From Actinomycetota bacterium (GTDB lineage Bacteria; Armatimonadota; SYMT01): a stretch of DNA of 55,304 bases. Below are positions 1 through 55,304 of the stretch, one piece after another. Positions within the stretch are counted from its first letter, which is position 1. Each line of letters opens with the position of its first letter. The notes under the pieces were generated by a model. That model did no database searches and was not told where the DNA came from. It worked only from the letters and a program-made list of their open reading frames with translations. The position numbers and the translations under genes were made by a program. The DNA is taken from contig SYMT01000553.1 in the NCBI GenBank assembly GCA_005805375.1, forward strand, positions 1-55,304. The letters run 5' to 3'.

Positions 1-151
1 ACTTTCCGGAAAATCCGCTTGACTCTCTTTGGGGTATCTCCGGCGAGATGTCCAAGGGAGGAGATGCTCGCATCGAAGGTTGCGGCAGCGGGACTCGCTG
101 GAGGAACTGGTTATTGTCTGCAATGGCATGGACGACTTGCGCCCCTTACTC

Positions 152-1207
152 CTAACTGTCACCGCCGGACGTTCCGGAAGGGGATTCCGGTCCCGACGAA
201 GCGAGTGCCTCTCCCAACAACAGCGCCAGCCGCGCCTGCATCCGTGCCAGTTCTTCCAGCGCTGCTTCCGCGCGCGCTTTCTCCGCTTCCAGTTGCTGTT
301 CGGCGCTCTCCGCCCGCTGCCGCTCCGCGTCCAACTGCTGTCGCGTGCTCGTCACCTCCTGATGCTCCGCTTCCGCCCGTTGGTGTTCCGCTTCCGCCCG
401 CCGGTATTCCGCCTCCGCCCGGGCGTGGTCCGCCTGGTGGCGCTGGATGCGCCTCCCGTCCGGCTTCACCATCCACACGAAGCCCCGCTCCCCCATCTCG
501 AACCCCACCCCCAACGACCGGCTCCACAACCGCCCGGCCGCGTCCGGGTCCACCTTCCCATACTTTCCCTCCGCCAGCCGATACAGCACCATTCGCCGGC
601 GCTGCGGATCGATTTCCAGGTATTCCTCGACCCGTAGGGTCCGCTCATAGACCCGCTGCTTCGCCTCCAGGTGGACGCGAGTGTTCGAGCCGGACACCAC
701 TTCGCACGCAAAGAGAAGCCGTCCCACCAGCCAGGCCCGGATCACCTGCTCTTCCTTGTCCGGGTTGGCATAGGGCGGTTGTGTGACCAGGATGTCGGCT
801 TCCAGGCAGGCCTCGTCATCCCCCTCCTGGAGATACACGCCCACGGCGCGCTCTACCCCGCAGGTGGGCTGGAGAATCGGGATCGCTTCGTGGAAATAGC
901 TGGTGATGCGGGCGTGTATGGGGCCTTCCACTTCGGATAGATCCTCGCGCAGGGGATACCAGGCGGCGTCCTGGGGGGTGACCCCGGAGGGGCGGAGCGG
1001 CGCGTGGGGATCCCGCTTCCGCCGGAAGAGCGCGTAGGAAACCCCCGCGGCGTGGGTTGTAGGTTCGCTCTCTGCCCGGATCTCGCGCGCGCGGAGTGGC
1101 GCCGCGGCCGGGGGGCTCGGCGGCTCGTGGAGCGGCACGGATGGGGTTACCGGGAGACTGCCCTGGGCGAGCAGATCGGACGCAGCAATGAGGGGGAGCG
1201 CTTCCAT
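152..1207 (-). CDS. Uma2-family (DUF820) PD-(D/E)XK endonuclease with a C-terminal coiled-coil tail
   Basis: ORF 152..1267(-). The core resembles Uma2: EADILV ... FACEVVSGSN ... EAKQRVYER ... VEEYLEIDP ... VLYRLAEGKYG. The C-terminus is a RAEAE-type heptad coiled coil. The ATG at 1207 (MEALPL) is taken as the start; the GTG at 1267 is an alternative. No clear SD precedes either. Confidence 0.7.
   Translation of the reverse strand: MEALPLIAASDLLAQGSLPVTPSVPLHEPPSPPAAAPLRAREIRAESEPTTHAAGVSYALFRRKRDPHAPLRPSGVTPQDAAWYPLREDLSEVEGPIHARITSYFHEAIPILQPTCGVERAVGVYLQEGDDEACLEADILVTQPPYANPDKEEQVIRAWLVGRLLFACEVVSGSNTRVHLEAKQRVYERTLRVEEYLEIDPQRRRMVLYRLAEGKYGKVDPDAAGRLWSRSLGVGFEMGERGFVWMVKPDGRRIQRHQADHARAEAEYRRAEAEHQRAEAEHQEVTSTRQQLDAERQRAESAEQQLEAEKARAEAALEELARMQARLALLLGEALASSGPESPSGTSGGDS
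364..426. repeat. Three tandem 21-bp repeats (plus a degenerate fourth) encoding the RAEAE(H/Y)(Q/R)R heptads of the Uma2 tail
   Basis: The units are gctccgcttccgcccgttggt / gttccgcttccgcccgccggt / attccgcctccgcccgggcgt, read directly from the sequence. They are in frame within the minus-strand CDS. Confidence 0.7.
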
Positions 1208-1357
1208 GTTCGGGAGTGGTCCAGCACGGTGACGAGGCCCGCAGCTGATGATGGCATCATAGCACACGGGGAGGCCCTGCGCAGTTCTTCCTGCCGGTGC
1301 GGCGTCCCCTGAGTCATTGCCGCCACGCCGGCTCTGATGCCAGTCCGGATGGAGACG

Positions 1358-1385
1358 GGGCAGCGGAGATTGACTTCCGCTGCCC
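1358..1385 (-). terminator. GC-rich hairpin downstream of the sugar-isomerase gene (possible terminator, no U-tract)
   Basis: gggcagcgga (1358-1367) pairs perfectly with tccgctgccc (1376-1385) around an 8-nt loop. It lies 9 nt beyond the stop of the 1394..2206(-) CDS. No T-run follows on either strand. Confidence 0.3.
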
Positions 1386-1393
1386 TCCCCGGC

Positions 1394-2206
1394 TCAGGCT
1401 TCTCCCATCACGCCTCGCAGGAAGTCGCGCACCGGCGGAAAGGTCTCCTCGGTGACGTACTCGATCACCAAGGCATCTACGCCCTGGCGGCGGAGCAGCG
1501 CGACGTAATGGGGGTAGTCCAGCTCGCCCTGCCCGGCGGCCGGGTAAACGGGTTTGTCGCCGGAGAGGATCACGTCTTTCGCGTGCCCCTGGAAGATGGC
1601 GGGGCCCACTCGTTCGAACATCTCATCGAGCGTTTCCAGGCCCAGGATGTTCGCCGGGTCAATCATCACCTTCAGGTGGTCCGTGCCGAATTCGTCGAGG
1701 AGAAGCCGGGTGGTGGCGCAGTCCTTCAAGACCTGCGCGCGGCTCGGCTCCAGGCCGATGGCGACGCCGTGCGCCGCCGCGATCGGGAGCAGTTCCGCCA
1801 GCGCGCCCCGGAGGCGATCCCAGGCCGCCTGCGCTGCGGCCGGATCGTCGGGGCGGCGGCCCGACTCGGTGACGAGCACATCGCCACCCATGTCGCGCAT
1901 CATGCGGAGGCGAGCTGCGAAGTAGTCTATATTCGCGCGCCGCTGCGCTTCATTCTCGTCGGTGAGTTCCATGTAGGCGCCCTGCGAGAGAACCTCCACC
2001 CCGGCGTCGGCGAAGGCATCACGGATCCGGCGGCGCACATCGCCGGTGAGCCCGGTGAGGTCCATCGCCGAGCCGTAGCGACAGTAGGACATCCCCTCGA
2101 ACTCCGGGGTGAGCTGTGTGCAGGAGAAGCCGGCGGCGCGCAGCCTGTGCGCGGCTTCCTCGACGGGGTGGCGCCGGAAGACGCCGGACATGATTCCGAG
2201 TTTCAT
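1394..2206 (-). CDS. Sugar phosphate isomerase/epimerase (xylose-isomerase-like TIM barrel)
   Basis: The internal ATG at 2206 (MKLGIMSGVF) lies within ORF 1394..2392(-). The sequence has typical AP-endonuclease-2/TIM-barrel features (GFSCTQL, IGLEP, HLKVMIDPANI, HAKD). The upstream part of the ORF is Arg/Pro-rich and non-coding-like. A GAGGA SD lies upstream. Confidence 0.85.
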   Translation of the reverse strand: MKLGIMSGVFRRHPVEEAAHRLRAAGFSCTQLTPEFEGMSYCRYGSAMDLTGLTGDVRRRIRDAFADAGVEVLSQGAYMELTDENEAQRRANIDYFAARLRMMRDMGGDVLVTESGRRPDDPAAAQAAWDRLRGALAELLPIAAAHGVAIGLEPSRAQVLKDCATTRLLLDEFGTDHLKVMIDPANILGLETLDEMFERVGPAIFQGHAKDVILSGDKPVYPAAGQGELDYPHYVALLRRQGVDALVIEYVTEETFPPVRDFLRGVMGEA

Positions 2207-2223
2207 GGGGTGGTGGGGGTTCC

Positions 2224-3267
2224 TCAGGGGACCAGGATGACGCCGAGAGCCTGGTCGGGGTGTTCGATGAGCAGGTCGCAGGCGGCCGGGCCGTCGGTGA
2301 GCGGCACCCGGTGCGTGATGAGGCAGTCGGCGCGCAGCCGGCCGAGCGCGATGAACCGGAGGCATTCCTCCACGTTTCGCCGGGTGGTCCACTGCACGAA
2401 GACCGGTGCGTAGTCGGCGCCGTGCTCCCAGGCGTCGTCGTGGTAGCCCGGGCCGGGCCGCGCGCTGGAGCGGACGTCCACATTGCCGAGTCCGGCCGCG
2501 AAGAGGTGTTCAATCCGCGCGCCGCCGACAACGACTACGCGGCCCATCTTGTGCGTGTCGGGCGCCTGCTTCAAAATCTGGTGGAGCGCCTTCAACGCCG
2601 GCGTGCCATCGCCGCCGAAGGCGATCACACCGCCGTCGAAGCCGTAGCCGCAGCTCAGGTCCCGGGCGCGGGCCGCGAAGTCCGCTGCGTCCGGCGAGAT
2701 GGTTCCTTCTGCATGGCCGGTTGCCGCCAGCGCATCGCGCCGAATCGGGAAGCGATCCACTCCAAGCACGTGGGCGCCCGCCAGCGCTGCGAACTGTGAG
2801 GCAAAGTGCCCCACGATGCCGAGGCCCATCACGGCAACATGCTCTCCCAGCGTGAATTCCCCGCGCCGGATGGCGTGGAGGCCGGTGGCGGCGAGGTGGT
2901 TGGTGGCTGCCGCCTCGAAGGTGACGGCGTCGGGAATCGGCACCGCCAGATTGCGGGGCACGACTGCGTGGGTCGCATGCAGCGCGAAACCGCCTCCCAT
3001 ACACGCCACGCGCGTTCCGACCTCAAGGTCCTCGCACCCTGGGCCCAGGGCGGAAATCACACCCGCATTGCTGTAGCCGAAGGTGCGGGGCGCCGCCGCG
3101 GGATTCGGTTCCCGCCGCCGCCCCGGCACGCTGCCCAGTTCGGTCCCCGGGCTGATGCAGCACGCCCGCACCGTAACGAGCACCTGTCCCCGCGCCGGTT
3201 CGGGAACCGGTTGATCTTCCACTGTGATGCGGCCGGCACCGTCCAGCATCAGTACCTGTCGTACCAT
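2224..3267 (-). CDS. Zinc-type medium-chain alcohol/polyol dehydrogenase (MDR family)
   Basis: The 347-aa product has a GroES-like N-terminus (GQVLVTVRACCISPGTE) and a Rossmann segment VAVMGLGIVGHFASQFAALAGA. The ATG at 3267 has an AAGGA SD. Confidence 0.85.
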   Translation of the reverse strand: MVRQVLMLDGAGRITVEDQPVPEPARGQVLVTVRACCISPGTELGSVPGRRREPNPAAAPRTFGYSNAGVISALGPGCEDLEVGTRVACMGGGFALHATHAVVPRNLAVPIPDAVTFEAAATNHLAATGLHAIRRGEFTLGEHVAVMGLGIVGHFASQFAALAGAHVLGVDRFPIRRDALAATGHAEGTISPDAADFAARARDLSCGYGFDGGVIAFGGDGTPALKALHQILKQAPDTHKMGRVVVVGGARIEHLFAAGLGNVDVRSSARPGPGYHDDAWEHGADYAPVFVQWTTRRNVEECLRFIALGRLRADCLITHRVPLTDGPAACDLLIEHPDQALGVILVP

Positions 3268-4970
3268 TTCATCCTTTCTGACTCCGGAAATCGGAGGAGG
3301 CTTCGCGCAATCAACACGGGGGAGGACGCCCGCCGTCGCGTGGCGTCGGTTCCCGCCGCGTCCTTTCCGTCCTTCAAAGCCGGCGCCGGATTGGCAAGCC
3401 GCAGCGTCGGCAACGTGGTGTCGCGGCCCGCGCTGACCGTCGCCTCGATCTCGCCTTCCACACGGGGAGCGGGAGAGGCAACCGGATCGAACCGGAATAG
3501 GCGAAGCACACGGTAGACGCCCGGGCGCACGTGTTCCAGGCGCGCGCGCCCCTGCGAATCGGTCACCACATCCATCCAGCGGCGTCCTCCCCAGCCGTCC
3601 GCCGTCCGTGGAGCAAGACTGATGCCGACTTCTCCCTCCACCGCCTTCCCCGCTGCGTCCTGCACGGCGAAGACCACCGCCCCGCCCTTCTCATCGTAGA
3701 GCGCCCGGCGGTCGGAGCGGCTGCCGGCAGTTTCCATCTCGGGGAGCGCAAGCCCGGAAAACTGGAACGGCACTGTGCGCCCCGGTTCAGACCGCGCCAT
3801 CAGGTCGTAGACCAGCCGCGCCGGGTCCTCCGAGAGCCCTTCGAAGCGCAGCGACTGCTCGGCCACCCGAAGGCCTTCCACCACGCGAACGCGGGTCGGT
3901 ATGGGCGAATAGTCCCGAATTACATTGCCTTGCCGATCCACCAGGTATGGAACGGGCGCGCGGCTCACACCGCGCCCGACCAGGTTCATCGCGGGCTGCC
4001 ACGCGAGACGGGCATCCACATACACTACATTGCCCTGACGGCGCCAGCGAGACAGGCGCGCTTCCACTCCGCCCTGACTTTGCGCAGGGAGTGACCGGGC
4101 CTCACCTCCAGGAGCCTCCAACGGGAACTCCAGGTGGACCGGACTCACGCGGGAATAGAGAAGCAGGCTCCCCTGCACCGAGCGCAGGCGCACCGCCCGC
4201 TGATCCCGCAGACGCAAAAAGACCGTCTGTGCGAACTCGAGCAACCGGCCGCGCGTGGCCGAACTGGACCGGACGCCCTCCAAATCCTGCGCTTCCAACG
4301 TCCGCCCAAAGTTGTCCACCGCGCGGAACTCCGGTCCCAGACCGACCACGGCCTCCGCCGCGGTCTCGTCCGGCGCGTAGCACCGGAGCGTCGCGCGAAT
4401 CTGGCCGTCCTCACTCGCCGGTGCGATGGACGCCATCCGCACGCGATACTCGCCCGCCCGCGTCTCCGGATCCGACCGGTTGGACCGTTCGACCACCTGG
4501 AACCCCGTCGCATCTATGCTGTAGAACTCGCACCCGTAGGCCGTCCCCAACTCGTCGAGGACGCGTCCCAGCGGGGTATCCTTCCAGTCGAAATCCCGGC
4601 GGAGTCCCTCCGTTTCCCGCCCGACCACGAGGCGAAACTGGTAGCCCAACAGCGGGGCCAGCCGTTCTGTCACGTCGTTGAGGGTGCTCTGCCGAAAACG
4701 CGCAGTGATGGACTGAGCTTGGGAGGGGATTGAAGCCAGTGACAGCCAGACAGCGAGCACAACGGCGAGCAGCGGACGGCGAGCGGCGCAGGTTTCGTGG
4801 ATGACAGGACTGCTGGGTTCCGCCGGCTCGAGCTCGGCAACAGGTGCGCGGCGAGCGACAAACGGCGAATGGCGAGAGTAACGGGTTCCGCGGATTGCAG
4901 GATTGGAGAGTTCCGTCGCCTGGAATCCGACCACTCTCGAAATCCGGCACCCCGGTCTCCTAGTGCCCAC
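3249..4970 (-). CDS. Secreted or membrane-anchored hypothetical protein with a C-terminal carboxypeptidase-regulatory-like (Ig-like) domain
   Basis: A hydrophobic segment RRPLLAVVLAVWLSLASIPSQAQS is present. The C-terminus reads GEVGISLAPRTADGWGGRRWMDVVTDSQGRARLEHVRPGVYRV (CarboxypepD_reg-like). The start is placed at GTG 4970, which is preceded by GGAGG with a 6-nt spacing. The longest ORF runs to 5120, so the start is uncertain. Confidence 0.55.
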   Translation of the reverse strand: MGTRRPGCRISRVVGFQATELSNPAIRGTRYSRHSPFVARRAPVAELEPAEPSSPVIHETCAARRPLLAVVLAVWLSLASIPSQAQSITARFRQSTLNDVTERLAPLLGYQFRLVVGRETEGLRRDFDWKDTPLGRVLDELGTAYGCEFYSIDATGFQVVERSNRSDPETRAGEYRVRMASIAPASEDGQIRATLRCYAPDETAAEAVVGLGPEFRAVDNFGRTLEAQDLEGVRSSSATRGRLLEFAQTVFLRLRDQRAVRLRSVQGSLLLYSRVSPVHLEFPLEAPGGEARSLPAQSQGGVEARLSRWRRQGNVVYVDARLAWQPAMNLVGRGVSRAPVPYLVDRQGNVIRDYSPIPTRVRVVEGLRVAEQSLRFEGLSEDPARLVYDLMARSEPGRTVPFQFSGLALPEMETAGSRSDRRALYDEKGGAVVFAVQDAAGKAVEGEVGISLAPRTADGWGGRRWMDVVTDSQGRARLEHVRPGVYRVLRLFRFDPVASPAPRVEGEIEATVSAGRDTTLPTLRLANPAPALKDGKDAAGTDATRRRASSPVLIARSLLRFPESERMKWYDRY

Positions 4971-5172
4971 TTCGCACCTCCTATTTCCTACCTGCCGCTT
5001 GCCGGGACGCCACGAAGGACCACTTACTGCGCCCAGCGGGCACTCCCGTTTGGGCGGGCCAGGCATGCTGGTCGCTGTTCGCATCGAAAAATCGCGTGCT
5101 CCCGGGCGTAGCTCGGGCAAGGCGTGCTGTTCGCCGGTCGCCTTTCGTCAGTCGCCGTTCGGCATTCGCTGT

Positions 5173-6243
5173 TCATCGTTCGCCCAGCGCTCGCTCGTAA
5201 CAATTCAGTGTACCGTCAATCATTGCCTGCACGCTGAACCTGGTGGAAATCCAGTCATGGGCGGCGGCGCCGAAACGCTCCCGGAGCGCGGCATCGCCGG
5301 CGAGGGTTTGGAGACGATCCGCCAGTGCCGCCGCATCCCGGATCGGAACCAGGAAGCCGGTCTCACCCTCCCGCACAATCTCCGGGGCGCCCGAAAGGCG
5401 GGTGCCGACGCACGGGCGGCGCAGCAGTCCCCCCTCCAGCAGGGCGCGCGGCAGTCCTTCGCCCCCGATTGACGGCAGCGCCACGATGTCCATCGCCGCA
5501 TAGAACGGGAGTACGTCCGCGTGAAACCCGCAGAACTGCACGCGACTGCTCAGGCCGAGGCTCTCCGCCTGAAGTTCCAGGGGTTCGCGCTGGCCCCCCT
5601 CGCCCAGGAACAGGGCCACGGCGTCGGGGCACTGCGCCGCCAACTGCCGAAACGCCTCGAGGAAGACGGCATGCCCCTTCTTCTCGGTGAGATGGGCAAC
5701 GACTCCCACGACCAGTGCATCGAGCGGAAGCCCGAGGCGCACGCGGGCCTCCTCTCGTGTGCAGGGCAGGTAGTACCGGGCCGGATCCACGCCGTTGTAG
5801 ACCACGTCCACCCGTTCGCCGGAGAGGCCCTGCCGCACCAGGTGATCCCGCACGGCGTGGGACACCGCGATAACCCGCGTGGCGAAGCGGTAGCAGAGAG
5901 CGCTGTTCAGCGCGCGCACGTGAGCGATGCTGGGAATGTGGAGGAGACGCCCCGCCAGGGTGGCATGTACCGCTGCGCTGCTCAACTGGCTGTGGAGCAC
6001 TTCGGCTCCGAAGTCTCGGGCAAACCCAGCGAGGCGAAACGGCGCCAGGAGATTCCCTTTGCCGGAGATCCGCAGCGAGTGGACGTCCAGCCCTGCGGCG
6101 CGCATGGCTTCGATCAATGGGCTGCCGGCCTTGCAACCGATACGCACCCGATGACCGGCGCGCTGCAAATGCTCGCAGAGGCCCATCGTGGAACGCTCCG
6201 CGCCGGAGATGCGCGATGGGGTGATGACCTGGCAGATATTCAT
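5173..6243 (-). CDS. GT4-family (GT-B) glycosyltransferase
   Basis: The internal ATG at 6243 (MNICQVITPSRISGAERS) is used. The C-terminal GT1/GT4 motif reads PSIGGEGLPRALLEGGLLRRPCVGTRLSGAPEIVREGETGFLV. The start overlaps the MFS stop (ATGA, 6240-6243). Confidence 0.85.
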   Translation of the reverse strand: MNICQVITPSRISGAERSTMGLCEHLQRAGHRVRIGCKAGSPLIEAMRAAGLDVHSLRISGKGNLLAPFRLAGFARDFGAEVLHSQLSSAAVHATLAGRLLHIPSIAHVRALNSALCYRFATRVIAVSHAVRDHLVRQGLSGERVDVVYNGVDPARYYLPCTREEARVRLGLPLDALVVGVVAHLTEKKGHAVFLEAFRQLAAQCPDAVALFLGEGGQREPLELQAESLGLSSRVQFCGFHADVLPFYAAMDIVALPSIGGEGLPRALLEGGLLRRPCVGTRLSGAPEIVREGETGFLVPIRDAAALADRLQTLAGDAALRERFGAAAHDWISTRFSVQAMIDGTLNCYERALGER

Positions 6244-7529
6244 GCGGGACGCGGCGTTCGCGGGACCGACCGGACGACGTACAGCGCGCACGGCACCGCC
6301 ACCGCGCACCCGGCCGCGCAAATGAGGAACGCGAGCGTACCGGGGTGTGCCAGCATTGCCATCCGTGAACCCATGAACGTCCCGCTCAGGAAGCCCGCGC
6401 TCCAGAAAGCGTGCGTGATTCCGAGGAGGCGACCTTTTGTTTCCTCGGTGGAGAGTGCCTGGATGAGCGTCGTCATCGTGATGGAGAGTGACCAGGCTGC
6501 GCCCGCTCCCAACAACCCGAAGCCCACGAGCGCCCACGGGGTGCGGGCAAACAGGCCCTGCCCCAGCGCCGCAAGCGTGACCACCGACATGGCGATGACC
6601 ACCGGGCGGTGCGGTCCGATCTTGTCCACGAGCCGCCCCGCGCCGAGTTGGCACACGGCCGCGAGCAGATTGCTCACTGCGGTGTACGTGCCCGCGAGCT
6701 TCTCATCGCCCGTGAGCCGGAACAACAGCAGGTTCAGCAGGAAGGTGACGCAGCCCCAATAAAACGTCGGTAGAAACCGCAGCGCAAGCAGCGCCTGCAC
6801 CTCCCGGCGCCGCCAGAGCTCTCCATAGCCGCCGGTGAATGCCTCCACCCCGCGCGCTGTCGCCGGCCTCGGCAGCGCCGGGAGCCAGAGGGCCGCGGCC
6901 CCGATCAGCGCGACCTCGCCGAGCACGATCCCCTGCCCGATCAGCGCGTAGGCTCCTCCCGTCTCGGCCGCGATCCACGCCGCGGCCCAACTCCCGGCAG
7001 CGTTGCCCACCGTCCCGGTGAGGAAGTAGCACGCGGTAGCGATGGCGAGCGAGCGACGGGGCACCGAATCCATCAGGTAGGACTGCCCGGCGACGGCTCC
7101 GAGCCCGAACATCAGGCCGCCGAAGACCGCCAACGCCGTCATCACCGCCTGGCTGGCAGTCAGGAAGAGGAGTCCACCGGCAAGCACTCCCGTCATCGCG
7201 ATCAAGTAGGCGGGTTTCCGTCCGAGGAAGTCACACAGCGCTCCACCGGGCAGCGCCCCCAGTCCGCCGAACACGACAAACAGGACGCGCACGTTGCCCG
7301 ATACGAGGGGAGTCTGATGGAGCACCTTCTCGACGTAGATCGGGTAGAGCGCGATGATCGGCGCCACCAGGATGCCGCTGACGATCTGGAAGGCGAAGAA
7401 CAGCAGCAGGCGAGAGGAGGTCAGGTCGCGGTACCAGGCCCGCCCTTCTCCGGTCGGTGCAGTCGCCGGCACCTCTTTCGGATCAGTGCGTGAGCGTCGC
7501 GATCCGCCGCTGCCGTCAGGACGCCTCAA
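6240..7529 (-). CDS. MFS transporter
   Basis: The product is about 12 hydrophobic helices and has the DFLGRKP loop motif. The longest start, TTG 7529, overlaps the upstream stop (7526-7528). GTG 7472 is an alternative start. Confidence 0.85.
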   Translation of the reverse strand: MRRPDGSGGSRRSRTDPKEVPATAPTGEGRAWYRDLTSSRLLLFFAFQIVSGILVAPIIALYPIYVEKVLHQTPLVSGNVRVLFVVFGGLGALPGGALCDFLGRKPAYLIAMTGVLAGGLLFLTASQAVMTALAVFGGLMFGLGAVAGQSYLMDSVPRRSLAIATACYFLTGTVGNAAGSWAAAWIAAETGGAYALIGQGIVLGEVALIGAAALWLPALPRPATARGVEAFTGGYGELWRRREVQALLALRFLPTFYWGCVTFLLNLLLFRLTGDEKLAGTYTAVSNLLAAVCQLGAGRLVDKIGPHRPVVIAMSVVTLAALGQGLFARTPWALVGFGLLGAGAAWSLSITMTTLIQALSTEETKGRLLGITHAFWSAGFLSGTFMGSRMAMLAHPGTLAFLICAAGCAVAVPCALYVVRSVPRTPRPA

Positions 7530-8212
7530 GGGGATGCCTCCGGGGCGTAGTCTGCGATTCCGCGCGGCCCGCTTTCCGTGCTGCCCGCGCGGAGCGGTGC
7601 GCTCGCGCCTCCGCGGGACACGCGGTGCGACGTGGATGAGGCACCGGGGTGCTCACCGGCGACGTAGGACGGAGCGCCTTCCTGCGGGCGCAGGTCGCGA
7701 GGCGCCGCCGCCGGACCACTTCCATCATCCGGCGGACGGCTCGCGGGCGCACGCGGGTCAGATGGCGGCTCCGGGTCGCGGCTTCCGGGGTTCGGGCGGA
7801 TCTGGCGGGCCACGCGGGACAATGGATGTCCCTTGGCTGCCAGTTCCAGGGTGTTGAACCAGCCGAAGGGCGTGCGCTGCGCCTGCAGGTTCCGCTCGCG
7901 GAGGCGCGCCACGGTGAGATCGAGGAGCGGCACCGCGTCCTCGGGCCGCGCCAGTTCTGCGAAGAGATGGGCGAAGCTGTGCAGCAACACACCCCGCGCC
8001 CCGACCCGTGCGGCCAGGTCAGCCAGTTCCGCCGCAGCCCGTTCCGCCACCTCTTCGGGTGCGACCTCGTCCCCCTTTTCGACGCTGACGAGAACCAGCA
8101 GTCCTTCCCCAAACTCGGTCACTCGTTCTTGAAACGGCTCCCGCAGCGGCGAGCGTCCCTTCTGGGTGATCTCGCTCCGGAACCGGTCCACGTGCAGCAC
8201 CAGGAAACGCAT
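7526..8212 (-). CDS. Freestanding archaeal-type threonyl-tRNA synthetase editing-domain protein (tRNA-Thr_ED / DTD-like fold) with a roughly 95-aa disordered Pro/Arg/Ser-rich tail
   Basis: From the ATG at 8212 the sequence is MRFLVLHVDRFRSEI...LLVLVSVEKGDEVAPEEV...HSFAHLFAELARPEDAVPLL...TPFGWFNTLELAAKGHPLSRVARQIRP. From memory, this aligns motif for motif with the N-terminal editing domain of Pyrococcus ThrRS (MR.LLIH.D, SVEK.DE..PEEV, FAHLS.ELA.P, PFG, KGHPL). Confidence 0.75.
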   Translation of the reverse strand: MRFLVLHVDRFRSEITQKGRSPLREPFQERVTEFGEGLLVLVSVEKGDEVAPEEVAERAAAELADLAARVGARGVLLHSFAHLFAELARPEDAVPLLDLTVARLRERNLQAQRTPFGWFNTLELAAKGHPLSRVARQIRPNPGSRDPEPPSDPRAPASRPPDDGSGPAAAPRDLRPQEGAPSYVAGEHPGASSTSHRVSRGGASAPLRAGSTESGPRGIADYAPEASP

Positions 8213-8314
8213 CCTGTTCAGGTCCTTCCGCCCGGGCGCGTCCGGGTCAGGCAACTTCTCCTAAAGGATGTAACGTTGTACGGACCGATGAGCAGTCCCC
8301 GGGCGTCAGGGACA

Positions 8315-8553
8315 GGTTTCCAGGGTTCCACAGTTCCGGGGCTCGCCGCCTGGAGACCTGAAACCCTCAAACCCTGGAAACCCGGACACTGCACTTGCGG
8401 TACAATTCCCCGCGCCACCAGCGACAGGTTTCCGGTCTTGCGCGGCCCAGGAAGCGGGCAACCTCGAACGGTCGAACCCTGGACCCCGAGAAACCTGGAA
8501 ACCTGGGAAACCCAGAACCCTACGAAACCCAGAACCCCGCGAAACCGGAAACC
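8315..8553. repeat. GGAAACC / GGTTTCC short-repeat array in the divergent intergenic region
   Basis: A 13-bp perfect inverted repeat pairs ggtttccagggtt (8315-8327) with aaccctggaaacc (8370-8382). A second aggtttcc at 8427-8434 faces ggaaacct copies. At least 6 direct GAAACC copies lie between 8490 and 8553, immediately upstream of the ATG at 8579. Confidence 0.7.
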
Positions 8554-8578
8554 CGGCTGCGATCGAACCCTCCCTGCT

Positions 8579-10627
8579 ATGCCTGGACGAAACCTGCTCT
8601 TCTGCTCTGTCCTGCTTACTTCTCTCGCCGTGCTGCACGCCGGCGACAGGCCCGCCCATTCCGCCGCGCCGGAATTCCGTCAGCGCCGGGCCGATCGCTT
8701 CACTACCCGTCACGGGCTGCCCGCCGGCCGTGTGCTCGCCATCCGCTCCGAGGGCACGCGCATCCACGTACGCACGGAAGCCGGGGGCGCGGCGTTCGCG
8801 GACGGGCGCTGGTCTTCACAGCCGCAGGGAGTCTGGCCGATGCCGGCGGTGCAAACCGAGCGCCTGCCCAGCGGCGCCCGGGTGCTGGATGCCGCCCGGG
8901 GTGCAGACCGGCGCACCTGGGTCGTCACCAGCGCCGGGGTGTTCCGCTCGGAGGGGGATCGCTACGTGCCGTTCGCGTTCCCGCGCAGATATCTGACGAA
9001 CCAGCCGATTGCGAACACGGACGCCGAGTTCACGTGCGTGGAAGTGGATCGCCTGGGGACCGTCTGGCTTGGAGGAAGCACCGGGCTCTATGCCACCGAC
9101 GGCGCAGCCTACTGGCACCCGTTCGACCGCACCGCCGGCCTGCCGTACGAGTATGTCACCTGCCTGGCGCTCGGAGCCGGAGGCGAAATCTGGGCCGGCA
9201 CCACGGAGGGCGTGTGCCGGAACGTCCGCGGGGAATGGCAATACTATTGGGGGCCACGCTGGCTGCCGCACAACCGGGTGAATGCGATCACCGTGGCGCC
9301 GGATGGAAGCGCGTGGGTGGCGACCGACGGGGGGGTCGCCCACCTTTACGATCAAACGATGACTCTTGCCCGCAAGGCGGCCCACTACCAGGAAGTCACC
9401 GACACGCGGCACCGGCGGCGCGGGTTCGTCTGCGGGATCAACCTGAAGTCCCCGGGCGATCCGACTGCCGGCCACCGCTACGAGGCGAGCGACAATGACG
9501 GGCTCTGGACCGCGGTCTACGTCGCGGCACAGTCCTTCCGGTACGCTGCAACGCACGATCCGGCGGCGCGCTTGGCGGCGAAGGAGTCGATGCAAGCACT
9601 CCTCGACCTCGTCCGGTACACCGGCATCCGCGGTTTTCCGGCCCGGGCCATCATCCGGAAGGCCGAGGATGTCGGGGGCTATGACCCCGATGAGACGGTA
9701 CGGGTGCCGGGCGAGCCGGACAAGATCTGGTTCCAGTCACCGGTGGACCCGGACATTCTCTGCAAGGGGGACACCTCTTCCGACGAACTCGACGGTCACT
9801 ATTTCGCCTGGGTGGTGTACCACGATCTGGTTGCCGACGCCGAGGAGAAGAAGTTGATCCGGGCTGCGGTCGAGGCAGTCACGGACAACCTGCTCAACCA
9901 CGACTTTACGCTGGTGGGGCATACCGGCCGGAAGACCCGTTGGGGCGTCTACTCGCCCAAGTACGTCAATGACGACCCTCTGTGGTGGGAGGAGCGGGGG
10001 CTGAACTCGCTTTCGATGCTCTCCTACCTGCGGATTGCGCAGCACATCGTGGGGCATCCGCGCTACGAAGAGGCGTTCCGCGAACTGGCAGGGAAACACC
10101 ACTACCTCCTCAACCTCGTGATGCAGAAGATTGCGGAGCCCTGGGACGGCGTCAACCACTCCGACGATCAGATGGCCTTCATGATGTACTACGCCTTCTT
10201 CCATGTAGAGAAGGACCCGGAAGTGCGGCGCTTTTTGTTCGAGAGCCTGGAACGAAGCTGGAAGGTCGAGCGCCCCGAGCACAGCCCCTTCTTCAACTTC
10301 GTGTTCGGCGCCGCGACGCAGCGTTCGTGCGACGCCGAAGCCGCCATCGCGGAACTGGAGGCCTGGCCCTGGGAGGTCATCGAGTGGCAGGTGCGCGCCG
10401 TGCACCGCCACGATGTGCAGTTACTGACGAAACACCGCGAAGGCCAGGGCCGCGTGCAACTGGATCGAGCGCTGCCTGCCTCTGAGCGCCGTATCATGCG
10501 CTGGAACGGCAACCCCTACCAGGCGGACGGCGGTTCCCCCGACGGCAACAGCGAGGACTGCGGGTCTGCCTGGCTGCTGCCGTACTGGATGGGCCGCTAC
10601 CACGGCCTCGTGGCGGCGGACCGGTAG
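8579..10627 (+). CDS. Secreted protein: N-terminal two-component-regulator-propeller-like beta-propeller repeats plus a C-terminal alpha-helical (possibly six-hairpin) domain
   Basis: The ATG at 8579 gives the signal peptide MPGRNLLFCSVLLTSLAVLHA. Propeller-like repeats include VWLGGSTGLYATDG, IWAGTTEGVCR and AWVATDGGVAHLY. The listed ORF start at 7649 is an artefactual upstream extension that runs through the neighbouring gene. Confidence 0.7.
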   Translation: MPGRNLLFCSVLLTSLAVLHAGDRPAHSAAPEFRQRRADRFTTRHGLPAGRVLAIRSEGTRIHVRTEAGGAAFADGRWSSQPQGVWPMPAVQTERLPSGARVLDAARGADRRTWVVTSAGVFRSEGDRYVPFAFPRRYLTNQPIANTDAEFTCVEVDRLGTVWLGGSTGLYATDGAAYWHPFDRTAGLPYEYVTCLALGAGGEIWAGTTEGVCRNVRGEWQYYWGPRWLPHNRVNAITVAPDGSAWVATDGGVAHLYDQTMTLARKAAHYQEVTDTRHRRRGFVCGINLKSPGDPTAGHRYEASDNDGLWTAVYVAAQSFRYAATHDPAARLAAKESMQALLDLVRYTGIRGFPARAIIRKAEDVGGYDPDETVRVPGEPDKIWFQSPVDPDILCKGDTSSDELDGHYFAWVVYHDLVADAEEKKLIRAAVEAVTDNLLNHDFTLVGHTGRKTRWGVYSPKYVNDDPLWWEERGLNSLSMLSYLRIAQHIVGHPRYEEAFRELAGKHHYLLNLVMQKIAEPWDGVNHSDDQMAFMMYYAFFHVEKDPEVRRFLFESLERSWKVERPEHSPFFNFVFGAATQRSCDAEAAIAELEAWPWEVIEWQVRAVHRHDVQLLTKHREGQGRVQLDRALPASERRIMRWNGNPYQADGGSPDGNSEDCGSAWLLPYWMGRYHGLVAADR

Positions 10628-10641
10628 GCCGCGCCTGGGCT

Positions 10642-10670
10642 GGGACGGGGACTGCGTTTGTCCCCGTCCC
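10642..10670. terminator. Hairpin between convergent genes (candidate bidirectional terminator)
   Basis: gggacgggga (10642-10651) pairs perfectly with tccccgtccc (10661-10670) around a 9-nt loop. It sits between the stops at 10627(+) and 10678(-). Confidence 0.5.
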
Positions 10671-10677
10671 GCCTGGT

Positions 10678-13600
10678 CTACCGGATGCCCAACCCCATCT
10701 CCGCCGACACGGACCGTACTTCCGGCGCGTACATCGCGTACCCCTGGGCGGGGAGGACATGGAAGTGGCCCGGAGTTTCGGTCCAGAGCCGATAGGTCAC
10801 GCGGCACCGCCCTTGCGGAAGCTGCGTCAGGAAGAACGCCACCTTCTGGTCCCGCAGTTCCACGTTGGAGCAGATCCCGATGCCGGCCGTGTAGCCGCTG
10901 CGCACTTCGACCGGCTCACAACCGGAAGGCTTGATGTCCTCGACCAGCACATAATCGTAGTCGTTGCCACTCTCCAGTTCGAGTTCGACTTCGAGCATCT
11001 CCCCACTGGCGATTTCGGCCCCGGAGGCGAGCGGCTCCCGCCGATAGCGCGGCCCGGCGTATCCGTAGTCTGCCGCCAGGTCGTCCGGCTCGTCCAGCCG
11101 CGCGTAGTCGCCCGTGATGAGGGGATTCGGTTCCGAGCCGTCCGCCGCGCGCGGGCGCTGTGCGTCCTGGATCGGCTCCGGCGCCAGGCGGTAGTAGCGG
11201 CGCTGCACGGCGATACGGTTTCCGCCTCCGACGATGGGTTCCTCGGCCGAGAACCACCGGCTTTCGACGGAGTAGTAGAGCGTCCCTTCGCCCTGCCGTG
11301 TAATTGTGAGCGAAGCTGCGCCCGCGCCTACTGTCTCGTCCGGGATGATGAACACTTCGTCAAAGAAGAGCGCATTGTCAGGCGTCACGCGATAGCTCTT
11401 CCGGGCTCGACCGGCGTAATCAAGGGTCACAGTGTAGTTCGGCGCCAGTTCTTTCTGCTGCCGGACAAAACGGCACAGGGCACGTACCACCACCGCCGTC
11501 TCGCGCGTCGAGTCCCAGCGGGTTCCCTGGCGGTGCTGGGTCAGCCAGCGCACCAGGGCGGGCACGTGCTCGCTTTCCGGCTGCATCGCCAGATAGGCTT
11601 CCAGCACGAGTGCGTTCGTCTCTGCTCGGCTGCCCATCCAACCCCAACTGGAGTCGTCTTTCCCCCACGAAATGGTGCCTTGTTGCGCGTCCTCGACGGC
11701 GCTGCTATTGAGGTTGGCGAGCACCAATCGGGCCTTTTTGGCTTCGCCGACCCGGTGGAGCGCCAGTGCCAGCAGTGCCTTCCCCGCGTCTGTGAGCCGC
11801 GCGCGCTGGTCGAACCACTTCCCCGCCAGCGCTGGCCGTACCGGTGCGCGGGCATCCGGGTCCCGTGCGAGCAGCGCGCCCAGCGTGACTGCTGTGAGCG
11901 GAGCCTTCGTCGTCGAGAACTGGTCCCGCAGGAAGCGCAGGCCGCCGGCCAGCATCGGTTGCGGCACAACGCCGCCGGTCTCCCGAAGATCGAGGAGGCT
12001 GTCTACGACGTACGCAGACATCAGTGCATCGCCGGGATCGTTCGGCCACCAACCCCAGCCCCCGTCCCGACTCTGCAGGCGCCGCAGCCGGCGCATTCCG
12101 GTCCCGACCACATCACGGAGGCGACGGGAATCGAACACCGGGTTCTGGGGCCGCGCGTGACCCAGCCAGCGTGCGGTTTCGGTCGAGGAGGTGGAATAGG
12201 GGCTGTGCGCCCCCGGGAGGCGGATCGTCTGGGTCTCCCGGGCACGGACTTCGCGGGCCCGACGCTCCAGATCTTCCAACCGGTAGCCCAGCGCGGCCAG
12301 CGTCTGCCGCACCATCGCGGCGGGGACGAAGCGAGAGGTGGTCTGCTCCACACAGCCGTAGGGATATTCAATCAGGTAGGGAAGGGCATCCAACATCACT
12401 CCGGCCAGCGTGGGCTGCACGCGCACGAATACCCCCGCAGCGCCCGGCTTGCGGGTGGCCGGAACGGTCACCCGCACCTCACGCCGGGTCTCCGTACGCA
12501 GCATGCCGCCCTGGAACTCGGACCGTTCGGCGCCATGCACCAGCACGGGAATCGTCGTCTCCACCGCGTCAGTGTGTCCATCGCCGGCAACGGACATGCG
12601 CACGGTCGCGTCGCCCTCACGCACCACACGGGCATCCCATTCTACCCGCTGTTCCCCATCCGGCGGCACGGTGACTGTCCGCATCCGTGCGGAAGGAGGC
12701 ACATCCACCGTTCCTCCCTCCAGCGCCAGCCGCACCTGCGCGCGGAGTGGCCGCGCCGTGTAGTTGTGGACGACCGCCGAGAGCCGCACGGTGTCCCGTT
12801 CCACAAAGAAGCGCGGCGTCTGCGGCCGGATGAGCACATCCTTCCGGGTCTGCATCACCGCCTCGCCGGAGGCCACCACATCGGAGGAGATGCCCACCGA
12901 GTCCGCGCGCCACTCGGTCAGATTATCCGGCCAGGTGAGTTCGGCCACCGCGGTCCCGTCGGCCCCGGTGCGCAGCGAAGGCACCCAGAGCGCCGTGTCG
13001 GCGAACTCGCGCCGCGGCGTCGCGCCGGTCTCGGCTTTCGACTTTCGTTCCGCGATGAACCCCCCCGCTCCCCTCATGGTTGGGTCGGATGCCGTCTCCC
13101 GTGCCAGTTCGTGGTTTTCGCGGAACGGGTTCTCTCGCGACGCCTGGCGTGCCAGAACATACCCATCCACGTCACCCCGTCCCCGATGCGGTAGCTCAGT
13201 GTCCGCCGCAATCGGTGCGCGCGCACGTCGGAAGGGGGAGGGGATGTGGGGATCCGCCAGCATTCCCATGCCGGAAGGCAGCAGTTCCAGCCACGGCGGG
13301 GTGGGAGACGCCGGCGGACCCAGGCTCCAGCCCTCCAGCCCCTGGTCGGCCTCTCCCCACTCGATCCCATCCCAGCGTCGTTCCCCATAGAGGAAGACGG
13401 TGATCGAGTCTGCCGATCGCGCCTCAATTGCCTCCAGGGCGCCATCCCACACGGCGACACTCAGCTCGGTGCGCACCGGCTCCCCCTTCAGGTTCGTGAC
13501 CTGGAAGCGGAGCCGGGCACGTTCGCCGGGCGCGTAGCGCGCGCGATCCGGGGTGACGACGATCCGGCCGAGCTGCGCGCGCGGCGGAGACAGGAGCTCC

Positions 13601-16600
13601 AGGGTGTCGGCGTACACCTGTCCACCGCGCACCAGCGTGGCCCGCAGAAAGACGTTCGGCAGGTCCTCCCCGGTGATGGGGATTTCCAACTCCCGCGAGC
13701 GCCCGGATAGGGTCAACACCCGCGTCTCGAGGAGGCGCTGGCCCACCGTACGGCAGAGCAAGACAGTGCAGCCAGGCGCCGGAGTGACCAGGAGCACCCG
13801 CGGCGTGTGCCCTTCTTCAGCGTAGCGGTCACGCCGGATCAGCTCCACGCCCTGGAACGCGAATCGGCCCCGGTCCAGCTCCGGTCCAGATACCCAGAGC
13901 GGCAGGGATCCTGCCACCGCTCTGCCGGAAGAGTCGTGCGTGACAAACTCGACCCGAAAGTAGCCCGCCTTGACCGCCGTCCAACGGAAGAAGGCTCTTC
14001 CTTCGGCATCGGTCCGCAACGGTTCGGAGCGCAGCAGGCGGGCCGGCTCGCCGGGCACCTCCGGCTGGCGGAGGACCCGCACGGTTCCCAACACGGAGAC
14101 AGGCGCCGTCCCGCGCCCGTGTGCCGGCATCCCGTGTCCGGGAGGGGATAGGGAAGAAGGAAGAGGGGAGAGCGGCGTGGTTGGGAGCGACGGCGTCCCG
14201 CCGGCCCCGCCCCCGATACGGATAGCGGCGATCTCCACCTCGATCCGATCCCCCTGCTGCACATAGCCCCTGTTCTGGCGCAGGAGCACCGCCACATCGT
14301 GGGCTGTAGCGGGCACCCGACCGGCGCCGACGACGGTCCGCCGGCTCGAGTCCTGCGTTTCCGCTCGGATCACGTACTCTTGATCTTCGCCCTCCGGGCC
14401 CGGTGAGGTACGAAAGCGAATCTCCGCTTCCCCTCGCTCATTGGTGTGCGTTTCTCCCTGAAGCACCGGTCGGTGGGGCCACTCCGTGTCGTGGGCCGGC
14501 CCCGGTGGGGGGCGCAACGTCGGTTCGTAAAGCCAATCGAAGGCTTCCGCAAACCGGAACGGTGGGGCCCACGACTGGCGGAACACCTGGTAGCGCACCC
14601 GCGCCCCCGGGACCGGTCCACCGAAGTAGTACTCCGCGCGAATCGTAACCCGCGCCTCGTCCCCCAGTGGTACCCGACCGGCGGCATGGACGGTGACGCG
14701 AAACTCCGGCTTGCGATACTCCTCCACCCGGAATTCGCTGGCGCCCCCGCCGCCCACGAGCTTGGACCAGCGGCGCGGTCCTGCTTCGTTCCAGCGGTGC
14801 ATTTCGAGCGCGTAGACCCCCAGCCTTGCATCCGCTTCCAGCCGGAACGAGCCGCTCACACTCCCGAATTCATTGGTCACCCCCGAGGCGTCGAGCACCA
14901 CCTCCTGACGCTCATCGTGAGCGACTACGCGGACGGCCTTGCCCACCGCCGGATGCCACGCACTACCGCTCCGCTCCATCAGGATCTGGCGATAGTGGAC
15001 TGTCTGCCCCGGCCGGTAGACGGCTCGATCGGTGATCGCATAGGCGGTCGCCGTGGCTCCCGTACCCCGATGGCCATACCACTCCCAATCCCCTGTCAGC
15101 GGGTTGTCCTCCACATCAAGGGCATAGTGCCTTCCGTCCTGTGCCAGCAGGTCGAGATGTGCATCGTCGGTCCCGGTTCCGGGGGGCGCAGCGGCGCCCG
15201 CCACCAGGCCGTCTGCCCCGGCCCGCAGGAGATGGGAGAACACCCTGCGGACGCCATGCCGGTACAGGCGTCTCCGCACCAGCACGTGCGCCCCGGGGGC
15301 CGGCTTCCCCGACCCGGCGCGCGTCAGGAAGAGCAGCAGCCCCCGCGTATGTCTCGCCCGGACCATACTGAGATCGGAGACCAGAATCACTGCCGCGGAC
15401 CGGCGAAGACCCCCAGTCGCCTCCACCAGGTAGGCGCCCGGGCCCAGGTGTGGGAGCGCCAGATCACTGTGGCGACGGTTGGGATCAGCGGGGCCGGCGG
15501 GGCTCCAGTTCCAGTTGCGAAACACCGGTCCGACTCCGGGCACGGCGGTGGACCCGGGGCGGAGTCGACGCACCAGCGCGGTGAGTGCGAGATTCGGCTC
15601 GTTGCTCCATCGGGGTTGCCGGAAGAGGACCTCAAGCGCCAGCCGCCGCACCCGGAACCGAACCTCCCGGAGATTCCGGTGCGTCACCCCGACCGTCACC
15701 GGCTGACTCGGCAGAAACCGCGGCGGCGCGGACAACACGAGCTCCGGCTGTTCGATATCGGCCATCCACAGGAGAGCGCGCTTCCGCCATCGGCCGGGCA
15801 GGCCGGCGCCGAGTAGGCGCCGACACGCAGCGAGGGCCTCATCCGCGCGCCCCGACTGGAACAGCCACTCCACCAGGAGAATCCCGGCCCGACCCCGCTC
15901 GGGATCGCGGGGAAACGCATCCTGAATGCGTCGCAAGATTGCCTCGGGCTTCTCGTCCCGATAGGGGTAGGGGAGTGATTCAGTCGTCACGGACCCGTCA
16001 GGGGCACGAACCTGGCGAACTGCCCGCCCCGCCATGCGATCCTGATAGTCACGCAGCCAGATCGCCTCACCCAACCATGAGAGAAGCGCGGGACGCAACC
16101 CGGGGGCGAGTGCGCGAATGCGAGCGAAGAGAAAGCGCACCTTCTTTGGGAACGGCCACTCGGGGAGGTACACGGGGCTCCCAGTAAGGCGCCAGGTCGG
16201 AGCGGACGCGGCGGGCCATTGCTCCCACGCTTCCGACGCAGCCAGGTTGGTCTCCCGCCGTTCCAGCATGCGGGCGAGATCGAAATGAAGCTGGATCTCC
16301 TCCTCGCGGGTGCGGTGGTCGGCCCGGAATTGGGGGTACAGACGTAGGGCCGCTTCCATGGCCCACACCGGGTTTCGGTATCCCGCCTCGTACAGGCGCA
16401 CCAGGACCGGTTGTGCCGGGTCCCCTCCCGCCACGCGGGGCACGTTTCGCGTCCGGTGCAGGCGCTCGCCCACGCGCCAGCCGCCGATCGGGGACGCATG
16501 GTAGCACCGGCCCAACCAGTAGAGCGTACGGGGTTCCCACACCGTCCCCTTCGTCTTGTGCGCCAACTCGAGCCCCGCCCCCAGGGCCTCATCCCAACGC

Positions 16601-16953
16601 TGCAACTTCTCCAGACACTGTGCGCGCCGCAGCCGAACCCGGTCTGCGCGACCGGGTCGTCGTTCGTCTTCCCGATTCGCGTTTTGTATCGGGTCCCGCG
16701 TCGGCCGATCCGCCGCCAAGAGGCCCTCGTACGCCGCCAGCGCTTCCTTGTAATTCTGCTGCGTGAACAACCGATCCGCACGCAGTTCCGCCGGTCCAGG
16801 CGGCGGCACGGGCGGCACGCGCGCCTGCGTCCGGGCCGGGCGCCCCGCCAGCACCAGCAGCACCGCCAGTGGCACGAGCACGCCACTCCACCCGAGGACA
16901 CTACGACTGCGAAACACCTGCGCCTCCAGACACGGGGCGACCTTCCTGGTCAC
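10678..16953 (-). CDS. Giant bacterial alpha-2-macroglobulin family protein (2091 aa) with an intact thioester motif and an N-terminal TPR-like extension
   Basis: The thioester motif YPYGCVEQTT has its CVEQ codons at 12343-12354. A post-bait motif REFADTALW follows a roughly 90-aa charged, low-complexity candidate bait. There are multiple MG-like beta domains. The N-terminal roughly 430 aa are helical and TPR-like (QQNYKEALAAYEGLL...). The signal peptide ends ...RPARTQA with no lipobox Cys. Confidence 0.9.
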   Translation of the reverse strand: MTRKVAPCLEAQVFRSRSVLGWSGVLVPLAVLLVLAGRPARTQARVPPVPPPGPAELRADRLFTQQNYKEALAAYEGLLAADRPTRDPIQNANREDERRPGRADRVRLRRAQCLEKLQRWDEALGAGLELAHKTKGTVWEPRTLYWLGRCYHASPIGGWRVGERLHRTRNVPRVAGGDPAQPVLVRLYEAGYRNPVWAMEAALRLYPQFRADHRTREEEIQLHFDLARMLERRETNLAASEAWEQWPAASAPTWRLTGSPVYLPEWPFPKKVRFLFARIRALAPGLRPALLSWLGEAIWLRDYQDRMAGRAVRQVRAPDGSVTTESLPYPYRDEKPEAILRRIQDAFPRDPERGRAGILLVEWLFQSGRADEALAACRRLLGAGLPGRWRKRALLWMADIEQPELVLSAPPRFLPSQPVTVGVTHRNLREVRFRVRRLALEVLFRQPRWSNEPNLALTALVRRLRPGSTAVPGVGPVFRNWNWSPAGPADPNRRHSDLALPHLGPGAYLVEATGGLRRSAAVILVSDLSMVRARHTRGLLLFLTRAGSGKPAPGAHVLVRRRLYRHGVRRVFSHLLRAGADGLVAGAAAPPGTGTDDAHLDLLAQDGRHYALDVEDNPLTGDWEWYGHRGTGATATAYAITDRAVYRPGQTVHYRQILMERSGSAWHPAVGKAVRVVAHDERQEVVLDASGVTNEFGSVSGSFRLEADARLGVYALEMHRWNEAGPRRWSKLVGGGGASEFRVEEYRKPEFRVTVHAAGRVPLGDEARVTIRAEYYFGGPVPGARVRYQVFRQSWAPPFRFAEAFDWLYEPTLRPPPGPAHDTEWPHRPVLQGETHTNERGEAEIRFRTSPGPEGEDQEYVIRAETQDSSRRTVVGAGRVPATAHDVAVLLRQNRGYVQQGDRIEVEIAAIRIGGGAGGTPSLPTTPLSPLPSSLSPPGHGMPAHGRGTAPVSVLGTVRVLRQPEVPGEPARLLRSEPLRTDAEGRAFFRWTAVKAGYFRVEFVTHDSSGRAVAGSLPLWVSGPELDRGRFAFQGVELIRRDRYAEEGHTPRVLLVTPAPGCTVLLCRTVGQRLLETRVLTLSGRSRELEIPITGEDLPNVFLRATLVRGGQVYADTLELLSPPRAQLGRIVVTPDRARYAPGERARLRFQVTNLKGEPVRTELSVAVWDGALEAIEARSADSITVFLYGERRWDGIEWGEADQGLEGWSLGPPASPTPPWLELLPSGMGMLADPHIPSPFRRARAPIAADTELPHRGRGDVDGYVLARQASRENPFRENHELARETASDPTMRGAGGFIAERKSKAETGATPRREFADTALWVPSLRTGADGTAVAELTWPDNLTEWRADSVGISSDVVASGEAVMQTRKDVLIRPQTPRFFVERDTVRLSAVVHNYTARPLRAQVRLALEGGTVDVPPSARMRTVTVPPDGEQRVEWDARVVREGDATVRMSVAGDGHTDAVETTIPVLVHGAERSEFQGGMLRTETRREVRVTVPATRKPGAAGVFVRVQPTLAGVMLDALPYLIEYPYGCVEQTTSRFVPAAMVRQTLAALGYRLEDLERRAREVRARETQTIRLPGAHSPYSTSSTETARWLGHARPQNPVFDSRRLRDVVGTGMRRLRRLQSRDGGWGWWPNDPGDALMSAYVVDSLLDLRETGGVVPQPMLAGGLRFLRDQFSTTKAPLTAVTLGALLARDPDARAPVRPALAGKWFDQRARLTDAGKALLALALHRVGEAKKARLVLANLNSSAVEDAQQGTISWGKDDSSWGWMGSRAETNALVLEAYLAMQPESEHVPALVRWLTQHRQGTRWDSTRETAVVVRALCRFVRQQKELAPNYTVTLDYAGRARKSYRVTPDNALFFDEVFIIPDETVGAGAASLTITRQGEGTLYYSVESRWFSAEEPIVGGGNRIAVQRRYYRLAPEPIQDAQRPRAADGSEPNPLITGDYARLDEPDDLAADYGYAGPRYRREPLASGAEIASGEMLEVELELESGNDYDYVLVEDIKPSGCEPVEVRSGYTAGIGICSNVELRDQKVAFFLTQLPQGRCRVTYRLWTETPGHFHVLPAQGYAMYAPEVRSVSAEMGLGIR

Positions 16954-17147
16954 CCTTCAGGGACCGGCCCGACCCCCCGGCGCGCGCTCCCACCCAGTCT
17001 GCAATTGCTACCCCATCTCCGCGGGCGCGGGTGTCCCACTTGCACGCAGCTCATTGGACGACCCCAGCGCCCGCGAGGTTACACGCAGCAGATCAATCAC
17101 GCGTCCACGAGGCCAGATTCGCCGATAGACATCCCCAATCCTAGATT

Positions 17148-18266
17148 CTAAATCCCAACAAAGCTCGTCCGCAGCTCCTGCGTGAGTCCCGTCTCGGCGG
17201 CGCGGTAGCCGCTCTCAATGATGTCGACCACATGTCGCGCGTGCTCCGCGGTGGAGACCGTGGGGATCCCCTCTCGCAGCCAGTCGGCGAGTTGGAGAAT
17301 GTCCTCGAAGACGTGGAATTCCTCGGTCGGGTGCCGGTCGTTGTAGTGGGGAAGGATGGCGTTGCTCCCCTTCTGCGCCGCGATCTCCCTCCCGGCGTAG
17401 TCCAGGGGCTGCCCGTTCAGCATCTCTCCCACGACCGCGCCCCGCGTGCCGAAGAACGACGGACTCCCGAACACGGGGACCACATTGCCCGCCGCCGTGC
17501 CGTACACAAATGCATACAGTGCGCTGCCGAAGTCGAGCAGCAGGAGCGTGTTGTCGTCGCAGTCGCACGGATAGGTCTGCCCACGAAACTCGCGCTCTTG
17601 CACGAGGGTGCCGGAGACTGCCGTCACCCGTTTTGCAGGTCCGAGCACCCCTGTGAGCGCGTGCAGGCCGTAGACGGTCATGTCGTAGAGCGGACCGCCG
17701 CCCGGCTTGCGCCAGTACCAGGCCGGATTGATGTTCGAGAGCACGTCCTCTCCCTGACGCACCCCTTCCTGTTCATGGTAGCTGCCGAAGGCGGCGCCCG
17801 TCGCCGCCCAGGCCATCCGCCCCAGCGCCCCGTCCTCCACCAATGCGCGAATCGCGCGCAGGTGCGGCCGGAGCATCTGCCCCGGCGAGGCGACCAATCG
17901 CACCCCCTTCCGGGCAGCGCGCGCAATCAGGTCGTCCGCTTCCGCTGTGCTGGTGGTGATGGTCTTGTTGAAGTGGAGGTGCTTTCCGACCTCAATCGCG
18001 GCGACGGCCTGGTCGTAATGCAGGCCGATCGGCGTGCAGATGGTGATTGCATCCACATCGCCGTGGGAGAGCATTTCGCCCAGGTCCTCGAACGACTGCG
18101 GCGCCCCGTACTTCTCCGCCGCTGCCGCCGCTCGCTGCGGGACAGAGTCGCACACCGCTTGCAGGACCACCCGATCGTCGAAATCATGCACGGCGAGGTG
18201 CTGCAGTACCCCGCGGATGCCGATGCTACCCGCCCCCAGAACGCCCAGACGAATCGGTTTTGGCAC
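17148..18266 (-). CDS. Gfo/Idh/MocA-family NAD(P)-dependent oxidoreductase
   Basis: A GTG start gives the N-terminal Rossmann segment PIRLGVLGAGSIGIRG. The motif ICTPIGLHYDQAVAAIEVGKHLHFNK is typical of the family. Confidence 0.85.
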   Translation of the reverse strand: MPKPIRLGVLGAGSIGIRGVLQHLAVHDFDDRVVLQAVCDSVPQRAAAAAEKYGAPQSFEDLGEMLSHGDVDAITICTPIGLHYDQAVAAIEVGKHLHFNKTITTSTAEADDLIARAARKGVRLVASPGQMLRPHLRAIRALVEDGALGRMAWAATGAAFGSYHEQEGVRQGEDVLSNINPAWYWRKPGGGPLYDMTVYGLHALTGVLGPAKRVTAVSGTLVQEREFRGQTYPCDCDDNTLLLLDFGSALYAFVYGTAAGNVVPVFGSPSFFGTRGAVVGEMLNGQPLDYAGREIAAQKGSNAILPHYNDRHPTEEFHVFEDILQLADWLREGIPTVSTAEHARHVVDIIESGYRAAETGLTQELRTSFVGI

Positions 18267-18289
18267 GCTGCTCTTCCCTTCTGAATTCC

Positions 18290-19426
18290 CTACCCGGACG
18301 GCGCCGCACTCTGGCCATTCAATCCGGCGCCGTTGGACGAGAGGCCGGCACGGAAATCGTCAAGCGAAGGCGCCCTCCAGGCAGCCAGTTCCAACTGTTC
18401 CAGCCGTTCCAGGTCGTCAATCCTACCCAGGTCGTTCTGCCACTCATCCGCGCCCGTGGCAAAGCGCTGCGTCAGAATTTTCGCCACAAACTCCCGCAGC
18501 CGGCGCACCGCCTCGTCTCGGGCGCCCTCGACCCGTCCCTCGACCCGCCCCTCTTCGCGCGCCCAGCGTTCCATCGGCAGTATGTACGACATGGTCTGCG
18601 CCTCCTCATACGCCTTCAGTGCTTCCCAGAACCGCTGCTCTTCCGCCTCCGGCAGCATCAGCATCCAGTTTACCAGCCGGAACAGCTTTCGCACCGTGAT
18701 CGTGTCCCACGGACCCTGATACAGCGCCTGCACCCGCGCCCATTTTGCCTCGTAGCGGGCGGCAACGTCATGTCGGGTCGCCAGCGCATCAAGGTGTGCC
18801 AGGATAATCACCGCGAACGGGTTCGAGCTCGCCGCCAACTCCTCCCGCCGATCCGCCCAATCCAGGATCTTCGTGACCCGGTACTTCCAGATCGTGAGGC
18901 AACCTTCGCCCTCGCACAGGTATTCGTCCGGCCGCCAAGCGGGAGTGTCGTCAATCAGCACCGCCAGCCCGATCGGCTGGGTGGCGTAGTGGACGCGGAT
19001 CAGATCGCGGTAGAGCCCCATGCGCTCCGGAAACTCATCACCATATTGCGTTTGTGCCTGGAGTTCCATGTGGACCAGCCGCGCCACGGCGGGGGCGGCG
19101 CGCAGGCGCAGTTCAATGAGGTGGTCCACGTGGTGCGGACCACGCAGCGCGTGGGCGCCGAAGCGACGCAGCTCCTGGGAGCGGAAGACGGGAGTCACCG
19201 ACCAGTCCACCAGGTCGGCGAGTTCCGGGTCGTTGAGCTCCAGGAACTCCCGGAAGAACTGTTCGGTCGCATCCTTCCAGGGCCCATCGTAGTCGGACCG
19301 CGCGGACGTGGTCCCTGCGGCGACGGCAGACGACAGTTCCCGTGCGTCCCCCGGCGCCGATTGGCGCGTCGGCTCACAGTCATCCGCAGTCAAGGGCGCG
19401 GGTTGATCGGTCTCTTCCTGTCTCAT
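18290..19426 (-). CDS. Rpn-family / PD-(D/E)XK nuclease-like protein with a C-terminal DUF4351-like domain (putative recombination-promoting nuclease/transposase family)
   Basis: The signature DYDGPWKDATEQFFREFLE is present. A nuclease-like core reads VDHLIEL...LVHMELQAQTQ. Further matches are NPFAVIILAHLDA and LFRLVNWMLMLPEAEEQRFW. The C-terminus (AKILTQRFA...IDDLERLEQLELAAWRAPSLDDF) matches the DUF4351 pattern. The ATG (19424-19426) overlaps the PhyH stop. Confidence 0.75.
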   Translation of the reverse strand: MRQEETDQPAPLTADDCEPTRQSAPGDARELSSAVAAGTTSARSDYDGPWKDATEQFFREFLELNDPELADLVDWSVTPVFRSQELRRFGAHALRGPHHVDHLIELRLRAAPAVARLVHMELQAQTQYGDEFPERMGLYRDLIRVHYATQPIGLAVLIDDTPAWRPDEYLCEGEGCLTIWKYRVTKILDWADRREELAASSNPFAVIILAHLDALATRHDVAARYEAKWARVQALYQGPWDTITVRKLFRLVNWMLMLPEAEEQRFWEALKAYEEAQTMSYILPMERWAREEGRVEGRVEGARDEAVRRLREFVAKILTQRFATGADEWQNDLGRIDDLERLEQLELAAWRAPSLDDFRAGLSSNGAGLNGQSAAPSG

Positions 19427-20157
19427 GTTCCAATCTGGAAGTACACATTGCCGTTGTCCAACCCGGTTCCCCGTACCAGGTACTGGCGGCGGTCCGGCGT
19501 ATTCTGGATGCGCGTAGCCGAAGTGACGTATCGGATGGTGAGCGCGGCGCGGCGGGCGCCGGACCGGTTGGGGTCGGAGCCATGCACCAGATAGGAGTGG
19601 TGGAACGAGACATCACCGCGCCGCATGAGGAGATCTACCGCGCAGGACTCGTCAAATACGCCCGGCGGCAACTCGAACGGACGGGCCTGAATCAGGTCGG
19701 GCTCTTCCACGGGGCGCTGCCCAAGATCCAGGTTCCCGCGATGCGTCCCTGGGATCACTCGCATGCATCCGTTCTCTCCCGTCGCATCATCCAGAGCCAC
19801 CCAGGCCGTCACAGCTACCTTCGGCTCGACCCGCCACCAGTAGGGCCCGTCCTGGTGCCAGGCCACCTGGAGCCCGCCCGGTGGCTTGTTCAGGATATGG
19901 GAGTACAGCAGTACGAGATCCGGTCCGAGGAGAGCTTCCACGCAATCCAGCAGCTTCGGCATGGTGCAGACGTCGTAGATCGGCCGGTGGTGGTAGTGGG
20001 CCTCACGCAGGGGATCGTCGTTCTTGTCGCTCCACGTCACCTCCTGGTTCCGCACCAGGTACTCTTCCACGGGCGCCAGTTCCGCCGCGGTGAACAGCGC
20101 GGGAACGGTGATGAAGCCGCGCGCCGCGTAGTCGTCCACCTGTTCCGGCCCCAGCAT
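19423..20157 (-). CDS. Phytanoyl-CoA dioxygenase (PhyH) family Fe(II)/2OG oxygenase
   Basis: The internal ATG at 20157 (MLGPEQVDDYAARGFI) is used. The facial triad is WHQD ... VHGSDPN. GENGCMRVIPGTH is also present. The start lies 2 nt after the SDR stop. Confidence 0.85.
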   Translation of the reverse strand: MLGPEQVDDYAARGFITVPALFTAAELAPVEEYLVRNQEVTWSDKNDDPLREAHYHHRPIYDVCTMPKLLDCVEALLGPDLVLLYSHILNKPPGGLQVAWHQDGPYWWRVEPKVAVTAWVALDDATGENGCMRVIPGTHRGNLDLGQRPVEEPDLIQARPFELPPGVFDESCAVDLLMRRGDVSFHHSYLVHGSDPNRSGARRAALTIRYVTSATRIQNTPDRRQYLVRGTGLDNGNVYFQIGT

Positions 20158-20159
20158 CC

Positions 20160-20921
20160 TCAGGCTCCCATCTGTGTCACCCGGCCGCCGGAAACGGGCA
20201 GGTAGGTGCCGGTCACGTAGGACGCAAGATCGCTCAGGAAGAAGACACATGCCTTCCCGATTTCGTCCCCGCTGCCGTGGCGCCGGAGCGGGAGTGAGCG
20301 GGCAAAGTTGCGAGACCCCTCGGAAGACACATCCACTTTCTCGGTCACCATCCAGCCCGGCGCCACCATGTTCACCGTGATCCCATCCGGCCCCAGTTCG
20401 CACGCGAGGGAACGGCTGATCCCGACCATCGCGCCCTTTCCGGCCATGTAGACCGACCAGTTGGCGGGCGCCATGTTCCAGAGTTCGGTGACGATGTTTA
20501 CGATGCGGCCCCCTCCCTGCGCCTGCATGTGCGGGCGTACCGCCTGGATCATCTCGACCACCGCCCGGCAGCCGAAGTCGAACGCCGTCACGTAGTCCTC
20601 CATCGCCGCCTCCTCCAGCGCACCCATCTGCCGTCCGCCGATGGCGTTGTTGACCACTCCATCCACCTGTCCGAACGCACTGACGACCTCCGCCACCATC
20701 CGGCGTACCTGCTCACCGTCCCGCACGTCAGCGGCGAAAGCCTGTGCGGTCCCCCCGGCCGCCGTGATCTCCGCCACAACCTCCTCTGCCTTCTCCCGGC
20801 TCGCCGAGTAGTTCACCGCTACCGTCGCGCCGTGAGTGGCCAGCACGCGGCTCACGCACGCGCCGATCCCGCGCCCCCCGCCCGTCACGATCGCGACCTT
20901 TCCGTCCAGCAACCCGCCCAT
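20160..20921 (-). CDS. Short-chain dehydrogenase/reductase (FabG-like SDR)
   Basis: The internal ATG at 20921 (MGGLLDGKVAIVTGGGRGIG) has an AGGAGG SD. NNAIG and YMAGKGA (YxxxK) motifs are present. The upstream 190 codons of the listed ORF are non-coding-like. Confidence 0.9.
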   Translation of the reverse strand: MGGLLDGKVAIVTGGGRGIGACVSRVLATHGATVAVNYSASREKAEEVVAEITAAGGTAQAFAADVRDGEQVRRMVAEVVSAFGQVDGVVNNAIGGRQMGALEEAAMEDYVTAFDFGCRAVVEMIQAVRPHMQAQGGGRIVNIVTELWNMAPANWSVYMAGKGAMVGISRSLACELGPDGITVNMVAPGWMVTEKVDVSSEGSRNFARSLPLRRHGSGDEIGKACVFFLSDLASYVTGTYLPVSGGRVTQMGA

Positions 20922-21599
20922 CCGCTTCTTCCTCCTACGGTGATCCCGGCATCCGTCCGCACCCGCACCAGCGTCCGCCCCGGCAGACACTGCTCGCCCC
21001 ATCCTTCGGCGCGCGCCGGGCGGGTTCCTTCGAGACGACGGACCACGCGAGTCCCTCCGATCACGCCTGCGGGTTGGGGGAGACCGGACCGGCGCGGTCC
21101 CGCAGGTGGCGATGCTGAACACGCTGTCCCTTTGAGAGCACAACCGGCTCGTCGGAGGGATCGAAGCTGCATCTTTGGCAGAGACGATACTTACCTCTTC
21201 GAGAACGTCCGTAACTGCGGCATTGGGATGTTCAGTCACGATCGTGGTGGAGGAACATACCAACCACACCTTCGCCGTGCCCTTCGACTTGCGCGCCGAC
21301 CCCTCCGTCGCCTGGGATGGGCCGGGGAACAAGCCCAATTGGGTGACCGCGGAGTTCAGCTTCCGGTACCGGTGACACTCGCTCGTCCCCGGCACGCTCA
21401 TCTGTGGTGACCGGCCCTGCCCGGTACCCGACACCACACTTAACAACCGGAAGCGCACGGGCCGCGGTCTCTGGCAGGCCTTCGCAGCCATGGGCCCCCA
21501 TCAGGTGGGCCATCTGGGGCCCATCAATGTATTCCCGCTCCCGCCGGCATCGAGGGCAAAGCGATCGAGCAGGACGGGCTTGTCAGCCCGGCGCCGCAT

Positions 21600-21980
21600 G
21601 TGAAACACCGGAAGTACGTCAACCTCAAACCCCCATCCGGCTTCACAGAGATCCCCCGCGCCGTTCGCGTCTCGGACCTCCGCCGGGAACACTACACAAC
21701 CGGAGACCGCGCCGAGTACTGCATCGGACTGTTCTCGGAGGATGCGACTCCCACCTCACGGTTGCCGCCGCTCATTCAGCGCATGGTAGCAGTGGACGCC
21801 TGCTCTCAGGCTCCCACCAATCCGCTGCTCTCACGGCACGTGTTCCTCCCTGCGACCTTCTCCGGCGCCGGCTGGGAGGCAATCCAGGAAATGAGGTCAC
21901 CGCGAGACGTCGTGGACCGTAACACCCGACCCGGCGCGTCTTTCATCGGGATGACCAGGCCGGGACGGAGCGACACCTGA
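21600..21980 (+). CDS. Hypothetical protein (weak call) within an otherwise unannotatable 1.2-kb stretch
   Basis: A hand count over the first roughly 62 codons gives about GC1 61%, GC2 48% and GC3 80%, the canonical pattern for this genome. The amino-acid composition is protein-like. Against the call: the start is GTG with no SD, I recognise no family, and an antisense ORF shares the same third positions. Confidence 0.3.
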   Translation: MKHRKYVNLKPPSGFTEIPRAVRVSDLRREHYTTGDRAEYCIGLFSEDATPTSRLPPLIQRMVAVDACSQAPTNPLLSRHVFLPATFSGAGWEAIQEMRSPRDVVDRNTRPGASFIGMTRPGRSDT

Positions 21981-22153
21981 CCCGGAGCCGGCAGGCGAGA
22001 TAGACCGGGGCGAGCCCCGACGGGGGACCCCGAATGCCTCGCACACTCGTAGGCTTGCGGACGAGGGGCGACTCGCGATCTATTCGGGCCGTCTCCGCCT
22101 GGACCACTGTTCGCCCAGAACACGCCGTCATCCAGCATCCACAGCGACTGTCC

Positions 22154-23200
22154 TCAGTGTCCCGGTGGGGGGCCTGTTCGACTGCGGCGCGCCGCCACCG
22201 GCATGCCCGCCACCTTCAGCCACTTCCGGCTGAACCGCAGCCGCGCCTCCCCGGATTGAACCATCTGCGTCCCGGCTCGGGTGTTATTCGCGGGCGGCAG
22301 GCCAACCAGCGGACCGGAAAGGTCCAGTCCGAGCACCCGCTTCCAGGCCAGATCGAAGTACATCGTGCCGGTCAGCGGCGTTTCCACCTCCCCGCGTACA
22401 TCCGGCGCCGGACGGCGCATGGTCAGCCACACATGGATGCGCGCGACGTCGCGACCGTCCCGCCGGACCACATCCTGAAGCCGGCACCGCAAGAGGGTGG
22501 CCGCATCACCGAGTTGGGCACGGAGTGCGGGCGCGTCCGGTGTCCACGTCTCCCCGGTCGCAACAGCCCTTCCCGGAAGGAAGTGGGCGTCCACACCCAG
22601 GAATTGCTGCTCCAACTCCTTTTCGCCGCCCAGCGTGGGCTTGCCCTGCTCGGCGCGCACTACCACGCGCCCGTCCGGAAGGCGCCGAACCACCGCCGTG
22701 CAGCCCTCCAGTTCGGACTTCGTTACCCGCTCCCCGAGCGGAGACTTGACGGCGTCCCCAGCTTCGCGACACCGGATGCGCAGTGCCGCCACGCCGGCCT
22801 CGTCCACCGCCAGCACCTGCTCGGAGAAACGAAAGAACTCGCGCTGCTGCGCGGTGACCCGGCGGATCACCAGCCGTGGTCTCTTTCCCTCGATCCGCTC
22901 TTCGGACACCACACGATAGGTCAGGGCCAGGCGCGATTCGGCGCGCCACTCGTCAACGTCGCCGACAGCGTACTCCGCCCCCAGCACGTACCGGCGCGGC
23001 GCCGCTCCGGAATTCTCTGCCGGGCCTTCCGGGAGTGCGCCCACACCCACCGGAGAAGCGGCAACAACCGCCAGTAGCAGCACTACGGCCTTCGCAGCAA
23101 TCGTGTTCAACACCCTGAGCACCCCGGTGGGACCATCGGCAGACCCGGACCGGGAAACATCCTCAAATGGATTACGCCGGAAGACCTGATCTCGCTCCAT
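22154..23200 (-). CDS. Membrane-anchored or secreted hypothetical protein
   Basis: The internal ATG at 23200 (MERDQVF...) is followed by a hydrophobic segment AAKAVVLLLAVVAASPVGVGA. The rest is a mixed beta-rich sequence with no recognised family. Confidence 0.55.
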   Translation of the reverse strand: MERDQVFRRNPFEDVSRSGSADGPTGVLRVLNTIAAKAVVLLLAVVAASPVGVGALPEGPAENSGAAPRRYVLGAEYAVGDVDEWRAESRLALTYRVVSEERIEGKRPRLVIRRVTAQQREFFRFSEQVLAVDEAGVAALRIRCREAGDAVKSPLGERVTKSELEGCTAVVRRLPDGRVVVRAEQGKPTLGGEKELEQQFLGVDAHFLPGRAVATGETWTPDAPALRAQLGDAATLLRCRLQDVVRRDGRDVARIHVWLTMRRPAPDVRGEVETPLTGTMYFDLAWKRVLGLDLSGPLVGLPPANNTRAGTQMVQSGEARLRFSRKWLKVAGMPVAARRSRTGPPPGH

Positions 23201-23674
23201 CGCGGCGTCCGGGCTAGCGAAGGGTGGGGAGCGCAAATCCCGCACACCGGCGCTCCCAGTTCCGGGGCCACGGAGGCGTCCTCCGGTGGCACTCGCGCGA
23301 TGCACCGGCAGTGGCGCTTTGGAGATGTTTCCCCGGCGGACGGCGCGGTGAGGTCCGCGAAATTCGGACCTCCCTGGGAACGCGCCTGCCCGCCGGCCGC
23401 CCGCCGGCACGCTCACCTCCCTGGCGGTGGGTCTCACCCATCCTGAATGACCCGCATCGGATCTGTTCCACGGCGCTCCGCCGGTGCAGGCACAACTAAC
23501 ACTCGGGATGAAGTCGGATGGAACCCTGCAACATTGGCTCGCCACTTCCGATAAGATGATTCTGCCACTCCTGGGCGCCACTTCCCGCTCGCGACAATTC
23601 GCTGGTGACTCTACACCGGAATGCCACTTCCTCAAACTTTTTCGCGCGTTGCCCTACGCCCCCGGTCCGCCCGC

Positions 23675-24634
23675 ATGCGTGCGCTGGTGCGAGACCAACA
23701 TGGGGTGCGATTGGCCCAACTTCCCCGGCCCCGGGCTGATCAGCCCAATGATGTGCTGATCCGGGTGGTGGCCGCGGGATTGTGTCGTACAGATCTCTAT
23801 GTCGCGCGTGGATTGCTGGCGGCACGCACTCCGGTGGTGCTGGGGCACGAACTCTCGGGAGTGGTTGAAGAGGTCGGCGCCGGAGTCGCCCCGCTTCGTC
23901 CCGGAGACCGGGTGGGGGTGCTCCCCTGGATTCCCTGCGCTGAATGCTCGGAGTGCTTGCGAGTTGCTGCGCAGCCACGCGCTTTGCGCTGCACGCACGC
24001 AGCCATGCTCGGCGTAGACCGGGACGGCGCGTTTGCAGAGTTCCTGTTGGTGCCGGAGGAGTGTGTCATCGCGGTCCCCGCCGGGTTGCCGCCACTCGCC
24101 GCCGCCTACCTGGAGCCGGTAGCGGCGTCGCTGGCGGTACTGAAGGCGGACCTTCACCCGGGCCAACGCGGCTTGCTGCTGGGCGAGAATCGCATCGCCG
24201 AACTCACCCGCCGCGTCCTCGCGGCGCACGACTTTCATCACCTCGCGACCTGGAGCGCAGGTCAGCCCGAGCCGGAACCCGGCGTGTATGACTTCGCCAT
24301 CGAAACGCATGCCACCCCGGGGATCCTGGAAGTCATGATGCGGGCGCTGAAGCGCGGCGGCCTGGCGGTGTTGAAGAGCCGTCCCGCGAGCGCCGTGTCG
24401 CTGGATGTACGCAAGGCCGTGCTGCGGGAACTGCGCTTCCACGGCGTCAACTACGGGAGTTTCGACGACGCCATCCGCCTGCTCGCCTCCGGGCGCCTCG
24501 AACTCGACGGGCTCCTGGGTCCTGTCTTCGCGCTCGAGGAGTACGAGGCACTCTTTGCTCACGCGGAACGGGACGAGACCGCCAAGCCTTTCTTTTCCTC
24601 GAATTCGGCCGAAGCACCGACCACCGCAGACTGA
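23675..24634 (+). CDS. MDR-family zinc-type alcohol dehydrogenase-like protein with a degenerate dinucleotide-binding motif
   Basis: The ATG is at 23675 (MRALVRDQHG). Zinc-ligand context is present: GLCRTDL and GHELSG. The structural-Zn Cys cluster reads CAECSEC...C. Where GxGxxG is expected, the sequence reads LLLGENRIAEL. Confidence 0.8.
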   Translation: MRALVRDQHGVRLAQLPRPRADQPNDVLIRVVAAGLCRTDLYVARGLLAARTPVVLGHELSGVVEEVGAGVAPLRPGDRVGVLPWIPCAECSECLRVAAQPRALRCTHAAMLGVDRDGAFAEFLLVPEECVIAVPAGLPPLAAAYLEPVAASLAVLKADLHPGQRGLLLGENRIAELTRRVLAAHDFHHLATWSAGQPEPEPGVYDFAIETHATPGILEVMMRALKRGGLAVLKSRPASAVSLDVRKAVLRELRFHGVNYGSFDDAIRLLASGRLELDGLLGPVFALEEYEALFAHAERDETAKPFFSSNSAEAPTTAD

Positions 24635-24643
24635 CCGCTTGCT

Positions 24644-26578
24644 ATGTGTGGCATTGCGGCCCATCTGTCCAGGGCAGGACCCGCAGACTCTCGCGGCGTC
24701 TCGCGCGCGCTGCGGGCGCTCCGGCACAGGGGTCCGGATGGGAGCGCCCTCTACGCGCCGCCGGGCGGCCCGGTAGCGCTGGGCCTGACCCGGCTGGCCA
24801 TCCTCGCGCCCGAAGAGCCCGCGACCGTCATTTCCAACGAGGATGGCTCCATCCGCGCCGTGGTCAACGGCGAGTTTTACGGCTTCGAGCAGATCCGCGC
24901 CGGGCTGGAGAGCCAGGGCCACCGGTTTGGCACCCGGCTCGATAGCGAGGTGCTGATCCACCTGTACGAGGAGCGGGGGTTTCGCTTCCTCGATGCGCTG
25001 CGCGGTGAGTTCGCATTCGTGCTCTGGGACTCGCGGTCCCGGCTGCTGCTCGCCGCTCGGGATCGGTTCGGCATCAAGCCGCTGTGCTATGCGGTGCGAG
25101 GCGGGGAGCTGTGGCTCGCCTCCGAGGCGAAGGCGCTGTTCGCGGCAGGCCTTCCGGCGGAGTGGGACGCGGCCGCCGTGTACCAGGCGCTCCAGGTACA
25201 GTATCTGCCTCCGTCGCGAACGTTGTTCGCAGGCGTGCGACAGGTGCCTCCGGGGCACCTGCTGTTGGCGATGGATGGGGAGGTGCAGGTCCGCCGCTAC
25301 TGGGATCTGGACTATCCGGTCTGCGACGAGCCGGACCCGGGTCGCACCGAAGCGGACTGGGTCGAGCAGGTGCGACACGACCTGAGCGAAGCCGTGCGAC
25401 TGCGACTGCGCGCAGATGTTCCGGTAGCCTGTGTTGTGAGTGGCGGCATTGATTCAAGCAGCATCCTTGGGCTGGCAGCCCGGGAATCGGGGCGCGCGCC
25501 CGATGCCTTCACCGTGGGCTTCGACGACGCGGCCTATGATGAGAGTTCGATCGCTGCTGAAATGGCGGCACGGGTGGGCGGACACCTCCACCACCTCCGT
25601 CTCAGCCGGGAGGCACTGCTCGAGGCCCTGCCCGACGCAGTTTGTGCCGGAGAAGGGCTGGCGATCAACGGGCATCTACCGGCTAAATACCTCCTGTCCC
25701 GGGTCGTACGGGATGCCGGGTATCGGGTAGTTCTCACCGGAGAGGGCGCCGACGAGTTGTTCGCGGGCTATGCCCACCTCCGGCGCGACCTCTGGCTGCA
25801 TGAAGGCGCCGGAGCCCCGCAACTCGAGGCGCTGGTTGCGTCCAATACGGCGTCAGCCGGCACGATGCTCCCGTGGGGCGAAAGCCTGCCCCTCGGTTCG
25901 CTGGTGCGAACACTCGGATTCGTCCCTGCGTTTCTGGAGGCCAAGGGTACTCTCGGCCGGCGGGCGCACGCGCTGCTCTCCGATGACTTTTTGCGGGAGT
26001 TCGCAGACAGCGATCCGTTTCATCGCCTCCTGGCGGATTTCGATGTTACCGGGCAACTCGCCGGCCGCCACCCGATCCATCAGTCCCTCTATCTCTGGAA
26101 CCGGCTGGCTCTGTCCGGCTACATTCTTCGCACCCTCGGCGACGGCACGGAAATGGCGCACTCCGTCGAAGGGAGGGTTCCGTTTCTGGACCACCACCTC
26201 TTCGAAAGCGTCCGGCAACTCCCGCCGTCACTGCTGATCCGCGGCGCTACCGAGAAATACATCCTGCGCGAGGCCGTCCGTCCCTGGGTGACGCCCACGC
26301 TCTATCACCGGCAGAAACACCCGTTCCTCGCCCCACCGCTGGCGCTCTGCGGCAGCCGGGGTGCATACGGGCTGGTGCAGGATACACTCCGGGGTAGTGG
26401 TCTCGCGGCTTTCCCGTTTTTTGACCGGCAACGCGTTCTTACGTGGCTGGATTCGCTCACGCAGGCGACCCCGGAAGAACAACGCGCCGCCGATCCGGTC
26501 CTGATGCTGGTGCTCTGCGCGGCACTGCTCCAGGAACACTATCGGCCGGGTGCATCGGCAGGAGATACGACGAGATGA
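24644..26578 (+). CDS. Asparagine synthetase B-type glutamine-hydrolysing amidotransferase
   Basis: The N-terminal MCGIA provides the class-II GATase Cys2 nucleophile. The PP-loop SGGIDSS is present. The length is 644 aa. Confidence 0.9.
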   Translation: MCGIAAHLSRAGPADSRGVSRALRALRHRGPDGSALYAPPGGPVALGLTRLAILAPEEPATVISNEDGSIRAVVNGEFYGFEQIRAGLESQGHRFGTRLDSEVLIHLYEERGFRFLDALRGEFAFVLWDSRSRLLLAARDRFGIKPLCYAVRGGELWLASEAKALFAAGLPAEWDAAAVYQALQVQYLPPSRTLFAGVRQVPPGHLLLAMDGEVQVRRYWDLDYPVCDEPDPGRTEADWVEQVRHDLSEAVRLRLRADVPVACVVSGGIDSSSILGLAARESGRAPDAFTVGFDDAAYDESSIAAEMAARVGGHLHHLRLSREALLEALPDAVCAGEGLAINGHLPAKYLLSRVVRDAGYRVVLTGEGADELFAGYAHLRRDLWLHEGAGAPQLEALVASNTASAGTMLPWGESLPLGSLVRTLGFVPAFLEAKGTLGRRAHALLSDDFLREFADSDPFHRLLADFDVTGQLAGRHPIHQSLYLWNRLALSGYILRTLGDGTEMAHSVEGRVPFLDHHLFESVRQLPPSLLIRGATEKYILREAVRPWVTPTLYHRQKHPFLAPPLALCGSRGAYGLVQDTLRGSGLAAFPFFDRQRVLTWLDSLTQATPEEQRAADPVLMLVLCAALLQEHYRPGASAGDTTR

Positions 26579-27441
26579 TTCAGAGGGAACTTCCCGCAGG
26601 CGGACCGGACGCGGTGTGCGCCGCGCTGTACGCAGGCGCCGTGTTTCTGCTGCCTGCATCCCCGCCGACCCACGCGCTGGCGGCGGATGTGGCTCGGCTG
26701 CTGGAAGAGGAGTTCGGGACGGGGCCCTTTCATGAAGCGCAATTTCGGTTGACACCCGACGAATTCTTCAACGCAGCGGGCCGCGTCCGCCGGAGAGTGT
26801 ACCTGGAGGCCCCGTTTCCGGCTCACGTTGCCGGGACCATGCAGTCGCTGGGATTCGAGCCGGACGTGCATGCCTACGACCCGCTGCGCCTGCGGGTGAA
26901 CGCCCACGCCGCCGGTGACAATCCCGACGCACGCCCGGTGTACTACGCCCACCGGGACACCTGGTACGCCAACCCCCAGTGCCAGATCAACTGGTGGGTC
27001 CCACTCCACGACGTGTCCGAGGAGGAGACGTTCGTCTTCTTCCCCGAGTACTTCGCCCGCCCCGTCGAGAATGATTCACGGGACTTCGACTACGACGAAT
27101 GGATGCAGGGCGGCCCGGAACTCCGCATCGGCTGGCAGAACCCGGGCGCGGGCCGCACCGCACACTATCCCGCATTCTTCGGAGATTTGGGCAAGACGCC
27201 GCGGGTCGGGTTCTCCGCGCGGGCCGGAGAGTTGCTCCTCTTCTCGAGCGCCCACCTGCACCAGACCGTGCCGCACCGTACCCGGCGGACGCGCTTCAGC
27301 GTGGACTTCCGTACTGCGCACATGGGCGATCACACGGCGGGGATCGGCGCCCCCAATGTGGACAACGGCTCCACCGGCTCTGCGCTGCGAGACTATGTCC
27401 TCCCGGGTGTGCCCTGGAGTTTTGCTGCCGGACACCGATAG
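26575..27441 (+). CDS. Cupin / Fe(II)-2OG-oxygenase-like protein (putative)
   Basis: The ATG at 26575 overlaps the asnB-like stop (ATGA). A candidate HxD...H triad is YAHRDTWY ... SSAHLHQTVPH, and RFSVDFR follows it. No family is confidently recognised. Confidence 0.55.
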   Translation: MIQRELPAGGPDAVCAALYAGAVFLLPASPPTHALAADVARLLEEEFGTGPFHEAQFRLTPDEFFNAAGRVRRRVYLEAPFPAHVAGTMQSLGFEPDVHAYDPLRLRVNAHAAGDNPDARPVYYAHRDTWYANPQCQINWWVPLHDVSEEETFVFFPEYFARPVENDSRDFDYDEWMQGGPELRIGWQNPGAGRTAHYPAFFGDLGKTPRVGFSARAGELLLFSSAHLHQTVPHRTRRTRFSVDFRTAHMGDHTAGIGAPNVDNGSTGSALRDYVLPGVPWSFAAGHR

Positions 27442-28248
27442 GTGGGGACCGCTGGACCATATCCTCCGATGCCGCACGAAAACTGGTGGGAGACGTTCTA
27501 CGACGAAGGGTTCGCCGCAGCCATCATGGATGCGGATGCGGATGCCCGCTCCCAGCGGGAAGCGGACTTCCTGGTGGAGGCGCTGCATCTTGAACCAGGC
27601 GCGCGTGTCTTCGATCAATGCTGCGGCATCGGTCGCCTCAGCCTGGTGCTGGCCCGTCGAGGCTTCTCCGTCGTGGGTGTGGACGCGATTCCGGCCTACG
27701 TCGCCCACGCCCAGACTGCGTGCGCGGCGGAACACCACGACGCTGAGTTCCACGCCGGCGACGCCCGAGAGTTTGTGCCCGCCCGGTCGTGCGCGGGAGC
27801 ATTCAACGCCTGGTCCAGCTTTGGTTACCTGCAGAATGACGCCGAAAACGCGCGCATGCTGTCGAGCGCCTTCTGTGCAATCCGGCCGGGTGGGCGGTTC
27901 GTACTCGACTACTTCGGCGTAGCGGCGCTGCTGCGGAGCTTTCGGGAGGTCGCTCAGTTCCAGTACTCCGGGCGGGCAGGTTCTACCGCAGTGACGCGCC
28001 GGTCCCGGCTGAACCTTCATGGCGGCCTCCTTGAGCAAACCTGGGAGTACCGCACCGCAGATGGGACACTCCACACGAAACAGAGTTGTACGAAGCTGTA
28101 TCTGCCCCACGATCTCGTGCGACTCCTCGAAGGGGCCGGCTTCCGGGTAGTTGGCTTGCACGGCAGCCTGGCGTTTTCTCCACTGACATTGGAGAGTCCG
28201 CGCTGCGTGGTCGTCGCGGAACGACCGGACCGGATACCCGCCGACTGA
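27442..28248 (+). CDS. Class I SAM-dependent methyltransferase
   Basis: Motif I is VFDQCCGIGRLSLVLARRGFSVVGVD. GTG 27442 directly follows the upstream TAG. ATG 27469 (MPHENWW) is an alternative start. Confidence 0.85.
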   Translation: MGTAGPYPPMPHENWWETFYDEGFAAAIMDADADARSQREADFLVEALHLEPGARVFDQCCGIGRLSLVLARRGFSVVGVDAIPAYVAHAQTACAAEHHDAEFHAGDAREFVPARSCAGAFNAWSSFGYLQNDAENARMLSSAFCAIRPGGRFVLDYFGVAALLRSFREVAQFQYSGRAGSTAVTRRSRLNLHGGLLEQTWEYRTADGTLHTKQSCTKLYLPHDLVRLLEGAGFRVVGLHGSLAFSPLTLESPRCVVVAERPDRIPAD

Positions 28249-31200
28249 TGTCCGCGCCACCCTCATTCCTGGAGCAACTGTCCGCCGTCGTGGAGCGCGA
28301 CCCCGCGGCGCCGGCGCTGGAGGATGCCGGCAGGTGTGTGAGCTACGGCGACCTGTGGGCGCTGGTCTGGCGGATGGGGGACCAACTGCGGCGGGCAGGC
28401 GCCGGACCGGAAGAGCTGGTCGGACTGTGGGTGGAGAAGTCGCCCGAGTACGTGGTGGCGCTCCTTGCCGCCTGGGCAGCCGGCGCCGCCTTCGTCCCAC
28501 TGGACCCGGGGCTGCCGCTGGAACGACTCGAGTTCCTGGTACGAGACTCCGGCGTGAGGCTTGCTGCCGTCAACACAGATCGTCGGACTCAGGCAGAGGT
28601 CCTCGGCCTCCGTTGTCTTCCGATCAGCATCGCCGGTTCCGTACACCCCAGGGCGGCGTCCCCCGATCCGAAGGACGCGCTCAAGAGACGTGAAAGGGCC
28701 GTGCTGCCGACCCCCGCGCCGATTCCAGGCTCGGCCGATGCACTCGCCTATCTGATCTACACTTCCGGCTCCACCGGCACGCCCAAGGGAGTCCTCGTGG
28801 AGCACCGGGGCATCGTTCCGCTGCTGGAGGCTCAGATCGCTGCGTTTGGACTCGGCCCGGGCAAACGATCGCTCTTCCTCCTCTCGACCCAATTCGACGC
28901 CTCGATCTCCGATATCGGGACAGCACTGCTGTCCGGCGCGACGCTCTGCTTCGAGCGTGGTTCGGCGCTGGAAACTGCGGCCGGCCTCCCCGCCGTGCTG
29001 GCTCGACGTGCAATCACGCACCTCGATCTACCGCCGGCACTGCTGCGTGTTTTGCGGCCGGAAGAGGTTTCTTCGTGTCTTGAGGCCCTGATCCTGGGGG
29101 GTGAGCCATGCCCTCCGGACATCATCCGCCGGTGGGCGCGAGACCGCAGGGTGGTGGTGGTCTACGGTCCGACGGAAGCGACCGTGTGCGTCAGCCTCAC
29201 AGTGTGCGACGCCGAAACATGGGATCGCCCGCTGTTGGGAAAGCCGATTTCCACCTGCCGGTTCTGCGTGCTCGACTCGGCGCTCGCACCCACTGAGCCG
29301 GGAGGGGAGGGGGAGCTATTCCTCAGTGGCAAATGCCTGGCACGGGGTTACCATCGCCGTCCGGAACTCAACGCACAGCGGTTCATCACACTCGATGGAG
29401 AGCGACAGTACCGCACCGGCGATCGCGTCCGATTGCATCCGGACGGAGAGTACGAATTCCTGGGACGCACCGATCGGCAGATCAAACGCCACGGGAAGCT
29501 GATCGCCCCCGAGGAGATCGAGGCTGTGTTGTGCACCCACCCGGCCGTTGCTCGCGCGGCCGTAGTGGTGCGAGAGCGCCCCGTGCACGGGGCGCTGCTG
29601 ACCGCCTGTATCCAACTGCGGGGCGAGAGCGGAGTGACTCCGGTGGAACTGCGTCGCCATGTCGCTGCCCGCCTCCCGGACTGGATGGTTCCGCAGCGCT
29701 TCGAGGTCGTTTCTCCTTTCCCGCTCACTGTCAGCGGCAAGCCCGATCTGGCTGCGCTGGCGTCTCAACTGGAGGACACCGATCCACACTGCCTGCCCGC
29801 AGCAGCGGAGGGGTTGCCGCACGAACGCGCACTCCGCACCATCTGGGAGCAAGTGCTGGGGCGACGGGACTTCGGGCTCGATGATGACTTTTTCGCCCTC
29901 GGGGGTGATTCTCTGGGGGTGCTTGAGGTGCTGGCGGCTGCGGAAGCGCTGGGTATCCGATTGTCGGCGCGCGTGCTGCTGGCGCATCCCTCCATCCGGG
30001 GAGTGCTGTCCGCATCGGCCGACGCCGCCCCTCCGGACGCCATCGCCGCGGAAGTGCTGCGCCGGGAGGCGCTCGCCCGCCGCCCGAATGAGTGTGCGCC
30101 TTCGCGCCCGCTGGTGACCGGGACGGAAGCCGGGGTGCAGCCGCCCGAGGTGATCCTGCTCACTGGGGCAACGGGCTTTCTCGGCAGCCGGCTGGCGGTG
30201 GAACTGCTGCAACGCAGCAACGCCCGCATCCTCTGTCTCGTGCGTGCCGACGACGCCGCAGGCGCCCACCGGCGCCTGCGGGCGGCCCTCGATCGCGCTG
30301 CGGGCCTCTCACCCGGCATGGACAGTGGCCGCATTGAGGTGCTCGCGGGCAATGTGGAGCAAGATCGGCTCGGCCTGCCGGCCTCAACCTGGGACCGGTT
30401 GGCGCGTGAGGTGGATGCGATCCATCACTGTGCCGCCCTGGTGAACATGCTGCTGCCCTTCGCCGACCTTCGGGCAGCCAACCTGGATGCGCTGCATCCG
30501 CTGCTGCAGCTCCTGCAGACGGGACGGGCGAAACGGCTGCACCACGCGTCCACCCTATCCGTGTTCGTCTCCACGGACCGGAACCAGGGTGTCATGCGAG
30601 AAGCCGATTGCCTGCAGGACACGCGGTGGGTGTACGGCGGCTACGCGCAGACCAAATGGGCGGCCGAACATCTCCTTCGCGCTGCGCGCGACTCCGGTCT
30701 CCCGGTGTCGCAGTACCGATTTGGGCTGCTGACGGGTGACCCGCACACGGGAGTCGGCGCCCGGGGGGACTTCCTGGCGCTGTTCTTTCGCGGGCTCGCC
30801 GCCTTGGGGTGCGTGCCTGAAAGTGCGCTCGACACGCAGCACGTGGACATCACCCCCATCTCCTTCGCCGCCGCCGCGATGGCCGTCATCTCGCTCCGGC
30901 ACCCCGACCCGGCCGCCTGCGGGACGTATCACATCGCAAATGAGGAGCACGCTTCCGTCCGGGCCCTCGTAGAGGCACTGTCCGGGTGCGGCAAGCGCGT
31001 CTCCGTGGTTTCGGACGCAGAATGGCGACGGCGTCTGCAGCACCTCCAGGCCGGTGGGTCGGGGAGTGCGGCTGCCGCCTGCCTCGGACTCTGCCGCAGC
31101 CTGGATGCCGACGCATTTCAGCGCCACCGCACGTTCGATCTGTTTCAGGCTACCGGGACGGTGTTCGACATGACCTGCACGCACGCCGCGCTCTGCGGCC

Positions 31201-31265
31201 GGGGGATCACCTGCCCGCGTCCGACTGCCGAACTCCTGCGCCGGTACGCCCGGTGCTCCGTCTGA
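28248..31265 (+). CDS. NRPS-like adenylation-thiolation-reductase (A-T-R) protein with no condensation domain
   Basis: The ATG at 28248 overlaps the methyltransferase stop by 1 nt (TGATG). A-domain cores are LAYLIYTSGSTGTPKGV, FDAS, YGPTE, YRTGD and GKLIAPEEIE. The PCP motif is GGDSLG, with its Ser codon at 29910-29912. The terminal thioester-reductase motif is LLTGATGFLGSRL, at about 30156-30190. Confidence 0.9.
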   Translation: MSAPPSFLEQLSAVVERDPAAPALEDAGRCVSYGDLWALVWRMGDQLRRAGAGPEELVGLWVEKSPEYVVALLAAWAAGAAFVPLDPGLPLERLEFLVRDSGVRLAAVNTDRRTQAEVLGLRCLPISIAGSVHPRAASPDPKDALKRRERAVLPTPAPIPGSADALAYLIYTSGSTGTPKGVLVEHRGIVPLLEAQIAAFGLGPGKRSLFLLSTQFDASISDIGTALLSGATLCFERGSALETAAGLPAVLARRAITHLDLPPALLRVLRPEEVSSCLEALILGGEPCPPDIIRRWARDRRVVVVYGPTEATVCVSLTVCDAETWDRPLLGKPISTCRFCVLDSALAPTEPGGEGELFLSGKCLARGYHRRPELNAQRFITLDGERQYRTGDRVRLHPDGEYEFLGRTDRQIKRHGKLIAPEEIEAVLCTHPAVARAAVVVRERPVHGALLTACIQLRGESGVTPVELRRHVAARLPDWMVPQRFEVVSPFPLTVSGKPDLAALASQLEDTDPHCLPAAAEGLPHERALRTIWEQVLGRRDFGLDDDFFALGGDSLGVLEVLAAAEALGIRLSARVLLAHPSIRGVLSASADAAPPDAIAAEVLRREALARRPNECAPSRPLVTGTEAGVQPPEVILLTGATGFLGSRLAVELLQRSNARILCLVRADDAAGAHRRLRAALDRAAGLSPGMDSGRIEVLAGNVEQDRLGLPASTWDRLAREVDAIHHCAALVNMLLPFADLRAANLDALHPLLQLLQTGRAKRLHHASTLSVFVSTDRNQGVMREADCLQDTRWVYGGYAQTKWAAEHLLRAARDSGLPVSQYRFGLLTGDPHTGVGARGDFLALFFRGLAALGCVPESALDTQHVDITPISFAAAAMAVISLRHPDPAACGTYHIANEEHASVRALVEALSGCGKRVSVVSDAEWRRRLQHLQAGGSGSAAAACLGLCRSLDADAFQRHRTFDLFQATGTVFDMTCTHAALCGRGITCPRPTAELLRRYARCSV

Positions 31266-31292
31266 GCGAAGATATCCGGGAGGGAGCAGGAG

Positions 31293-32321
31293 ATGCGCAC
31301 GGGCAAGGGGTTGGTGCTGGGCAAGTTTCTGCCGCCGCATCAAGGGCACATCTATCTGTGCGAGTTCGCACAAAACTACGTCGAGGACCTCGCGATTGTC
31401 GTCGGCACACTGAAGTCTGAACCGATCCCCGGGGTACTGCGCCATGGCTGGATGACCGAACTCTTCCCCGGGGCTCGCGTATTGCACCTCACGGACGAGA
31501 ACCCGCAGTATCCTCACGAACACCCCGATTTCTGGCAAATCTGGAAAGCCAGCCTGACGCGCATCCTGCCGTGGCGCCCCGACTACGTTTTCGCCTCGGA
31601 ACTGTATGGGTTCCCACTGGCGGAGATCCTGGGAGCGCAGTTCGTGCCGGTGGATGTCGGTCGCACGGCCGTCCCGATCAGTGGTTCGCAGATCCGGGCG
31701 GATCCGTGGTCCCACTGGGACTCGATCCCGCCGTGTGTGCGCCCCTTCTTCCTGCGGCGAGTCTGCATTTTCGGACCCGAATCCACCGGCAAGAGCACCC
31801 TCACCGCCCAACTTGCGCGCCACTTCCAGACCGTCTGCGTCCCCGAGTACGCCCGCACGTGGCTCGAACCGCGGGAAGGACGGATCTCGCCGGCGGACAT
31901 TCCGCAGATCGCACGCGGACAGATCGCCGCCGAAGACGCGCTCGCCCGGCACGCAAACCGGTTGCTGTTCTGCGACACGGACCTGCTGACCACTGCCATC
32001 TGGAGCGAAGTCCTCTTCGAGGGGTGCCCGGCATGGATCCGGGCAGAGGCGCAGGCGCGGCGCTATGATCTGACATTACTTCTCGACGTGGACGTGCCCT
32101 GGGTCGGAGATTGCGTGCGCTACCTTCCGGACGAGCGCCGGTCATTCTTCGCCCGCTGCGAGGCCGCACTTGAGGCAGCGGAGCGTCCGTACGTGATCAT
32201 CCGGGGCTCGTGGGAGGAGCGTTTCTCCAGCGCGTGTGCCGCCGTGAACGCGCTGATCCGGCCGGGCGAAGCCCCCGGGTCGCCTCAACAACCGACATTG
32301 TCTGAGAACGCTCGCGGATGA
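31293..32321 (+). CDS. nadR: NadR-type bifunctional NMN adenylyltransferase / ribosylnicotinamide kinase (no HTH domain)
   Basis: GKFLPPHQGH matches the nucleotidyltransferase GxFxPxHxGH motif. ISGSQIR matches the ISSTxIR-like motif. The P-loop FGPESTGKST marks the C-terminal kinase half. Confidence 0.75.
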   Translation: MRTGKGLVLGKFLPPHQGHIYLCEFAQNYVEDLAIVVGTLKSEPIPGVLRHGWMTELFPGARVLHLTDENPQYPHEHPDFWQIWKASLTRILPWRPDYVFASELYGFPLAEILGAQFVPVDVGRTAVPISGSQIRADPWSHWDSIPPCVRPFFLRRVCIFGPESTGKSTLTAQLARHFQTVCVPEYARTWLEPREGRISPADIPQIARGQIAAEDALARHANRLLFCDTDLLTTAIWSEVLFEGCPAWIRAEAQARRYDLTLLLDVDVPWVGDCVRYLPDERRSFFARCEAALEAAERPYVIIRGSWEERFSSACAAVNALIRPGEAPGSPQQPTLSENARG

Positions 32322-32369
32322 TTACCGGGCGTACGGATTCGACGGGGCGTGGATGGAGGTGGTACGACG

Positions 32370-33197
32370 ATGGGACTCTTACAGAATCAAGTCGCGGTGG
32401 TGACCGGCGCCGGCCGAGGAATCGGTCGCGCAATGGCGCTGGCGCTGGCCGCGGACGGAGCACGCGTTGCGCTCGCGTCCCGGTCCGTGGAGCAGTTGGC
32501 GGCGGTAGCGGGTGAGATTACCACCGCCGGCGGCACTGCTCTCTGCGTGCCGACCGACGTAGCGGACGCGAACGCGGTGCGCCACATGGCGGACACGGTC
32601 GAGGCCGGGCTGGGCCCGATTGACCTGCTGGTAAACAACGCCGGCAGCTTCTTCGCGATCGGCCCGGTGTGGGAAGTTGACCCTGCACGCTGGGAACGGG
32701 ACCTTCAAGTGAACCTATTCGGGCTGTTTCGCTGCTGCCGGGCGGTGCTCCCGGGAATGGTCGTCCGTAACTCAGGGCGGATCATCAACGTGATCGGGGG
32801 AGGGGCCGGCACGTCATTCCCGTACGGCAGTGGCTACGGGAGCAGCAAGGCAGCCGTCACGCGCTTCACGGAGTGCGTGGCTGATGAACTGCGCCTGGCT
32901 GATTCCGCCGTGGCCGTCTTTTCGCTTTCGCCGGGCCTCGTCCGCACGGAACTCACCGAGTTCCAACTCCGCAGCCCGGAGGGCCGGCAGTGGATGTCCC
33001 GAATCGAGCAAATGTTCGCAGAGGGGAAAGATGTTCCCCCGACAAGGGCTGCCGGCCTGACGGTTGCCCTGGCGACCGGACGCTTCGACCGCCTCTCCGG
33101 CCGCTGGTTCGGAGTGACTGATGACCTGGACGCCATTGCCGCCGAGCAGGACGACATCCTGCGGCACGATCGGAAGACCCTCCGCTTCCGCATCTAA
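32370..33197 (+). CDS. Short-chain dehydrogenase/reductase (SDR)
   Basis: The ATG at 32370 has a GGAGGT SD. Motifs present are VAVVTGAGRGIGRA, NNAG and YGSSKAA. Confidence 0.9.
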   Translation: MGLLQNQVAVVTGAGRGIGRAMALALAADGARVALASRSVEQLAAVAGEITTAGGTALCVPTDVADANAVRHMADTVEAGLGPIDLLVNNAGSFFAIGPVWEVDPARWERDLQVNLFGLFRCCRAVLPGMVVRNSGRIINVIGGGAGTSFPYGSGYGSSKAAVTRFTECVADELRLADSAVAVFSLSPGLVRTELTEFQLRSPEGRQWMSRIEQMFAEGKDVPPTRAAGLTVALATGRFDRLSGRWFGVTDDLDAIAAEQDDILRHDRKTLRFRI

Positions 33198-33258
33198 ACC
33201 GCTACAAAATCCATTCGTGGTAGTTGCTCCAACCACAAGAAAAACGACCGAACTCATG

Positions 33259-33287
33259 TTGACACGACCGGGCAATCTGGATAAGAT
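33259..33287 (+). promoter_or_regulatory. Near-consensus sigma-70-type promoter
   Basis: TTGACA (33259-33264) is followed by a 17-nt spacer and then TAAGAT (33282-33287). It lies in a locally lower-GC intergenic region with no annotated plus-strand gene downstream. Confidence 0.55.
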
Positions 33288-33293
33288 GCTAGC

Positions 33294-33684
33294 GTAAGGG
33301 GGCGGCGCAGTCCCCGAGACCGGACGGCCCGAAAGGGGCTGGAGGAACCAGTGATGACCCCGCCGGACTGCTTTTTCCGAACCCTGTGACAACAGGGTTC
33401 GGCGACCAATTTTCTCATCGAACCACTTCCCTTTCCGTTCCGGATGACCTGATGCAGGTTGCACAAGTGTTCCCCACGGAATACAGACGATCCAGTGAGC
33501 GATCAGGCGGGTGTGATGAGTGCGGAGCGGGTGATCGAACGCCGACGGCCTGTTTTGCCCGGGAGTAAGGCCGAACATGGAAGTGAGCGAAGGCCACGCT
33601 CACGTTTCATGTGAATCGATGTCACCGTCCGTAGCGATGGAGCTTTAGGGAGGGGGCACACGCTGTGTGCCCCCTCATTCTTGT
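33294..33684 (+). ncRNA. Orphan roughly 390-nt transcription unit: a structured RNA and/or a small-ORF pair (11-codon mini-ORF plus an overlapping 60-codon ORF)
   Basis: The unit is bounded by the promoter above and the terminator hairpin at 33650-33676. Hairpins include gcagtcc (33307-13)/ggactgc (33365-71) followed by TTTTT, ccgaaccctg/cagggttcgg (33377-33402), and gtgagcg/cgctcac (about 33582-33603). GGAGG (33341-45) lies 8 nt before the ATG at 33354, giving MTPPDCFFRTL with its stop at 33387-89. GTG 33386 overlaps that stop and opens a 60-codon ORF ending at 33568. I could not match any known RNA family. Confidence 0.35.
33650..33684 (+). terminator. Strong stem-loop terminator candidate
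   Basis: gagggggcacac (33650-61) pairs perfectly with gtgtgccccctc (33665-76), followed by attcttgt. The trailing tract is T-richer on the plus strand than on the minus strand. Confidence 0.55.
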
Positions 33685-33745
33685 ACCGCCGGCGAGTCGC
33701 CGTGCCGGGTTTGCCCAGGCGACCCCGAGGGCAACTACCGATCGG

Positions 33746-35212
33746 TCAACCCCGCGGCGGGGTGGCGGACTTGTCTTCCGGACGCGCGGCGGGCTCAAGT
33801 TCCTGCTCGGGACCAGGACTGCGCCACTCACCTGTGAGCCGCGCGCCGAGGGGGTCGCGCGCCAGACGTCCCGCCAGTTGTCCGACCCTTGCGGCGCCGG
33901 GCTCACGCACCGAGGCCAACCCGACCATCGCGGCCCAGCGGCCGAGGGCGGATAGCAAAAACACTACTTTGAACGCGAGCGCAAACTCTTCGGGCTTCAA
34001 TCCGCTCTTCGCCACACTGACCAGCCAGCCACCGATCAGTGCGCCGCACCCGCCGGTGATGCCGAATGCCGCTTGAAACAACGCCACGTAGGTGGCTCGG
34101 TGCTCGCGCCGCGCCAGCTTGAGTGCCAGATTCGATGCGCAGAGATTGACGCCGGACCACGAGAAGCTGCCGACGAGGCTGGAGAGCACGGCGATCCAGT
34201 AGCAGGGCACCATCAACGTCCAGAACCCCAGATCCACCCTCCAGGCGCCGGGGCCCGCAAAAATCCACCAGACCGGGATGGTCCCCATCCCGACGCAGAA
34301 CAGGATCGCCACCGGGCGATAGCCATAGTGGTCCGCCAGGCGACCACAGAGCCGATTGCCTCCCGCATTGGACAGACTGGAGATGTTCTCCCAGATCTTC
34401 ATTACGAGCAGCGGGACTCCCAGGAGCTTGAGCGCGTAGAACTGCCACATCGGCGCCGCCACCTGGACGAAAAACATGATCCAGCACCGCGTCAGCGCCA
34501 GCCGGCGGAAACTCGTGTCTCGCAGGGCCGCGCCGAGCGCTTCCGCAAAGGGCATGTTCTTGCGGGCATGCGCCACCCGCACCAACGGCACGCGCGACAG
34601 CACGAGGACTCCGGTGATACCCAATGATGCGCCGAGCACGGCCATCGCGCCGATACCACGCAGGTCTCCCTTGGGCATGGTGTTGAACCACCAGTCCGCA
34701 AAGACACCGGCGCAGAGTCCGACCGGGGTACTGAACACGAGTGCGATCATGTTCTTGCGCCCGAGGAAGCGACCCCAGAACTGTACCGGCGCCAGATCCG
34801 CCACCCAGGTATACCAGGCCACCAGCGCCATCTGTCCACTCAGAGCAGCCACCCCGTTGGCCAAAATCAGCGCCCACACCGGGCCCTGCATTCCCGGACG
34901 GAGGAGGAAGAGGGTGCTGAGGCCGATGGTCATCCAGACCAGCCGGTTCAGGAACATCAACGACAGCGCGAGCCGGCGGCAATCGTCCGTCCGGGTGAGG
35001 ATCCACGAACTGCTGATCTGTAGTGCGGACACGAACTGCGGCACCGCCTGGAGGATCGCGATCTCCGGCGCGCCGGCGCCCATTTCCGTCGCAAGCTTGA
35101 CGAGAAGGATTCCCGCCGTGAGCTGACCGTTGAGGGCGCCGAGGGCGCCCTCGGTGACAACCAGGCGGCGCGCCCGGCGGAGCTGGCGGTTCGTCAGATT
35201 CCCGGTGGGCAC
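33746..35212 (-). CDS. MFS transporter
   Basis: The 488-aa product has multiple hydrophobic helices. GTG 35212 is preceded by an AGGAGG SD. The C-terminal tail is hydrophilic. Confidence 0.85.
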   Translation of the reverse strand: MPTGNLTNRQLRRARRLVVTEGALGALNGQLTAGILLVKLATEMGAGAPEIAILQAVPQFVSALQISSSWILTRTDDCRRLALSLMFLNRLVWMTIGLSTLFLLRPGMQGPVWALILANGVAALSGQMALVAWYTWVADLAPVQFWGRFLGRKNMIALVFSTPVGLCAGVFADWWFNTMPKGDLRGIGAMAVLGASLGITGVLVLSRVPLVRVAHARKNMPFAEALGAALRDTSFRRLALTRCWIMFFVQVAAPMWQFYALKLLGVPLLVMKIWENISSLSNAGGNRLCGRLADHYGYRPVAILFCVGMGTIPVWWIFAGPGAWRVDLGFWTLMVPCYWIAVLSSLVGSFSWSGVNLCASNLALKLARREHRATYVALFQAAFGITGGCGALIGGWLVSVAKSGLKPEEFALAFKVVFLLSALGRWAAMVGLASVREPGAARVGQLAGRLARDPLGARLTGEWRSPGPEQELEPAARPEDKSATPPRG

Positions 35213-35242
35213 TCACTCCTCCTGGCGCCACATGACTGAGTC

Positions 35243-37267
35243 CTACTCGTCCCCAGCTATCGGGTTCTCCTCCGTCAGTATCGAAATCACCACATGCGTC
35301 CCGAACGACGGAGCGAGGAACTGTATGGCATCACCGTCACGTGACCACGCGATCGGAGTGTTACCGGGCTGCGCCTGCACTGACACCGGATCTTCTCCCA
35401 ATCGCAGTCGCACATTGATGGGTGCGGTGCAGGGAACGTCCTCAATGAAGGCGCTGTTCTGCGCCAGGCTCTTGCCGGGCGAGTGCTCGATCAGGTGGAG
35501 TAACCACTCCCCGGGACGGCGCCGCAACACGCACTCCACCGTGGGGGAGGCAGTCACGGAAATGAGCCGCTCCGGGTGCAGGCGGTCGAGCAACCCGCCG
35601 AGCAGGCGACGCAGGCCGGGATACTGGCTGCGGTGGTAGGCTGCGAACAAGTCGGCAGCGACATAAGCGGCGGCCCCGCTGCCGAACACGTGGCCCGTCG
35701 CAAACGGCTGGTGCAGTGTGCTCGCAGCGCCGGCGAGGGCCAACATAGGCAACCACTCCTCCGCTTCGTAGAGCGTGACCTCGTAGATGGGCGCGACCAC
35801 CCGCAGGGGCGCCCCGTCCAACAGAGTGGCACATTCGGCATGCTGGGCGCCGGTCCACCGGACCCCAAGCAGTTCCTCCAGTGCGAACACCGGGACGGCC
35901 TCCTGCAGGCGAGGGGACACCCTGCCGGTCGCCAGCAGTCTCCCCCCGTTCTGCACCCAATCGGCCAGGCGGCTGTCGAACCACTCCGGAAACTCGATCT
36001 GCTCCGGCAGGATCAGCAGCCGGTAGCGTTCCAGTTCGTCACGCAACGTGCCCTCTGCGACCACGTCATGCGGGAGGTGAAGTTCGACGAGGGCCTGGTG
36101 CGCTCCCCGAATCCGATCCAGCGACGGACCGGGGTCATACAGACCGTTGCCCGCCTTGCGATGGGTCGCGTCGGTATGCACGATCGCTACATCAGCCGCG
36201 GATTCGGTACCACCCAGCCACTCTGTCCGCTCCCGACCGAACTGTGCCGCCGCAGCCAGCGCATCCGCCGAGTCCTCCGGGGGCTCCCCGTCTTTCCGCG
36301 CAGTCACCCAGAGTGTCCACTTGCCGCCGTTAGCCAGAATCAGCGCCCCCTCTTGCTGCAATTGCGCGGCGGACTTGGGGTACGCGGGGAGTGCCGGCTG
36401 GGACCCGGTCGGCCAGGGACGCGGGCTGCACCGATCCCACGTCATCAAGTCGAAAGGCATCCGCCGGCCATCGAATACCCGGGCTTCCAGCCCCGCCTGC
36501 CAGTGTGAAAAAGCGGGGGAGAGGTCCCAACAACCACGACCACATCCGTCCGGCGCGGGTTCGGGCTGGTGCGAAGCGAATCCGGCGTTGCTCGCAAAGA
36601 GCAGGTCCGGCTGCCGGTCGTGGAGGTAGCGGGCTACCCGCGCGAGGTACCGGTGGAAGCTGTCTCGCTGGAATCGGAGCCAGTCTTCCCAGAGCAGGTC
36701 TGCCGGCTCCAACGGGGCAGAACGCTCGTGAAGCATCTGGAACTCGGTTTCGCACGCCGCGCAATAACAGGGACTGACCGTCCAATTCTCCCCGTCGAGG
36801 CAGATGCCGGCGGGGCTGTAGCGCTCGACCAACTCATCCAACTGGGGGAGGAGCAACTCCTCAATGTAGCCGGAGTTGGGACAGAGGGCCTGACTGCGAT
36901 ACGGCTGCCGGCGGGACGTGACTCGCTGCCACTCCGCCCGCCAATAGGCTTGATGATGGTCTACCAGACTGCTGTAGGCCAGGATTAACGGCAACTGCCC
37001 GCGGGCCGCCGCATCCACGTAAACCTCCAGGGGATCACGCCACGGGTCCTGATCCAGCGCGGGCCAGCGATTTCCAAACCGGGTCGGGTACGGGACGAAG
37101 CCCGCCTGTCCCTTGGCCGTCACCTGCAGTGCATCCGGCCGGATCCGGTCGAGCAAACCCCTCACTGCGTCTTCGGTGGGACCAGGGGGAACTTCGTCCG
37201 GAGTCCCCCCAGACCAGGAATGCTCTACGTAAAGAAGAATCGCCGCGGCGTCGTACCAGTCAGACAT
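35243..37267 (-). CDS. Putative glycoside-hydrolase-like protein (GHL6 / GH42-middle-domain-like architecture)
   Basis: The 674-aa product contains CPNSGY...SPCYCAACETEF. The segment RYRLLILPEQIEFPEWFDSRLADWVQNGGRLLATG resembles the GH42 trimerisation (GATase-like) domain. The family assignment is tentative. Confidence 0.55.
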   Translation of the reverse strand: MSDWYDAAAILLYVEHSWSGGTPDEVPPGPTEDAVRGLLDRIRPDALQVTAKGQAGFVPYPTRFGNRWPALDQDPWRDPLEVYVDAAARGQLPLILAYSSLVDHHQAYWRAEWQRVTSRRQPYRSQALCPNSGYIEELLLPQLDELVERYSPAGICLDGENWTVSPCYCAACETEFQMLHERSAPLEPADLLWEDWLRFQRDSFHRYLARVARYLHDRQPDLLFASNAGFASHQPEPAPDGCGRGCWDLSPAFSHWQAGLEARVFDGRRMPFDLMTWDRCSPRPWPTGSQPALPAYPKSAAQLQQEGALILANGGKWTLWVTARKDGEPPEDSADALAAAAQFGRERTEWLGGTESAADVAIVHTDATHRKAGNGLYDPGPSLDRIRGAHQALVELHLPHDVVAEGTLRDELERYRLLILPEQIEFPEWFDSRLADWVQNGGRLLATGRVSPRLQEAVPVFALEELLGVRWTGAQHAECATLLDGAPLRVVAPIYEVTLYEAEEWLPMLALAGAASTLHQPFATGHVFGSGAAAYVAADLFAAYHRSQYPGLRRLLGGLLDRLHPERLISVTASPTVECVLRRRPGEWLLHLIEHSPGKSLAQNSAFIEDVPCTAPINVRLRLGEDPVSVQAQPGNTPIAWSRDGDAIQFLAPSFGTHVVISILTEENPIAGDE

Positions 37268-37303
37268 GAGCCCCCAATGTGGCGAGAGTCGGCGTCCGCG
37301 CGT

Positions 37304-39070
37304 CTACGGCGCTGCGGGAGTACTCGGGGCGATCAACTCGCCCCCCTTCTCCCGTCCCGATCCTTCTCGGGTGCTGCGCGGTGCTCCCGGCTTTGAGCGC
37401 GTCCCTCCGCCCAATCCGGCGATCCGCAGGTCGAGGCCCACGAAACCCTGCCGGGTGCCGAAGACGATCCGTGGCTCGAGGCAGTGGAAGGTTCGCGAAA
37501 TCTCGAAAACCTGGTCAAAGATGCCGCTGTTGAACGAGCGAATGCGGGCGAAATACGAAAAGTTGAAGTTGCGCGACTGGAACTCCAACCGCGGACGCCA
37601 CTCTTCGCGGAGTTCGACGTCATCGAAGCTGAACGGCGTGCTCCCGCTGGTGTACTGGTTGAAGCGATCTACGCCCGCCCTCCAGTTGCCGAACTTGTAG
37701 AGCTTGCCGATGCCCACGCCAGCGAGCAGGTGGGTGCTCCCATTGTCATACACACTCTGGCGTGCAAGGAGCCGAAGGTCGTTCAACGTGATCCGACGCC
37801 CGAGCTTCACGTATGGCAGAAGCGCCTGACCCTGAACCTGGATACGACCGCCGCTCCGGCTGGTGGCGTCGTCGCGCGTCGCGTCGTCGCCGCGATGCTG
37901 CCGGAAGAAGCCCGCCGTGAGTTGGGCAGACACCTGCCAGTCCCGACTGTACTGGAGATAGGCAGGTCGGCGCATCCCCATCACCTGGTGGGGGAGAAAG
38001 TGCCCCGGGCGCGGTGCGTCCCGGCCCGGCGTCCAGACGATACCGAGTTCCGGCAACCTGCTGACCTGCAGATTCCTGGACCGCTGGTTCTCTGCAATAT
38101 CGCGGTAGAAGAGGGATCCGACGAACTGCAACTCACCGGCGGTGGCTGCCTGCAACCCGCCGAACGGCTCCTTCGCGCTGTTCACCCGCGCATAGGCGTC
38201 CACCCATACCGGGCCCTTCTCGCGAACATCGAACTCCTGCGCCACGTAGAAACCATTGCGGTTGTCGTAACCAAACGACGGGAGTTGAAGTGATGACTTG
38301 CCGCCCTTCGAGGTATCCGGCTTGAGCGAACGATCGAACCCGGGCGCGGTCACCAACCGAGTACCCAGCAAGTCCACTCCAAGCCCCCGGGCCAGCATCC
38401 GTTCCCGTGGCCGAATTTCGATACGGCGCGCGTAGGTGCTGTAGTGCGGATGCGGCTCGTCGCAGCTCGTGAACCGCGTGCGCTCGGCGACGTAACGGGG
38501 TCCGGGCTCAAGGAGGATCCGCTCGGCATTCAGGAAGTAGTCATTGATCCGGGTCCGCGCACGCTCGGCCTGTCCAGTCCGGGTTTCAAAGTTATAGACG
38601 ACGCGGTCGGCCTCAAACTCCTGGTCCCCCTGAGCGAGGACGACCGTCCCTTCAGCGGTGACCTGCCGTGTCGCCGGATTGTAGATCATGCGGGTCGCAC
38701 GCAGGCTGTCCCCCCCACGGGTTGCCCGCGGGTTGCCGGTGATAGTAATGAGACCTGTCTCGGCATTCCGTTCAATATCGTCCCCGGTGACCGTAATCCC
38801 TGCGGCGGATATCTCTTCGCGCTGCGTTGAGGATCCAGTTGAGGTCGCCTGCGGCAGGGATGGCTGGGCCAGCAATGCAGTGAGCAGGCGTTGGCGGGGA
38901 CCGCGCAGGCGAGGCAAAGTCGGATCCGCAACGAGTGGGGCAGAGGATGCCGCCGGGGCCTCGGGGGCCGTGGCGGGTTCCACCGACGTCACGTCCTGTG
39001 CCCAGGCGCCGGGGGTAGCCGCCAGGAGACCCGCCAGCACGGCGGGAGGAACAAAGTGAGTCCGCGTCAA
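37304..39070 (-). CDS. lptD: LPS-assembly outer-membrane protein LptD-like (OstA N-domain plus beta-barrel)
   Basis: The OstA-like segment is ITVTGDDIERNAETGLITITGNPRATRGGDSLRATRMIYNPATRQVTAEGTVVL. The LptD-type junction is RTRFTSCDEPHPHYSTYARRIEIRP...GVDLLGTRLVTAPGF. An aromatic-rich beta-barrel follows. The start is taken as TTG 39070, just before the signal-like sequence THFVPPAVLAGLLAATPGAWA; the longest ORF runs to 39241. Confidence 0.65.
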   Translation of the reverse strand: MTRTHFVPPAVLAGLLAATPGAWAQDVTSVEPATAPEAPAASSAPLVADPTLPRLRGPRQRLLTALLAQPSLPQATSTGSSTQREEISAAGITVTGDDIERNAETGLITITGNPRATRGGDSLRATRMIYNPATRQVTAEGTVVLAQGDQEFEADRVVYNFETRTGQAERARTRINDYFLNAERILLEPGPRYVAERTRFTSCDEPHPHYSTYARRIEIRPRERMLARGLGVDLLGTRLVTAPGFDRSLKPDTSKGGKSSLQLPSFGYDNRNGFYVAQEFDVREKGPVWVDAYARVNSAKEPFGGLQAATAGELQFVGSLFYRDIAENQRSRNLQVSRLPELGIVWTPGRDAPRPGHFLPHQVMGMRRPAYLQYSRDWQVSAQLTAGFFRQHRGDDATRDDATSRSGGRIQVQGQALLPYVKLGRRITLNDLRLLARQSVYDNGSTHLLAGVGIGKLYKFGNWRAGVDRFNQYTSGSTPFSFDDVELREEWRPRLEFQSRNFNFSYFARIRSFNSGIFDQVFEISRTFHCLEPRIVFGTRQGFVGLDLRIAGLGGGTRSKPGAPRSTREGSGREKGGELIAPSTPAAP

Positions 39071-39176
39071 GGCTGCCTGCTCCGGAAATGGGCGGATGGG
39101 GAGATACAGAAAGCCGGCTCCCGGTTTCCCGGGAGCCGGCTTCACCCGTTGGTCCAGTTTATCGCGAGAGAACTCG

Positions 39177-41390
39177 TTAGAACCGGGCCGTGAACTGGGT
39201 GCCGATGATGTTCGCCTGGTAGTCGTACCCCGGCGAATCAAGCAGGCCGCCGCTCGACACGTTCAGGTACTGATAGAGCAGGCGGAACGACACGTTCGCG
39301 CTGAACTGATGGGTCCAGCCGAAGTTGATGTACCGCTCGACGCGATCGAGACCCGCTGCAGTGCGAGCTTCGTAGTCCGCGTGCTCGTAGCTGGTTTCCA
39401 GGGTGTCCTTCTTCGTCAGCGGGTAGCGGAACCCGGCTCGGAAGTGGAGCAGGTCGCTGGACGGCTCCCCAGCGCCGGCGAGAACGCCCAGTCGCCGAAG
39501 GTAGTTGAAGCGGTAGATCGCTCCCTCACCTTCCATCACGAGCTTCTTGCCGATGGGCACAGAGATCGTCCCCCCGAAGCCTTCGATGCCACGCGGGTTG
39601 ATCCAGTTGCCGATGCGACCCCACGAACCAGGCGCATCGAACCCATCACCGATCCTCTTGTAGAAGCCGGTCAGCTTGGAACGGCCAAACGGGAACATGA
39701 TCCGCGCATCCCACGCACGCCGATCGGTGCTTCCGATGCCGAAGCGGCTGAACTGAATGCTCTGGCCACCCTGGGCAGTCCACTTCGATTCAGTGACGTT
39801 GAACGAAGCGGTAACCTTCTTCCAGACCTTCCCGGAGAGATCCAGGCCGTAAACCTGGAGCATGCGGAAATTGTCTGACGGAGTGTCTTCGAGACCGTCT
39901 CCATCGTTGTCGGCGCCGGCGCCGGGCAACGGCTCGGCGCCCGAGTCATCCTCGGAGGCCACGCCCACAAGGTAGGTCCCACCGATCTGCCAGCGCTTGC
40001 CGACCCAGGTGGCACGGACGCCCGCGCTCTGCTCGATCTGCTGGGAGCCGATGCCGAGAGCGGGCGCGAACCCACCCTGCGGGTTGAATCGGGCGATATC
40101 GCCCAACTGCGCCCCGGCATTGTAGACACCGAAAGCGGTGAAGCCGGCGGTGCTCGTCAGGGCGCCGTAGTCGGTGTCGTGGGTCGCCGCGTAGGCGCTC
40201 CAGTTCAAACCGAGCGCGCGGAAGTTCAAGCGCCCACCAGTAACCGGGTAGTCACCCAGATCCGTCTTGTCGTTCGTAAAGTACGAGTCGACGTCGACCA
40301 TCTTCAGGGTGTACGGGGTGAACTGGTGCCCGAACTTTCCGACGGTGAGCTGCGTCCCCACACCCCACAGCTTGAGGGGCATCTCAATGTAGAGATAGTA
40401 GGGGATCACATCTTCCACAGTGAAGTTCGGGAGGCCGCCGCCGCCGATGGAAGATCCTTCCAATCCGTTATTCAACAACGGATTGACCTGGCTGATGCGG
40501 TTACCGAGGTAGCCGCGCAGGTAGTTACCCGCGTTGAGCAGCAGACGGGCGGTTGCAACGTCGCTGATGTTGGCCGTGATGCCCAGGTCAATATCGTAGA
40601 ACGAGTTGACCCGCTCCAGGATGCTCGAACTGGGGTTCAGCAACCGTCCGTCGCGGTCCGCCGGCAGCGCGACGCCCGGGGCTCCGGGGAAGATACCGTT
40701 GGTCGCGTTGTTCTCAAACGGATCCGGCACGCCGTCCCCGTTGATGTCTACCTGGCTGCCCCGTCCGGCGGCTACATTCGCCGCGCGGAAACCGATGTTC
40801 ACGGCGCCGGTGATCTTCGGCATCCGGGCAATCGCGGTCTCGACGCGGGTGACGCGATCACCGAGTGCGGCCATATTCCGCTTGAGCTGCTCGATATCCG
40901 CGCCCATCATCGCCAGTTCGGAGCTGAACTCCTGTGCCAGCTTCTGCAGGTTCGCTACGTCGGTGCGCAGCAGTTGCTGCCCCTGGCGAAGCTGCTGCAG
41001 GTCGCCCGGTGCGACTCCGGGAGGTCCGGGAGGTCCGGAAGCCCCACGCCCACCAGCGGCGCCCGCAGGGCCCATCGGGCCGCGCACACCAGGCTGACCC
41101 GCGGTCCCGCCACCCTCGCCCTTCTTCAAGTAGGTCTGATCTACATAGTCCAGGAGACGCTTGAGCGCCATCGCGAACTCGTAGCGGGTGAGCGCCCGGC
41201 GACCGCTGAAGGTCTGATCCGGATAGCCAGTGAAGATCCCCTTCTTTGCGAGATCCTGTACCGCCTGATACGCCCAGTGGTTAGAGTCCAGGTCACGGAA
41301 GGCCGGGTCTCCCTGAGCATGTGCAGCAATCGGTGCAAGAACGCCGGCCCCAAGGGCGACGCCGGCCACGACTTGCCATCGCTTAGTCAT
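39177..41390 (-). CDS. SLH-domain outer-membrane beta-barrel protein (SLH, collagen-like G-X-Y stretch, coiled coil, porin-like barrel)
   Basis: The ATG at 41390 has a GGAGGAG SD. The signal peptide is MTKRWQVVAGVALGAGVLAPIAAHA. The SLH motif is FRDLDSNHWAYQAVQDLAKKGIFTGYPDQTFSGRRALTRYEFA. The G-X-Y run GQPGVRGPMGPAGAAGGRGASGPPGPPGVA follows. A heptad region is followed by a long barrel with alternating aromatic and Gly residues, ending in F. Confidence 0.8.
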   Translation of the reverse strand: MTKRWQVVAGVALGAGVLAPIAAHAQGDPAFRDLDSNHWAYQAVQDLAKKGIFTGYPDQTFSGRRALTRYEFAMALKRLLDYVDQTYLKKGEGGGTAGQPGVRGPMGPAGAAGGRGASGPPGPPGVAPGDLQQLRQGQQLLRTDVANLQKLAQEFSSELAMMGADIEQLKRNMAALGDRVTRVETAIARMPKITGAVNIGFRAANVAAGRGSQVDINGDGVPDPFENNATNGIFPGAPGVALPADRDGRLLNPSSSILERVNSFYDIDLGITANISDVATARLLLNAGNYLRGYLGNRISQVNPLLNNGLEGSSIGGGGLPNFTVEDVIPYYLYIEMPLKLWGVGTQLTVGKFGHQFTPYTLKMVDVDSYFTNDKTDLGDYPVTGGRLNFRALGLNWSAYAATHDTDYGALTSTAGFTAFGVYNAGAQLGDIARFNPQGGFAPALGIGSQQIEQSAGVRATWVGKRWQIGGTYLVGVASEDDSGAEPLPGAGADNDGDGLEDTPSDNFRMLQVYGLDLSGKVWKKVTASFNVTESKWTAQGGQSIQFSRFGIGSTDRRAWDARIMFPFGRSKLTGFYKRIGDGFDAPGSWGRIGNWINPRGIEGFGGTISVPIGKKLVMEGEGAIYRFNYLRRLGVLAGAGEPSSDLLHFRAGFRYPLTKKDTLETSYEHADYEARTAAGLDRVERYINFGWTHQFSANVSFRLLYQYLNVSSGGLLDSPGYDYQANIIGTQFTARF

Positions 41391-41963
41391 TGCGATCTCC
41401 TCCATCGCTTGTGATCCCCCGGCTGAACCGGTCCGGTCGGCGTCGCGGGTTCTTCGCAGGAGGAGTATCCACGTTGCCTCGCCCCCGCTCCGAACTGCTC
41501 GACCAACTTTTCCTGTCCCCCCGCAGGCTACCCCAGAAGTCGGGAGAATTTTCTCCCTCGTTCCGTGAGTCTGCAGGACCGGGGTGAATGGAGCGAAACG
41601 GTGCTCGCTCCTAACACGTTGTAGCACACGCAATCCCAAGTAGCCCACCTCGCGGCAACTGAGATCACCTCTACTACATTTCTTTTCGGCATGTGAGAGA
41701 CCGGCCCTGGAGCCGGATGCGGGGGAATCGCGCCCGGGAGGCTCTTTGGAGAGAATCCTGGGGGCCGGACAGCCCGCGCGATCGGGATTTGGAGGATCGG
41801 CGAGGCGGAGAAACGGAGCGGATGGGGCCGAATCGTCCCGGACAACCCGCGGTCGTTCACCCGGCGCAGCGCCACCGCCGGCCGGGTGTAAGAATCCCAC
41901 TGAGGTGCAAGGGGCGCGCCCGGGGGTGGAAGGCGCCCCCCCCCAGCAGGCACTAGTCGCGTC

Positions 41964-42245
41964 TCAGGCGTTCGGCGATAGCTCTTTGGCGCGGGCGACG
42001 AGTTCGCGGACCCGCTGCCCGCCCTTCCGACCGATCCTCCCGTAGAACGCAGGGCCATAGCGCGCCGCCGTGGTCTGCCCGCCGCGACGGCCGATCTCCA
42101 CGTAGTGCTCGGTACCATATCGCGCCCGGGTAGACGCGCCTCCCTTGCGGCCAATCTCGCCGAGAAACTCTGCATCGGTCCGCCCGGGAGCGGGCGATTC
42201 GGTCGCTCCCGGATCACCGGCAGCATCCACGCGTATCTGTTCCAT
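41964..42245 (-). CDS. KGG-repeat general stress protein (GsiB/YciG-like)
   Basis: There are three G(R/K)(K/R)GG repeats: IGRKGGASTRARYG, IGRRGGQTTAARYG and IGRKGGQRV. The ATG has a GGAGGCAG SD. Confidence 0.8.
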   Translation of the reverse strand: MEQIRVDAAGDPGATESPAPGRTDAEFLGEIGRKGGASTRARYGTEHYVEIGRRGGQTTAARYGPAFYGRIGRKGGQRVRELVARAKELSPNA

Positions 42246-42328
42246 AGGTCTGCCTCCAACACCCGGCCCGTTCCGGCCCTACTCAGGCGTGGATGTCGCC
42301 CGTACCGGCGCCTGCCGTAAGAACTACA

Positions 42329-42354
42329 TTACCCGGACGCAGACTGCGGTAAAC
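42329..42354 (-). promoter_or_regulatory. Sigma-B-like promoter candidate upstream of the KGG stress gene
   Basis: The minus strand reads GTTTAC (42354-42349), 14 nt, then GGGTAA (42334-42329), about 85 nt upstream of the ATG. This is compared with the Bacillus sigma-B consensus GTTTAA-N12-15-GGGTAT. Confidence 0.3.
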
Positions 42355-42537
42355 GTCGGTTGCGGACAACCCCGGATTCTCAGAGGGTGTGCAAACCGGG
42401 GTCAGGGCTTGGCGGCCGATGGCGGGCGAATAGGCCTGGTCGACCACCAGGGTTTCTTCGTCCGCCTGGGCCGGGATGTGGCGGCCGGTGTGTCTGCTGT
42501 TCCAGGTAGGGCTCCATCACACGACCGCAGACGCCAG

Positions 42538-42882
42538 TCATTCCAACTTCGCCCCGCATTCGGAGCAGTACTGCGGGGGTGAGAACCGCTCCTCGCTCCA
42601 GATCGTGCTCCCGCACCCGTCACAGAAGCGGACCTTGCGCAGTCCCATGTAGGTGCTGACGGCGACAAACGGCGCGATCAGCAGCAACGTGCGCGGATCG
42701 GTGCCCATCGCCCAGCCGAACAGCAGGTAGATCACACTCCCCGCGATGGCGAGCGGCGGATAGACCTTCCGTTTGAACGCGGCGTCGCGGCTCATCAGCA
42801 GGAACGAAGTCAGACCCACCTTGAGGATGAGCAGGACGAAGACGAACACCACGAACCGGGGGTTCGGAGTAGAGAAAGGCAT
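42538..42882 (-). CDS. Small membrane protein with a C-terminal zinc ribbon
   Basis: The ATG is at 42882 (MPFSTPNP). Three hydrophobic segments are present. The C-terminus has CDGC...CSEC (CxxC-N16-CxxC). Confidence 0.6.
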   Translation of the reverse strand: MPFSTPNPRFVVFVFVLLILKVGLTSFLLMSRDAAFKRKVYPPLAIAGSVIYLLFGWAMGTDPRTLLLIAPFVAVSTYMGLRKVRFCDGCGSTIWSEERFSPPQYCSECGAKLE

Positions 42883-42893
42883 GGTCTTGTGGG

Positions 42894-43766
42894 CTACACC
42901 GGCCGTTGTCGCCACGGCATGGGCATCGTCGGGGGCACCCGGTGGCGATCACCGCGGGGCTCGACCGGACGCACCTGGTAGTACTCGACGAAGTGTACGA
43001 GCTGCTTCACTGCCTCTTCGTAGGCCTGACGTCCCTTCTCGACCGTGGCGAGTTCGGGACGCCCCGTGACGCCGCTTTCCGTGTAGCCGCTGGTCCACGA
43101 AATATGAGCGACCGGGCCCTTGCCGAAGAGGTCGCCCCAGATAAAGTCGTTCTTGTCCCGGTTGAAGGCCGCGATTTCGTCGCGGATGTGCTCCTTGCGC
43201 ACGTTGTCCTCATCCAGGAACAGGTACAGCGAGGTCTCCAGTTCACAGGCGTGGGAGCAGCCGCCGGGATACTCGCTCTCACGCCAGCGCGGAAGGAAGT
43301 CTCGGTCCGCCTGCAGGAGTTGCCACCACGCGGCGAGTACGCACTCCGCATCCGTCTCGAGGTTGGTGCGGCGCGACACCAGGTCCAGGTTCGGCATGTT
43401 CGAGCCGTGCCCGTTCAGCAGCACGATCTTCTTGAAGCCGTGATAGGCCAGCGACCGGGTGATATCCAGCACGTGGTCGATGAAGTGTGTCCAATCATTG
43501 TTGATGGTACCGGGAAAGTCCATCACATGGCCCGTGTAGCCATAGCTGACGGTCGGCAGCACCAGAATCCGGTCCGGGGCCAGGCGCCCGGCGCCCAGCG
43601 CGATTTCTGTCGGGCAGATCAGGTCCACATCCAGCGGCAGATGATGGCCATGCTGTTCCACCGAACCGCACGGGACAATGCAGACTTTGCCCATCTCAAT
43701 GGCATCGTTGATCTCGGGCCACGTGAGTTTGTAGTAGCGGTGCTCAGTGGCGGCGCGGCTGGACAT
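42894..43766 (-). CDS. Creatininase-family amidohydrolase
   Basis: The sequence VPCGSVEQHGHHLPLDVD ... LLNGHGSN ... HACELETS is typical of the creatinine amidohydrolase / MftE family. Confidence 0.85.
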   Translation of the reverse strand: MSSRAATEHRYYKLTWPEINDAIEMGKVCIVPCGSVEQHGHHLPLDVDLICPTEIALGAGRLAPDRILVLPTVSYGYTGHVMDFPGTINNDWTHFIDHVLDITRSLAYHGFKKIVLLNGHGSNMPNLDLVSRRTNLETDAECVLAAWWQLLQADRDFLPRWRESEYPGGCSHACELETSLYLFLDEDNVRKEHIRDEIAAFNRDKNDFIWGDLFGKGPVAHISWTSGYTESGVTGRPELATVEKGRQAYEEAVKQLVHFVEYYQVRPVEPRGDRHRVPPTMPMPWRQRPV

Positions 43767-44057
43767 ACCGGTTCTTCTCCCTTCAGCAGAGGCAACCTGA
43801 CGACTCGGTAAGGGCGTTCGACGTTGCCCGTTCCGGGGCCTGCCTGGAAGGATGCAGGCAGAAGGATGAAAGTTGCGGCACGACGGCGAATGAATCGGCA
43901 GGTGCGCGCGTCCGGCGTCGCCGGTGGCCGGGGGCGGCGACAGGGTGCCCCCGGCCCGAGGGGCGCCTGAACTGCACGCAGCCGGCCCATCTGAGCGTCA
44001 CCGTCCCGGCGCCATGATCTCCTGCTCATCTTCCCGCGGTCCATATCAGCCTGCATC

Positions 44058-45167
44058 ATGCCTGCTCTCACTATTCTGGGCGGAGGCAACACAGCCTTCG
44101 CAGTCGCGGCGAACCTGGCCCTGCGCGGCTGGGAAATCACCCTGTGCGAACTGCCGGAGTTTGCGTGGACCCTCGGTCCGATTCAGGCATCGCAGACGAT
44201 CCACCTGGATGGAGTCGCGGCCCGGGGTGCTGGAACCCTCGCGGAGATCACCACCGACTTCGGGGCGGCGCTCGCGCGAAACAGCGACGTGTTGTTGATC
44301 GTCCCAGCTTATGCGCACCGGCCCTTCGCGCAGGCTTGCGCGCCGTATCTCCGTGCGGGGCACCTGGTGACGTTGACGCCGGGGACGTTGGGCGCTCTCG
44401 AGTTCGCCGGCGTGCTCGCGGAGCACGGGATTGACGTCCGGACCGCCGGCATCACACTGGCGGAGACCGACACAGCTCCCTACGTCTGCCGCAAGGTTGC
44501 CCCGGACGCCGCGCACGTGTGGGGGGTAGTCAGCGGGCTCGGGGTGGGCGTTTACCCTGCCGTTCGGACCGCGGAGACCCTCCCCCGTCTGGAAGCGATC
44601 TTCACATGTGATGGCCGCGAGGGGACCCCTACCGCAGTGCGTGCCTACCCGCACGTACTCGCTTGTGGGCTCTCCGCCATGAACCCGGTGGTGCATCCAG
44701 CCGGCGTACTGCTGAATGCGGGTCGCGTTGAACGCTCCCGTGGCGAGTTCTATTTCTACGAAGAGGGGGTGACCCCGGCGGTCTGTGCGGTGATCGAGGC
44801 GCTGGATGCCGAACGTCGCGCCATCGGCGCGGCGCTCGGGCTTGAACTGACGCCCGTGGCGGCGGCATTCCATGCGGCCGGATTCGGGCCTGCCGGTGAC
44901 CTCTGGGCTGCCATCAACGGCAGCCGGATGTTGACCCAGCTCCGGGCTCCCGGGGCAGTGCGGACCCGCTGGCTGACCGAAGATGTCCCGTACGGAATCG
45001 GTGTGTGGGCCCAACTCGGCCGGCAAATCGGCATAGCCACGCCGGTCATGGATGCGCTGCACGTTCTCGGCCGGACGGCGGCAGCGATTGCGCCTGAAGA
45101 AGGACGCACACTCGGGCAACTCGGTCTGGCCGGGCTGACTCCGGCCGAAATGCTGGGGATGATGTAG
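44058..45167 (+). CDS. NAD/NADP octopine/nopaline (opine) dehydrogenase family protein
   Basis: The N-terminal Rossmann segment is LTILGGGNTAFAVAANLALRG. The C-terminal helical-domain pattern is NPVVHPAGVLLNAGRVE...FYFYEEGVTP...ERRAIGAALG...RWLTEDVPYG. Confidence 0.8.
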   Translation: MPALTILGGGNTAFAVAANLALRGWEITLCELPEFAWTLGPIQASQTIHLDGVAARGAGTLAEITTDFGAALARNSDVLLIVPAYAHRPFAQACAPYLRAGHLVTLTPGTLGALEFAGVLAEHGIDVRTAGITLAETDTAPYVCRKVAPDAAHVWGVVSGLGVGVYPAVRTAETLPRLEAIFTCDGREGTPTAVRAYPHVLACGLSAMNPVVHPAGVLLNAGRVERSRGEFYFYEEGVTPAVCAVIEALDAERRAIGAALGLELTPVAAAFHAAGFGPAGDLWAAINGSRMLTQLRAPGAVRTRWLTEDVPYGIGVWAQLGRQIGIATPVMDALHVLGRTAAAIAPEEGRTLGQLGLAGLTPAEMLGMM

Positions 45168-45509
45168 CGAGAGGCGCGCTTCCAGTCGCCGGCTCACCCT
45201 CACGCCCGGAGTCGGCTCGGCTGGACGGTATGGATGAGAGCCGGAAACCCGAAGCTGGCGCGCTATCCGGCGCCCGGCGCGCGTCGAATCCCTGTAGGCG
45301 TGGAGGATCCGGTCTGCGGGCAGGAGTTCGGCGGGGAGGCGTGCAACTGCACTGCGGCTCACGGCTGGTCCCGACAACTCGAGACCACGTGGGCCGGCTG
45401 CCCGACGCGGATCGTCTGCCTCTGAGTTTCTCTGGTCCCCCTCCGTGGGCTCGGATGCCCGGGCGCTCGCCCGGATCTGGCTCGAAGGCGCGACTTCAGC
45501 ACAAAGAGT

Positions 45510-48500
45510 GTGCCAATCATGACATCGTGGACCGAAACCAGGATCCGGCGCGGCGCAGTGCGCACCGGGTTACTCCTTTGCCTGCTCGCCGCCGTGCTCG
45601 CCATGCTCGGTGGGGCTACCGGCACCCGCGCGCAGGAAGCCGGGAGTTCCCTCGTGGACTATGACGTACAGCCGGAAAAGCCGGTTGCACCTCGGGTCAT
45701 CAACCTGCGAGAAATCATCGCGCTTTATGGACCGCACGTCGGCGCCCCTGCTCGCGATGCCCGGGTAATCCCGCTCGGGCGCGCAGACGATTTCACGCCT
45801 GCTCCCCCTCCGGACCCGGCCCGCAACGGACCGCACCCCTTGTCGGGGTCGGCCCGCAGCACCCAGCCGCTCGCTCCCACCGCCCTACGCGCCTTTGATG
45901 GGTTGCCGAATCAGCCGGCTCTCCCCCCGGACGGCGGCATGGCCGTCGGCCCGAATCACATCATCAGCGCCGGCAATTCCGCGTTCACCATTCTAAACAA
46001 GACCACCGGGCAGCGACTGGCCACTGTGCAGTATGCTGCGTTTTTCAGCCAGGTAGACCCCCTGCCCGGTCCGTTTGACCCCAGGGTGGACTTCGATCCC
46101 GAATCCGGCCGCTTCTACAACCTCATCCTGAACATTGACGATCCGGGGAGGCAAAGTCGTCTCGACATCGCCGTTTCCCAATCCAGCGATCCGTTGGGGA
46201 GTTGGTTTCTCTACAGCTTCAACGTAGCGGAAAACTCCGGCGCGGAGTGGATGGACTATCCGACCCTGGGATACAACGCGCAGGCGCTCTTCGTGGGCGG
46301 AAACACCTTTACATTCCCGCTTGCCACGGCGTCCTTCCGCGGGGGTTCGCTGCGCATCTTCGACAAGCAGCGGATGTTGAACGGCCAGAGCGTCACGCCC
46401 ACGACACTCACGCGATTCAACGCCGCTAACGGTGGCGCGTTCACTGTGCAACCGGCGACCTGTCACGATCCGGGCCAGACCACCGAGTTTATGGTGGAGG
46501 TGCGGAACGGCGCACTCGGCATCTATCGCGTGACGAATGCGCTGGTCGCTACTCCCACGATCACATTCACCTTTGCGCCGCTCCCGGCGTTCGGCAATCC
46601 ACCAGGGATGGCTCAGTCCGGCAGCGGACTGAGCCTGGATGGCGGCGACGTTCGGATGGGGAACTTCATCCTCAAGAGCGGCCAACTCTGGGGGACCTCG
46701 GGGATCGGCGCCTCCGTGGGAGGCACTGGGAGGGGTCAAGTCCGTGTCTACCAGCTCGCCCCCACTGGACTCGGGACGCTCCAGCAGGTTTTCACCGTCA
46801 CACACCCCACGCTCAACCTGCACTATCCCAGTCTGGACATGGACGGCTTCGGCAACATCCTGCTCGGCTTCAGTTGCGCCAACAATACAATCAACGTGTC
46901 CTCTGGGGTTTCACTCAGACCGGCGGGGGCGGCCGAGTTCACGACGCCGATCATCATCACGCCCGGAACCGTGGGGTACAATCCGGGCGGCGGACTGAAC
47001 CGGTGGGGGGACTACAGCGACACCCAGTTCGATCCGTCCGACCCGGCGGTTGTCTGGACCCAGCACGAACTCGCCGTGACCCTCACGACGTGGAAACTGC
47101 GGGTTCACGCGATCCGCACGGTGGACGAGCAGATTACCGTGGTAAGCCCGAACGGCGGGGAGGCGGTGCGGCCGGGCGACAACGTCAGGGTGCGATGGCA
47201 GGTCACGGGGTTCACGGCCCCGGGAGATGTGCGGATTGATCTGTCGCTGGACGGCGGCGTCACGTTCCCTACGGCACTGACCACCAGCACTCCGAACGAC
47301 GGAGAATTCACCTTCGTCACCCCGATGGTATCGAGCAACATGGCGCGAGTGCGCGTGCGGCACCTGACTCGCGCGGGAATTGAGGACACCAGCGATGCCA
47401 ATTTCGGCATCGTGGACGGTGAACTGGATGTGCTCGAACCGAACGGCGGGGAATCGTACGTGGTAGGGCGTCCCCTCCTGGTGCGCTGGTCCCGATCGGG
47501 TTCGGCGCTCACCGACAGCCCTAACGTTCGTATTGAGCTCTCGCGTGACGATGGCGCCACGTTCAGCACGCTCGCAGCCAGTACGCCCAACGATGGGCAG
47601 GAGACCTTCACCACCACGGCGCCGGCAACCGATCTGGCATTCGTCCGTATCACGACCCTCAGTCCGTTCGTGTTCACGGACGACAGCGACGACTTGTTCT
47701 CGATCACCGAACCTGCAGCGATCACGCTGGTCTCGCCCAATGGAGGCGAGTTGCTCCCAATCGGCGAATCCGGGGAGGTCATTACCTGGCGCAGCAGTGG
47801 CTTTGCGGGGAACGTGCGGCTGGAACTGTCCCGCGATGGGGGTGTCACGTTCGGATCGCTGATCGCGAGTACCCCCAATGACGGGAGCGCGCCGATTGTC
47901 TGGCCGGGCCCGGAGACCGCCCTCGCGCGACTGCGGATCAGCAAGGCGGATGAGCCGGGGGTGAGTGACCTGAGCAACGGGACCTTCAACCTCGTGAACC
48001 CCACGATTGCCGTGCGGTCCCCTGCTGCCGGTCAATCGGTGCTGGGGGGAGGTCAGGTAAACGTGTTGTGGGACACCAAGGGTGTGGACGTTTCGAAGAC
48101 AGTGGCCATCCTGCTCTCCAGAGATGGCGGTGCGAGTTTCCCGACGACGCTGGCCAGCAACTCGCCGAACGACGGCAATGAGGTAGTCACCGTGCCCGGG
48201 CCGCCCGCACCGAATGCTGTGATCCGGGTGCTGAAGGAGCCGAACCCGGCGATCCGGGGCGATTCGGGGGTGTTTCGGATCGCGAATCCGGACATCCAGC
48301 TCACCGCTCCGAACGGCGGCGAGACTCTGGAAATCGGCAGCCAGTTCACGATCACCTGGGCCGGTTCGGTGGTCGGAAACGGCACGGTGACCATCCAGTT
48401 CTCGTCCGATGGCCGGCGTTTCAGCACCATCGTCCGTGGAACCCCGAACGACGGGGCGCAGACCATCCGCGTCAACCTCACCGCCACGCGCCGGGGGATC

Positions 48501-48584
48501 ATGCGCATCCTGTGGGACACAGACGCGGCAACACGGGACGACTCAAACCGCACCTTCAACGTCGTCCGGAGCCGTCGCCGATGA
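45510..48584 (+). CDS. Large secreted protein: roughly 530-aa N-terminal domain of unknown family plus five tandem roughly 95-aa Ig-like repeats
   Basis: The signal peptide is GLLLCLLAAVLAMLGGATGTRAQEA; ATG 45519 is an alternative start. The repeats share the pattern (S/A)PNGGE...W......V.I.LSRDGG.TF..L...TPNDG and begin at about 47131. Confidence 0.75.
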   Translation: MPIMTSWTETRIRRGAVRTGLLLCLLAAVLAMLGGATGTRAQEAGSSLVDYDVQPEKPVAPRVINLREIIALYGPHVGAPARDARVIPLGRADDFTPAPPPDPARNGPHPLSGSARSTQPLAPTALRAFDGLPNQPALPPDGGMAVGPNHIISAGNSAFTILNKTTGQRLATVQYAAFFSQVDPLPGPFDPRVDFDPESGRFYNLILNIDDPGRQSRLDIAVSQSSDPLGSWFLYSFNVAENSGAEWMDYPTLGYNAQALFVGGNTFTFPLATASFRGGSLRIFDKQRMLNGQSVTPTTLTRFNAANGGAFTVQPATCHDPGQTTEFMVEVRNGALGIYRVTNALVATPTITFTFAPLPAFGNPPGMAQSGSGLSLDGGDVRMGNFILKSGQLWGTSGIGASVGGTGRGQVRVYQLAPTGLGTLQQVFTVTHPTLNLHYPSLDMDGFGNILLGFSCANNTINVSSGVSLRPAGAAEFTTPIIITPGTVGYNPGGGLNRWGDYSDTQFDPSDPAVVWTQHELAVTLTTWKLRVHAIRTVDEQITVVSPNGGEAVRPGDNVRVRWQVTGFTAPGDVRIDLSLDGGVTFPTALTTSTPNDGEFTFVTPMVSSNMARVRVRHLTRAGIEDTSDANFGIVDGELDVLEPNGGESYVVGRPLLVRWSRSGSALTDSPNVRIELSRDDGATFSTLAASTPNDGQETFTTTAPATDLAFVRITTLSPFVFTDDSDDLFSITEPAAITLVSPNGGELLPIGESGEVITWRSSGFAGNVRLELSRDGGVTFGSLIASTPNDGSAPIVWPGPETALARLRISKADEPGVSDLSNGTFNLVNPTIAVRSPAAGQSVLGGGQVNVLWDTKGVDVSKTVAILLSRDGGASFPTTLASNSPNDGNEVVTVPGPPAPNAVIRVLKEPNPAIRGDSGVFRIANPDIQLTAPNGGETLEIGSQFTITWAGSVVGNGTVTIQFSSDGRRFSTIVRGTPNDGAQTIRVNLTATRRGIMRILWDTDAATRDDSNRTFNVVRSRRR

Positions 48585-48591
48585 TCGCTCG

Positions 48592-50172
48592 ATGATGGAA
48601 GGTAGTCCCGGCTTCGTGGTCGTGGGAGCAGGGGCCGCCGGCCTCGCAGCCGCAGTGACTCTGGCCCGCGCAGGCGCCAGGGTCACTGTGCTGGAGCAGG
48701 CGGAGCAGCCCGGCGGTTTGGCCCGGTACGCCGCGGAGCGGCCCGGGTGGGCGGGGGGTACGCACCTGCTCCCGGCTGCCGGACTGCCGGACCTGCTCGG
48801 TGACCTGGGTGTCCGGGACCAGGTCGAACTAGTCTCGCTTGACCCCGCATATGCCGTCCTTCTCCCGCGGCACACCTACTCCGCCCGCACACCGGTGGCC
48901 TTGCGCCACGAGCTGAGCGCTCTGTGGCCCTCTGAGGCGCCCGGTATCGAGCGCTGGTTTGGGGAGCTCGAGCGACTTGCCGAACTCGCGCGAGGCTCCC
49001 GGCTGGTCGAGCCGCCGGCGGAACTCGACGCGGTACGCAATGACACGCTGGCGGACGGGCTGAATCGGTGTGTGCATGATCCGGAGTTGCGTGCGGCATT
49101 CGGCGCGCTGTGGCCTTTCCTGGGACTGCCGCCTGGACGCGTCTCCGCATTGCACTACGCACTCCGCTGGCAGGAACTGCACACAGCGGGCGCCACGAGC
49201 GTGCGCGGCGGGACCCAGGCGCTTGTGCGCGCGCTGTGCGATCGGGTCACATCCCTGGGCGGAGAGATCCGCTGCGGCACTCCGGTCGAGCGCGTGTTGC
49301 GGCGCGGCGGGCAGGTGTTCGGGGTGCGTCTGGCGGATGGATCGGAAATCCTGACCCGTGCCATCGTATGTACCGCCGGTCCGCAGGACCTGTTCGAAGA
49401 GTTGCTGGCCGACCCGGAGCAGAATCCGGCGGGGTATCCGGCGCTCCGCGCCGGATACATCACTTCGCTCTCAGCGCTGCACGTGCATCTGGAACTGTCT
49501 GAGGCCCCGCAGTTGCCCGCTCGCACGCTCCTGGTGCATCGGGACTACGAGCCGGACGACGCGTACCGGGACCTCCAGCACAGCGAGCCGGAGTTTCGCG
49601 CCTTCGTGTGCTCCCTGTGGGAACCGTGGGAACAGGACGATGCGGGGCAGTCCGAACAGAAGCGGGTCCTGTCGCTGTTTGCACCGTTTCCGTATTCCCG
49701 CTATGACCTCTGGGGTGCGCCGTTCGAGACCCGGCGCACGGAGGCGTACCGCACTGAACCCGAGTACGTGGAACTGCGGGAGCAACTGGCGGATGATCTG
49801 GTGGAAGCGGCTGACGCGGTGCTGCCGGGTCTCGCCGCGGCGGTGTGTGCCCGCCATGTCGAGACCCCGCTGACGCTCGAACGCCTGACGTGGAACACTG
49901 GTGGCGCCGCTTACGGCTGGGCGCCCATCCCTGCGCAGAGCGGTGCGCGGTACCCTGATGTCGAAACCCCGTTCCGGGGTCTGCTCCTGGCCGGACAATG
50001 GACTTTCCCCGGCGGAAGTTTGCCCGGCGCACTGCGCTCAGGGATTCAGGCCGCCCGGCGCGCGCTCCTCGAACCTGAGCCCGAAGGTTCGATTCTTGAG
50101 GCAACGACCGGCAGAAAACCCGGTACCACCTCGAGCCGGCAGGCGCGCCGCAATCAGCCGCCGCGCCGGTGA
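48592..50172 (+). CDS. FAD-dependent oxidoreductase of the phytoene-desaturase (CrtI-like) / amine-oxidase superfamily
   Basis: The ATG at 48592 (MMEGSPGFVVVGAGAAGLAAAVTLARAGARVTVLEQAEQPGG) gives a GxGxxG...E dinucleotide fold. The C-terminal GLLLAGQWTFPGGSLPGALRSG is a typical FAD-binding end. Confidence 0.8.
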   Translation: MMEGSPGFVVVGAGAAGLAAAVTLARAGARVTVLEQAEQPGGLARYAAERPGWAGGTHLLPAAGLPDLLGDLGVRDQVELVSLDPAYAVLLPRHTYSARTPVALRHELSALWPSEAPGIERWFGELERLAELARGSRLVEPPAELDAVRNDTLADGLNRCVHDPELRAAFGALWPFLGLPPGRVSALHYALRWQELHTAGATSVRGGTQALVRALCDRVTSLGGEIRCGTPVERVLRRGGQVFGVRLADGSEILTRAIVCTAGPQDLFEELLADPEQNPAGYPALRAGYITSLSALHVHLELSEAPQLPARTLLVHRDYEPDDAYRDLQHSEPEFRAFVCSLWEPWEQDDAGQSEQKRVLSLFAPFPYSRYDLWGAPFETRRTEAYRTEPEYVELREQLADDLVEAADAVLPGLAAAVCARHVETPLTLERLTWNTGGAAYGWAPIPAQSGARYPDVETPFRGLLLAGQWTFPGGSLPGALRSGIQAARRALLEPEPEGSILEATTGRKPGTTSSRQARRNQPPRR

Positions 50173-50353
50173 CAGCCGGCGCTGTCGTTGCAACACGCAG
50201 CGACCCACAAGGATGGAAAGCCGTGAAGGGGCGTAACTGCCGGGCGCCGGAGGGACAGGCAGTGAAGCGGGTCAGTTGCCGGCGGACCCATTGTGATGCC
50301 CGGGGGCGGCCGGTGTTGGCTCTGGGGGGAGGCCCCACGCGTCACGATCGAGG

Positions 50354-52327
50354 CTACCGGGTTTCGGGGGCGCTGCGGAGGCCCTCGCACAGCAGGTACT
50401 CCGTCGCGGCGCCTGCCTGAGAGTGCGGGACTTCGCGGAGAATTGGGCCTTCGGCTCGACCGAACTGCAATTCCAGCGTGCGCGCGGTCCCACGAAGCCC
50501 CGGAGGCCGGCCCGGAGAGGTTGCGAAGATCGGGGAGTACTCTTCCTGCCTGCTGAACAGGAGCGTGTTGAGGCAGCGCAGGGCGTGGAATGCGGGCCGG
50601 GGGTTACAGTGTGGGTCGAGCAGCCCGTGGGAGACGTCCATGGTGCGGTCCAGATCCACGAGGGGTTCCACATAGACGCGGTTCCCACGAGGAGTGGCCG
50701 ATCCGAACAGTGCGAGGACCGCCTGGTCGGTATTCACCGGATCGGCACATCCGGCGAGTTCGGTCCGCAGATCCAGTGCGCCGATGTGGGAGAACGCCGT
50801 CAGCGCGGTGATGGTCGCCCTGGTCGCACCGAGCTCTTCGGGGCCGGGCAGCCCAACGACCACCCGGTCTACGTGTACTCCCGCCGCGGCGAGAAGTTCG
50901 TTGAGCGCGTCGAGCTCTTCAGGACGGTAGGCGAGGCGCGTCCGGTGATGCTGTTTGCCCGGCACGCGATCGTTGGGCTCGATCGGTGACAATGCGATGG
51001 GCAGTCCGGTGGCGCGGCGGAATGCCTGGATGCCTGCCAGATTAGCCGGCGTGGGAGATCCGCCTGGAATCTGGAACTCCCACTCATCCACAGGAGCGCC
51101 GGGAGTCGGGAACGCCGGCGTCGTCGCGACGAGGAGCGACATGGCGCGCACCGACACTCCCTCCTCCCGGAGGAGCGCCAGGCGGCGTGTCTGAAGCGGA
51201 CTCGCGAGGTCGCTTGCGGGAGTGCGCACGTAGCGTACTCCCAGTTCCAGAAGGGCGAGAAACGGGTAGTCGTTGCGCACCGGCTGACGCACGACGGAAG
51301 GCCAGGCCAGCGGTACTTCGGCTCGGGTGCAGAGTGCGTGGCGCAAGGTCACACCGAGCGGTGAGGCGGGCAAGCCGGCGGAAGTCCGCGTCACCAGCCA
51401 TTGCCGGCGGCCGGCAGCGACCTCCGCGGGGAGGCGTTCAGTTCCGGCGGTGCGCACCAGATGAACGTCCAATCGTTCTCCGACGGCGCGGCCCAGGAGA
51501 AACCCCAGCTTGGGCGCATCATCTCGGCCCTGCTCCGGCGGCGGACCAGCGCAAAACGCGTGGCTGAAGCCGGGTCGGGTGAACGACGTCGAAGGAACCG
51601 TGTGGTACTGGGGCCCGCCGGTCCCGTCACCCAACCGATCGAAGAATCGCCAGTGAACGTGCGCTGCACACACGAGTTCGGGCCGGCTCCGCTGCAGCAG
51701 CGTCAGCAGCCGAGTTCGTGCCGGCTCTCCGATGTTGTCATAGTGGCCCAGGCCTGCCTCTGCAGGACTGTCAAGAAAGGGAGGCAGATGCAGCAACACC
51801 ACCAGCCGTCGTCCCCGGTCGGAACCAAGCGCCGTTTCCAGCCAGTCCCACTGCTCGGCTTCCTCCGGGAGTCCGGTGTTCAAAATCTGACTGTTCAGGA
51901 GTACGAAGCGCCAGGCACCAGATTCCATGCAGCGCCAAGATGGGCCAAAGCGGGCGTGGAAGTGTGCCAGAGAGGCCGGCGTGACCGGCTCCGTGGGCAT
52001 GGTCGGGTCCGGTTTGTCGCCGACATCGTGGTTTCCCGGCACTACCCACGGAGAAAACCCTGCGCGCTCCACAGCCCGGCAGGCATCGGTGACGGCATCG
52101 GAGAATCCGGGAGACTCCGGGAATGCCTGCACCAGATCGCCGAGATGGAAATCGAGATCCGCTCGGAGTGCCGCCGCCATCGCCATCGCGGTCTCGGCTC
52201 GGCGCGACTGGCGGAGGCGCGAGGCAAACTCGGCCCTCCCGTTCTCCGGGGCCAGCATCGCGTGGGTGTCCGCTACCAGCGTGAAGGTGAGCGCGGCAGG
52301 CTCCAGGAAGGAAGTGTCAAACATCAT
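50354..52327 (-). CDS. Metallophosphoesterase-domain protein with a roughly 380-aa C-terminal domain of unknown function
   Basis: Calcineurin-like motifs are present: LVADTH, HLGDLV, VPGNHD and LLHLPP. The C-terminal half is not recognised. Confidence 0.75.
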   Translation of the reverse strand: MMFDTSFLEPAALTFTLVADTHAMLAPENGRAEFASRLRQSRRAETAMAMAAALRADLDFHLGDLVQAFPESPGFSDAVTDACRAVERAGFSPWVVPGNHDVGDKPDPTMPTEPVTPASLAHFHARFGPSWRCMESGAWRFVLLNSQILNTGLPEEAEQWDWLETALGSDRGRRLVVLLHLPPFLDSPAEAGLGHYDNIGEPARTRLLTLLQRSRPELVCAAHVHWRFFDRLGDGTGGPQYHTVPSTSFTRPGFSHAFCAGPPPEQGRDDAPKLGFLLGRAVGERLDVHLVRTAGTERLPAEVAAGRRQWLVTRTSAGLPASPLGVTLRHALCTRAEVPLAWPSVVRQPVRNDYPFLALLELGVRYVRTPASDLASPLQTRRLALLREEGVSVRAMSLLVATTPAFPTPGAPVDEWEFQIPGGSPTPANLAGIQAFRRATGLPIALSPIEPNDRVPGKQHHRTRLAYRPEELDALNELLAAAGVHVDRVVVGLPGPEELGATRATITALTAFSHIGALDLRTELAGCADPVNTDQAVLALFGSATPRGNRVYVEPLVDLDRTMDVSHGLLDPHCNPRPAFHALRCLNTLLFSRQEEYSPIFATSPGRPPGLRGTARTLELQFGRAEGPILREVPHSQAGAATEYLLCEGLRSAPETR

Positions 52328-52352
52328 CCCGAACTCGGGTCCCCGGCTACTG

Positions 52353-52949
52353 CTACGGGGCCAGAATTCGGATGCGATGCGGCGGCCAGTAGCGAATCCA
52401 CGCCTTTGCCTGGATGTTCGCCTCCGGGAGCAGCCCCCACGCCCGGCTGTCGCTGCTTTCGTCGCGGTTGTCCCCCATCACAAAGAATGTGTGGTCGGGA
52501 ATGCGCTCCGCCGAGCGATCATCGTGCCAACTGTGACGCAGGTACGGCTCGTCGAGGTGTGTATCGTTGACAAAGACCCGGCTGTTGCGGATTTCGAGCA
52601 CCTCACCCGGAAGCCCGATCACACGCTTGACAAGGGCGGTATCGCATTGGAACGGGGGTACGAACACGACCACATCCCCGCGGGAGATCCCCTGGGAGAC
52701 CGCAAGCCGGCTGCCCAGGATTCGCTCACCCGCGAGGAGATTGGGTTCCATACACTCTCCGGTCACGCGGTAGCTCTGCAGGAACGCGGAGTGGACGACC
52801 GAAAGCAACAGTACCGTCAGGAAGGCGCACTCAAACCAGCGGTGAGAGCCGGGCGCCGTCCGCCGAGCGAAAGCTTCCCGCTCCCCCGCGTCGCTGGCGG
52901 GTGCGGCGAGCCGTTCGTGCATTCCTCTCGTCTCGGCCATACCTTCCAT
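52353..52949 (-). CDS. lepB: Signal peptidase I (LepB family) with Cys in place of the nucleophilic Ser
   Basis: The N-terminal TM segment is WFECAFLTVLLLSVV. Box B reads VTGECMEPNL where the family has (S/G)(D/S)SMxPTL. Box D is LVKRVIGLPGE. Box E is FVMGDNRDESSDSRAWG. Confidence 0.8.
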   Translation of the reverse strand: MEGMAETRGMHERLAAPASDAGEREAFARRTAPGSHRWFECAFLTVLLLSVVHSAFLQSYRVTGECMEPNLLAGERILGSRLAVSQGISRGDVVVFVPPFQCDTALVKRVIGLPGEVLEIRNSRVFVNDTHLDEPYLRHSWHDDRSAERIPDHTFFVMGDNRDESSDSRAWGLLPEANIQAKAWIRYWPPHRIRILAP

Positions 52950-52958
52950 AGTTGCCCT

Positions 52959-53852
52959 CTACGCGGCAGCCTGCTCGTCTGGAGCGGACAGCAGCGGGTA
53001 ACCGAGGTTCTCTCGCTGCTGCAGATAGGCCTGCGCCACCCGGCGGCAGATGTTCCGCACGCGATCAATGTAGCTGGCCCGTTCCGTCACTGAGATCGCA
53101 CCTCGCGCGTCGAGAATGTTGAACGTGTGACTGCACTTGAGCGCAAACTCGTAGGCGGGGACGACCAGACCCTCCTTCAGGATTCTATGCGCTTCCTGCT
53201 CATACATGTGAAATAGACGGAAGTGGAGGTCCGTATCTGCCTTGTCCAGGTTGTAGATCGAATGTTCGACCTCTGCGGTTCGGTCCAACTCCCCATAGGT
53301 GATTCCGCGCGCCCACTCCAGGTCCCAGAAACTGGCGGCGTTTTGCAAGAGGCAGCAGAGGCGCTCCGGCCCATAGGTAATCTCGACCGTCACCGGCCGG
53401 CACTCGAAGCCTCCGCTTTGTTGAAAGAAGGTGAACTGGGTGATTTCGTTCCCGTCCAACTCTACCTGCCAGCCCACCCCGGCAGCACCCAGCATCGGAC
53501 TCTCCCAGTCATCTTCCGTGAACTTGATGTCGTGCACCGCGGGGTCAATCCCCAGGTCGCGGAGACTGTCCAGATACAGGTCCACGATGTTTTCCGGCGA
53601 CGGCTTCATGATGACCTGGTACTGATAGTAATGTTGGACACGCATTGGGTTGCGGGCATAGCGACTGTCAGCCGGCCGCCGGCTCGGTTGCACGTAAGCG
53701 GCGTTGAACGGTTCCGGCCCCAGGCTGCGCAGAAAGGTTCCAGGATGGTACGTCCCAGCGCCCATCTCCGCATCCCAGGGTTGGAGAACAACACAGCCCT
53801 GGTTGGACCAGAATTGTTCCAGACGCGAAAGGAGTCCCTGAAAGGTGATCAT
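52959..53852 (-). CDS. glyQ: Glycine--tRNA ligase alpha subunit
   Basis: The sequence [27 protein letters not shown]...GAGTYHP...[13 protein letters not shown]...[12 protein letters not shown]...[19 protein letters not shown] is an unmistakable GlyQ. Confidence 0.95.
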
Positions 53853-54619
53853 CGTCGTGTTCCGTGGGCCAGCCAGGCATAGAGTAGTCCGCCGGACAGA
53901 CGGTCCAGTCGGAAGTGAGGTTCCAGGAGTGCGTGGAATTCGGCGCGCGAAAAGCGTCGAAAGTACATTTGGCCCGAGTGCATCCCCTCACCGGGCAACC
54001 AGGGGAGCCTGCGGTATGCGGACACGACCGCACGTCCTCCGCCGGCGAGGGCTCCTGCCATCCCTGCGATCACGCGGGAGCGCAGCAGGGGATCCGGGAC
54101 GTGTTCCAGCATTTGCGCAGCGACGGCATGGGTCGCCCACCCGGGGCGCACTGGAGGGGCGAACGCCTCACCCTGCGCCAGTATCACCCGAGCGCGCTCT
54201 GCCGGCGCCAGCTTAGCGTGCAGCACACGCAGTGATTCGATCGAGTGATCCACCGCGAGCACCCTGGCGCCGGTCCGCAGGATCGGCAGAGTCAGTCGCC
54301 CGGTCCCGCAGCCTACCTCAAACACCCGGCTGTCGCGATTCAGGCCAAGCGGGCTGAGCGTTGCTGGAATCTCCCAGGGCGAAATGATCCTGAGCCCGGG
54401 CAGCCGGTCGTAGATAGACGCCTCCGCATCCCGTTGGCGTCGCTCGCGGTCCACCAGATCGGCCGAGCCGCCTGGGACGCTCCGGGGCAGGAGCACGGAC
54501 ACCTCACCCGTCACTGGGAAACAGCCGGCACACTGAGTGCATCGGAGGGACCGGTCACTCTCCCAGAACAGGTCGGCTCCGTCATCAGGACAGGCGAGGG
54601 CGTCGAGCGGTGGCTTCAC
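53849..54619 (-). CDS. Class I SAM-dependent methyltransferase with an N-terminal Trm112-like zinc-ribbon segment
   Basis: The start is GTG 54619. The N-terminus is [28 protein letters not shown]. Motif I is [16 protein letters not shown]. The stop overlaps the glyQ ATG (ATGA, 53849-53852). Confidence 0.8.
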
Positions 54620-54642
54620 AGTGGGCAGGAGGAGCGTATGAG

Positions 54643-55275
54643 CTACAACTCCAATGCAAGCGCCAGTCCTTCAACCCCTTCGACCCCGTCGCCCGACACC
54701 TTGGAGACCTTTCGTTTGATTCGCGCGAGTGCGTTATCCACCGACTTCGTCTTGCAGCGCAGCTCCTCGGCGATCTCGCGATAGGACTTTCCCAGTTGGT
54801 ATCCAGCGAGGACGCGCCATTCAAACTCGCTCAGGAGTTGTTGCAGCATTTCCTGAAGGGCCTCGCTGTCCTCGCGCTGCAGTACCAGTTCTTCGGGATC
54901 CGCGTTCTCATCGGTGTGGAGAATGTCCGACATGTTCCAGTCGGAAAACTCGTCTTCCGAAGGGACTTCGAGGGAGAGCGACGTGTTGAGCGGAAGTTGC
55001 TTCTGCCGCGTAGCCGCCTTGATCGCCGTGATAATGTGGCGATGAATACAGACCTTGGCAAACGCCGGGAACGACGTGGCTTTGGCGGGCTTGTAGTCTA
55101 CAATCGCCTGCCAGAGTCCGATCATCCCTACCTGAAGCAGGTCCTCGCGCTCGGCGCCCACCAGGAAGTAGGATTTCACCTTGGACCGGACCAGGTTTCG
55201 GTACTTGTAAAGCAGGTGCTCCGCAGCGTCTTCGTATCCTCGCTGGGCCATTGAGACCACGTGGCCGTCCGGCAT
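54643..55275 (-). CDS. Sigma-70-family RNA polymerase sigma factor of the SigH (Spo0H-like) type
   Basis: From memory, YKYRNLVRSKVKSYFLVGAEREDLLQVGMIGLWQAIVDY ... FAKVCIHRHIITAIKAATRQKQLPLN ... SYREIAEELRCKTKSVDNALARIKRKV closely parallels Bacillus SigH (YRNFVRAKARSYFLIGADREDIVQEGMIGL..., ITAIKTATRQKHIPLN, KSIDNALQRVKRK). Confidence 0.85.
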   Translation of the reverse strand: MPDGHVVSMAQRGYEDAAEHLLYKYRNLVRSKVKSYFLVGAEREDLLQVGMIGLWQAIVDYKPAKATSFPAFAKVCIHRHIITAIKAATRQKQLPLNTSLSLEVPSEDEFSDWNMSDILHTDENADPEELVLQREDSEALQEMLQQLLSEFEWRVLAGYQLGKSYREIAEELRCKTKSVDNALARIKRKVSKVSGDGVEGVEGLALALEL

Positions 55276-55304
55276 TCCGTTGTACCGGGCGCCGGCCGCA
55301 CCGG

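Follow-up and report, generated by a model that had tools for sequence, protein, structure and literature searches.

The locus considered here raises the question of what a tRNA-proofreading module does among transporter and glycosyltransferase genes in a bacterium. The stretch of DNA analyzed, referred to as the window, comprises 55,304 nucleotides (contig SYMT01000553.1, GTDB lineage Armatimonadota; SYMT01). The preliminary description, made from the sequence alone, assigned one product to the archaeal threonyl-tRNA synthetase (ThrRS) editing domain and proposed either a trans-editing factor that merely sits there or a deacylase fold repurposed toward a non-tRNA substrate. In the literature, the PF08915 domain is described as archaea-specific and ThrRS-attached, and the DTD-like fold is treated as comprising DTD, NTD and ATD only (PMC11295145, PMC5802732).

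Identity of the Editing-Domain Protein

The open reading frame at 7526..8212(-) starts with ATG and encodes a product of 228 aa, the editing-domain (ED) protein. A longer TTG start at 8254 was rejected, since all homologues begin with MR(F/L/V)L. The product is divided into two parts:

7799..8212 (-): editing-domain-like (DTD-like fold) domain, residues 1–138; PF08915, PDB profiles, AF2/Foldseek, F-N-R signature
7526..7798 (-): C-terminal extension, residues 139–228 and stop; flat codon-position GC, divergence from the homologue L084

In the Pfam search, residues 1–138 were aligned with positions 1–137 of the 137 of PF08915 (tRNA-Thr_ED; E = 1.2e-31), and the score of 110 bits against a cut-off of 30.2 established family membership over the whole domain; no other family was matched at E ≤ 0.01. 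The motifs MRFLVLHVD, SVEKGDEVAPEEV, FAHLFAELARP, PFGW and KGHPL were confirmed in regions that align without gaps with the Pyrococcus abyssi and Methanocaldococcus jannaschii NTDs, so that the proposed motif-for-motif correspondence was borne out, as was the standalone nature of the protein, which has PF08915 as its single domain and no fused ThrRS. PDB profile matches included 4rrf (4e-39) and 1y2q (1.8e-37). The AF2 model (pLDDT 88.5) was superposed by Foldseek on PabNTD with a TM score of 0.95, an rmsd of 1.0–1.1 Å and 36% identity, and gave TM scores of 0.91–0.96 to MjNTD and 0.66 to Escherichia coli DTD. Together with the significant profile match, this model indicates the DTD-like fold that had been proposed, superposable on the solved NTD and DTD structures.

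The tail had been described as about 95 residues long and rich in Pro, Arg and Ser; the composition holds, with Ala and Gly also abundant (P18, A14, S13, G11, R10), and the length is 90 residues. Its GC content by codon position (0.78/0.75/0.74) carries no codon-position signal. In the tail, codons differ from those of the 97%-identical homologue L084 by 8 synonymous and 19 non-synonymous changes, at a nucleotide divergence of 11.9%; the domain shows 14 and 2 changes and 3.9%, and is thus under purifying selection. The tail is missing from the relatives L001, L002, L086 and L089 (140–154 aa), and in P0002 it consists of 22 unrelated residues. The neutral substitution pattern and flat GC identify it as an unconstrained, neutrally evolving read-through extension, probably disordered, and a functional module was ruled out by this neutral evolution and by the loss or difference of the tail in relatives.

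Pocket Residues and the F-N-R Subfamily

In the archaeal domain, the residues found within 6 Å of the scissile bond are Pro80, Phe81, Ala82, His83, Tyr120, Lys121 and Glu134 of the other subunit, with Tyr120 and Glu134 described as completely conserved (PMC4491819). The corresponding pocket of the ED protein contains S79, F80, A81, H82, F119, N120 and R133, and in an ungapped alignment F119, N120 and R133 occupy the positions of Tyr120, Lys121 and Glu134, the set that marks an archaeal ThrRS editing domain. The adenosine- and ester-site motifs S79-F80-A81-H82-L83 and P115-F116-G117-W118 are present. The conservation of catalytic and substrate-binding residues that the preliminary description had suggested checking is therefore partial: FAHL, PFG, KGHPL and the His are kept, and the triad is replaced.

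The replacement was found to define a subfamily. Among 270 homologues collected, the F-N-R signature was present in 133, all of ≤228 aa and none fused, and Y-K-E in 96, a group to which 30 of the 32 proteins with ≥350 aa belong. Identity is 34% between the two groups and 59% on average within a group. Invariants common to both are H7, E45, D48, AHL, PFG, KGHPL and R136, with H82, L83, F116 and G117 among the invariant positions of the adenosine-side motifs. The F-N-R proteins additionally carry an invariant loop, T..GRS...E (T16/G19/R20/S21), and are repacked at P. abyssi positions 42, 79 and 123 (L41, H78 and L122 in the window). Net charge and Cys content were discarded as markers, as neither separates F-N-R from Y-K-E. 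A motif scan located the subfamily in both prokaryotic domains, with a total of at least 191 GTDB species genomes; bacteria predominate, with many phyla represented, and archaea, with several lineages, account for 10 of the 80 genomes kept from the scan. Desulfocucumis palustris NAW-5 is a cultured host of an F-N-R protein. A literature search found no study of any bacterial single-domain PF08915 protein or of the F-N-R subfamily. The ED protein therefore differs from an archaeal editing domain simply released from its synthetase; it belongs to the widespread F-N-R subfamily, in which the substrate pocket is rebuilt.

Comparison with Known Systems

The archaeal ThrRS editing domain (PabNTD) shares with the ED protein the full-length Pfam family, the fold and the invariants; in contrast, it is fused to ThrRS and carries Y-K-E, whereas the F-N-R proteins are never fused, possess the extra loop and are mostly bacterial. 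The crenarchaeal free-standing ThrRS-ED/ThrRS-2 (NF011500; PDB 4RR6, matched at E = 1.5e-24) is built on the same domain, but it keeps Y-K-E (Tyr115, Glu129 and the K116M mutant in Aeropyrum pernix) and has an anticodon-binding domain (PMC11295145); neither this domain nor ThrRS is attached to the ED protein. DTD (PDB 1JKE) and its animal paralogue ATD are, like the ED protein, free-standing and single-domain, with about 145 aa and the same general fold, and both act in trans on mischarged tRNA with a cross-subunit element setting the specificity (PMC5802732). Nevertheless, the likeness to DTD (TM about 0.66) comes without sequence-level membership: the DTD motifs SQFTL and cross-subunit NXGP(V)T (Gly-cisPro or Gly-transPro; PMC5802732) correspond to (S/P)FAHL and KGHPLSR in the F-N-R proteins, and to SFAHL and AKGHPLSR in the ED protein itself.

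Candidate Activities

One reading is that of an ordinary Ser-tRNA(Thr) trans-editing factor, backing up or replacing the N2 site of the bacterial ThrRS, with the adjacent transporter being incidental. The full-length PF08915 match, the near-identical fold, and the retention of the His83 equivalent and of the main-chain-forming motifs agree with it. The archaeal domain can tell Ser from Thr without the side chains of Tyr120 and Glu134, and its catalysis is performed by the tRNA 2'-OH and not by protein side chains (PMC4491819), so the F-N-R substitutions need not change specificity. A rationale for a backup is offered by the oxidizable Cys needed at the bacterial N2 editing site (PMC4041444), and the scattered gene context reported below fits as well. 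Against this, the three pocket side chains are exchanged for an equally invariant set in 133 proteins, which argues for selection for something different. The K121M mutant of P. abyssi is editing-defective (PMC4491819), and the crenarchaeal trans-acting factor keeps both Y-K-E and its anticodon-binding domain. The ED protein also scored far below the NCBIfam equivalog cut-offs for Ser-tRNA(Thr) hydrolase (NF011500, 69 against 362) and threonine--tRNA ligase (NF003068, 103.2 against 484 bits), both profiles matching over the N-terminal ~140 positions only, and no ThrRS gene was seen among the immediate neighbours of ED. An ordinary editing factor is thus considered unlikely.

The K121M result also means that Asn at this position could signify an inactive or a differently acting site. 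A pseudo-enzyme that protects or senses the CCA end, or a ligand resembling an aminoacyl-adenylate, by binding it and leaving it unhydrolyzed would accord with the loss of the water-positioning Lys121 and with the speculation that such modules may at first have protected aminoacyl esters (PMC4491819). The 2'-OH-based catalysis of this fold speaks against it, as do the ability of Asn to hold a water and the invariance of His82 with its surrounding motif; moreover, invariance extends to the new pocket residues, in favor of a defined chemistry. This alternative was regarded as highly improbable.

We favor, with about an even chance of being correct, a deacylase with the DTD-like fold that acts in trans on aminoacyl-tRNA, has an altered specificity and is co-expressed with a transporter in this lineage. 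By analogy with its solved relatives, the ED protein would probably be a homodimer; the 3'-terminal adenosine of the acylated tRNA would probably be bound through (S/P)FAHL, PFG(W/Y) and KGHPL, and the ester hydrolyzed by the substrate-assisted route established for this fold, involving the A76 2'-OH and a water. In the aminoacyl pocket, Tyr120 is replaced by Phe, Lys121 by Asn and the cross-subunit Glu134, which holds the alpha-amino group, by Arg. The exchange of these residues for an invariant set points to an altered acyl moiety, and the rebuilt pocket together with the new loop suggests that L-Ser-tRNA(Thr) is probably not the preferred substrate, or not the sole one. With more positive charge and no ammonium-binding carboxylate, the pocket would favor acyl groups that are uncharged or anionic at that place. 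Since the adenosine-side motifs are retained, the pocket change does not indicate a non-tRNA substrate; the suggested repurposing of the deacylase fold gains independent support from the replaced triad, a feature that had not been noticed.

The Transporter and Glycosyltransferase Neighbourhood

The features surrounding the ED gene are as follows:

8255..8599 (strand not assigned): divergent intergenic region upstream of ED; clustered GRAACCY repeats with 8-nt and 17-nt periods
7526..7529 (-): overlap of ED stop and MFS start, TTGA; from the sequence, with the same junction (ATG, GTG or TTG followed by A) in relatives
6240..7529 (-): MFS transporter, 429 aa from the longest start; MFS_1, E = 1.1e-40
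6240..6243 (-): overlap of MFS stop and GT4 start, ATGA; from ORF coordinates, 5173–6243 translating from Met (MNICQ...)
5173..6243 (-): GT4-family glycosyltransferase, 356 aa; Glycos_transf_1 (1.4e-31), Glyco_transf_4 (6.3e-22)
3249..5120 (-): ORF of ≤623 aa with an internal signal-peptide-like segment and no match in the Pfam scan
2224..3267 (-): Zn-dependent alcohol-dehydrogenase-family protein (ADH); ADH_N and ADH_zinc_N
1394..2392 (-): xylose-isomerase-like TIM-barrel protein; AP_endonuc_2, E = 4.1e-26

Both overlaps had been predicted, the first with the longest MFS start, and the TTGA and ATGA sequences were found where expected. The conserved part of the window MFS begins near residue 30, and a PDB sequence search returned no relative of it. 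A specific GT4 assignment was dropped, every NCBIfam equivalog lying far under its cut-off and the PDB matches being generic GT4 enzymes. The GRAACCY repeats were not found upstream of ED in relatives. In the window and 10 related loci no Rfam model scored above its gathering threshold, and the sequence upstream of ED contained neither a T-box nor a riboswitch; a promoter and terminator scan, uninformative at 67% GC, gave no sigma-70-like site and no terminator within ED-MFS-GT4.

The 4-nt ED-MFS junction was found in seven loci, all of the window clade (the window, L001, L002, L004, L085, L086 and L089), which span 69–97% ED identity; the module is missing from L003, L087 and L088. The MFS orthologues directly downstream of ED share 52–58% identity in L001, L086 and L089 and 55–59% in L002 and L004. 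In the window lineage, the ED gene would thus be co-transcribed and translationally coupled with the MFS gene. Across the family, an MFS gene adjoins ED in 8 of 84 loci and two lineages, the second being Binatia; a common origin of the two associations was rejected, as the transporters belong to unrelated subfamilies (blastp E ≥ 7.5e-4). A GT4 gene follows the MFS gene in two loci only, the window and L004 (orthologue 57% identical), which have the order ED-MFS-GT4-ADH-TIM in common. The ADH gene corresponds to L004 10809–11840 (74% identity) and the TIM-barrel gene to L004 11916–12728 (79% identity, aligned from residue 61), the true start of the latter probably lying near 2206; the 3249..5120(-) ORF, between the GT4 and ADH genes in the window, is missing from L004. 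The GT4, Zn-ADH and TIM-barrel genes are lineage-specific downstream neighbours of ED-MFS.

Among 80 immediate neighbours on each side of ED, 102 Pfam families were counted upstream and 87 downstream; MFS was the commonest, yet it accounted for 5 of 80 on each side, and when all ORFs lying up to 5 kb from ED were clustered for 84 loci, none of the neighbour families recurred in more than seven. An obligate MFS partnership was rejected on the basis of two metagenome contigs carrying a 52%-identical MFS and no ED (tblastn); in L091 the gene upstream of the MFS gene is a divergent winged-helix regulator, and in L092 the absence of ED was judged by tblastn alone. A link with ArsR-type regulators was too rare to be retained (7 of 84 loci within 5 kb; ArsR-model matches in 3 of 80 immediate upstream neighbours). 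Occasional neighbours include TtcA-like PP-loop genes (five loci), CysRS and ArgRS. Such a scattered context is expected of a free-standing translation factor.

These data bear on the second proposal, which can be spelled out as the ED protein acting on an acyl or aminoacyl ester of a sugar, lipid or nucleoside that is moved by the MFS and made or modified by the GT4, ADH and TIM-barrel proteins. The remodeled pocket, the junction kept across seven loci, the synteny with L004, the unrelated MFS beside ED in Binatia and the presence of sugar/polyol oxidoreductase-type genes (GFO_IDH_MocA, AP_endonuc_2) adjoining ED in the window clade are compatible with such a substrate, and the strict coupling in the clade, together with the independent Binatia adjacency, hints at a small-molecule connection. 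Nevertheless, the rarity of both the MFS and GT4 associations, the roughly 100 neighbour families on each side, the MFS relatives without ED and the intact adenosine-side motifs all weigh against it. Furthermore, a mean identity of 59% across phyla and both prokaryotic domains is unusually high, and a universal macromolecular substrate fits this better than a lineage-specific metabolite. A non-tRNA substrate is accordingly regarded as very unlikely.

Implications

The operon described initially is therefore corrected in part: the transporter link is real and limited to the lineage of the window, and it does not extend, with GT4, to the family; nothing in the data supports the glycosyltransferase link, GT4 being seen in one other genome. 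What the locus exposes is a coherent, strongly conserved and mostly bacterial F-N-R group of a domain known as archaeal and ThrRS-attached. Tentatively, and as a possibility that we would not put higher than that, F-N-R proteins may form a functional class of their own within the DTD-like fold, the fourth beside DTD, the archaeal NTD and the animal ATD, acting in trans as deacylases, with an Arg-for-Glu pocket selecting acyl-tRNA that lacks a free alpha-ammonium group or is negatively charged, and paired in the window lineage with a metabolite-moving MFS. If so, the substrate could be, for example, a tRNA whose acyl group is N-blocked, alpha-hydroxy or acidic, and the MFS of this lineage would transport the offending metabolite. 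With the amino-acid-contacting residues changed and the RNA-binding side kept, the family poses a testable question of translation quality control, namely which acyl-tRNA, if any, is removed.

Domain assignment and structure

The genes at the locus of the editing-domain-like protein (ED), in a window with a G+C content of about 67%, were as follows.

7526..8212, minus strand: ED, a 228-aa protein
6240..7529, minus strand: MFS_1 transporter, downstream of ED
5173..6243, minus strand: GT4 glycosyltransferase, downstream of the MFS gene
3249-5120, minus strand: additional ORF of up to 623 aa, between the GT4 and ADH genes

Residues 1-138 of ED spanned the whole PF08915 (tRNA-Thr_ED) profile of Pfam, above its cut-off (E = 1.2e-31, 110 bits versus 30.2), and all the editing-domain motifs named in the preliminary description were found in a gap-free alignment with the corresponding domains of P. 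abyssi and M. jannaschii. Two NCBIfam models, that of archaeal ThrRS and that of the crenarchaeal Ser-tRNA(Thr) hydrolase, were matched only over their first ~140 positions and scored 103 and 69 bits, far under their whole-protein cut-offs of 484 and 362, respectively. An AlphaFold2 model of ED, built with 16 homologues as input (mean pLDDT 88.5), superposed on the P. abyssi editing domain with a TM-score of 0.95 and an rmsd of 1.0-1.1 Å; the next structural match was E. coli D-aminoacyl-tRNA deacylase (DTD), with a TM-score of 0.66. ED is thus a member of both PF08915 and the DTD-like fold, but by sequence it is not a DTD. ED truly starts at the ATG at 8212, since all homologues start with MR(F/L/V)L.

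The C-terminal tail (residues 139-228) was rich in Pro, Ala, Ser, Gly and Arg (P18, A14, S13, G11 and R10), and its G+C content was flat over the codon positions (0.78/0.75/0.74), compared with 0.79/0.44/0.80 in the domain. Measured against the contig of a 97%-identical homologue (L084; such handles denote related loci or contigs in other genomes), the domain presented 14 synonymous and 2 non-synonymous codon differences (3.9% nucleotide divergence), whereas the tail presented 8 and 19, respectively (11.9%), with changes falling 8/13/11 by codon position. Relatives of 140-154 aa lacked the tail, and an 85%-identical relative carried 22 unrelated residues in its place. The flat codon composition, this divergence and the loss or replacement in relatives therefore indicate that the tail is unconstrained read-through sequence and not a functional module. 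Such tails are common in high-GC genomes.

A rebuilt pocket in standalone proteins

A word-indexed search returned 1271 homologues, the best 120 of which were almost all single-domain proteins of ~140 aa from bacterial MAGs (Armatimonadetes, Chloroflexota, Bacillota/Firmicutes, Actinomycetota, Thermodesulfobacteriota, Bacteroidetes and Acetothermia). Where named by NCBI, homologues were labelled 'threonyl-tRNA synthetase editing domain-containing protein'. When 50%-identity representatives were scanned exhaustively with HMMER, 590 clusters reached E ≤ 1e-3, and 242 of them E ≤ 1e-10. In the N-terminal editing domain of P. abyssi ThrRS, the side chains within 6 Å of the scissile bond are those of Pro80, Phe81, Ala82, His83, Tyr120, Lys121 and, from the other subunit, Glu134 (Ahmad et al. 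2015, PMC4491819). Tyr120 and Glu134 were described as 'completely conserved', with Glu134 holding the alpha-amino group, and the catalytic water is placed by Lys121, K121M being an editing-defective mutant (PMC4491819). With this numbering confirmed on the P. abyssi sequence, the ungapped C-terminal alignment placed F119, N120 and R133 of the window ED at the Tyr120, Lys121 and Glu134 positions.

When all 270 proteins collected from both homologue searches were aligned to one profile, this F-N-R signature was found in 133, every one of at most 228 aa and none fused, and the Y-K-E signature in 96, including 30 of the 32 proteins of at least 350 aa, which represent ThrRS-attached domains. A few distant short homologues kept F and R with a variable Asn. 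Proteins of the F..R group were on average 59% identical to one another and those of the Y-K-E group 43%, compared with 34% from one group to the other. Both groups shared the invariant positions H7, E45, D48, A81-H82-L83, P115-F116-G117, K127-G128-H129-P130-L131 and R136, and those specific to the standalone group were T16, G19, R20, S21, L41, H78, F80, F84, F119, N120, L122, A126, R133, V134 and A135. P. abyssi positions 42, 79 and 123 (window L41, H78 and L122) were, according to entry titles, mutated together in a protein-core redesign study, and these three changes probably represent core repacking and not an active-site change. The overall picture from the alignments is that the terminal-adenosine and ester side of the site is kept and the amino-acid side replaced.

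The reading favoured for ED, at about an even chance, is a deacylase that acts in trans on aminoacyl-tRNA (acyl-tRNA) and whose specificity is altered. The change of specificity is suggested by the replacement of three invariant pocket residues by three other invariant ones, one of them a charge reversal at the residue binding the alpha-ammonium group (Glu134 to Arg). The main counter-argument is that the archaeal domain discriminates Ser from Thr without the Tyr120 or Glu134 side chains (PMC4491819), so that a canonical Ser-tRNA(Thr) editing role is still conceivable, though judged unlikely. Of the features that define the ThrRS editing domain/Ser-tRNA(Thr) hydrolase class, ED lacks the pocket triad and the attachment, and it falls under the NCBIfam equivalog cut-offs. 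Because Lys121 is lost, a non-catalytic role was also weighed and considered very improbable.

Distribution

A motif scan over one genome per GTDB species found relatives of ED encoded in 191 genomes; as its patterns held the FN and R motifs, this list represents the F-N-R subfamily by construction, and the unbiased evidence for the F-N-R/Y-K-E split is the 270-protein alignment. Among the best 80 of the 191, with taxa taken from record titles, ~24 were Chloroflexota, 10 Binatia and 8 Bacillota, accompanied by Deltaproteobacteria/Thermodesulfobacteriota, Actinomycetota, Acidobacteria and others, and 10 were archaea (Bathyarchaeia/Thermoproteota, Aenigmatarchaeota, Heimdallarchaeota and Freyarchaeota). 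The sole cultured isolate among these 80 was Desulfocucumis palustris NAW-5 (L046). Archaea normally bear the Y-K-E domain on their own ThrRS, so the standalone F-N-R proteins of archaeal MAGs (L015, L030, L032, L037, L047, L051, L058, L065, L073 and L083) would imply paralogy with the attached domain.

Gene neighbourhood

The preliminary description had coupled ED to the MFS and GT4 genes through stop/start overlaps, and both overlaps were present (TTGA at 7526-7529 for ED/MFS and ATGA at 6240-6243 for MFS/GT4). In the window clade (ED identity 69-97%), ED was followed by an MFS orthologue (52-59% identity) in seven loci (the window, L001, L002, L004, L085, L086 and L089), each time with an overlap of the form [ATG/GTG/TTG]A; L003 (Armatimonadetes, 70%) and two relatives at 65% had no such gene after ED. 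GT4 followed MFS only in the window and L004, which share the order ED-MFS-GT4-ZnADH-TIM barrel; the window ORF at 3249-5120, with an internal signal-peptide-like segment (RRPLLAVVLAVWLSLASIPSQAQS) and no Pfam match, was not found in L004. An older upstream order of the clade (RuvC <- GFO_IDH_MocA <- / -> ED) was lost in the window. ED was absent by tblastn from two metagenome contigs bearing 52%-identical MFS relatives: L091, with a divergent winged-helix regulator upstream of MFS, and L092, examined by tblastn only. In one lineage, ED and MFS thus form a genuine module of two genes that is conserved; ED-MFS-GT4 does not constitute a system.

A conserved 87-88-aa protein (71-73% identity), absent from the window and without a Pfam match, was observed after MFS in four clade loci.

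L001: 9818-10084
L002: 9822-10085
L086: 6754-7020
L089: 6942-7205

Of 49 GRAACCY matches in the window, 11 lay in the divergent intergenic region upstream of ED (8314-8595), where they recurred with periods of 8 and 17 nt and in both orientations; no such array was found upstream of ED in L001-L004 or L085.

When the ORFs lying up to 5 kb from ED were clustered all against all over 84 loci, no family of neighbours recurred in more than 7 of these loci. The nearest genes (80 on each side) fell into 102 Pfam families upstream and 87 downstream, the commonest being MFS_1 (5/80 on either side), followed by PP-loop/TtcA-like (5), NrdR (4), GFO_IDH_MocA (4), DOPA dioxygenase (4) and ArsR (3). With an iterated MFS profile, MFS genes were found within 5 kb in 15/84 loci and adjacent on the same strand in 8/84, from the window clade (downstream of ED) and Binatia (35-47 bp upstream), the two MFS belonging to unrelated subfamilies. 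The operon idea that drew attention to ED was only partly borne out: the MFS coupling held in one clade and adjacency recurred in a second lineage, but the GT4 link did not extend beyond two loci and the family-wide context was scattered. No ThrRS lay directly upstream of ED among the loci examined, and no Rfam leader, T-box included, was found in the window or in 10 related loci; another aminoacyl-tRNA synthetase was directly upstream in two loci.

L047 (Aenigmatarchaeota MAG), 6481-8004: CysRS, its stop overlapping the ED start
L044 (Acidobacteria MAG), 455-2446: ArgRS

A TtcA-like PP-loop gene was directly upstream of ED in five Bacillota loci (L046, L050, L069, L072 and L076; about 7060-8004), four of them (not L069) with an ADP-forming acyl-CoA synthetase-like gene ~0.5 kb downstream. 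In L088, a 65%-identical relative, the same-strand genes after ED encoded a GNAT acetyltransferase and a D-isomer-specific 2-hydroxyacid dehydrogenase, with an Asp/Glu racemase 3 kb off (neighbour genes at 5001-6875 and 8685-9386); a D-amino-acid or hydroxy-acid theme is possible at this one locus.

Other genes of the window were also recorded.

152-1267, minus strand: Uma2-family putative endonuclease with a C-terminal AEAE(Y/H)(R/Q)R repeat run
10678-16953, minus strand: 2091-aa ORF with a GCVEQ thioester-type motif (…YPYGCVEQTTSRF…), which looks like a bacterial alpha-2-macroglobulin
28086-31265, plus strand: 1059-aa protein with AMP-binding, PP-binding and NAD_binding_4 domains, like an NRPS-type or carboxylic-acid reductase
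24644-26578 and 20160-21491: asparagine synthase and SDR, near the preceding gene

Substrate and significance

The conserved MFS coupling keeps alive the non-tRNA substrate first proposed, a reading that was rated quite unlikely. A tRNA substrate is suggested by the retained adenosine-side motifs, by very high conservation across phyla and both prokaryotic domains, which would suit a universal macromolecular ligand, by the scattered gene context with occasional tRNA-related neighbours, and by the precedent of DTD and its animal paralogue ATD as free-standing members of the fold. For the DTD-like fold, a 2024 review gave only the crenarchaeal ThrRS-ED, DTD and ATD (PMC11295145), and our literature search found no study of a bacterial single-domain PF08915 member or of the F-N-R signature. 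Such proteins already carry a domain-based label in databases, and no paper was found for the F-N-R subfamily itself, which, with its predicted function, is a well-defined and testable lead for work on tRNA editing.

Follow-up and report, generated by a model that had tools for sequence, protein, structure and literature searches.

A widely conserved six-gene cassette that may tie an NRPS-like module to NAD salvage

Introduction

Seven same-strand genes in the window (the whole 55-kb stretch of DNA analysed here) bring together a condensation-free NRPS-like protein of adenylation, carrier and thioester reductase domains (A-T-R) and a NadR-type enzyme of NAD salvage. What does such an operon make, and is it an orphan small-molecule cluster, as an earlier note on this sequence had proposed, or a part of NAD metabolism? 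The answer that we favour, at slightly better than even confidence, is that six of the genes make up a mobile pathway, conserved widely among bacteria, that links the NRPS-like module functionally to NAD salvage. We read it as a previously undescribed NAD-linked small-molecule pathway made of known enzyme kinds.

Results

All seven plus-strand open reading frames listed in the earlier note were present: a Zn-MDR-like protein (g1, 23675-24634, 319 aa), a glutamine-hydrolysing AsnB-family amidotransferase (g2, 24644-26578, 644 aa), an oxygenase (Oxy; g3, 26575-27441, 288 aa), a class I SAM-dependent methyltransferase (MT; g4, 27469-28248, 259 aa), the A-T-R protein (g5, 28248-31265, 1005 aa), a short-form NadR (g6, 31293-32321, 342 aa) and a classical SDR (g7, 32370-33197, 275 aa). 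The single tightly packed unit proposed earlier is borne out by the overlapping or short junctions, and the operon is confirmed as real. Junctions of +9, -4 (ATGA), -1 (TGATG), +27 and +48 nt were reproduced; the value of 0 between g3 and g4 holds only with the alternative GTG start of g4 at 27442. The ATG at 27469 is favoured by the public gene call and by the conserved N-terminus of orthologues, and leaves a gap of +27.

Just 5' of g1 lie three exact direct copies of GCCACTTCC on the plus strand (23541..23631; starts at 23541, 23577 and 23623). The window holds six copies against 0.72 expected, three of them within 91 nt upstream of g1, and we regard these as a candidate regulator-binding repeat and promoter region. 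At the other end, a strong GC-rich hairpin (33650..33676; 12-bp stem with 9 GC pairs) between the operon and a convergent MFS gene (33746-35212, minus strand; not conserved in other loci) is likely a bidirectional terminator. No terminator-like site was found between g6 and g7, and g7 (adh_short, 1.9e-51 by Pfam) is probably co-transcribed with the operon here. None of 74 related loci has a homologue of this SDR beside the cassette, so the conserved unit comprises six genes rather than the seven previously proposed, and g7 is a lineage-specific passenger.

These 74 loci were collected with the g3 protein as query. The complete set of Zn-MDR-like protein, AsnB amidotransferase, Fe/2OG oxygenase, SAM methyltransferase, A-T-R and NadR was found in 33 of them, across about ten phyla, and clustering of all flanking ORFs returned only these six families as widely shared. 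That 33 of 74 independent loci bring six of the seven genes together puts the clustering far beyond chance. Within the cassette, g1 and g2 homologues were adjacent in 43/43 loci and the methyltransferase and oxygenase in 54/57, while NadR followed A-T-R in 48/50, the stop codon of the one often overlapping the start codon of the other. The order of these three pairs is shuffled between lineages; the cassette is mobile and widely conserved, with the three pairs travelling together across about ten phyla. Some loci carry A-T-R without an adjacent NadR (a minority: L032, L041, L048, L065 and L074) or the methyltransferase–oxygenase pair alone (L004, L007 and L016), and the modules are therefore separable. 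The carriers are taxa with large genomes and many metabolites, Myxococcota and Planctomycetota among them.

Natural fusions join the oxygenase to A-T-R (P0246 and P0348) and the methyltransferase to the oxygenase (P0244, P0281 and P0293). The specificity code of P0348, DASSVGVVC, is the same as that of the cassette; P0246 gave no FDxS match, leaving its positions 235/236/239 unscored. The fusions and the invariant adenylation-domain code suggest that the six genes serve one pathway acting on one substrate.

By Pfam, g5 consists of AMP-binding (~28287-29741), PP-binding (~29829-30005, with the carrier Ser in GGDS) and NAD_binding_4 (~30153-31253) domains. Its best whole-length NCBIfam model was MxcG, at 501 bits against a cut-off of 2300, and it scored far under all equivalog cut-offs. 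The Asp of the FDAS motif, to which the earlier note had drawn attention, proved to be kept as Asp235 in every orthologue, together with Lys517 and the carrier Ser; the reductase motifs GATGFLG and YAQ[ST]K are likewise conserved. The g5 code, DASAIGVVCK, belongs to an invariant pattern D-A-S-[A/S]-[V/I]-G-V-[V/I]-C-K (43 orthologues), which was not found in the literature searched, and the pocket resembles what we take to be Tyr-type codes.

The earlier domain assignments stood for g2, g4, g5, g6, g7 and the ADH_N part of g1; the label that did not hold firm was that of g1 as a dehydrogenase. This protein matched ADH_N (4.7e-26) with ADH_zinc_N under the Pfam cut-off, resembles TDH in its N-terminal half only, and conserves its predicted catalytic Zn ligands (C37, H58-E59 and E147). 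Throughout the family (43 orthologues), G170-x-x-R173 takes the place of the GxGxxG dinucleotide loop, and because this canonical NAD(P) loop is missing, the dehydrogenase label is insecure and a redox role uncertain. Its partner g2 matched Asn_synthase (2.1e-76) and GATase_7 (1.5e-32) by Pfam and TIGR01536 at 385 bits (cut-off 267). Both catalytic features noted earlier are present, with Cys2 found in 42 of 43 sequences (the window plus 42 orthologues; the remaining one shows a gap there) and a PP-loop SGG[IL]DS that reads SGGIDSS in the window; the nearest PDB entries were AsnB 1ct9 and the hydroxyamidotransferase 7ylz.

For g3, no Pfam match exceeded the cut-off. The HxD...H triad, a mere candidate in the earlier note, is invariant in orthologues (H126-x-D128...H229...R240; invariant residues H126, D128, H229, R240 and S242), and an AF2 model (pLDDT 91.4) matched PhyH-type Fe/2OG dioxygenases by Foldseek (PtlH, SptF, AndA, SnoN, KanJ and MysH; probability 1.0, TM 0.4-0.5, 10-16% identity), pointing to a divergent PhyH-superfamily Fe(II)/2-oxoglutarate oxygenase. 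The methyltransferase call for g4 was upheld by Methyltransf_25, _23 and _31 (~1e-10 to 1e-11, Pfam); its motif I reads DQCCGIG, and it is weakly similar to N-methyltransferases, e.g. daptide and Gly/Sar enzymes.

The g6 protein, with NMN adenylyltransferase and ribosylnicotinamide kinase domains, aligned over both to structurally characterised NadR (PDB 8x7f, 1.7e-41; 1lw7, 2.7e-35) and scored 295 bits with TIGR01526, below the 341 cut-off. The motifs GKFLPPHQGH, ISGSQIR, Walker A GPESTGKST and DTD are conserved. The lack of an N-terminal HTH domain sets g6 apart from the trifunctional regulator of enterobacteria. With a Calothrix NadR encoded directly after PnuC it shares 64% identity, and that protein nests inside the cassette NadR clade in a neighbour-joining tree drawn without support values. 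We therefore take g6 to be, in all appearance, an ordinary NR-kinase/NMN-adenylyltransferase orthologous to PnuC-coupled NadR, which argues against its being a tailoring enzyme that nucleotidylates or ribosylates the product, as previously suggested.

Within the window, g6 is the sole NAD gene; nrtR, pncA/B and NAMPT were not found there. Other genomes place the cassette among NAD-salvage genes. NrtR proteins (NUDIX + NrtR_WHD) are encoded beside it in six loci of three phyla (L017, L021, L024, L029, L039 and L051), and in Sulfidibacter the stretch between nrtR and the MDR gene holds two perfect palindromes, predicted to be NrtR operators. In an Akkermansiaceae MAG (L039), nrtR, the gene for an ADP-ribosylglycohydrolase (ARH), pncB, pncA and the cassette form one same-strand array; in Lentisphaera, ARH and pncB follow the cassette; in a Pirellulales MAG, NAMPT and Prs precede it. 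An Acetobacteraceae/Burkholderiaceae variant combines NadM-NAMPT-A-R-NadR with methyltransferase and oxygenase, its A and R being separate proteins without a recognisable carrier domain and with the specificity code kept. The five loci of this variant are 71-93% identical and thus amount to one or two observations.

Discussion

The NAD-salvage and NrtR contexts, found in many lineages and overlooked when the locus was called an orphan NRPS-like cluster, indicate that the likely biology is an NAD-linked pathway. Its recurrent linkage to NAD-salvage genes points to a likely role in vitamin B3/NAD metabolism and not in the making of antibiotics. The pathway does appear uncharacterised, as first supposed: no description of the cassette was found among curated family models, defence models or the full-text literature searched. 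All of its catalytic motifs have been kept: the carrier Ser, GxxGxxG and YxxxK of the reductase, the Fe/2OG triad, Cys2 and the PP-loop of AsnB, and both NadR active sites. In the pathway that we envisage, the adenylation domain would activate one large, uncharged alpha-amino acid and load it onto the carrier domain, where the Fe/2OG oxygenase and methyltransferase would most likely modify it, and the reductase domain would release it as an amino aldehyde. The MDR-like protein and AsnB may then handle further alcohol/aldehyde and carboxylate groups, the latter being converted to carboxamide, while NadR would turn nicotinamide riboside or NMN into NAD. The whole would be switched on together with NAD salvage by way of NMN, the amidated branch, either feeding that branch or drawing on it. 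Against this picture stand the finding of no NAD gene but NadR in the window, the separability of the modules, and the finding of no phosphoribosyl- or glycosyl-transferase among the six conserved genes that could bring an amino-acid-derived product to the pyridine nucleotides. The cassette is present in four cultured carriers (Limnoglobus roseus PX52, Stieleria magnilauensis TBK1r, Sulfidibacter corallicola M133 and Archangium violaceum), and is thus open to experiment.

An ordinary secondary-metabolite cluster, making a bioactive amino aldehyde, amino alcohol or pyrazine-type compound with the NAD genes as accessories, is a possible but rather unlikely reading. In its favour, known reductive-release NRPS-like enzymes have the same architecture (best models MxcG and AusA), the carriers are the metabolite-rich taxa named above, and some A-T-R loci lack NadR. 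The NAD genes could then be a cofactor top-up or a self-resistance bypass, the latter conceivable since NadR, like NadV/NadM, reaches NAD through NMN and needs neither NadD nor NadE; the two accessory sets thus meet at the NMN route, the pattern to be expected of a bypass if the deamidated route were inhibited. However, neither an exporter, a resistance gene, a condensation domain nor a secondary-metabolite-type regulator is conserved, the recurrent regulator being NrtR, of NAD metabolism. The L039 cassette shares its array with pncB and pncA, and the A-T-R–NadR adjacency is tighter than expected of an accessory gene.

We consider it improbable that the NadR-like protein has been neofunctionalised into a kinase plus nucleotidyltransferase that would first phosphorylate an amino alcohol from A-T-R and the MDR-like protein and then turn it into an NDP-alcohol, in a Kennedy- or LicA/LicC-like manner, a reading close to the 'nucleotidylation chemistry' of the earlier note. 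The HxGH nucleotidyltransferase superfamily includes NMNAT as well as phosphocholine cytidylyltransferases, which, with the very tight adjacency and the sub-threshold TIGR01526 score, lends this idea some appeal. Against it, the PnuC-adjacent NadR, at 64% identity, nests inside the cassette clade, so that there is no separate neofunctionalised clade; both domains keep the motifs of characterised NadR, and neighbours such as NrtR, PncA/B, NAMPT and NadM are sensible only with real pyridine nucleotides. Least credible of all is chance adjacency, or several independent transcription units without common function, even though the SDR and MFS genes of the window are unrelated passengers and pair order differs between genomes. 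Even very distant genomes show the gene set in synteny, which excludes the chance juxtaposition that the earlier note had allowed for; the 33 complete sets, the fusions and the overlapping codons all contradict it, and complete genomes (CP071793, CP036432, CP042425 and CP069396) make assembly chimeras implausible.

How does this proposed NAD-linked pathway compare with known systems? The A-T-R protein has the domain order and motifs of the MxcG terminal module, AusA, the Lys2 alpha-aminoadipate reductase and fungal HqlA/LnaA-type tyrosine reductases (Asp235/Lys517 adenylation domain, carrier Ser, SDR-type reductase with GxxGxxG and YxxxK), from which conversion of an aminoacyl thioester to an amino aldehyde would be expected; unlike the cassette protein, no member of this group is known to be paired with NadR or to lie in an NAD-salvage operon. 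The PhyH/SyrB2 group of Fe/2OG enzymes has members that act on amino acids tethered to a carrier; g3 shares the PhyH-type fold and triad, in a family with natural fusions to A-T-R, although its likeness to any solved enzyme is low (at the TM and identity values above). Saframycin-type tyrosine tailoring follows a methyltransferase, hydroxylase and terminal reductase logic, and the cassette has in common with it the methyltransferase partner and the Tyr-like pocket.

On the NAD side, g6 shares both catalytic domains with the NadR of PnuC-NadR nicotinamide riboside salvage, but the cassette lacks PnuC and its NadR follows the A-T-R gene instead. The NrtR family of Rodionov and co-workers is said to regulate NAD salvage operons (nadV-nadM-prs and pncA-pncB); related loci carry NrtR, candidate palindromic sites, pncB, pncA, NAMPT, Prs and NadM-Nudix, whereas A-T-R, Oxy, MT, the MDR-like protein and AsnB are not known to take part in any NAD pathway described so far, and the extra salvage genes are missing from the window itself. 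In the Francisella NMN synthetase route, NaMN is amidated by a NadE-family enzyme before NadM acts. The cassette amidotransferase is of the AsnB family rather than the NadE family and is always paired with an MDR-like protein, for which that route has no need. The cassette nonetheless likewise encodes a PP-loop glutamine amidotransferase and an NMN adenylyltransferase, in L039 after pncA and pncB, and if the AsnB homologue amidated the nicotinate nucleotide, L039 would complete a route from Nam through Na, NaMN and NMN to NAD.

Organisation of the operon

Seven plus-strand ORFs at 23675-33197 (g1-g7) encode, in order, a medium-chain dehydrogenase-like protein (MDR-like), an AsnB-type amidotransferase, an Fe/2OG oxygenase (Oxy), a SAM methyltransferase (MT), an adenylation-carrier-thioester reductase protein (A-T-R), a NadR and an SDR. 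An earlier note had described them from the sequence as an orphan seven-gene NRPS-like operon. All seven ORFs exist as described there, and each family call was upheld by Pfam and NCBIfam. The junctions g1/g2 (+9), g2/g3 (-4, ATGA), g4/g5 (-1, TGATG), g5/g6 (+27) and g6/g7 (+48) were all reproduced; the junction of 0 reported for g3/g4 holds only with a GTG start at 27442, which abuts the g3 stop. The start of g4 is ambiguous between this GTG and an ATG 27 nt further downstream (27469), the latter being favoured by the public gene call and by the N-termini of orthologues. The unit itself proved to be real, conserved and, by the curated models and full-text searches consulted, uncharacterised, but the conserved set comprises six genes (g1-g6, hereafter the cassette), as g7, a classical SDR, never recurs in related loci.

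No terminator-like sites were found between the genes of the operon; its far end is marked by a GC-rich 12-bp hairpin (33650-33676), beyond which a convergent MFS gene begins the next unit. Immediately 5' of g1, at 23541-23631, lie three exact direct-repeat copies of GCCACTTCC with spacings of 36 and 46 nt; the whole 55-kb window, which has 67% G+C and is part of an 87.9-kb ENA metagenome contig (ERZ27257035 k141_101944), contains 6 copies against 0.72 expected. The repeats are a possible binding site of a regulator. A palindrome search upstream of g1 gave no NrtR-like operator or comparable palindrome, which leaves these repeats as the only such feature there. When the window and four related loci were scanned with Rfam, the one riboswitch to emerge was a cobalamin riboswitch in locus L017 (105 bits, 18540-18759, minus strand); it is situated a few kb 3' of the cassette, close to genes for ribonucleotide reductase, and is probably unrelated to the cassette.

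Upstream of the operon, a divergent minus-strand block at 17148-21491 encodes a GFO/IDH/MocA oxidoreductase, a 378-aa protein of unknown function, an SDR and a PhyH dioxygenase of canonical type (1.4e-31), and is followed by three small ORFs (21232-23200) with no Pfam match; none of these genes is conserved beside the cassette in other genomes. The window also codes on the minus strand for a 2091-aa alpha-2-macroglobulin-like protein (10678-16953), an SLH-domain protein (39177-41900) and GlyQ (52959-53852).

Conservation of the cassette across bacterial phyla

With aligned g3 homologues as the query, a scan in which each GTDB species was represented by a single genome yielded 74 loci, which were then searched by tblastn with the seven window proteins. 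Synteny across genomes bore out the unit: MDR, AsnB, MT, Oxy, A-T-R and NadR were present together in 33 of the 74 loci, and the majority of the loci lacking the full set were truncated at contig ends. Carriers of all six genes included members of Planctomycetota (among them Limnoglobus roseus and Stieleria magnilauensis, both in culture), Myxococcota, Verrucomicrobiota, Lentisphaerota, Acidobacteriota (Sulfidibacter corallicola), Armatimonadota, and Alpha- and Betaproteobacteria (Accumulibacter, Propionivibrio). MAGs of Sericytochromatia, Vulcanimicrobiota and Xenobia carried five of the six, and Archangium violaceum only Oxy, A-T-R and NadR.

Within the cassette the genes are organised in three rigid pairs, MT-Oxy (adjacent in 54/57 loci), ATR-NadR (48/50) and MDR-AsnB (43/43), which differ in relative order and orientation from lineage to lineage. 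All-against-all clustering of the flanking ORFs gave no seventh widely shared family, neither an exporter nor a transferase. A plasmid search with the oxygenase returned only ~30%-identical homologues, which lie in unrelated surroundings on megaplasmids of Rhizobiales. The order Oxy before MT, unusual among the loci, is common to the window and an Armatimonadota MAG, from which the best matches of the window also come; in both respects the window resembles an Armatimonadota-like organism more than Planctomycetota.

Together with intact catalytic motifs, internal fusions and a single substrate code, described below, this distribution establishes the cassette as a conserved, horizontally mobile six-gene unit.

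Catalytic features of the cassette proteins

The A-T-R protein (g5) has an A domain scoring 353 bits against TIGR01733 (cut-off 317) with FDAS and SGKPD present, a carrier domain (PP-binding, 2.3e-13) whose GGDS serine is kept in 43/43 orthologues, and a reductase domain scoring 253 bits against TIGR01746 (cut-off 213) with conserved GATGFLG and YAQ[ST]K motifs; Pfam gave no match to a condensation domain. Both Asp235 and Lys517 are present in the A domain and conserved in 43/44 sequences, which indicates an alpha-amino acid substrate, as had already been proposed from the FDAS aspartate. Motif anchoring gives the specificity code DASAIGVVCK for the window protein and D-A-S-[A/S]-[V/I]-G-V-[V/I]-C-K for 43 orthologues. 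The pocket is lined by small residues with none that is charged, and the nearest codes are of the Tyr type (DASTVAAVCK). A Tyr-like substrate is only a lead. The code was not found in full-text searching of the literature.

Natural fusions join cassette functions in single proteins, with Pfam and motif checks in agreement: Oxy-A-T-R fusions occur among the best g3 matches (P0246, 1220 aa; P0348, 1300 aa), and MT-Oxy fusions in P0244, P0281 and P0293. The specificity code of P0348 and of a split-gene variant (see below) is the same as in the window; that of P0246 was scored incompletely, as no FDxS match was found in it.

The facial triad and the 2OG-binding arginine of g3 (H126, D128, H229 and R240) do not vary among 23 sequences. 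Its predicted model (pLDDT 91) matched PtlH, SptF and AndA with a Foldseek probability of 1.0, the resemblance to PhyH-type Fe/2OG dioxygenases being distant (TM 0.4-0.5), and no Pfam family reaches its gathering threshold, PhyH scoring 17.0 bits (cut-off 22) and 2OG-FeII_Oxy_5 19.1 bits (cut-off 27). The protein represents a separate, divergent family within the PhyH superfamily, with 946 members in a library of 50%-identity cluster representatives. The g4 protein is a class I SAM methyltransferase with no specific family assigned.

The MDR-like protein (g1) retains a GroES-like domain (ADH_N, 4.7e-26) and the catalytic zinc ligands C37, H58-E59 and E147, conserved in 43 sequences. In place of the GxGxxG/A dinucleotide loop its Rossmann loop reads G-E-N-R-I-A; GxGxxG is missing in g1 and in all 42 orthologues, only G170 and R173 being conserved at residues ~168-176, and the nucleotide-domain model is not reached (ADH_zinc_N, 17 bits vs a cut-off of 31.8). 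The structural-zinc cysteines are likewise not conserved. The ligand of the protein may be an unusual one, or NAD(P) binding may be lacking altogether. Its partner g2 is a full AsnB-type amidotransferase (TIGR01536, 384.7 bits; cut-off 267.1), and both the Cys2 nucleophile in its MCGIA N-terminus and the PP-loop SGGIDSS are kept in orthologues. That AsnB is invariably paired with an MDR-like gene (43/43) argues for a dedicated acceptor different from the aspartate of true asparagine synthetase.

Over both of its domains, g6 aligns with the crystallised NadRs 8x7f and 1lw7. Its nucleotidyltransferase motifs, GKFLPPHQGH and ISGSQIR, match those of the two structures and recur throughout a set of 53 sequences; in its kinase domain (AAA_28, 2e-40), GPESTGKST (Walker A) and the DTD motif are conserved as well. 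The L. lactis NadR paper describes no substrate in the canonical sites. The protein scores below the curated NadR cut-offs (TIGR01526, 294.9 vs 341.15 bits; PRK08099, 148.8 vs 201) of models built largely from gamma-proteobacterial and Firmicute sequences. It has no N-terminal HTH repressor domain of the trifunctional enterobacterial type and begins at the NMNAT domain, its residue 6 matching residue 4-5 of truncated crystallised NadRs and position 66 of the full-length model. Proteins sharing 62-70% identity with g6 are plentiful. One of them, P0177 of Calothrix NIES-2098 (64% identity), is encoded directly 3' of a PF04973 NMN_transporter (PnuC) gene and falls inside the cassette-linked NadR clade of a neighbour-joining tree built without support values.

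For NadR, the earlier note had thought of possible nucleotidylation or ribosylation chemistry, and a related idea was that g6 activates an amino alcohol in a Kennedy-like manner. The clade position of the PnuC-linked orthologue and the conservation of both catalytic sites lead us to reject g6 as a tailoring kinase/nucleotidyltransferase for the product; we read g6 as a real, housekeeping-type NadR, predicted to convert NR to NMN and NMN to NAD.

Association with NAD salvage genes

The genomic context of the cassette in other organisms is the main new result of this analysis: in one lineage after another it is linked to genes of NAD salvage and to the regulator of these genes. The reading in the earlier note is upheld in part; this NAD link, overlooked there, is the defining feature of the cassette. 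An nrtR gene (230 aa; NUDIX and NrtR_WHD domains) lies directly upstream of or divergent from the cassette in six loci of Myxococcota, Acidobacteriota and Verrucomicrobiota (L017, L021, L024, L029, L039 and L051). The nrtR/MDR intergenic region of S. corallicola (L024) contains two perfect TAGTGGC-N5-GCCACTA palindromes (0.02 expected), which are candidate operators, and in the remaining NrtR loci lineage-specific palindromes precede nrtR. In an Akkermansiaceae MAG (L039), nrtR, an ADP-ribosylglycohydrolase gene, pncB, pncA and the six genes follow one another on one strand with overlapping junctions. Genes for an ADP-ribosylglycohydrolase (ARH) and pncB come after the cassette in Lentisphaera (L045), and NAMPT and Prs genes lie closely 5' of it in a Pirellulales MAG (L036). 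The 55-kb window itself contains no nrtR and none of the other extra salvage genes (pncA/pncB, NAMPT etc.).

A variant cassette in Acetobacteraceae and one Burkholderiaceae MAG has MT-Oxy adjoining NadM(Nudix)-NAMPT-A-R-NadR. In these loci (L031, 10827-17273; also L034, L042, L044 and L055), A (528 aa) and R are separate proteins, with no carrier domain or GGDS motif recognisable in either, so that acyl transfer to the reductase lacks an evident path. A DUF2330 protein is conserved upstream in the Acetobacteraceae variant.

Genes of the ADP-ribosylglycohydrolase family adjoin the cassette in three lineages (L039, ~3260-4306; L045, 9296-10285; L042, 5932-6747), which hints that ADP-ribose or an ADP-ribosylated species is part of cassette biology. 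SPFH/Band-7 proteins are encoded near the cassette in two unrelated lineages (L031, 5533-6792, Acetobacteraceae; L036, 2412-4466, Pirellulales).

Proposed role of the cassette

In the reading proposed here, the A domain would load a large neutral alpha-amino acid, which Oxy and MT would tailor while it is held on the carrier, as suggested by the Oxy-A-T-R fusion and by PhyH/SyrB2-type precedent. The R domain would then release an aldehyde, the MDR-like protein and AsnB could act on an alcohol/aldehyde and on a carboxylate, and through NadR the cassette would connect with NAD synthesis at its NMN branch.

What the unit supplies can be read in more than one way: its NRPS-like half may make an NAD precursor, may consume a pyridine nucleotide, or may require the NMN route only as a bypass. 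The gene order in L039 is suggestive of a route in which PncA and PncB feed an AsnB that would amidate NaMN/NaR, with NadR completing a path to NAD that would need neither NadD nor NadE; four cassette enzymes, however, have no place in it. Another reading makes the cassette an undescribed supply to the NAD pool: starting from an alpha-amino acid, A-T-R, Oxy, MT and the MDR-like protein would make or remodel a pyridine precursor, the AsnB-family enzyme would add the carboxamide as a non-orthologous NMN/NR synthetase, and NadR would end the route at NAD. NAD biosynthesis would then have a third kind of starting point, controlled by NrtR, in addition to those from aspartate and tryptophan. We consider this reading unlikely, and give a truly new entry into NAD metabolism a minority chance. 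De novo nicotinamide from Orn, Gln or Leu skeletons was also considered on paper and rejected, as none of these suits the gene set and at the same time an A-domain pocket free of charge.

Few areas of bacterial biochemistry are mapped as well as NAD metabolism, and it would be unexpected to find five enzymes with no known NAD role there in the company of NrtR, PncAB, NadV or NadM across about ten phyla. Should the cassette make or salvage an NAD precursor, it would represent a new vitamin B3 branch and would give NRPS-like reductases and AsnB-type amidotransferases a role new to them; should its product be an NAD-derived or NAD-mimicking metabolite, it would define a class of natural products that is new and whose target space is obvious. 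Even for an ordinary metabolite cluster, a conserved bypass by the NMN route would still mark the NAD pathway as the target. The cassette is small and self-contained, so the question is directly testable, and cultured, sequenced carriers exist in Limnoglobus roseus PX52, Stieleria magnilauensis TBK1r, Sulfidibacter corallicola M133 and Archangium violaceum.

Comparison with known systems

None of the NCBIfam equivalog models fits the cassette, and full-text literature searching found no described gene set of this kind with a known product. PADLOC gave no relevant match, and a defence system was dismissed. The stieleriacine cluster of Stieleria, which yields a Tyr-derived product, consists as published of NAS, MT, ThiF and nitroreductase genes. 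The stieleriacines were the sole Tyr-derived planctomycete pathway compared, and their genes are unlike those of the cassette; with the gene sets differing, stieleriacine biosynthesis was rejected as its function. By these models and searches, the cassette appears to be a new combination of known families, in which an NRPS-like reductive module is joined to NAD salvage.

Follow-up and report, generated by a model that had tools for sequence, protein, structure and literature searches.

The gap between an SDR gene (positions 32349-33197, + strand) and a convergent MFS gene (33746-35212, - strand) raises the question of whether it contains a gene of its own and, if so, in what form such a gene would act. 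The gap lies in a 55,304-nt stretch of DNA, which was analyzed as a whole and is referred to here as the window. The original prediction had left three possibilities side by side: a structured sRNA, an attenuator-like leader and a small-peptide locus. Our results point to a blend of the first two, an independent RNA gene with a mini-ORF at its core, while the 60-codon ORF that had also been noticed is rejected. Our preferred reading, in which our confidence falls somewhat short of even, is that this region forms a stand-alone RNA gene of ~385 nt with a mini-ORF that is led by a Shine-Dalgarno sequence (SD) and whose translation would set the fold or the stability of the RNA body.

Anatomy of the intergenic unit

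A sigma-70-type promoter is found at 33259-33287 on the + strand, with TTGACA at 33259, TAAGAT at 33282 and a 17-nt spacer. It matches the consensus at 10 of 12 positions and is the sole promoter-like site within 32800-34200 (1.4 kb), where 0.1 such sites were expected from shuffles; from its position, transcription is predicted to start near 33294. At the other end of the unit, an intrinsic terminator (33650-33684, + strand) consists of a 12-bp G+C-rich stem (33650-33676) with 9 G-C pairs and a 3-nt loop, followed by ATTCTTGT, and its T-rich tail is found on the + strand only. The G+C content of the unit is 0.60, compared with 0.66 for the window. The near-consensus promoter, the 12-bp GC-rich terminator stem and the locally lower G+C content had all been part of the original prediction, and each is borne out by these results. 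Relative to shuffled sequences, the whole unit folds with z=-4.0 on the + strand and z=-2.35 on the - strand, and its 5' module by itself folds no better than shuffles (z ~0). No same-strand gene lies downstream of the unit, the next gene being the convergent MFS gene, and the homologous units described below likewise have no same-strand gene before their terminators. The layout of a stand-alone sRNA, which is intergenic and has its own promoter and intrinsic terminator, is thus found here and is shared by the homologues, and the unit is predicted to be a real, conserved and separately promoted RNA gene.

The same segment might instead belong to the SDR mRNA, as its structured 3' UTR or a tail produced by read-through, and end in a terminator shared with the convergent MFS gene. 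No convincing terminator is found between the SDR stop (33197) and the promoter of the unit, and the unit adjoins the SDR gene in three genera, including one (G005) where the -35 box of the unit overlaps the SDR stop codon. However, a near-consensus promoter stands ahead of the unit, the T-tail of the terminator is confined to the + strand, and the homologues in G006, in the second Armatimonadota family (f7), in Acidobacteriota and in Rhizobiales possess their own strong promoters without an SDR gene nearby. An origin as an SDR mRNA tail is therefore considered very unlikely.

The coding potential of the unit was also assessed. The 60-codon GTG ORF (33386-33568, + strand) has a GC3 of 0.52, compared with 0.76-0.82 for the five flanking genes, which agrees with the earlier hand count of about 50% and with its description as atypical. 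Pfam gives no match for this ORF, and a six-frame comparison of the homologous units reveals no frame-specific conservation. Because its GC3 is atypical and no reading frame is conserved, including in the syntenic homologues, the 60-codon ORF is judged to be non-coding, and a conserved protein in any of the six frames is likewise rejected. Open frames of 52-70 codons do exist on both strands, which is what a small-protein gene (the 60-codon ORF or an ORF of the minus strand) would call for, but their GC3 of 0.52-0.62 stays below that of the real genes and they share the lack of Pfam matches and of frame-specific conservation, so that such a gene appears extremely improbable. The unit does not resemble a type I toxin-antitoxin system either, as the conserved peptide is limited to MTPPD and the variable tails that follow are not hydrophobic.

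Searches against known RNA families were similarly negative. Rfam 15 at E<=10 gave nothing inside 33259-33649 when positions 32500-34500 of the window were scanned, the sole match in that range being that of the terminator hairpin to STnc320 with 17 bits. At the gathering score, Rfam found nothing at the motif sites of 18 homologous loci, and at permissive E-values one Acidobacteriota unit and one f7 unit returned only sub-threshold noise, while ARAGORN detected no tRNA or tmRNA gene in the whole window. The literature search found nothing relevant on MTPPD or on an sRNA between uvrA and ssb. The scan thus assigns the region to no known family, and the earlier impression that it matches none of the RNase P, tmRNA, SRP, 6S or riboswitch signatures holds. 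Divergent forms of RNase P, 6S, SRP RNA and tmRNA were rejected, given the negative Rfam and ARAGORN results and a length of the homologous units that ranges from 200 to 520 nt across lineages.

Conservation of the mini-ORF module across lineages

The core of the unit (33341-33369, + strand) consists of the SD GGAGG (33341-45), an 8-nt spacer and the segment AUG ACC CCG CCG GAC U (33354-69), and is essentially the sole alignable block among the family homologues. It opens the mini-ORF MTPPDCFFRTL (33354-33389, + strand), which has 11 codons and a UGA stop (33387-89); both the SD and the mini-ORF are located as originally described, with 8 nt between them. A hairpin at 33377-33402 (+ strand), with the stop codon of the mini-ORF at its loop, is found in both the minimum-free-energy (MFE) and the centroid folds. 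It had been reported as a perfect 10-bp hairpin, and its perfection, its position and its hold on the stop codon stand, whereas its length is 11 bp. A hairpin directly 3' of the module is found in other lineages too and covaries in Rhizobiales. The 8-nt spacer in the window contains UGAUGA, which was considered as a hammerhead (CUGAUGA) and as a C/D-box or kink-turn (RUGAUGA) signature; both readings were dropped, as these letters are not conserved across lineages and have no Rfam match.

The window comes from an Armatimonadota MAG, and within its family (f1), BLAST of the 461-nt unit against 40 relatives gave no match. Because only ~30 nt are conserved, this search missed true homologues, which were located by synteny through the SDR gene. 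The SDR orthologues of two other genera (G005 and G004) are 64% and 57% identical, respectively, and are each followed by a gap of ~400-450 nt that carries the SD-AUG-MTPPD block seen in the window and is closed by a terminator hairpin. Alignment of the three gaps yields essentially one conserved block, GGAGG-N8-10-AUGAC[C/G]CC[G/A]CCGGACU, and the mini-ORFs of these gaps are MTPPDCFFRTL, MTPPDSCTCPKGSSNIGSVARAAL and MTPPDSICR. The sequence model R1, which was built from the core, adds the module in G002 and G006, the mini-ORF of the latter being MTPPDRS, so that promoter-to-terminator units of ~400 nt are found in five of the seven genomes of the family. A metagenome scan with a single, family-type pattern returned 8 loci, of which two are genuine and the others lie within genes; one of the genuine loci (L125) duplicates the L013 contig, with identical length and motif position, and the only new one (L127, on one short metagenome contig) is a further relative. 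G002 is an 'Actinomycetota' MAG according to NCBI and is placed in the same Armatimonadota family by the genome collection.

The f1 units (six, highly diverged) are ~400 nt long with a terminal hairpin, and the homologous hairpins lie 330-345 nt after the ATG; outside the core these units are not alignable. The core is conserved in five of the seven genomes although the flanking SDR proteins are only 57-64% identical, and its conservation in relatives exceeds the neutral expectation. The original prediction had been made to depend on such conservation, and on this point it stands. Linkage to the SDR gene is restricted to three genera, and in G005 and G004 the SDR gene is near rplJL and outside the NRPS-like cassette. 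Only one copy of the unit is present in each of the 11 genomes checked: one DNA or R1 match in the genome of the window (G000) and one exact 16-mer in each of the 10 other carriers.

A pattern scan of one genome per prokaryote species with GGAGG-N4-10-ATGACNCCNCCGGACT identified 77 loci, a number that includes many singletons within genes and has to be read against the tens of chance matches that we estimate for such a scan. Three sets of these loci, in Acidobacteriota, Rhizobiales and, tentatively, Chloroflexota, stand apart from such singletons, and R1 adds a further group in Armatimonadota; in Acidobacteriota, Rhizobiales and this further group the module heads an orphan promoter-to-terminator unit. 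In Acidobacteriota of the Acidiferrales/Acidoferrum type, ~24 genomes possess a 200-nt unit that comprises a promoter, the module, a conserved CACCGC hairpin and a conserved GGGGAGCC terminator, with mini-ORFs such as MTPPDFERNKS and MTPPDLELNQN and with downstream genes that converge on the unit. In Rhizobiales (Mesorhizobium, Chelativorans, Aquibium and Pseudaminobacter), ~17 genomes possess a 330-nt unit that adjoins uvrA, with ssb downstream at the two loci checked (L075 and L085), and its ORFs are MTPPDCSPGSRS and similar; two more members found by BLAST deviate from the search pattern (GGACAG) and still encode MTPPD. In the second Armatimonadota family, f7, the module was recovered independently by R1 in four genera, where the units have the consensus promoter TTGACA-17-TACAAT, the frame MTPPDCSK or a relative of it, and a conserved 3' block that is followed by a terminator ~330 nt later. 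Three of these genera (g66, g84 and g12) possess a 19-codon upstream ORF with its own AGGAGG, the UGA of which overlaps the AUG of the mini-ORF (AUGA), a stop-start overlap that is a classic coupling arrangement, and in the fourth, g89 (L145), the upstream ORF stops 8 nt earlier. Finally, two Thermoflexus-type Chloroflexota encode MTPPD followed by an immediate stop and are tentatively included as a further case.

The distribution is patchy, comprising small clades in three phyla and the tentative Chloroflexota pair. Nothing aligns between the lineages beyond the ~30-nt core, and an nhmmer profile of the f7 units run against the f1 units recovers only the core and one 13-nt block in L013 (CGCGAACUGAAGU). 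BLAST-type searches of 200 and 300 genomes with the Rhizobiales and Acidobacteriota units gave mostly noise, the only extra homologues being L088, L089 and L119. The folding z-scores of the homologues are unremarkable and not strand-specific, and no recurrent neighboring gene, target or partner protein was found in the neighborhoods of the units checked. In 350 other, evenly sampled Alphaproteobacteria, R1 gave 0 matches at E<=0.001, and in 150 Rhodobacteraceae it gave only 2, both within genes and without an SD. Four singletons (L059, L065, L066 and L074) were left out of the counts, because the Rhodobacteraceae matches were in-gene chance matches and this test revealed no conservation around L059.

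The similarity between phyla might accordingly be read as chance or convergence, with the unit in the window being an sRNA specific to its family, a reading that is compatible with either a translation-dependent or a purely RNA-level mechanism. That no more than ~30 nt are common to the lineages, that chance matches are expected in such numbers and that several singletons proved to be chance would all agree with it, as would the consideration that a hairpin sequestering an SD tends to yield CCNCC just after an AUG anywhere. It is opposed by the finding that each lineage has an orphan promoter-to-terminator unit in which no block is better conserved than the motif, by the AUGAC..CC..CCGGACU register, which is kept even where pairing with the SD is impossible, and by the independent recovery of f7 with R1, set beside the absence of matches in the 350 control Alphaproteobacteria. 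On this evidence, chance or convergence seems clearly unlikely, and homology between the lineages, as against convergence, may be suspected but is not proven.

Constraint on the reading frame and on the RNA

Several features suggest that the module is read by ribosomes. The AUG is invariant, and an SD is found 5-10 nt upstream of it in every lineage. Variation within the 16-mer is confined to two positions, which in the AUG frame are the wobble bases of codons 2 and 3; all four synonymous forms are found at each of these codons, and no non-synonymous change is found in codons 2-4. The argument from purely synonymous change is partly circular, because the search pattern through which most of the cross-phylum homologues were obtained allowed no change at the third positions of codons 4 and 5 or at the next U. 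Among the homologues found by BLAST instead of by the pattern, L089 keeps MTPPD and L119 of the Acidobacteriota reads MTPPA. After MTPPD, the homologous mini-ORFs continue for 0-37 unrelated codons, giving total lengths of 5 to 42 codons, and nothing is conserved past residue 5-6 across lineages.

Other features point to the RNA. Hardly any variation is seen at CCG (codon 4), GAC (codon 5) and the next U, despite the availability of synonymous alternatives, and the wobble bases are fixed within lineages, being ACU CCA in most Rhizobiales units and in all Acidobacteriota units except L053 (CCC). Much of the constraint therefore appears to act on the RNA and not on the peptide. The wobble bases of L030 and L074 change in concert with the SD-side strand, as they would in a plain hairpin, and the inverted repeat formed by the SD strand and the motif is near-perfect in Acidobacteriota and perfect in L030. 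In Rhizobiales, CCGGACUGU can pair with an upstream ACAG, in an outer ACAG/CUGU pairing comparable to the one described below for the window, or alternatively with a downstream ACRGC.GG that encloses the covarying hairpin, in which 5 pairs show double (compensatory) changes. The register of the pairing between SD and motif differs between lineages, and this pairing is absent in f7, whose SD (AAGGAG) has no complementarity to the motif, and in the window, in which the AGG of the SD is predicted to lie in a hairpin loop with an unpaired probability of 0.8-0.99. Given these different registers, a single rigid helix does not explain the conservation.

These observations bear on whether the module is a purely RNA-level element, that is, part of an sRNA acting in trans, where GGAGG would combine with the C-rich CNCCNCCGGAC into a hairpin with a structural or seed-masking role, or into a site for protein binding, and the AUG would be incidental. 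Such an element would account for the invariance of CCG, GAC and U at synonymous positions, for the wobbles fixed within lineages, for the inverted repeat in Acidobacteriota and L030 with the compensatory changes in L030 and L074, and for the recurrence of C-rich, anti-SD-like loops, such as the ACUCC loop in the 3' domain of the Rhizobiales units. It would account less readily for a pairing register that changes with the lineage and is lost in f7 and in the window, for the invariant AUG with an SD 5-10 nt upstream of it everywhere, for the f7 upstream ORF that ends exactly on AUGA in three genera, and for variable positions that coincide with codon third positions in the AUG frame. We give a purely RNA-level element a substantial but minor share of our belief and regard it as unlikely on balance. 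Both translation-level and RNA-level constraints are visible in the module. The combination of free upstream wobbles with fixed codon 4, codon 5 and next base would fit a ribosome pause in which the second Pro codon occupies the P site and the Asp codon the A site, a pattern to be read with the caveat that much of the sample was fetched with a search pattern fixing the same positions.

In the window, the start of the mini-ORF has several competing partners for pairing. The segments GCAGUCC (33307-13) and GGACUGC (33365-71) could form an outer stem (33307-33371, + strand) that would enclose the SD and the start codon and be followed by U5 (33372-76). The original prediction had the transcript begin with this stem and its UUUUU; the complementary segments do exist, but the stem is one of several competing pairings, is absent from the minimum-free-energy fold and, together with its U-run, is not conserved among the homologues. 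Residues 33357-72 are predicted to have several alternative partners downstream. One of these segments (33498-33511, + strand) is 79% complementary to the mini-ORF region 33359-33372 and has a pairing probability with it of ~0.22, and alternative partners are found at 33561-71 (0.44) and 33621-24. The unit thus presents the short, SD-led ORF overlapping alternative stem-loops that is typical of leader attenuators. To this extent the attenuator-like option of the original prediction is retained, but it lacks its second element, a same-strand gene downstream. A classical cis attenuator is therefore not supported, neither here nor in the homologues, and the stem-plus-U5 arrangement on which it would depend is not conserved.

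Proposed mechanism and nearest precedents

Based on the preferred reading of a stand-alone RNA gene with a translated mini-ORF, we propose that an RNA of ~385 nt would be made from its own near-consensus promoter to its intrinsic terminator. Its functional core would be located ~50-75 nt from the 5' end and would consist of the SD, the AUG, the codons ACN CCN CCG GAC, a short variable tail and the hairpin. Ribosomes would initiate at the mini-ORF and then slow down or abort on reaching Pro-Pro-Asp, where the P site of the stalled ribosome would hold the second Pro codon and its A site the Asp codon. Pro-Pro-Asp on a nascent chain of 4 residues is established as an EF-P-dependent and drop-off-prone context (reviewed in PMC12856214). 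The paused ribosome would cover CCGGACU, a segment that may otherwise pair with the alternative upstream or downstream partners, so that ribosome occupancy would influence the fold of the downstream 300-nt body. That fold might in turn determine the stability or the activity of the body, presumably on trans targets.

The nearest precedents are the mini-ORFs of the Salmonella mgt leaders, mgtL, mgtP and mgtQ, which, like the mini-ORF of the window, are very short ORFs with a strong SD within alternative stem-loops. In mgtP, consecutive proline codons are sensitive to EF-P (PMC3641672, PMC5299641), and mgtQ is an 8-codon ORF with AGGAGG in which ribosome-destabilizing acidic codons open downstream structure (PMC8092293). 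In these leaders, Pro or acidic codons stall or abort the ribosome, the position of which decides the RNA fold, and a link to EF-P, proline or Mg2+ is established; for the unit in the window both the ribosome-dependent fold and such a link are proposed. The mgt ORFs differ in being cis leaders or intergenic operon elements that control a downstream gene, whereas the unit in the window is delimited by its own promoter and terminator, with no such same-strand gene after it. They differ also in distribution, having been described in Salmonella and a few other enterobacteria, while the MTPPD start is kept in clades of at least three phyla.

The unit can further be compared with several groups of RNAs that are not leaders of this kind. 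The dual-function sRNAs SgrS/SgrT, RNAIII/hld and SR1/SR1P are stand-alone promoter-to-terminator units of a few hundred nt in which a small translated frame is combined with a structured body, and their peptides, of 26-43 aa, are themselves functional. In the MTPPD units, in contrast, the conserved part of the peptide is limited to 5 codons, after which the frame of some homologues ends at once, so that the act of translation, and not its product, is likely to be the function. The ermC leader and the cryIIIA STAB-SD, which are 5' stabilizers of Firmicute mRNAs that use a bound or stalled ribosome and have no conserved peptide motif, resemble the unit in that a strong SD, in some cases accompanied by a short ORF, is located close to the 5' end and the body of the RNA is not what is translated. 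The lambda bar minigenes, which are two-codon phage elements with a strong SD and an AUG whose translation leads to peptidyl-tRNA drop-off, share with it the strong SD, the AUG and the very few codons; to our knowledge, they have no link to Pro-Pro-Asp or to a structured RNA body.

A broader proposal is that SD-AUG-ACN-CCN-CCG-GAC-U might be a portable sensor that is read by ribosomes, a stall- or abort-prone minigene that would report EF-P, proline-tRNA or Mg2+ status, or would sequester peptidyl-tRNA-Pro, and that could have become attached to unrelated regulatory RNAs by transfer or convergence. This proposal is speculative, and we consider it improbable in its full form. If it is true, these units would represent a new class of translation-gated, stand-alone riboregulators, and the module would offer a compact handle on the monitoring of translation capacity in poorly studied phyla. 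Most of the known regulatory mini-ORFs that sense translation status belong to cis leaders of operons in enterobacteria; in the units described here, the logic of such a mini-ORF is found near the 5' end of RNAs that stand alone. Small clades of Armatimonadota, Acidobacteriota and Rhizobiales, and tentatively a Thermoflexus (Chloroflexota) pair, have kept a five-residue peptide start together with a 16-nt sequence, and Rfam lists none of the units checked. Carriers of the module among the Rhizobiales include cultivable genera (Chelativorans, Aquibium and Pseudaminobacter), in which it is open to direct tests.

Upstream ORFs at the MTPPD start codon

In f7, the second Armatimonadota family with the module of a Shine-Dalgarno sequence and the AUG of a mini-ORF starting MTPPD, six loci (L134, L135, L138, L148, L151 and L152) carry a 19-codon ORF ~56 nt upstream of the module. 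This upstream ORF has an AGGAGG of its own, and its UGA stop codon overlaps the MTPPD start codon (AUGA). The length of this upstream ORF is the same in three genera, while the peptide sequences differ. In g89, another f7 genus (L145), the stop codon of the upstream ORF comes 8 nt ahead of the MTPPD AUG. UGAUGA is found at the corresponding spot in four of the six units of f1, the family of the window genome, including the window unit, which has UGAUGA without an upstream ORF.

Repeats within and after the units

The window unit contains a 13-nt direct repeat, GA(G/C)GA(A/T)CCAGUGA, whose copies at 33342-33354 and 33486-33498 are 144 nt apart. The second copy (33486-33498) sits before a GGCGGG segment that is able to pair with the mini-ORF region. 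Just past the terminator of the homologous unit in G004, a relative from another f1 genus (L007), GGAGAGAC is repeated in tandem in a long array, at 4650-4700 and beyond.

Neighboring genes and carrier genomes

The SDR gene directly before the unit (32349-33197, forward strand) is at the end of an NRPS-like operon in the window, whereas in G005 and G004, relatives from two other f1 genera (L006/L007), it follows rplJ-rplL and not the cassette. At two f7 loci, L148 (genus g84) and L151 (genus g12), the RNA unit and a putative DtxR/MntR-like regulator gene are arranged divergently. A putative Nramp (MntH-like) transporter gene follows the regulator gene, and both predictions come from N-terminal sequences only. 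No such arrangement is seen beside the unit in f7 genus g66.

The MAG with the locus L013/L133 (SYKE01000146.1) possesses the same RNA unit as the window; its public record reads 'Actinomycetota bacterium', and the genome collection assigns it to f1. In MAGs labelled Verrucomicrobiia and Methylomirabilota (L039, L072 and L084), the units and upstream genes are almost identical to the Acidobacteriota type (~200-nt units headed by the same module), and these labels probably reflect mis-binning or mislabelling rather than a wider distribution of the unit. At L027, two tandem group II intron copies (4038-4949), with Rfam matches to D1-D4 and domain V, lie ~200 nt from an Acidobacteriota-type unit.
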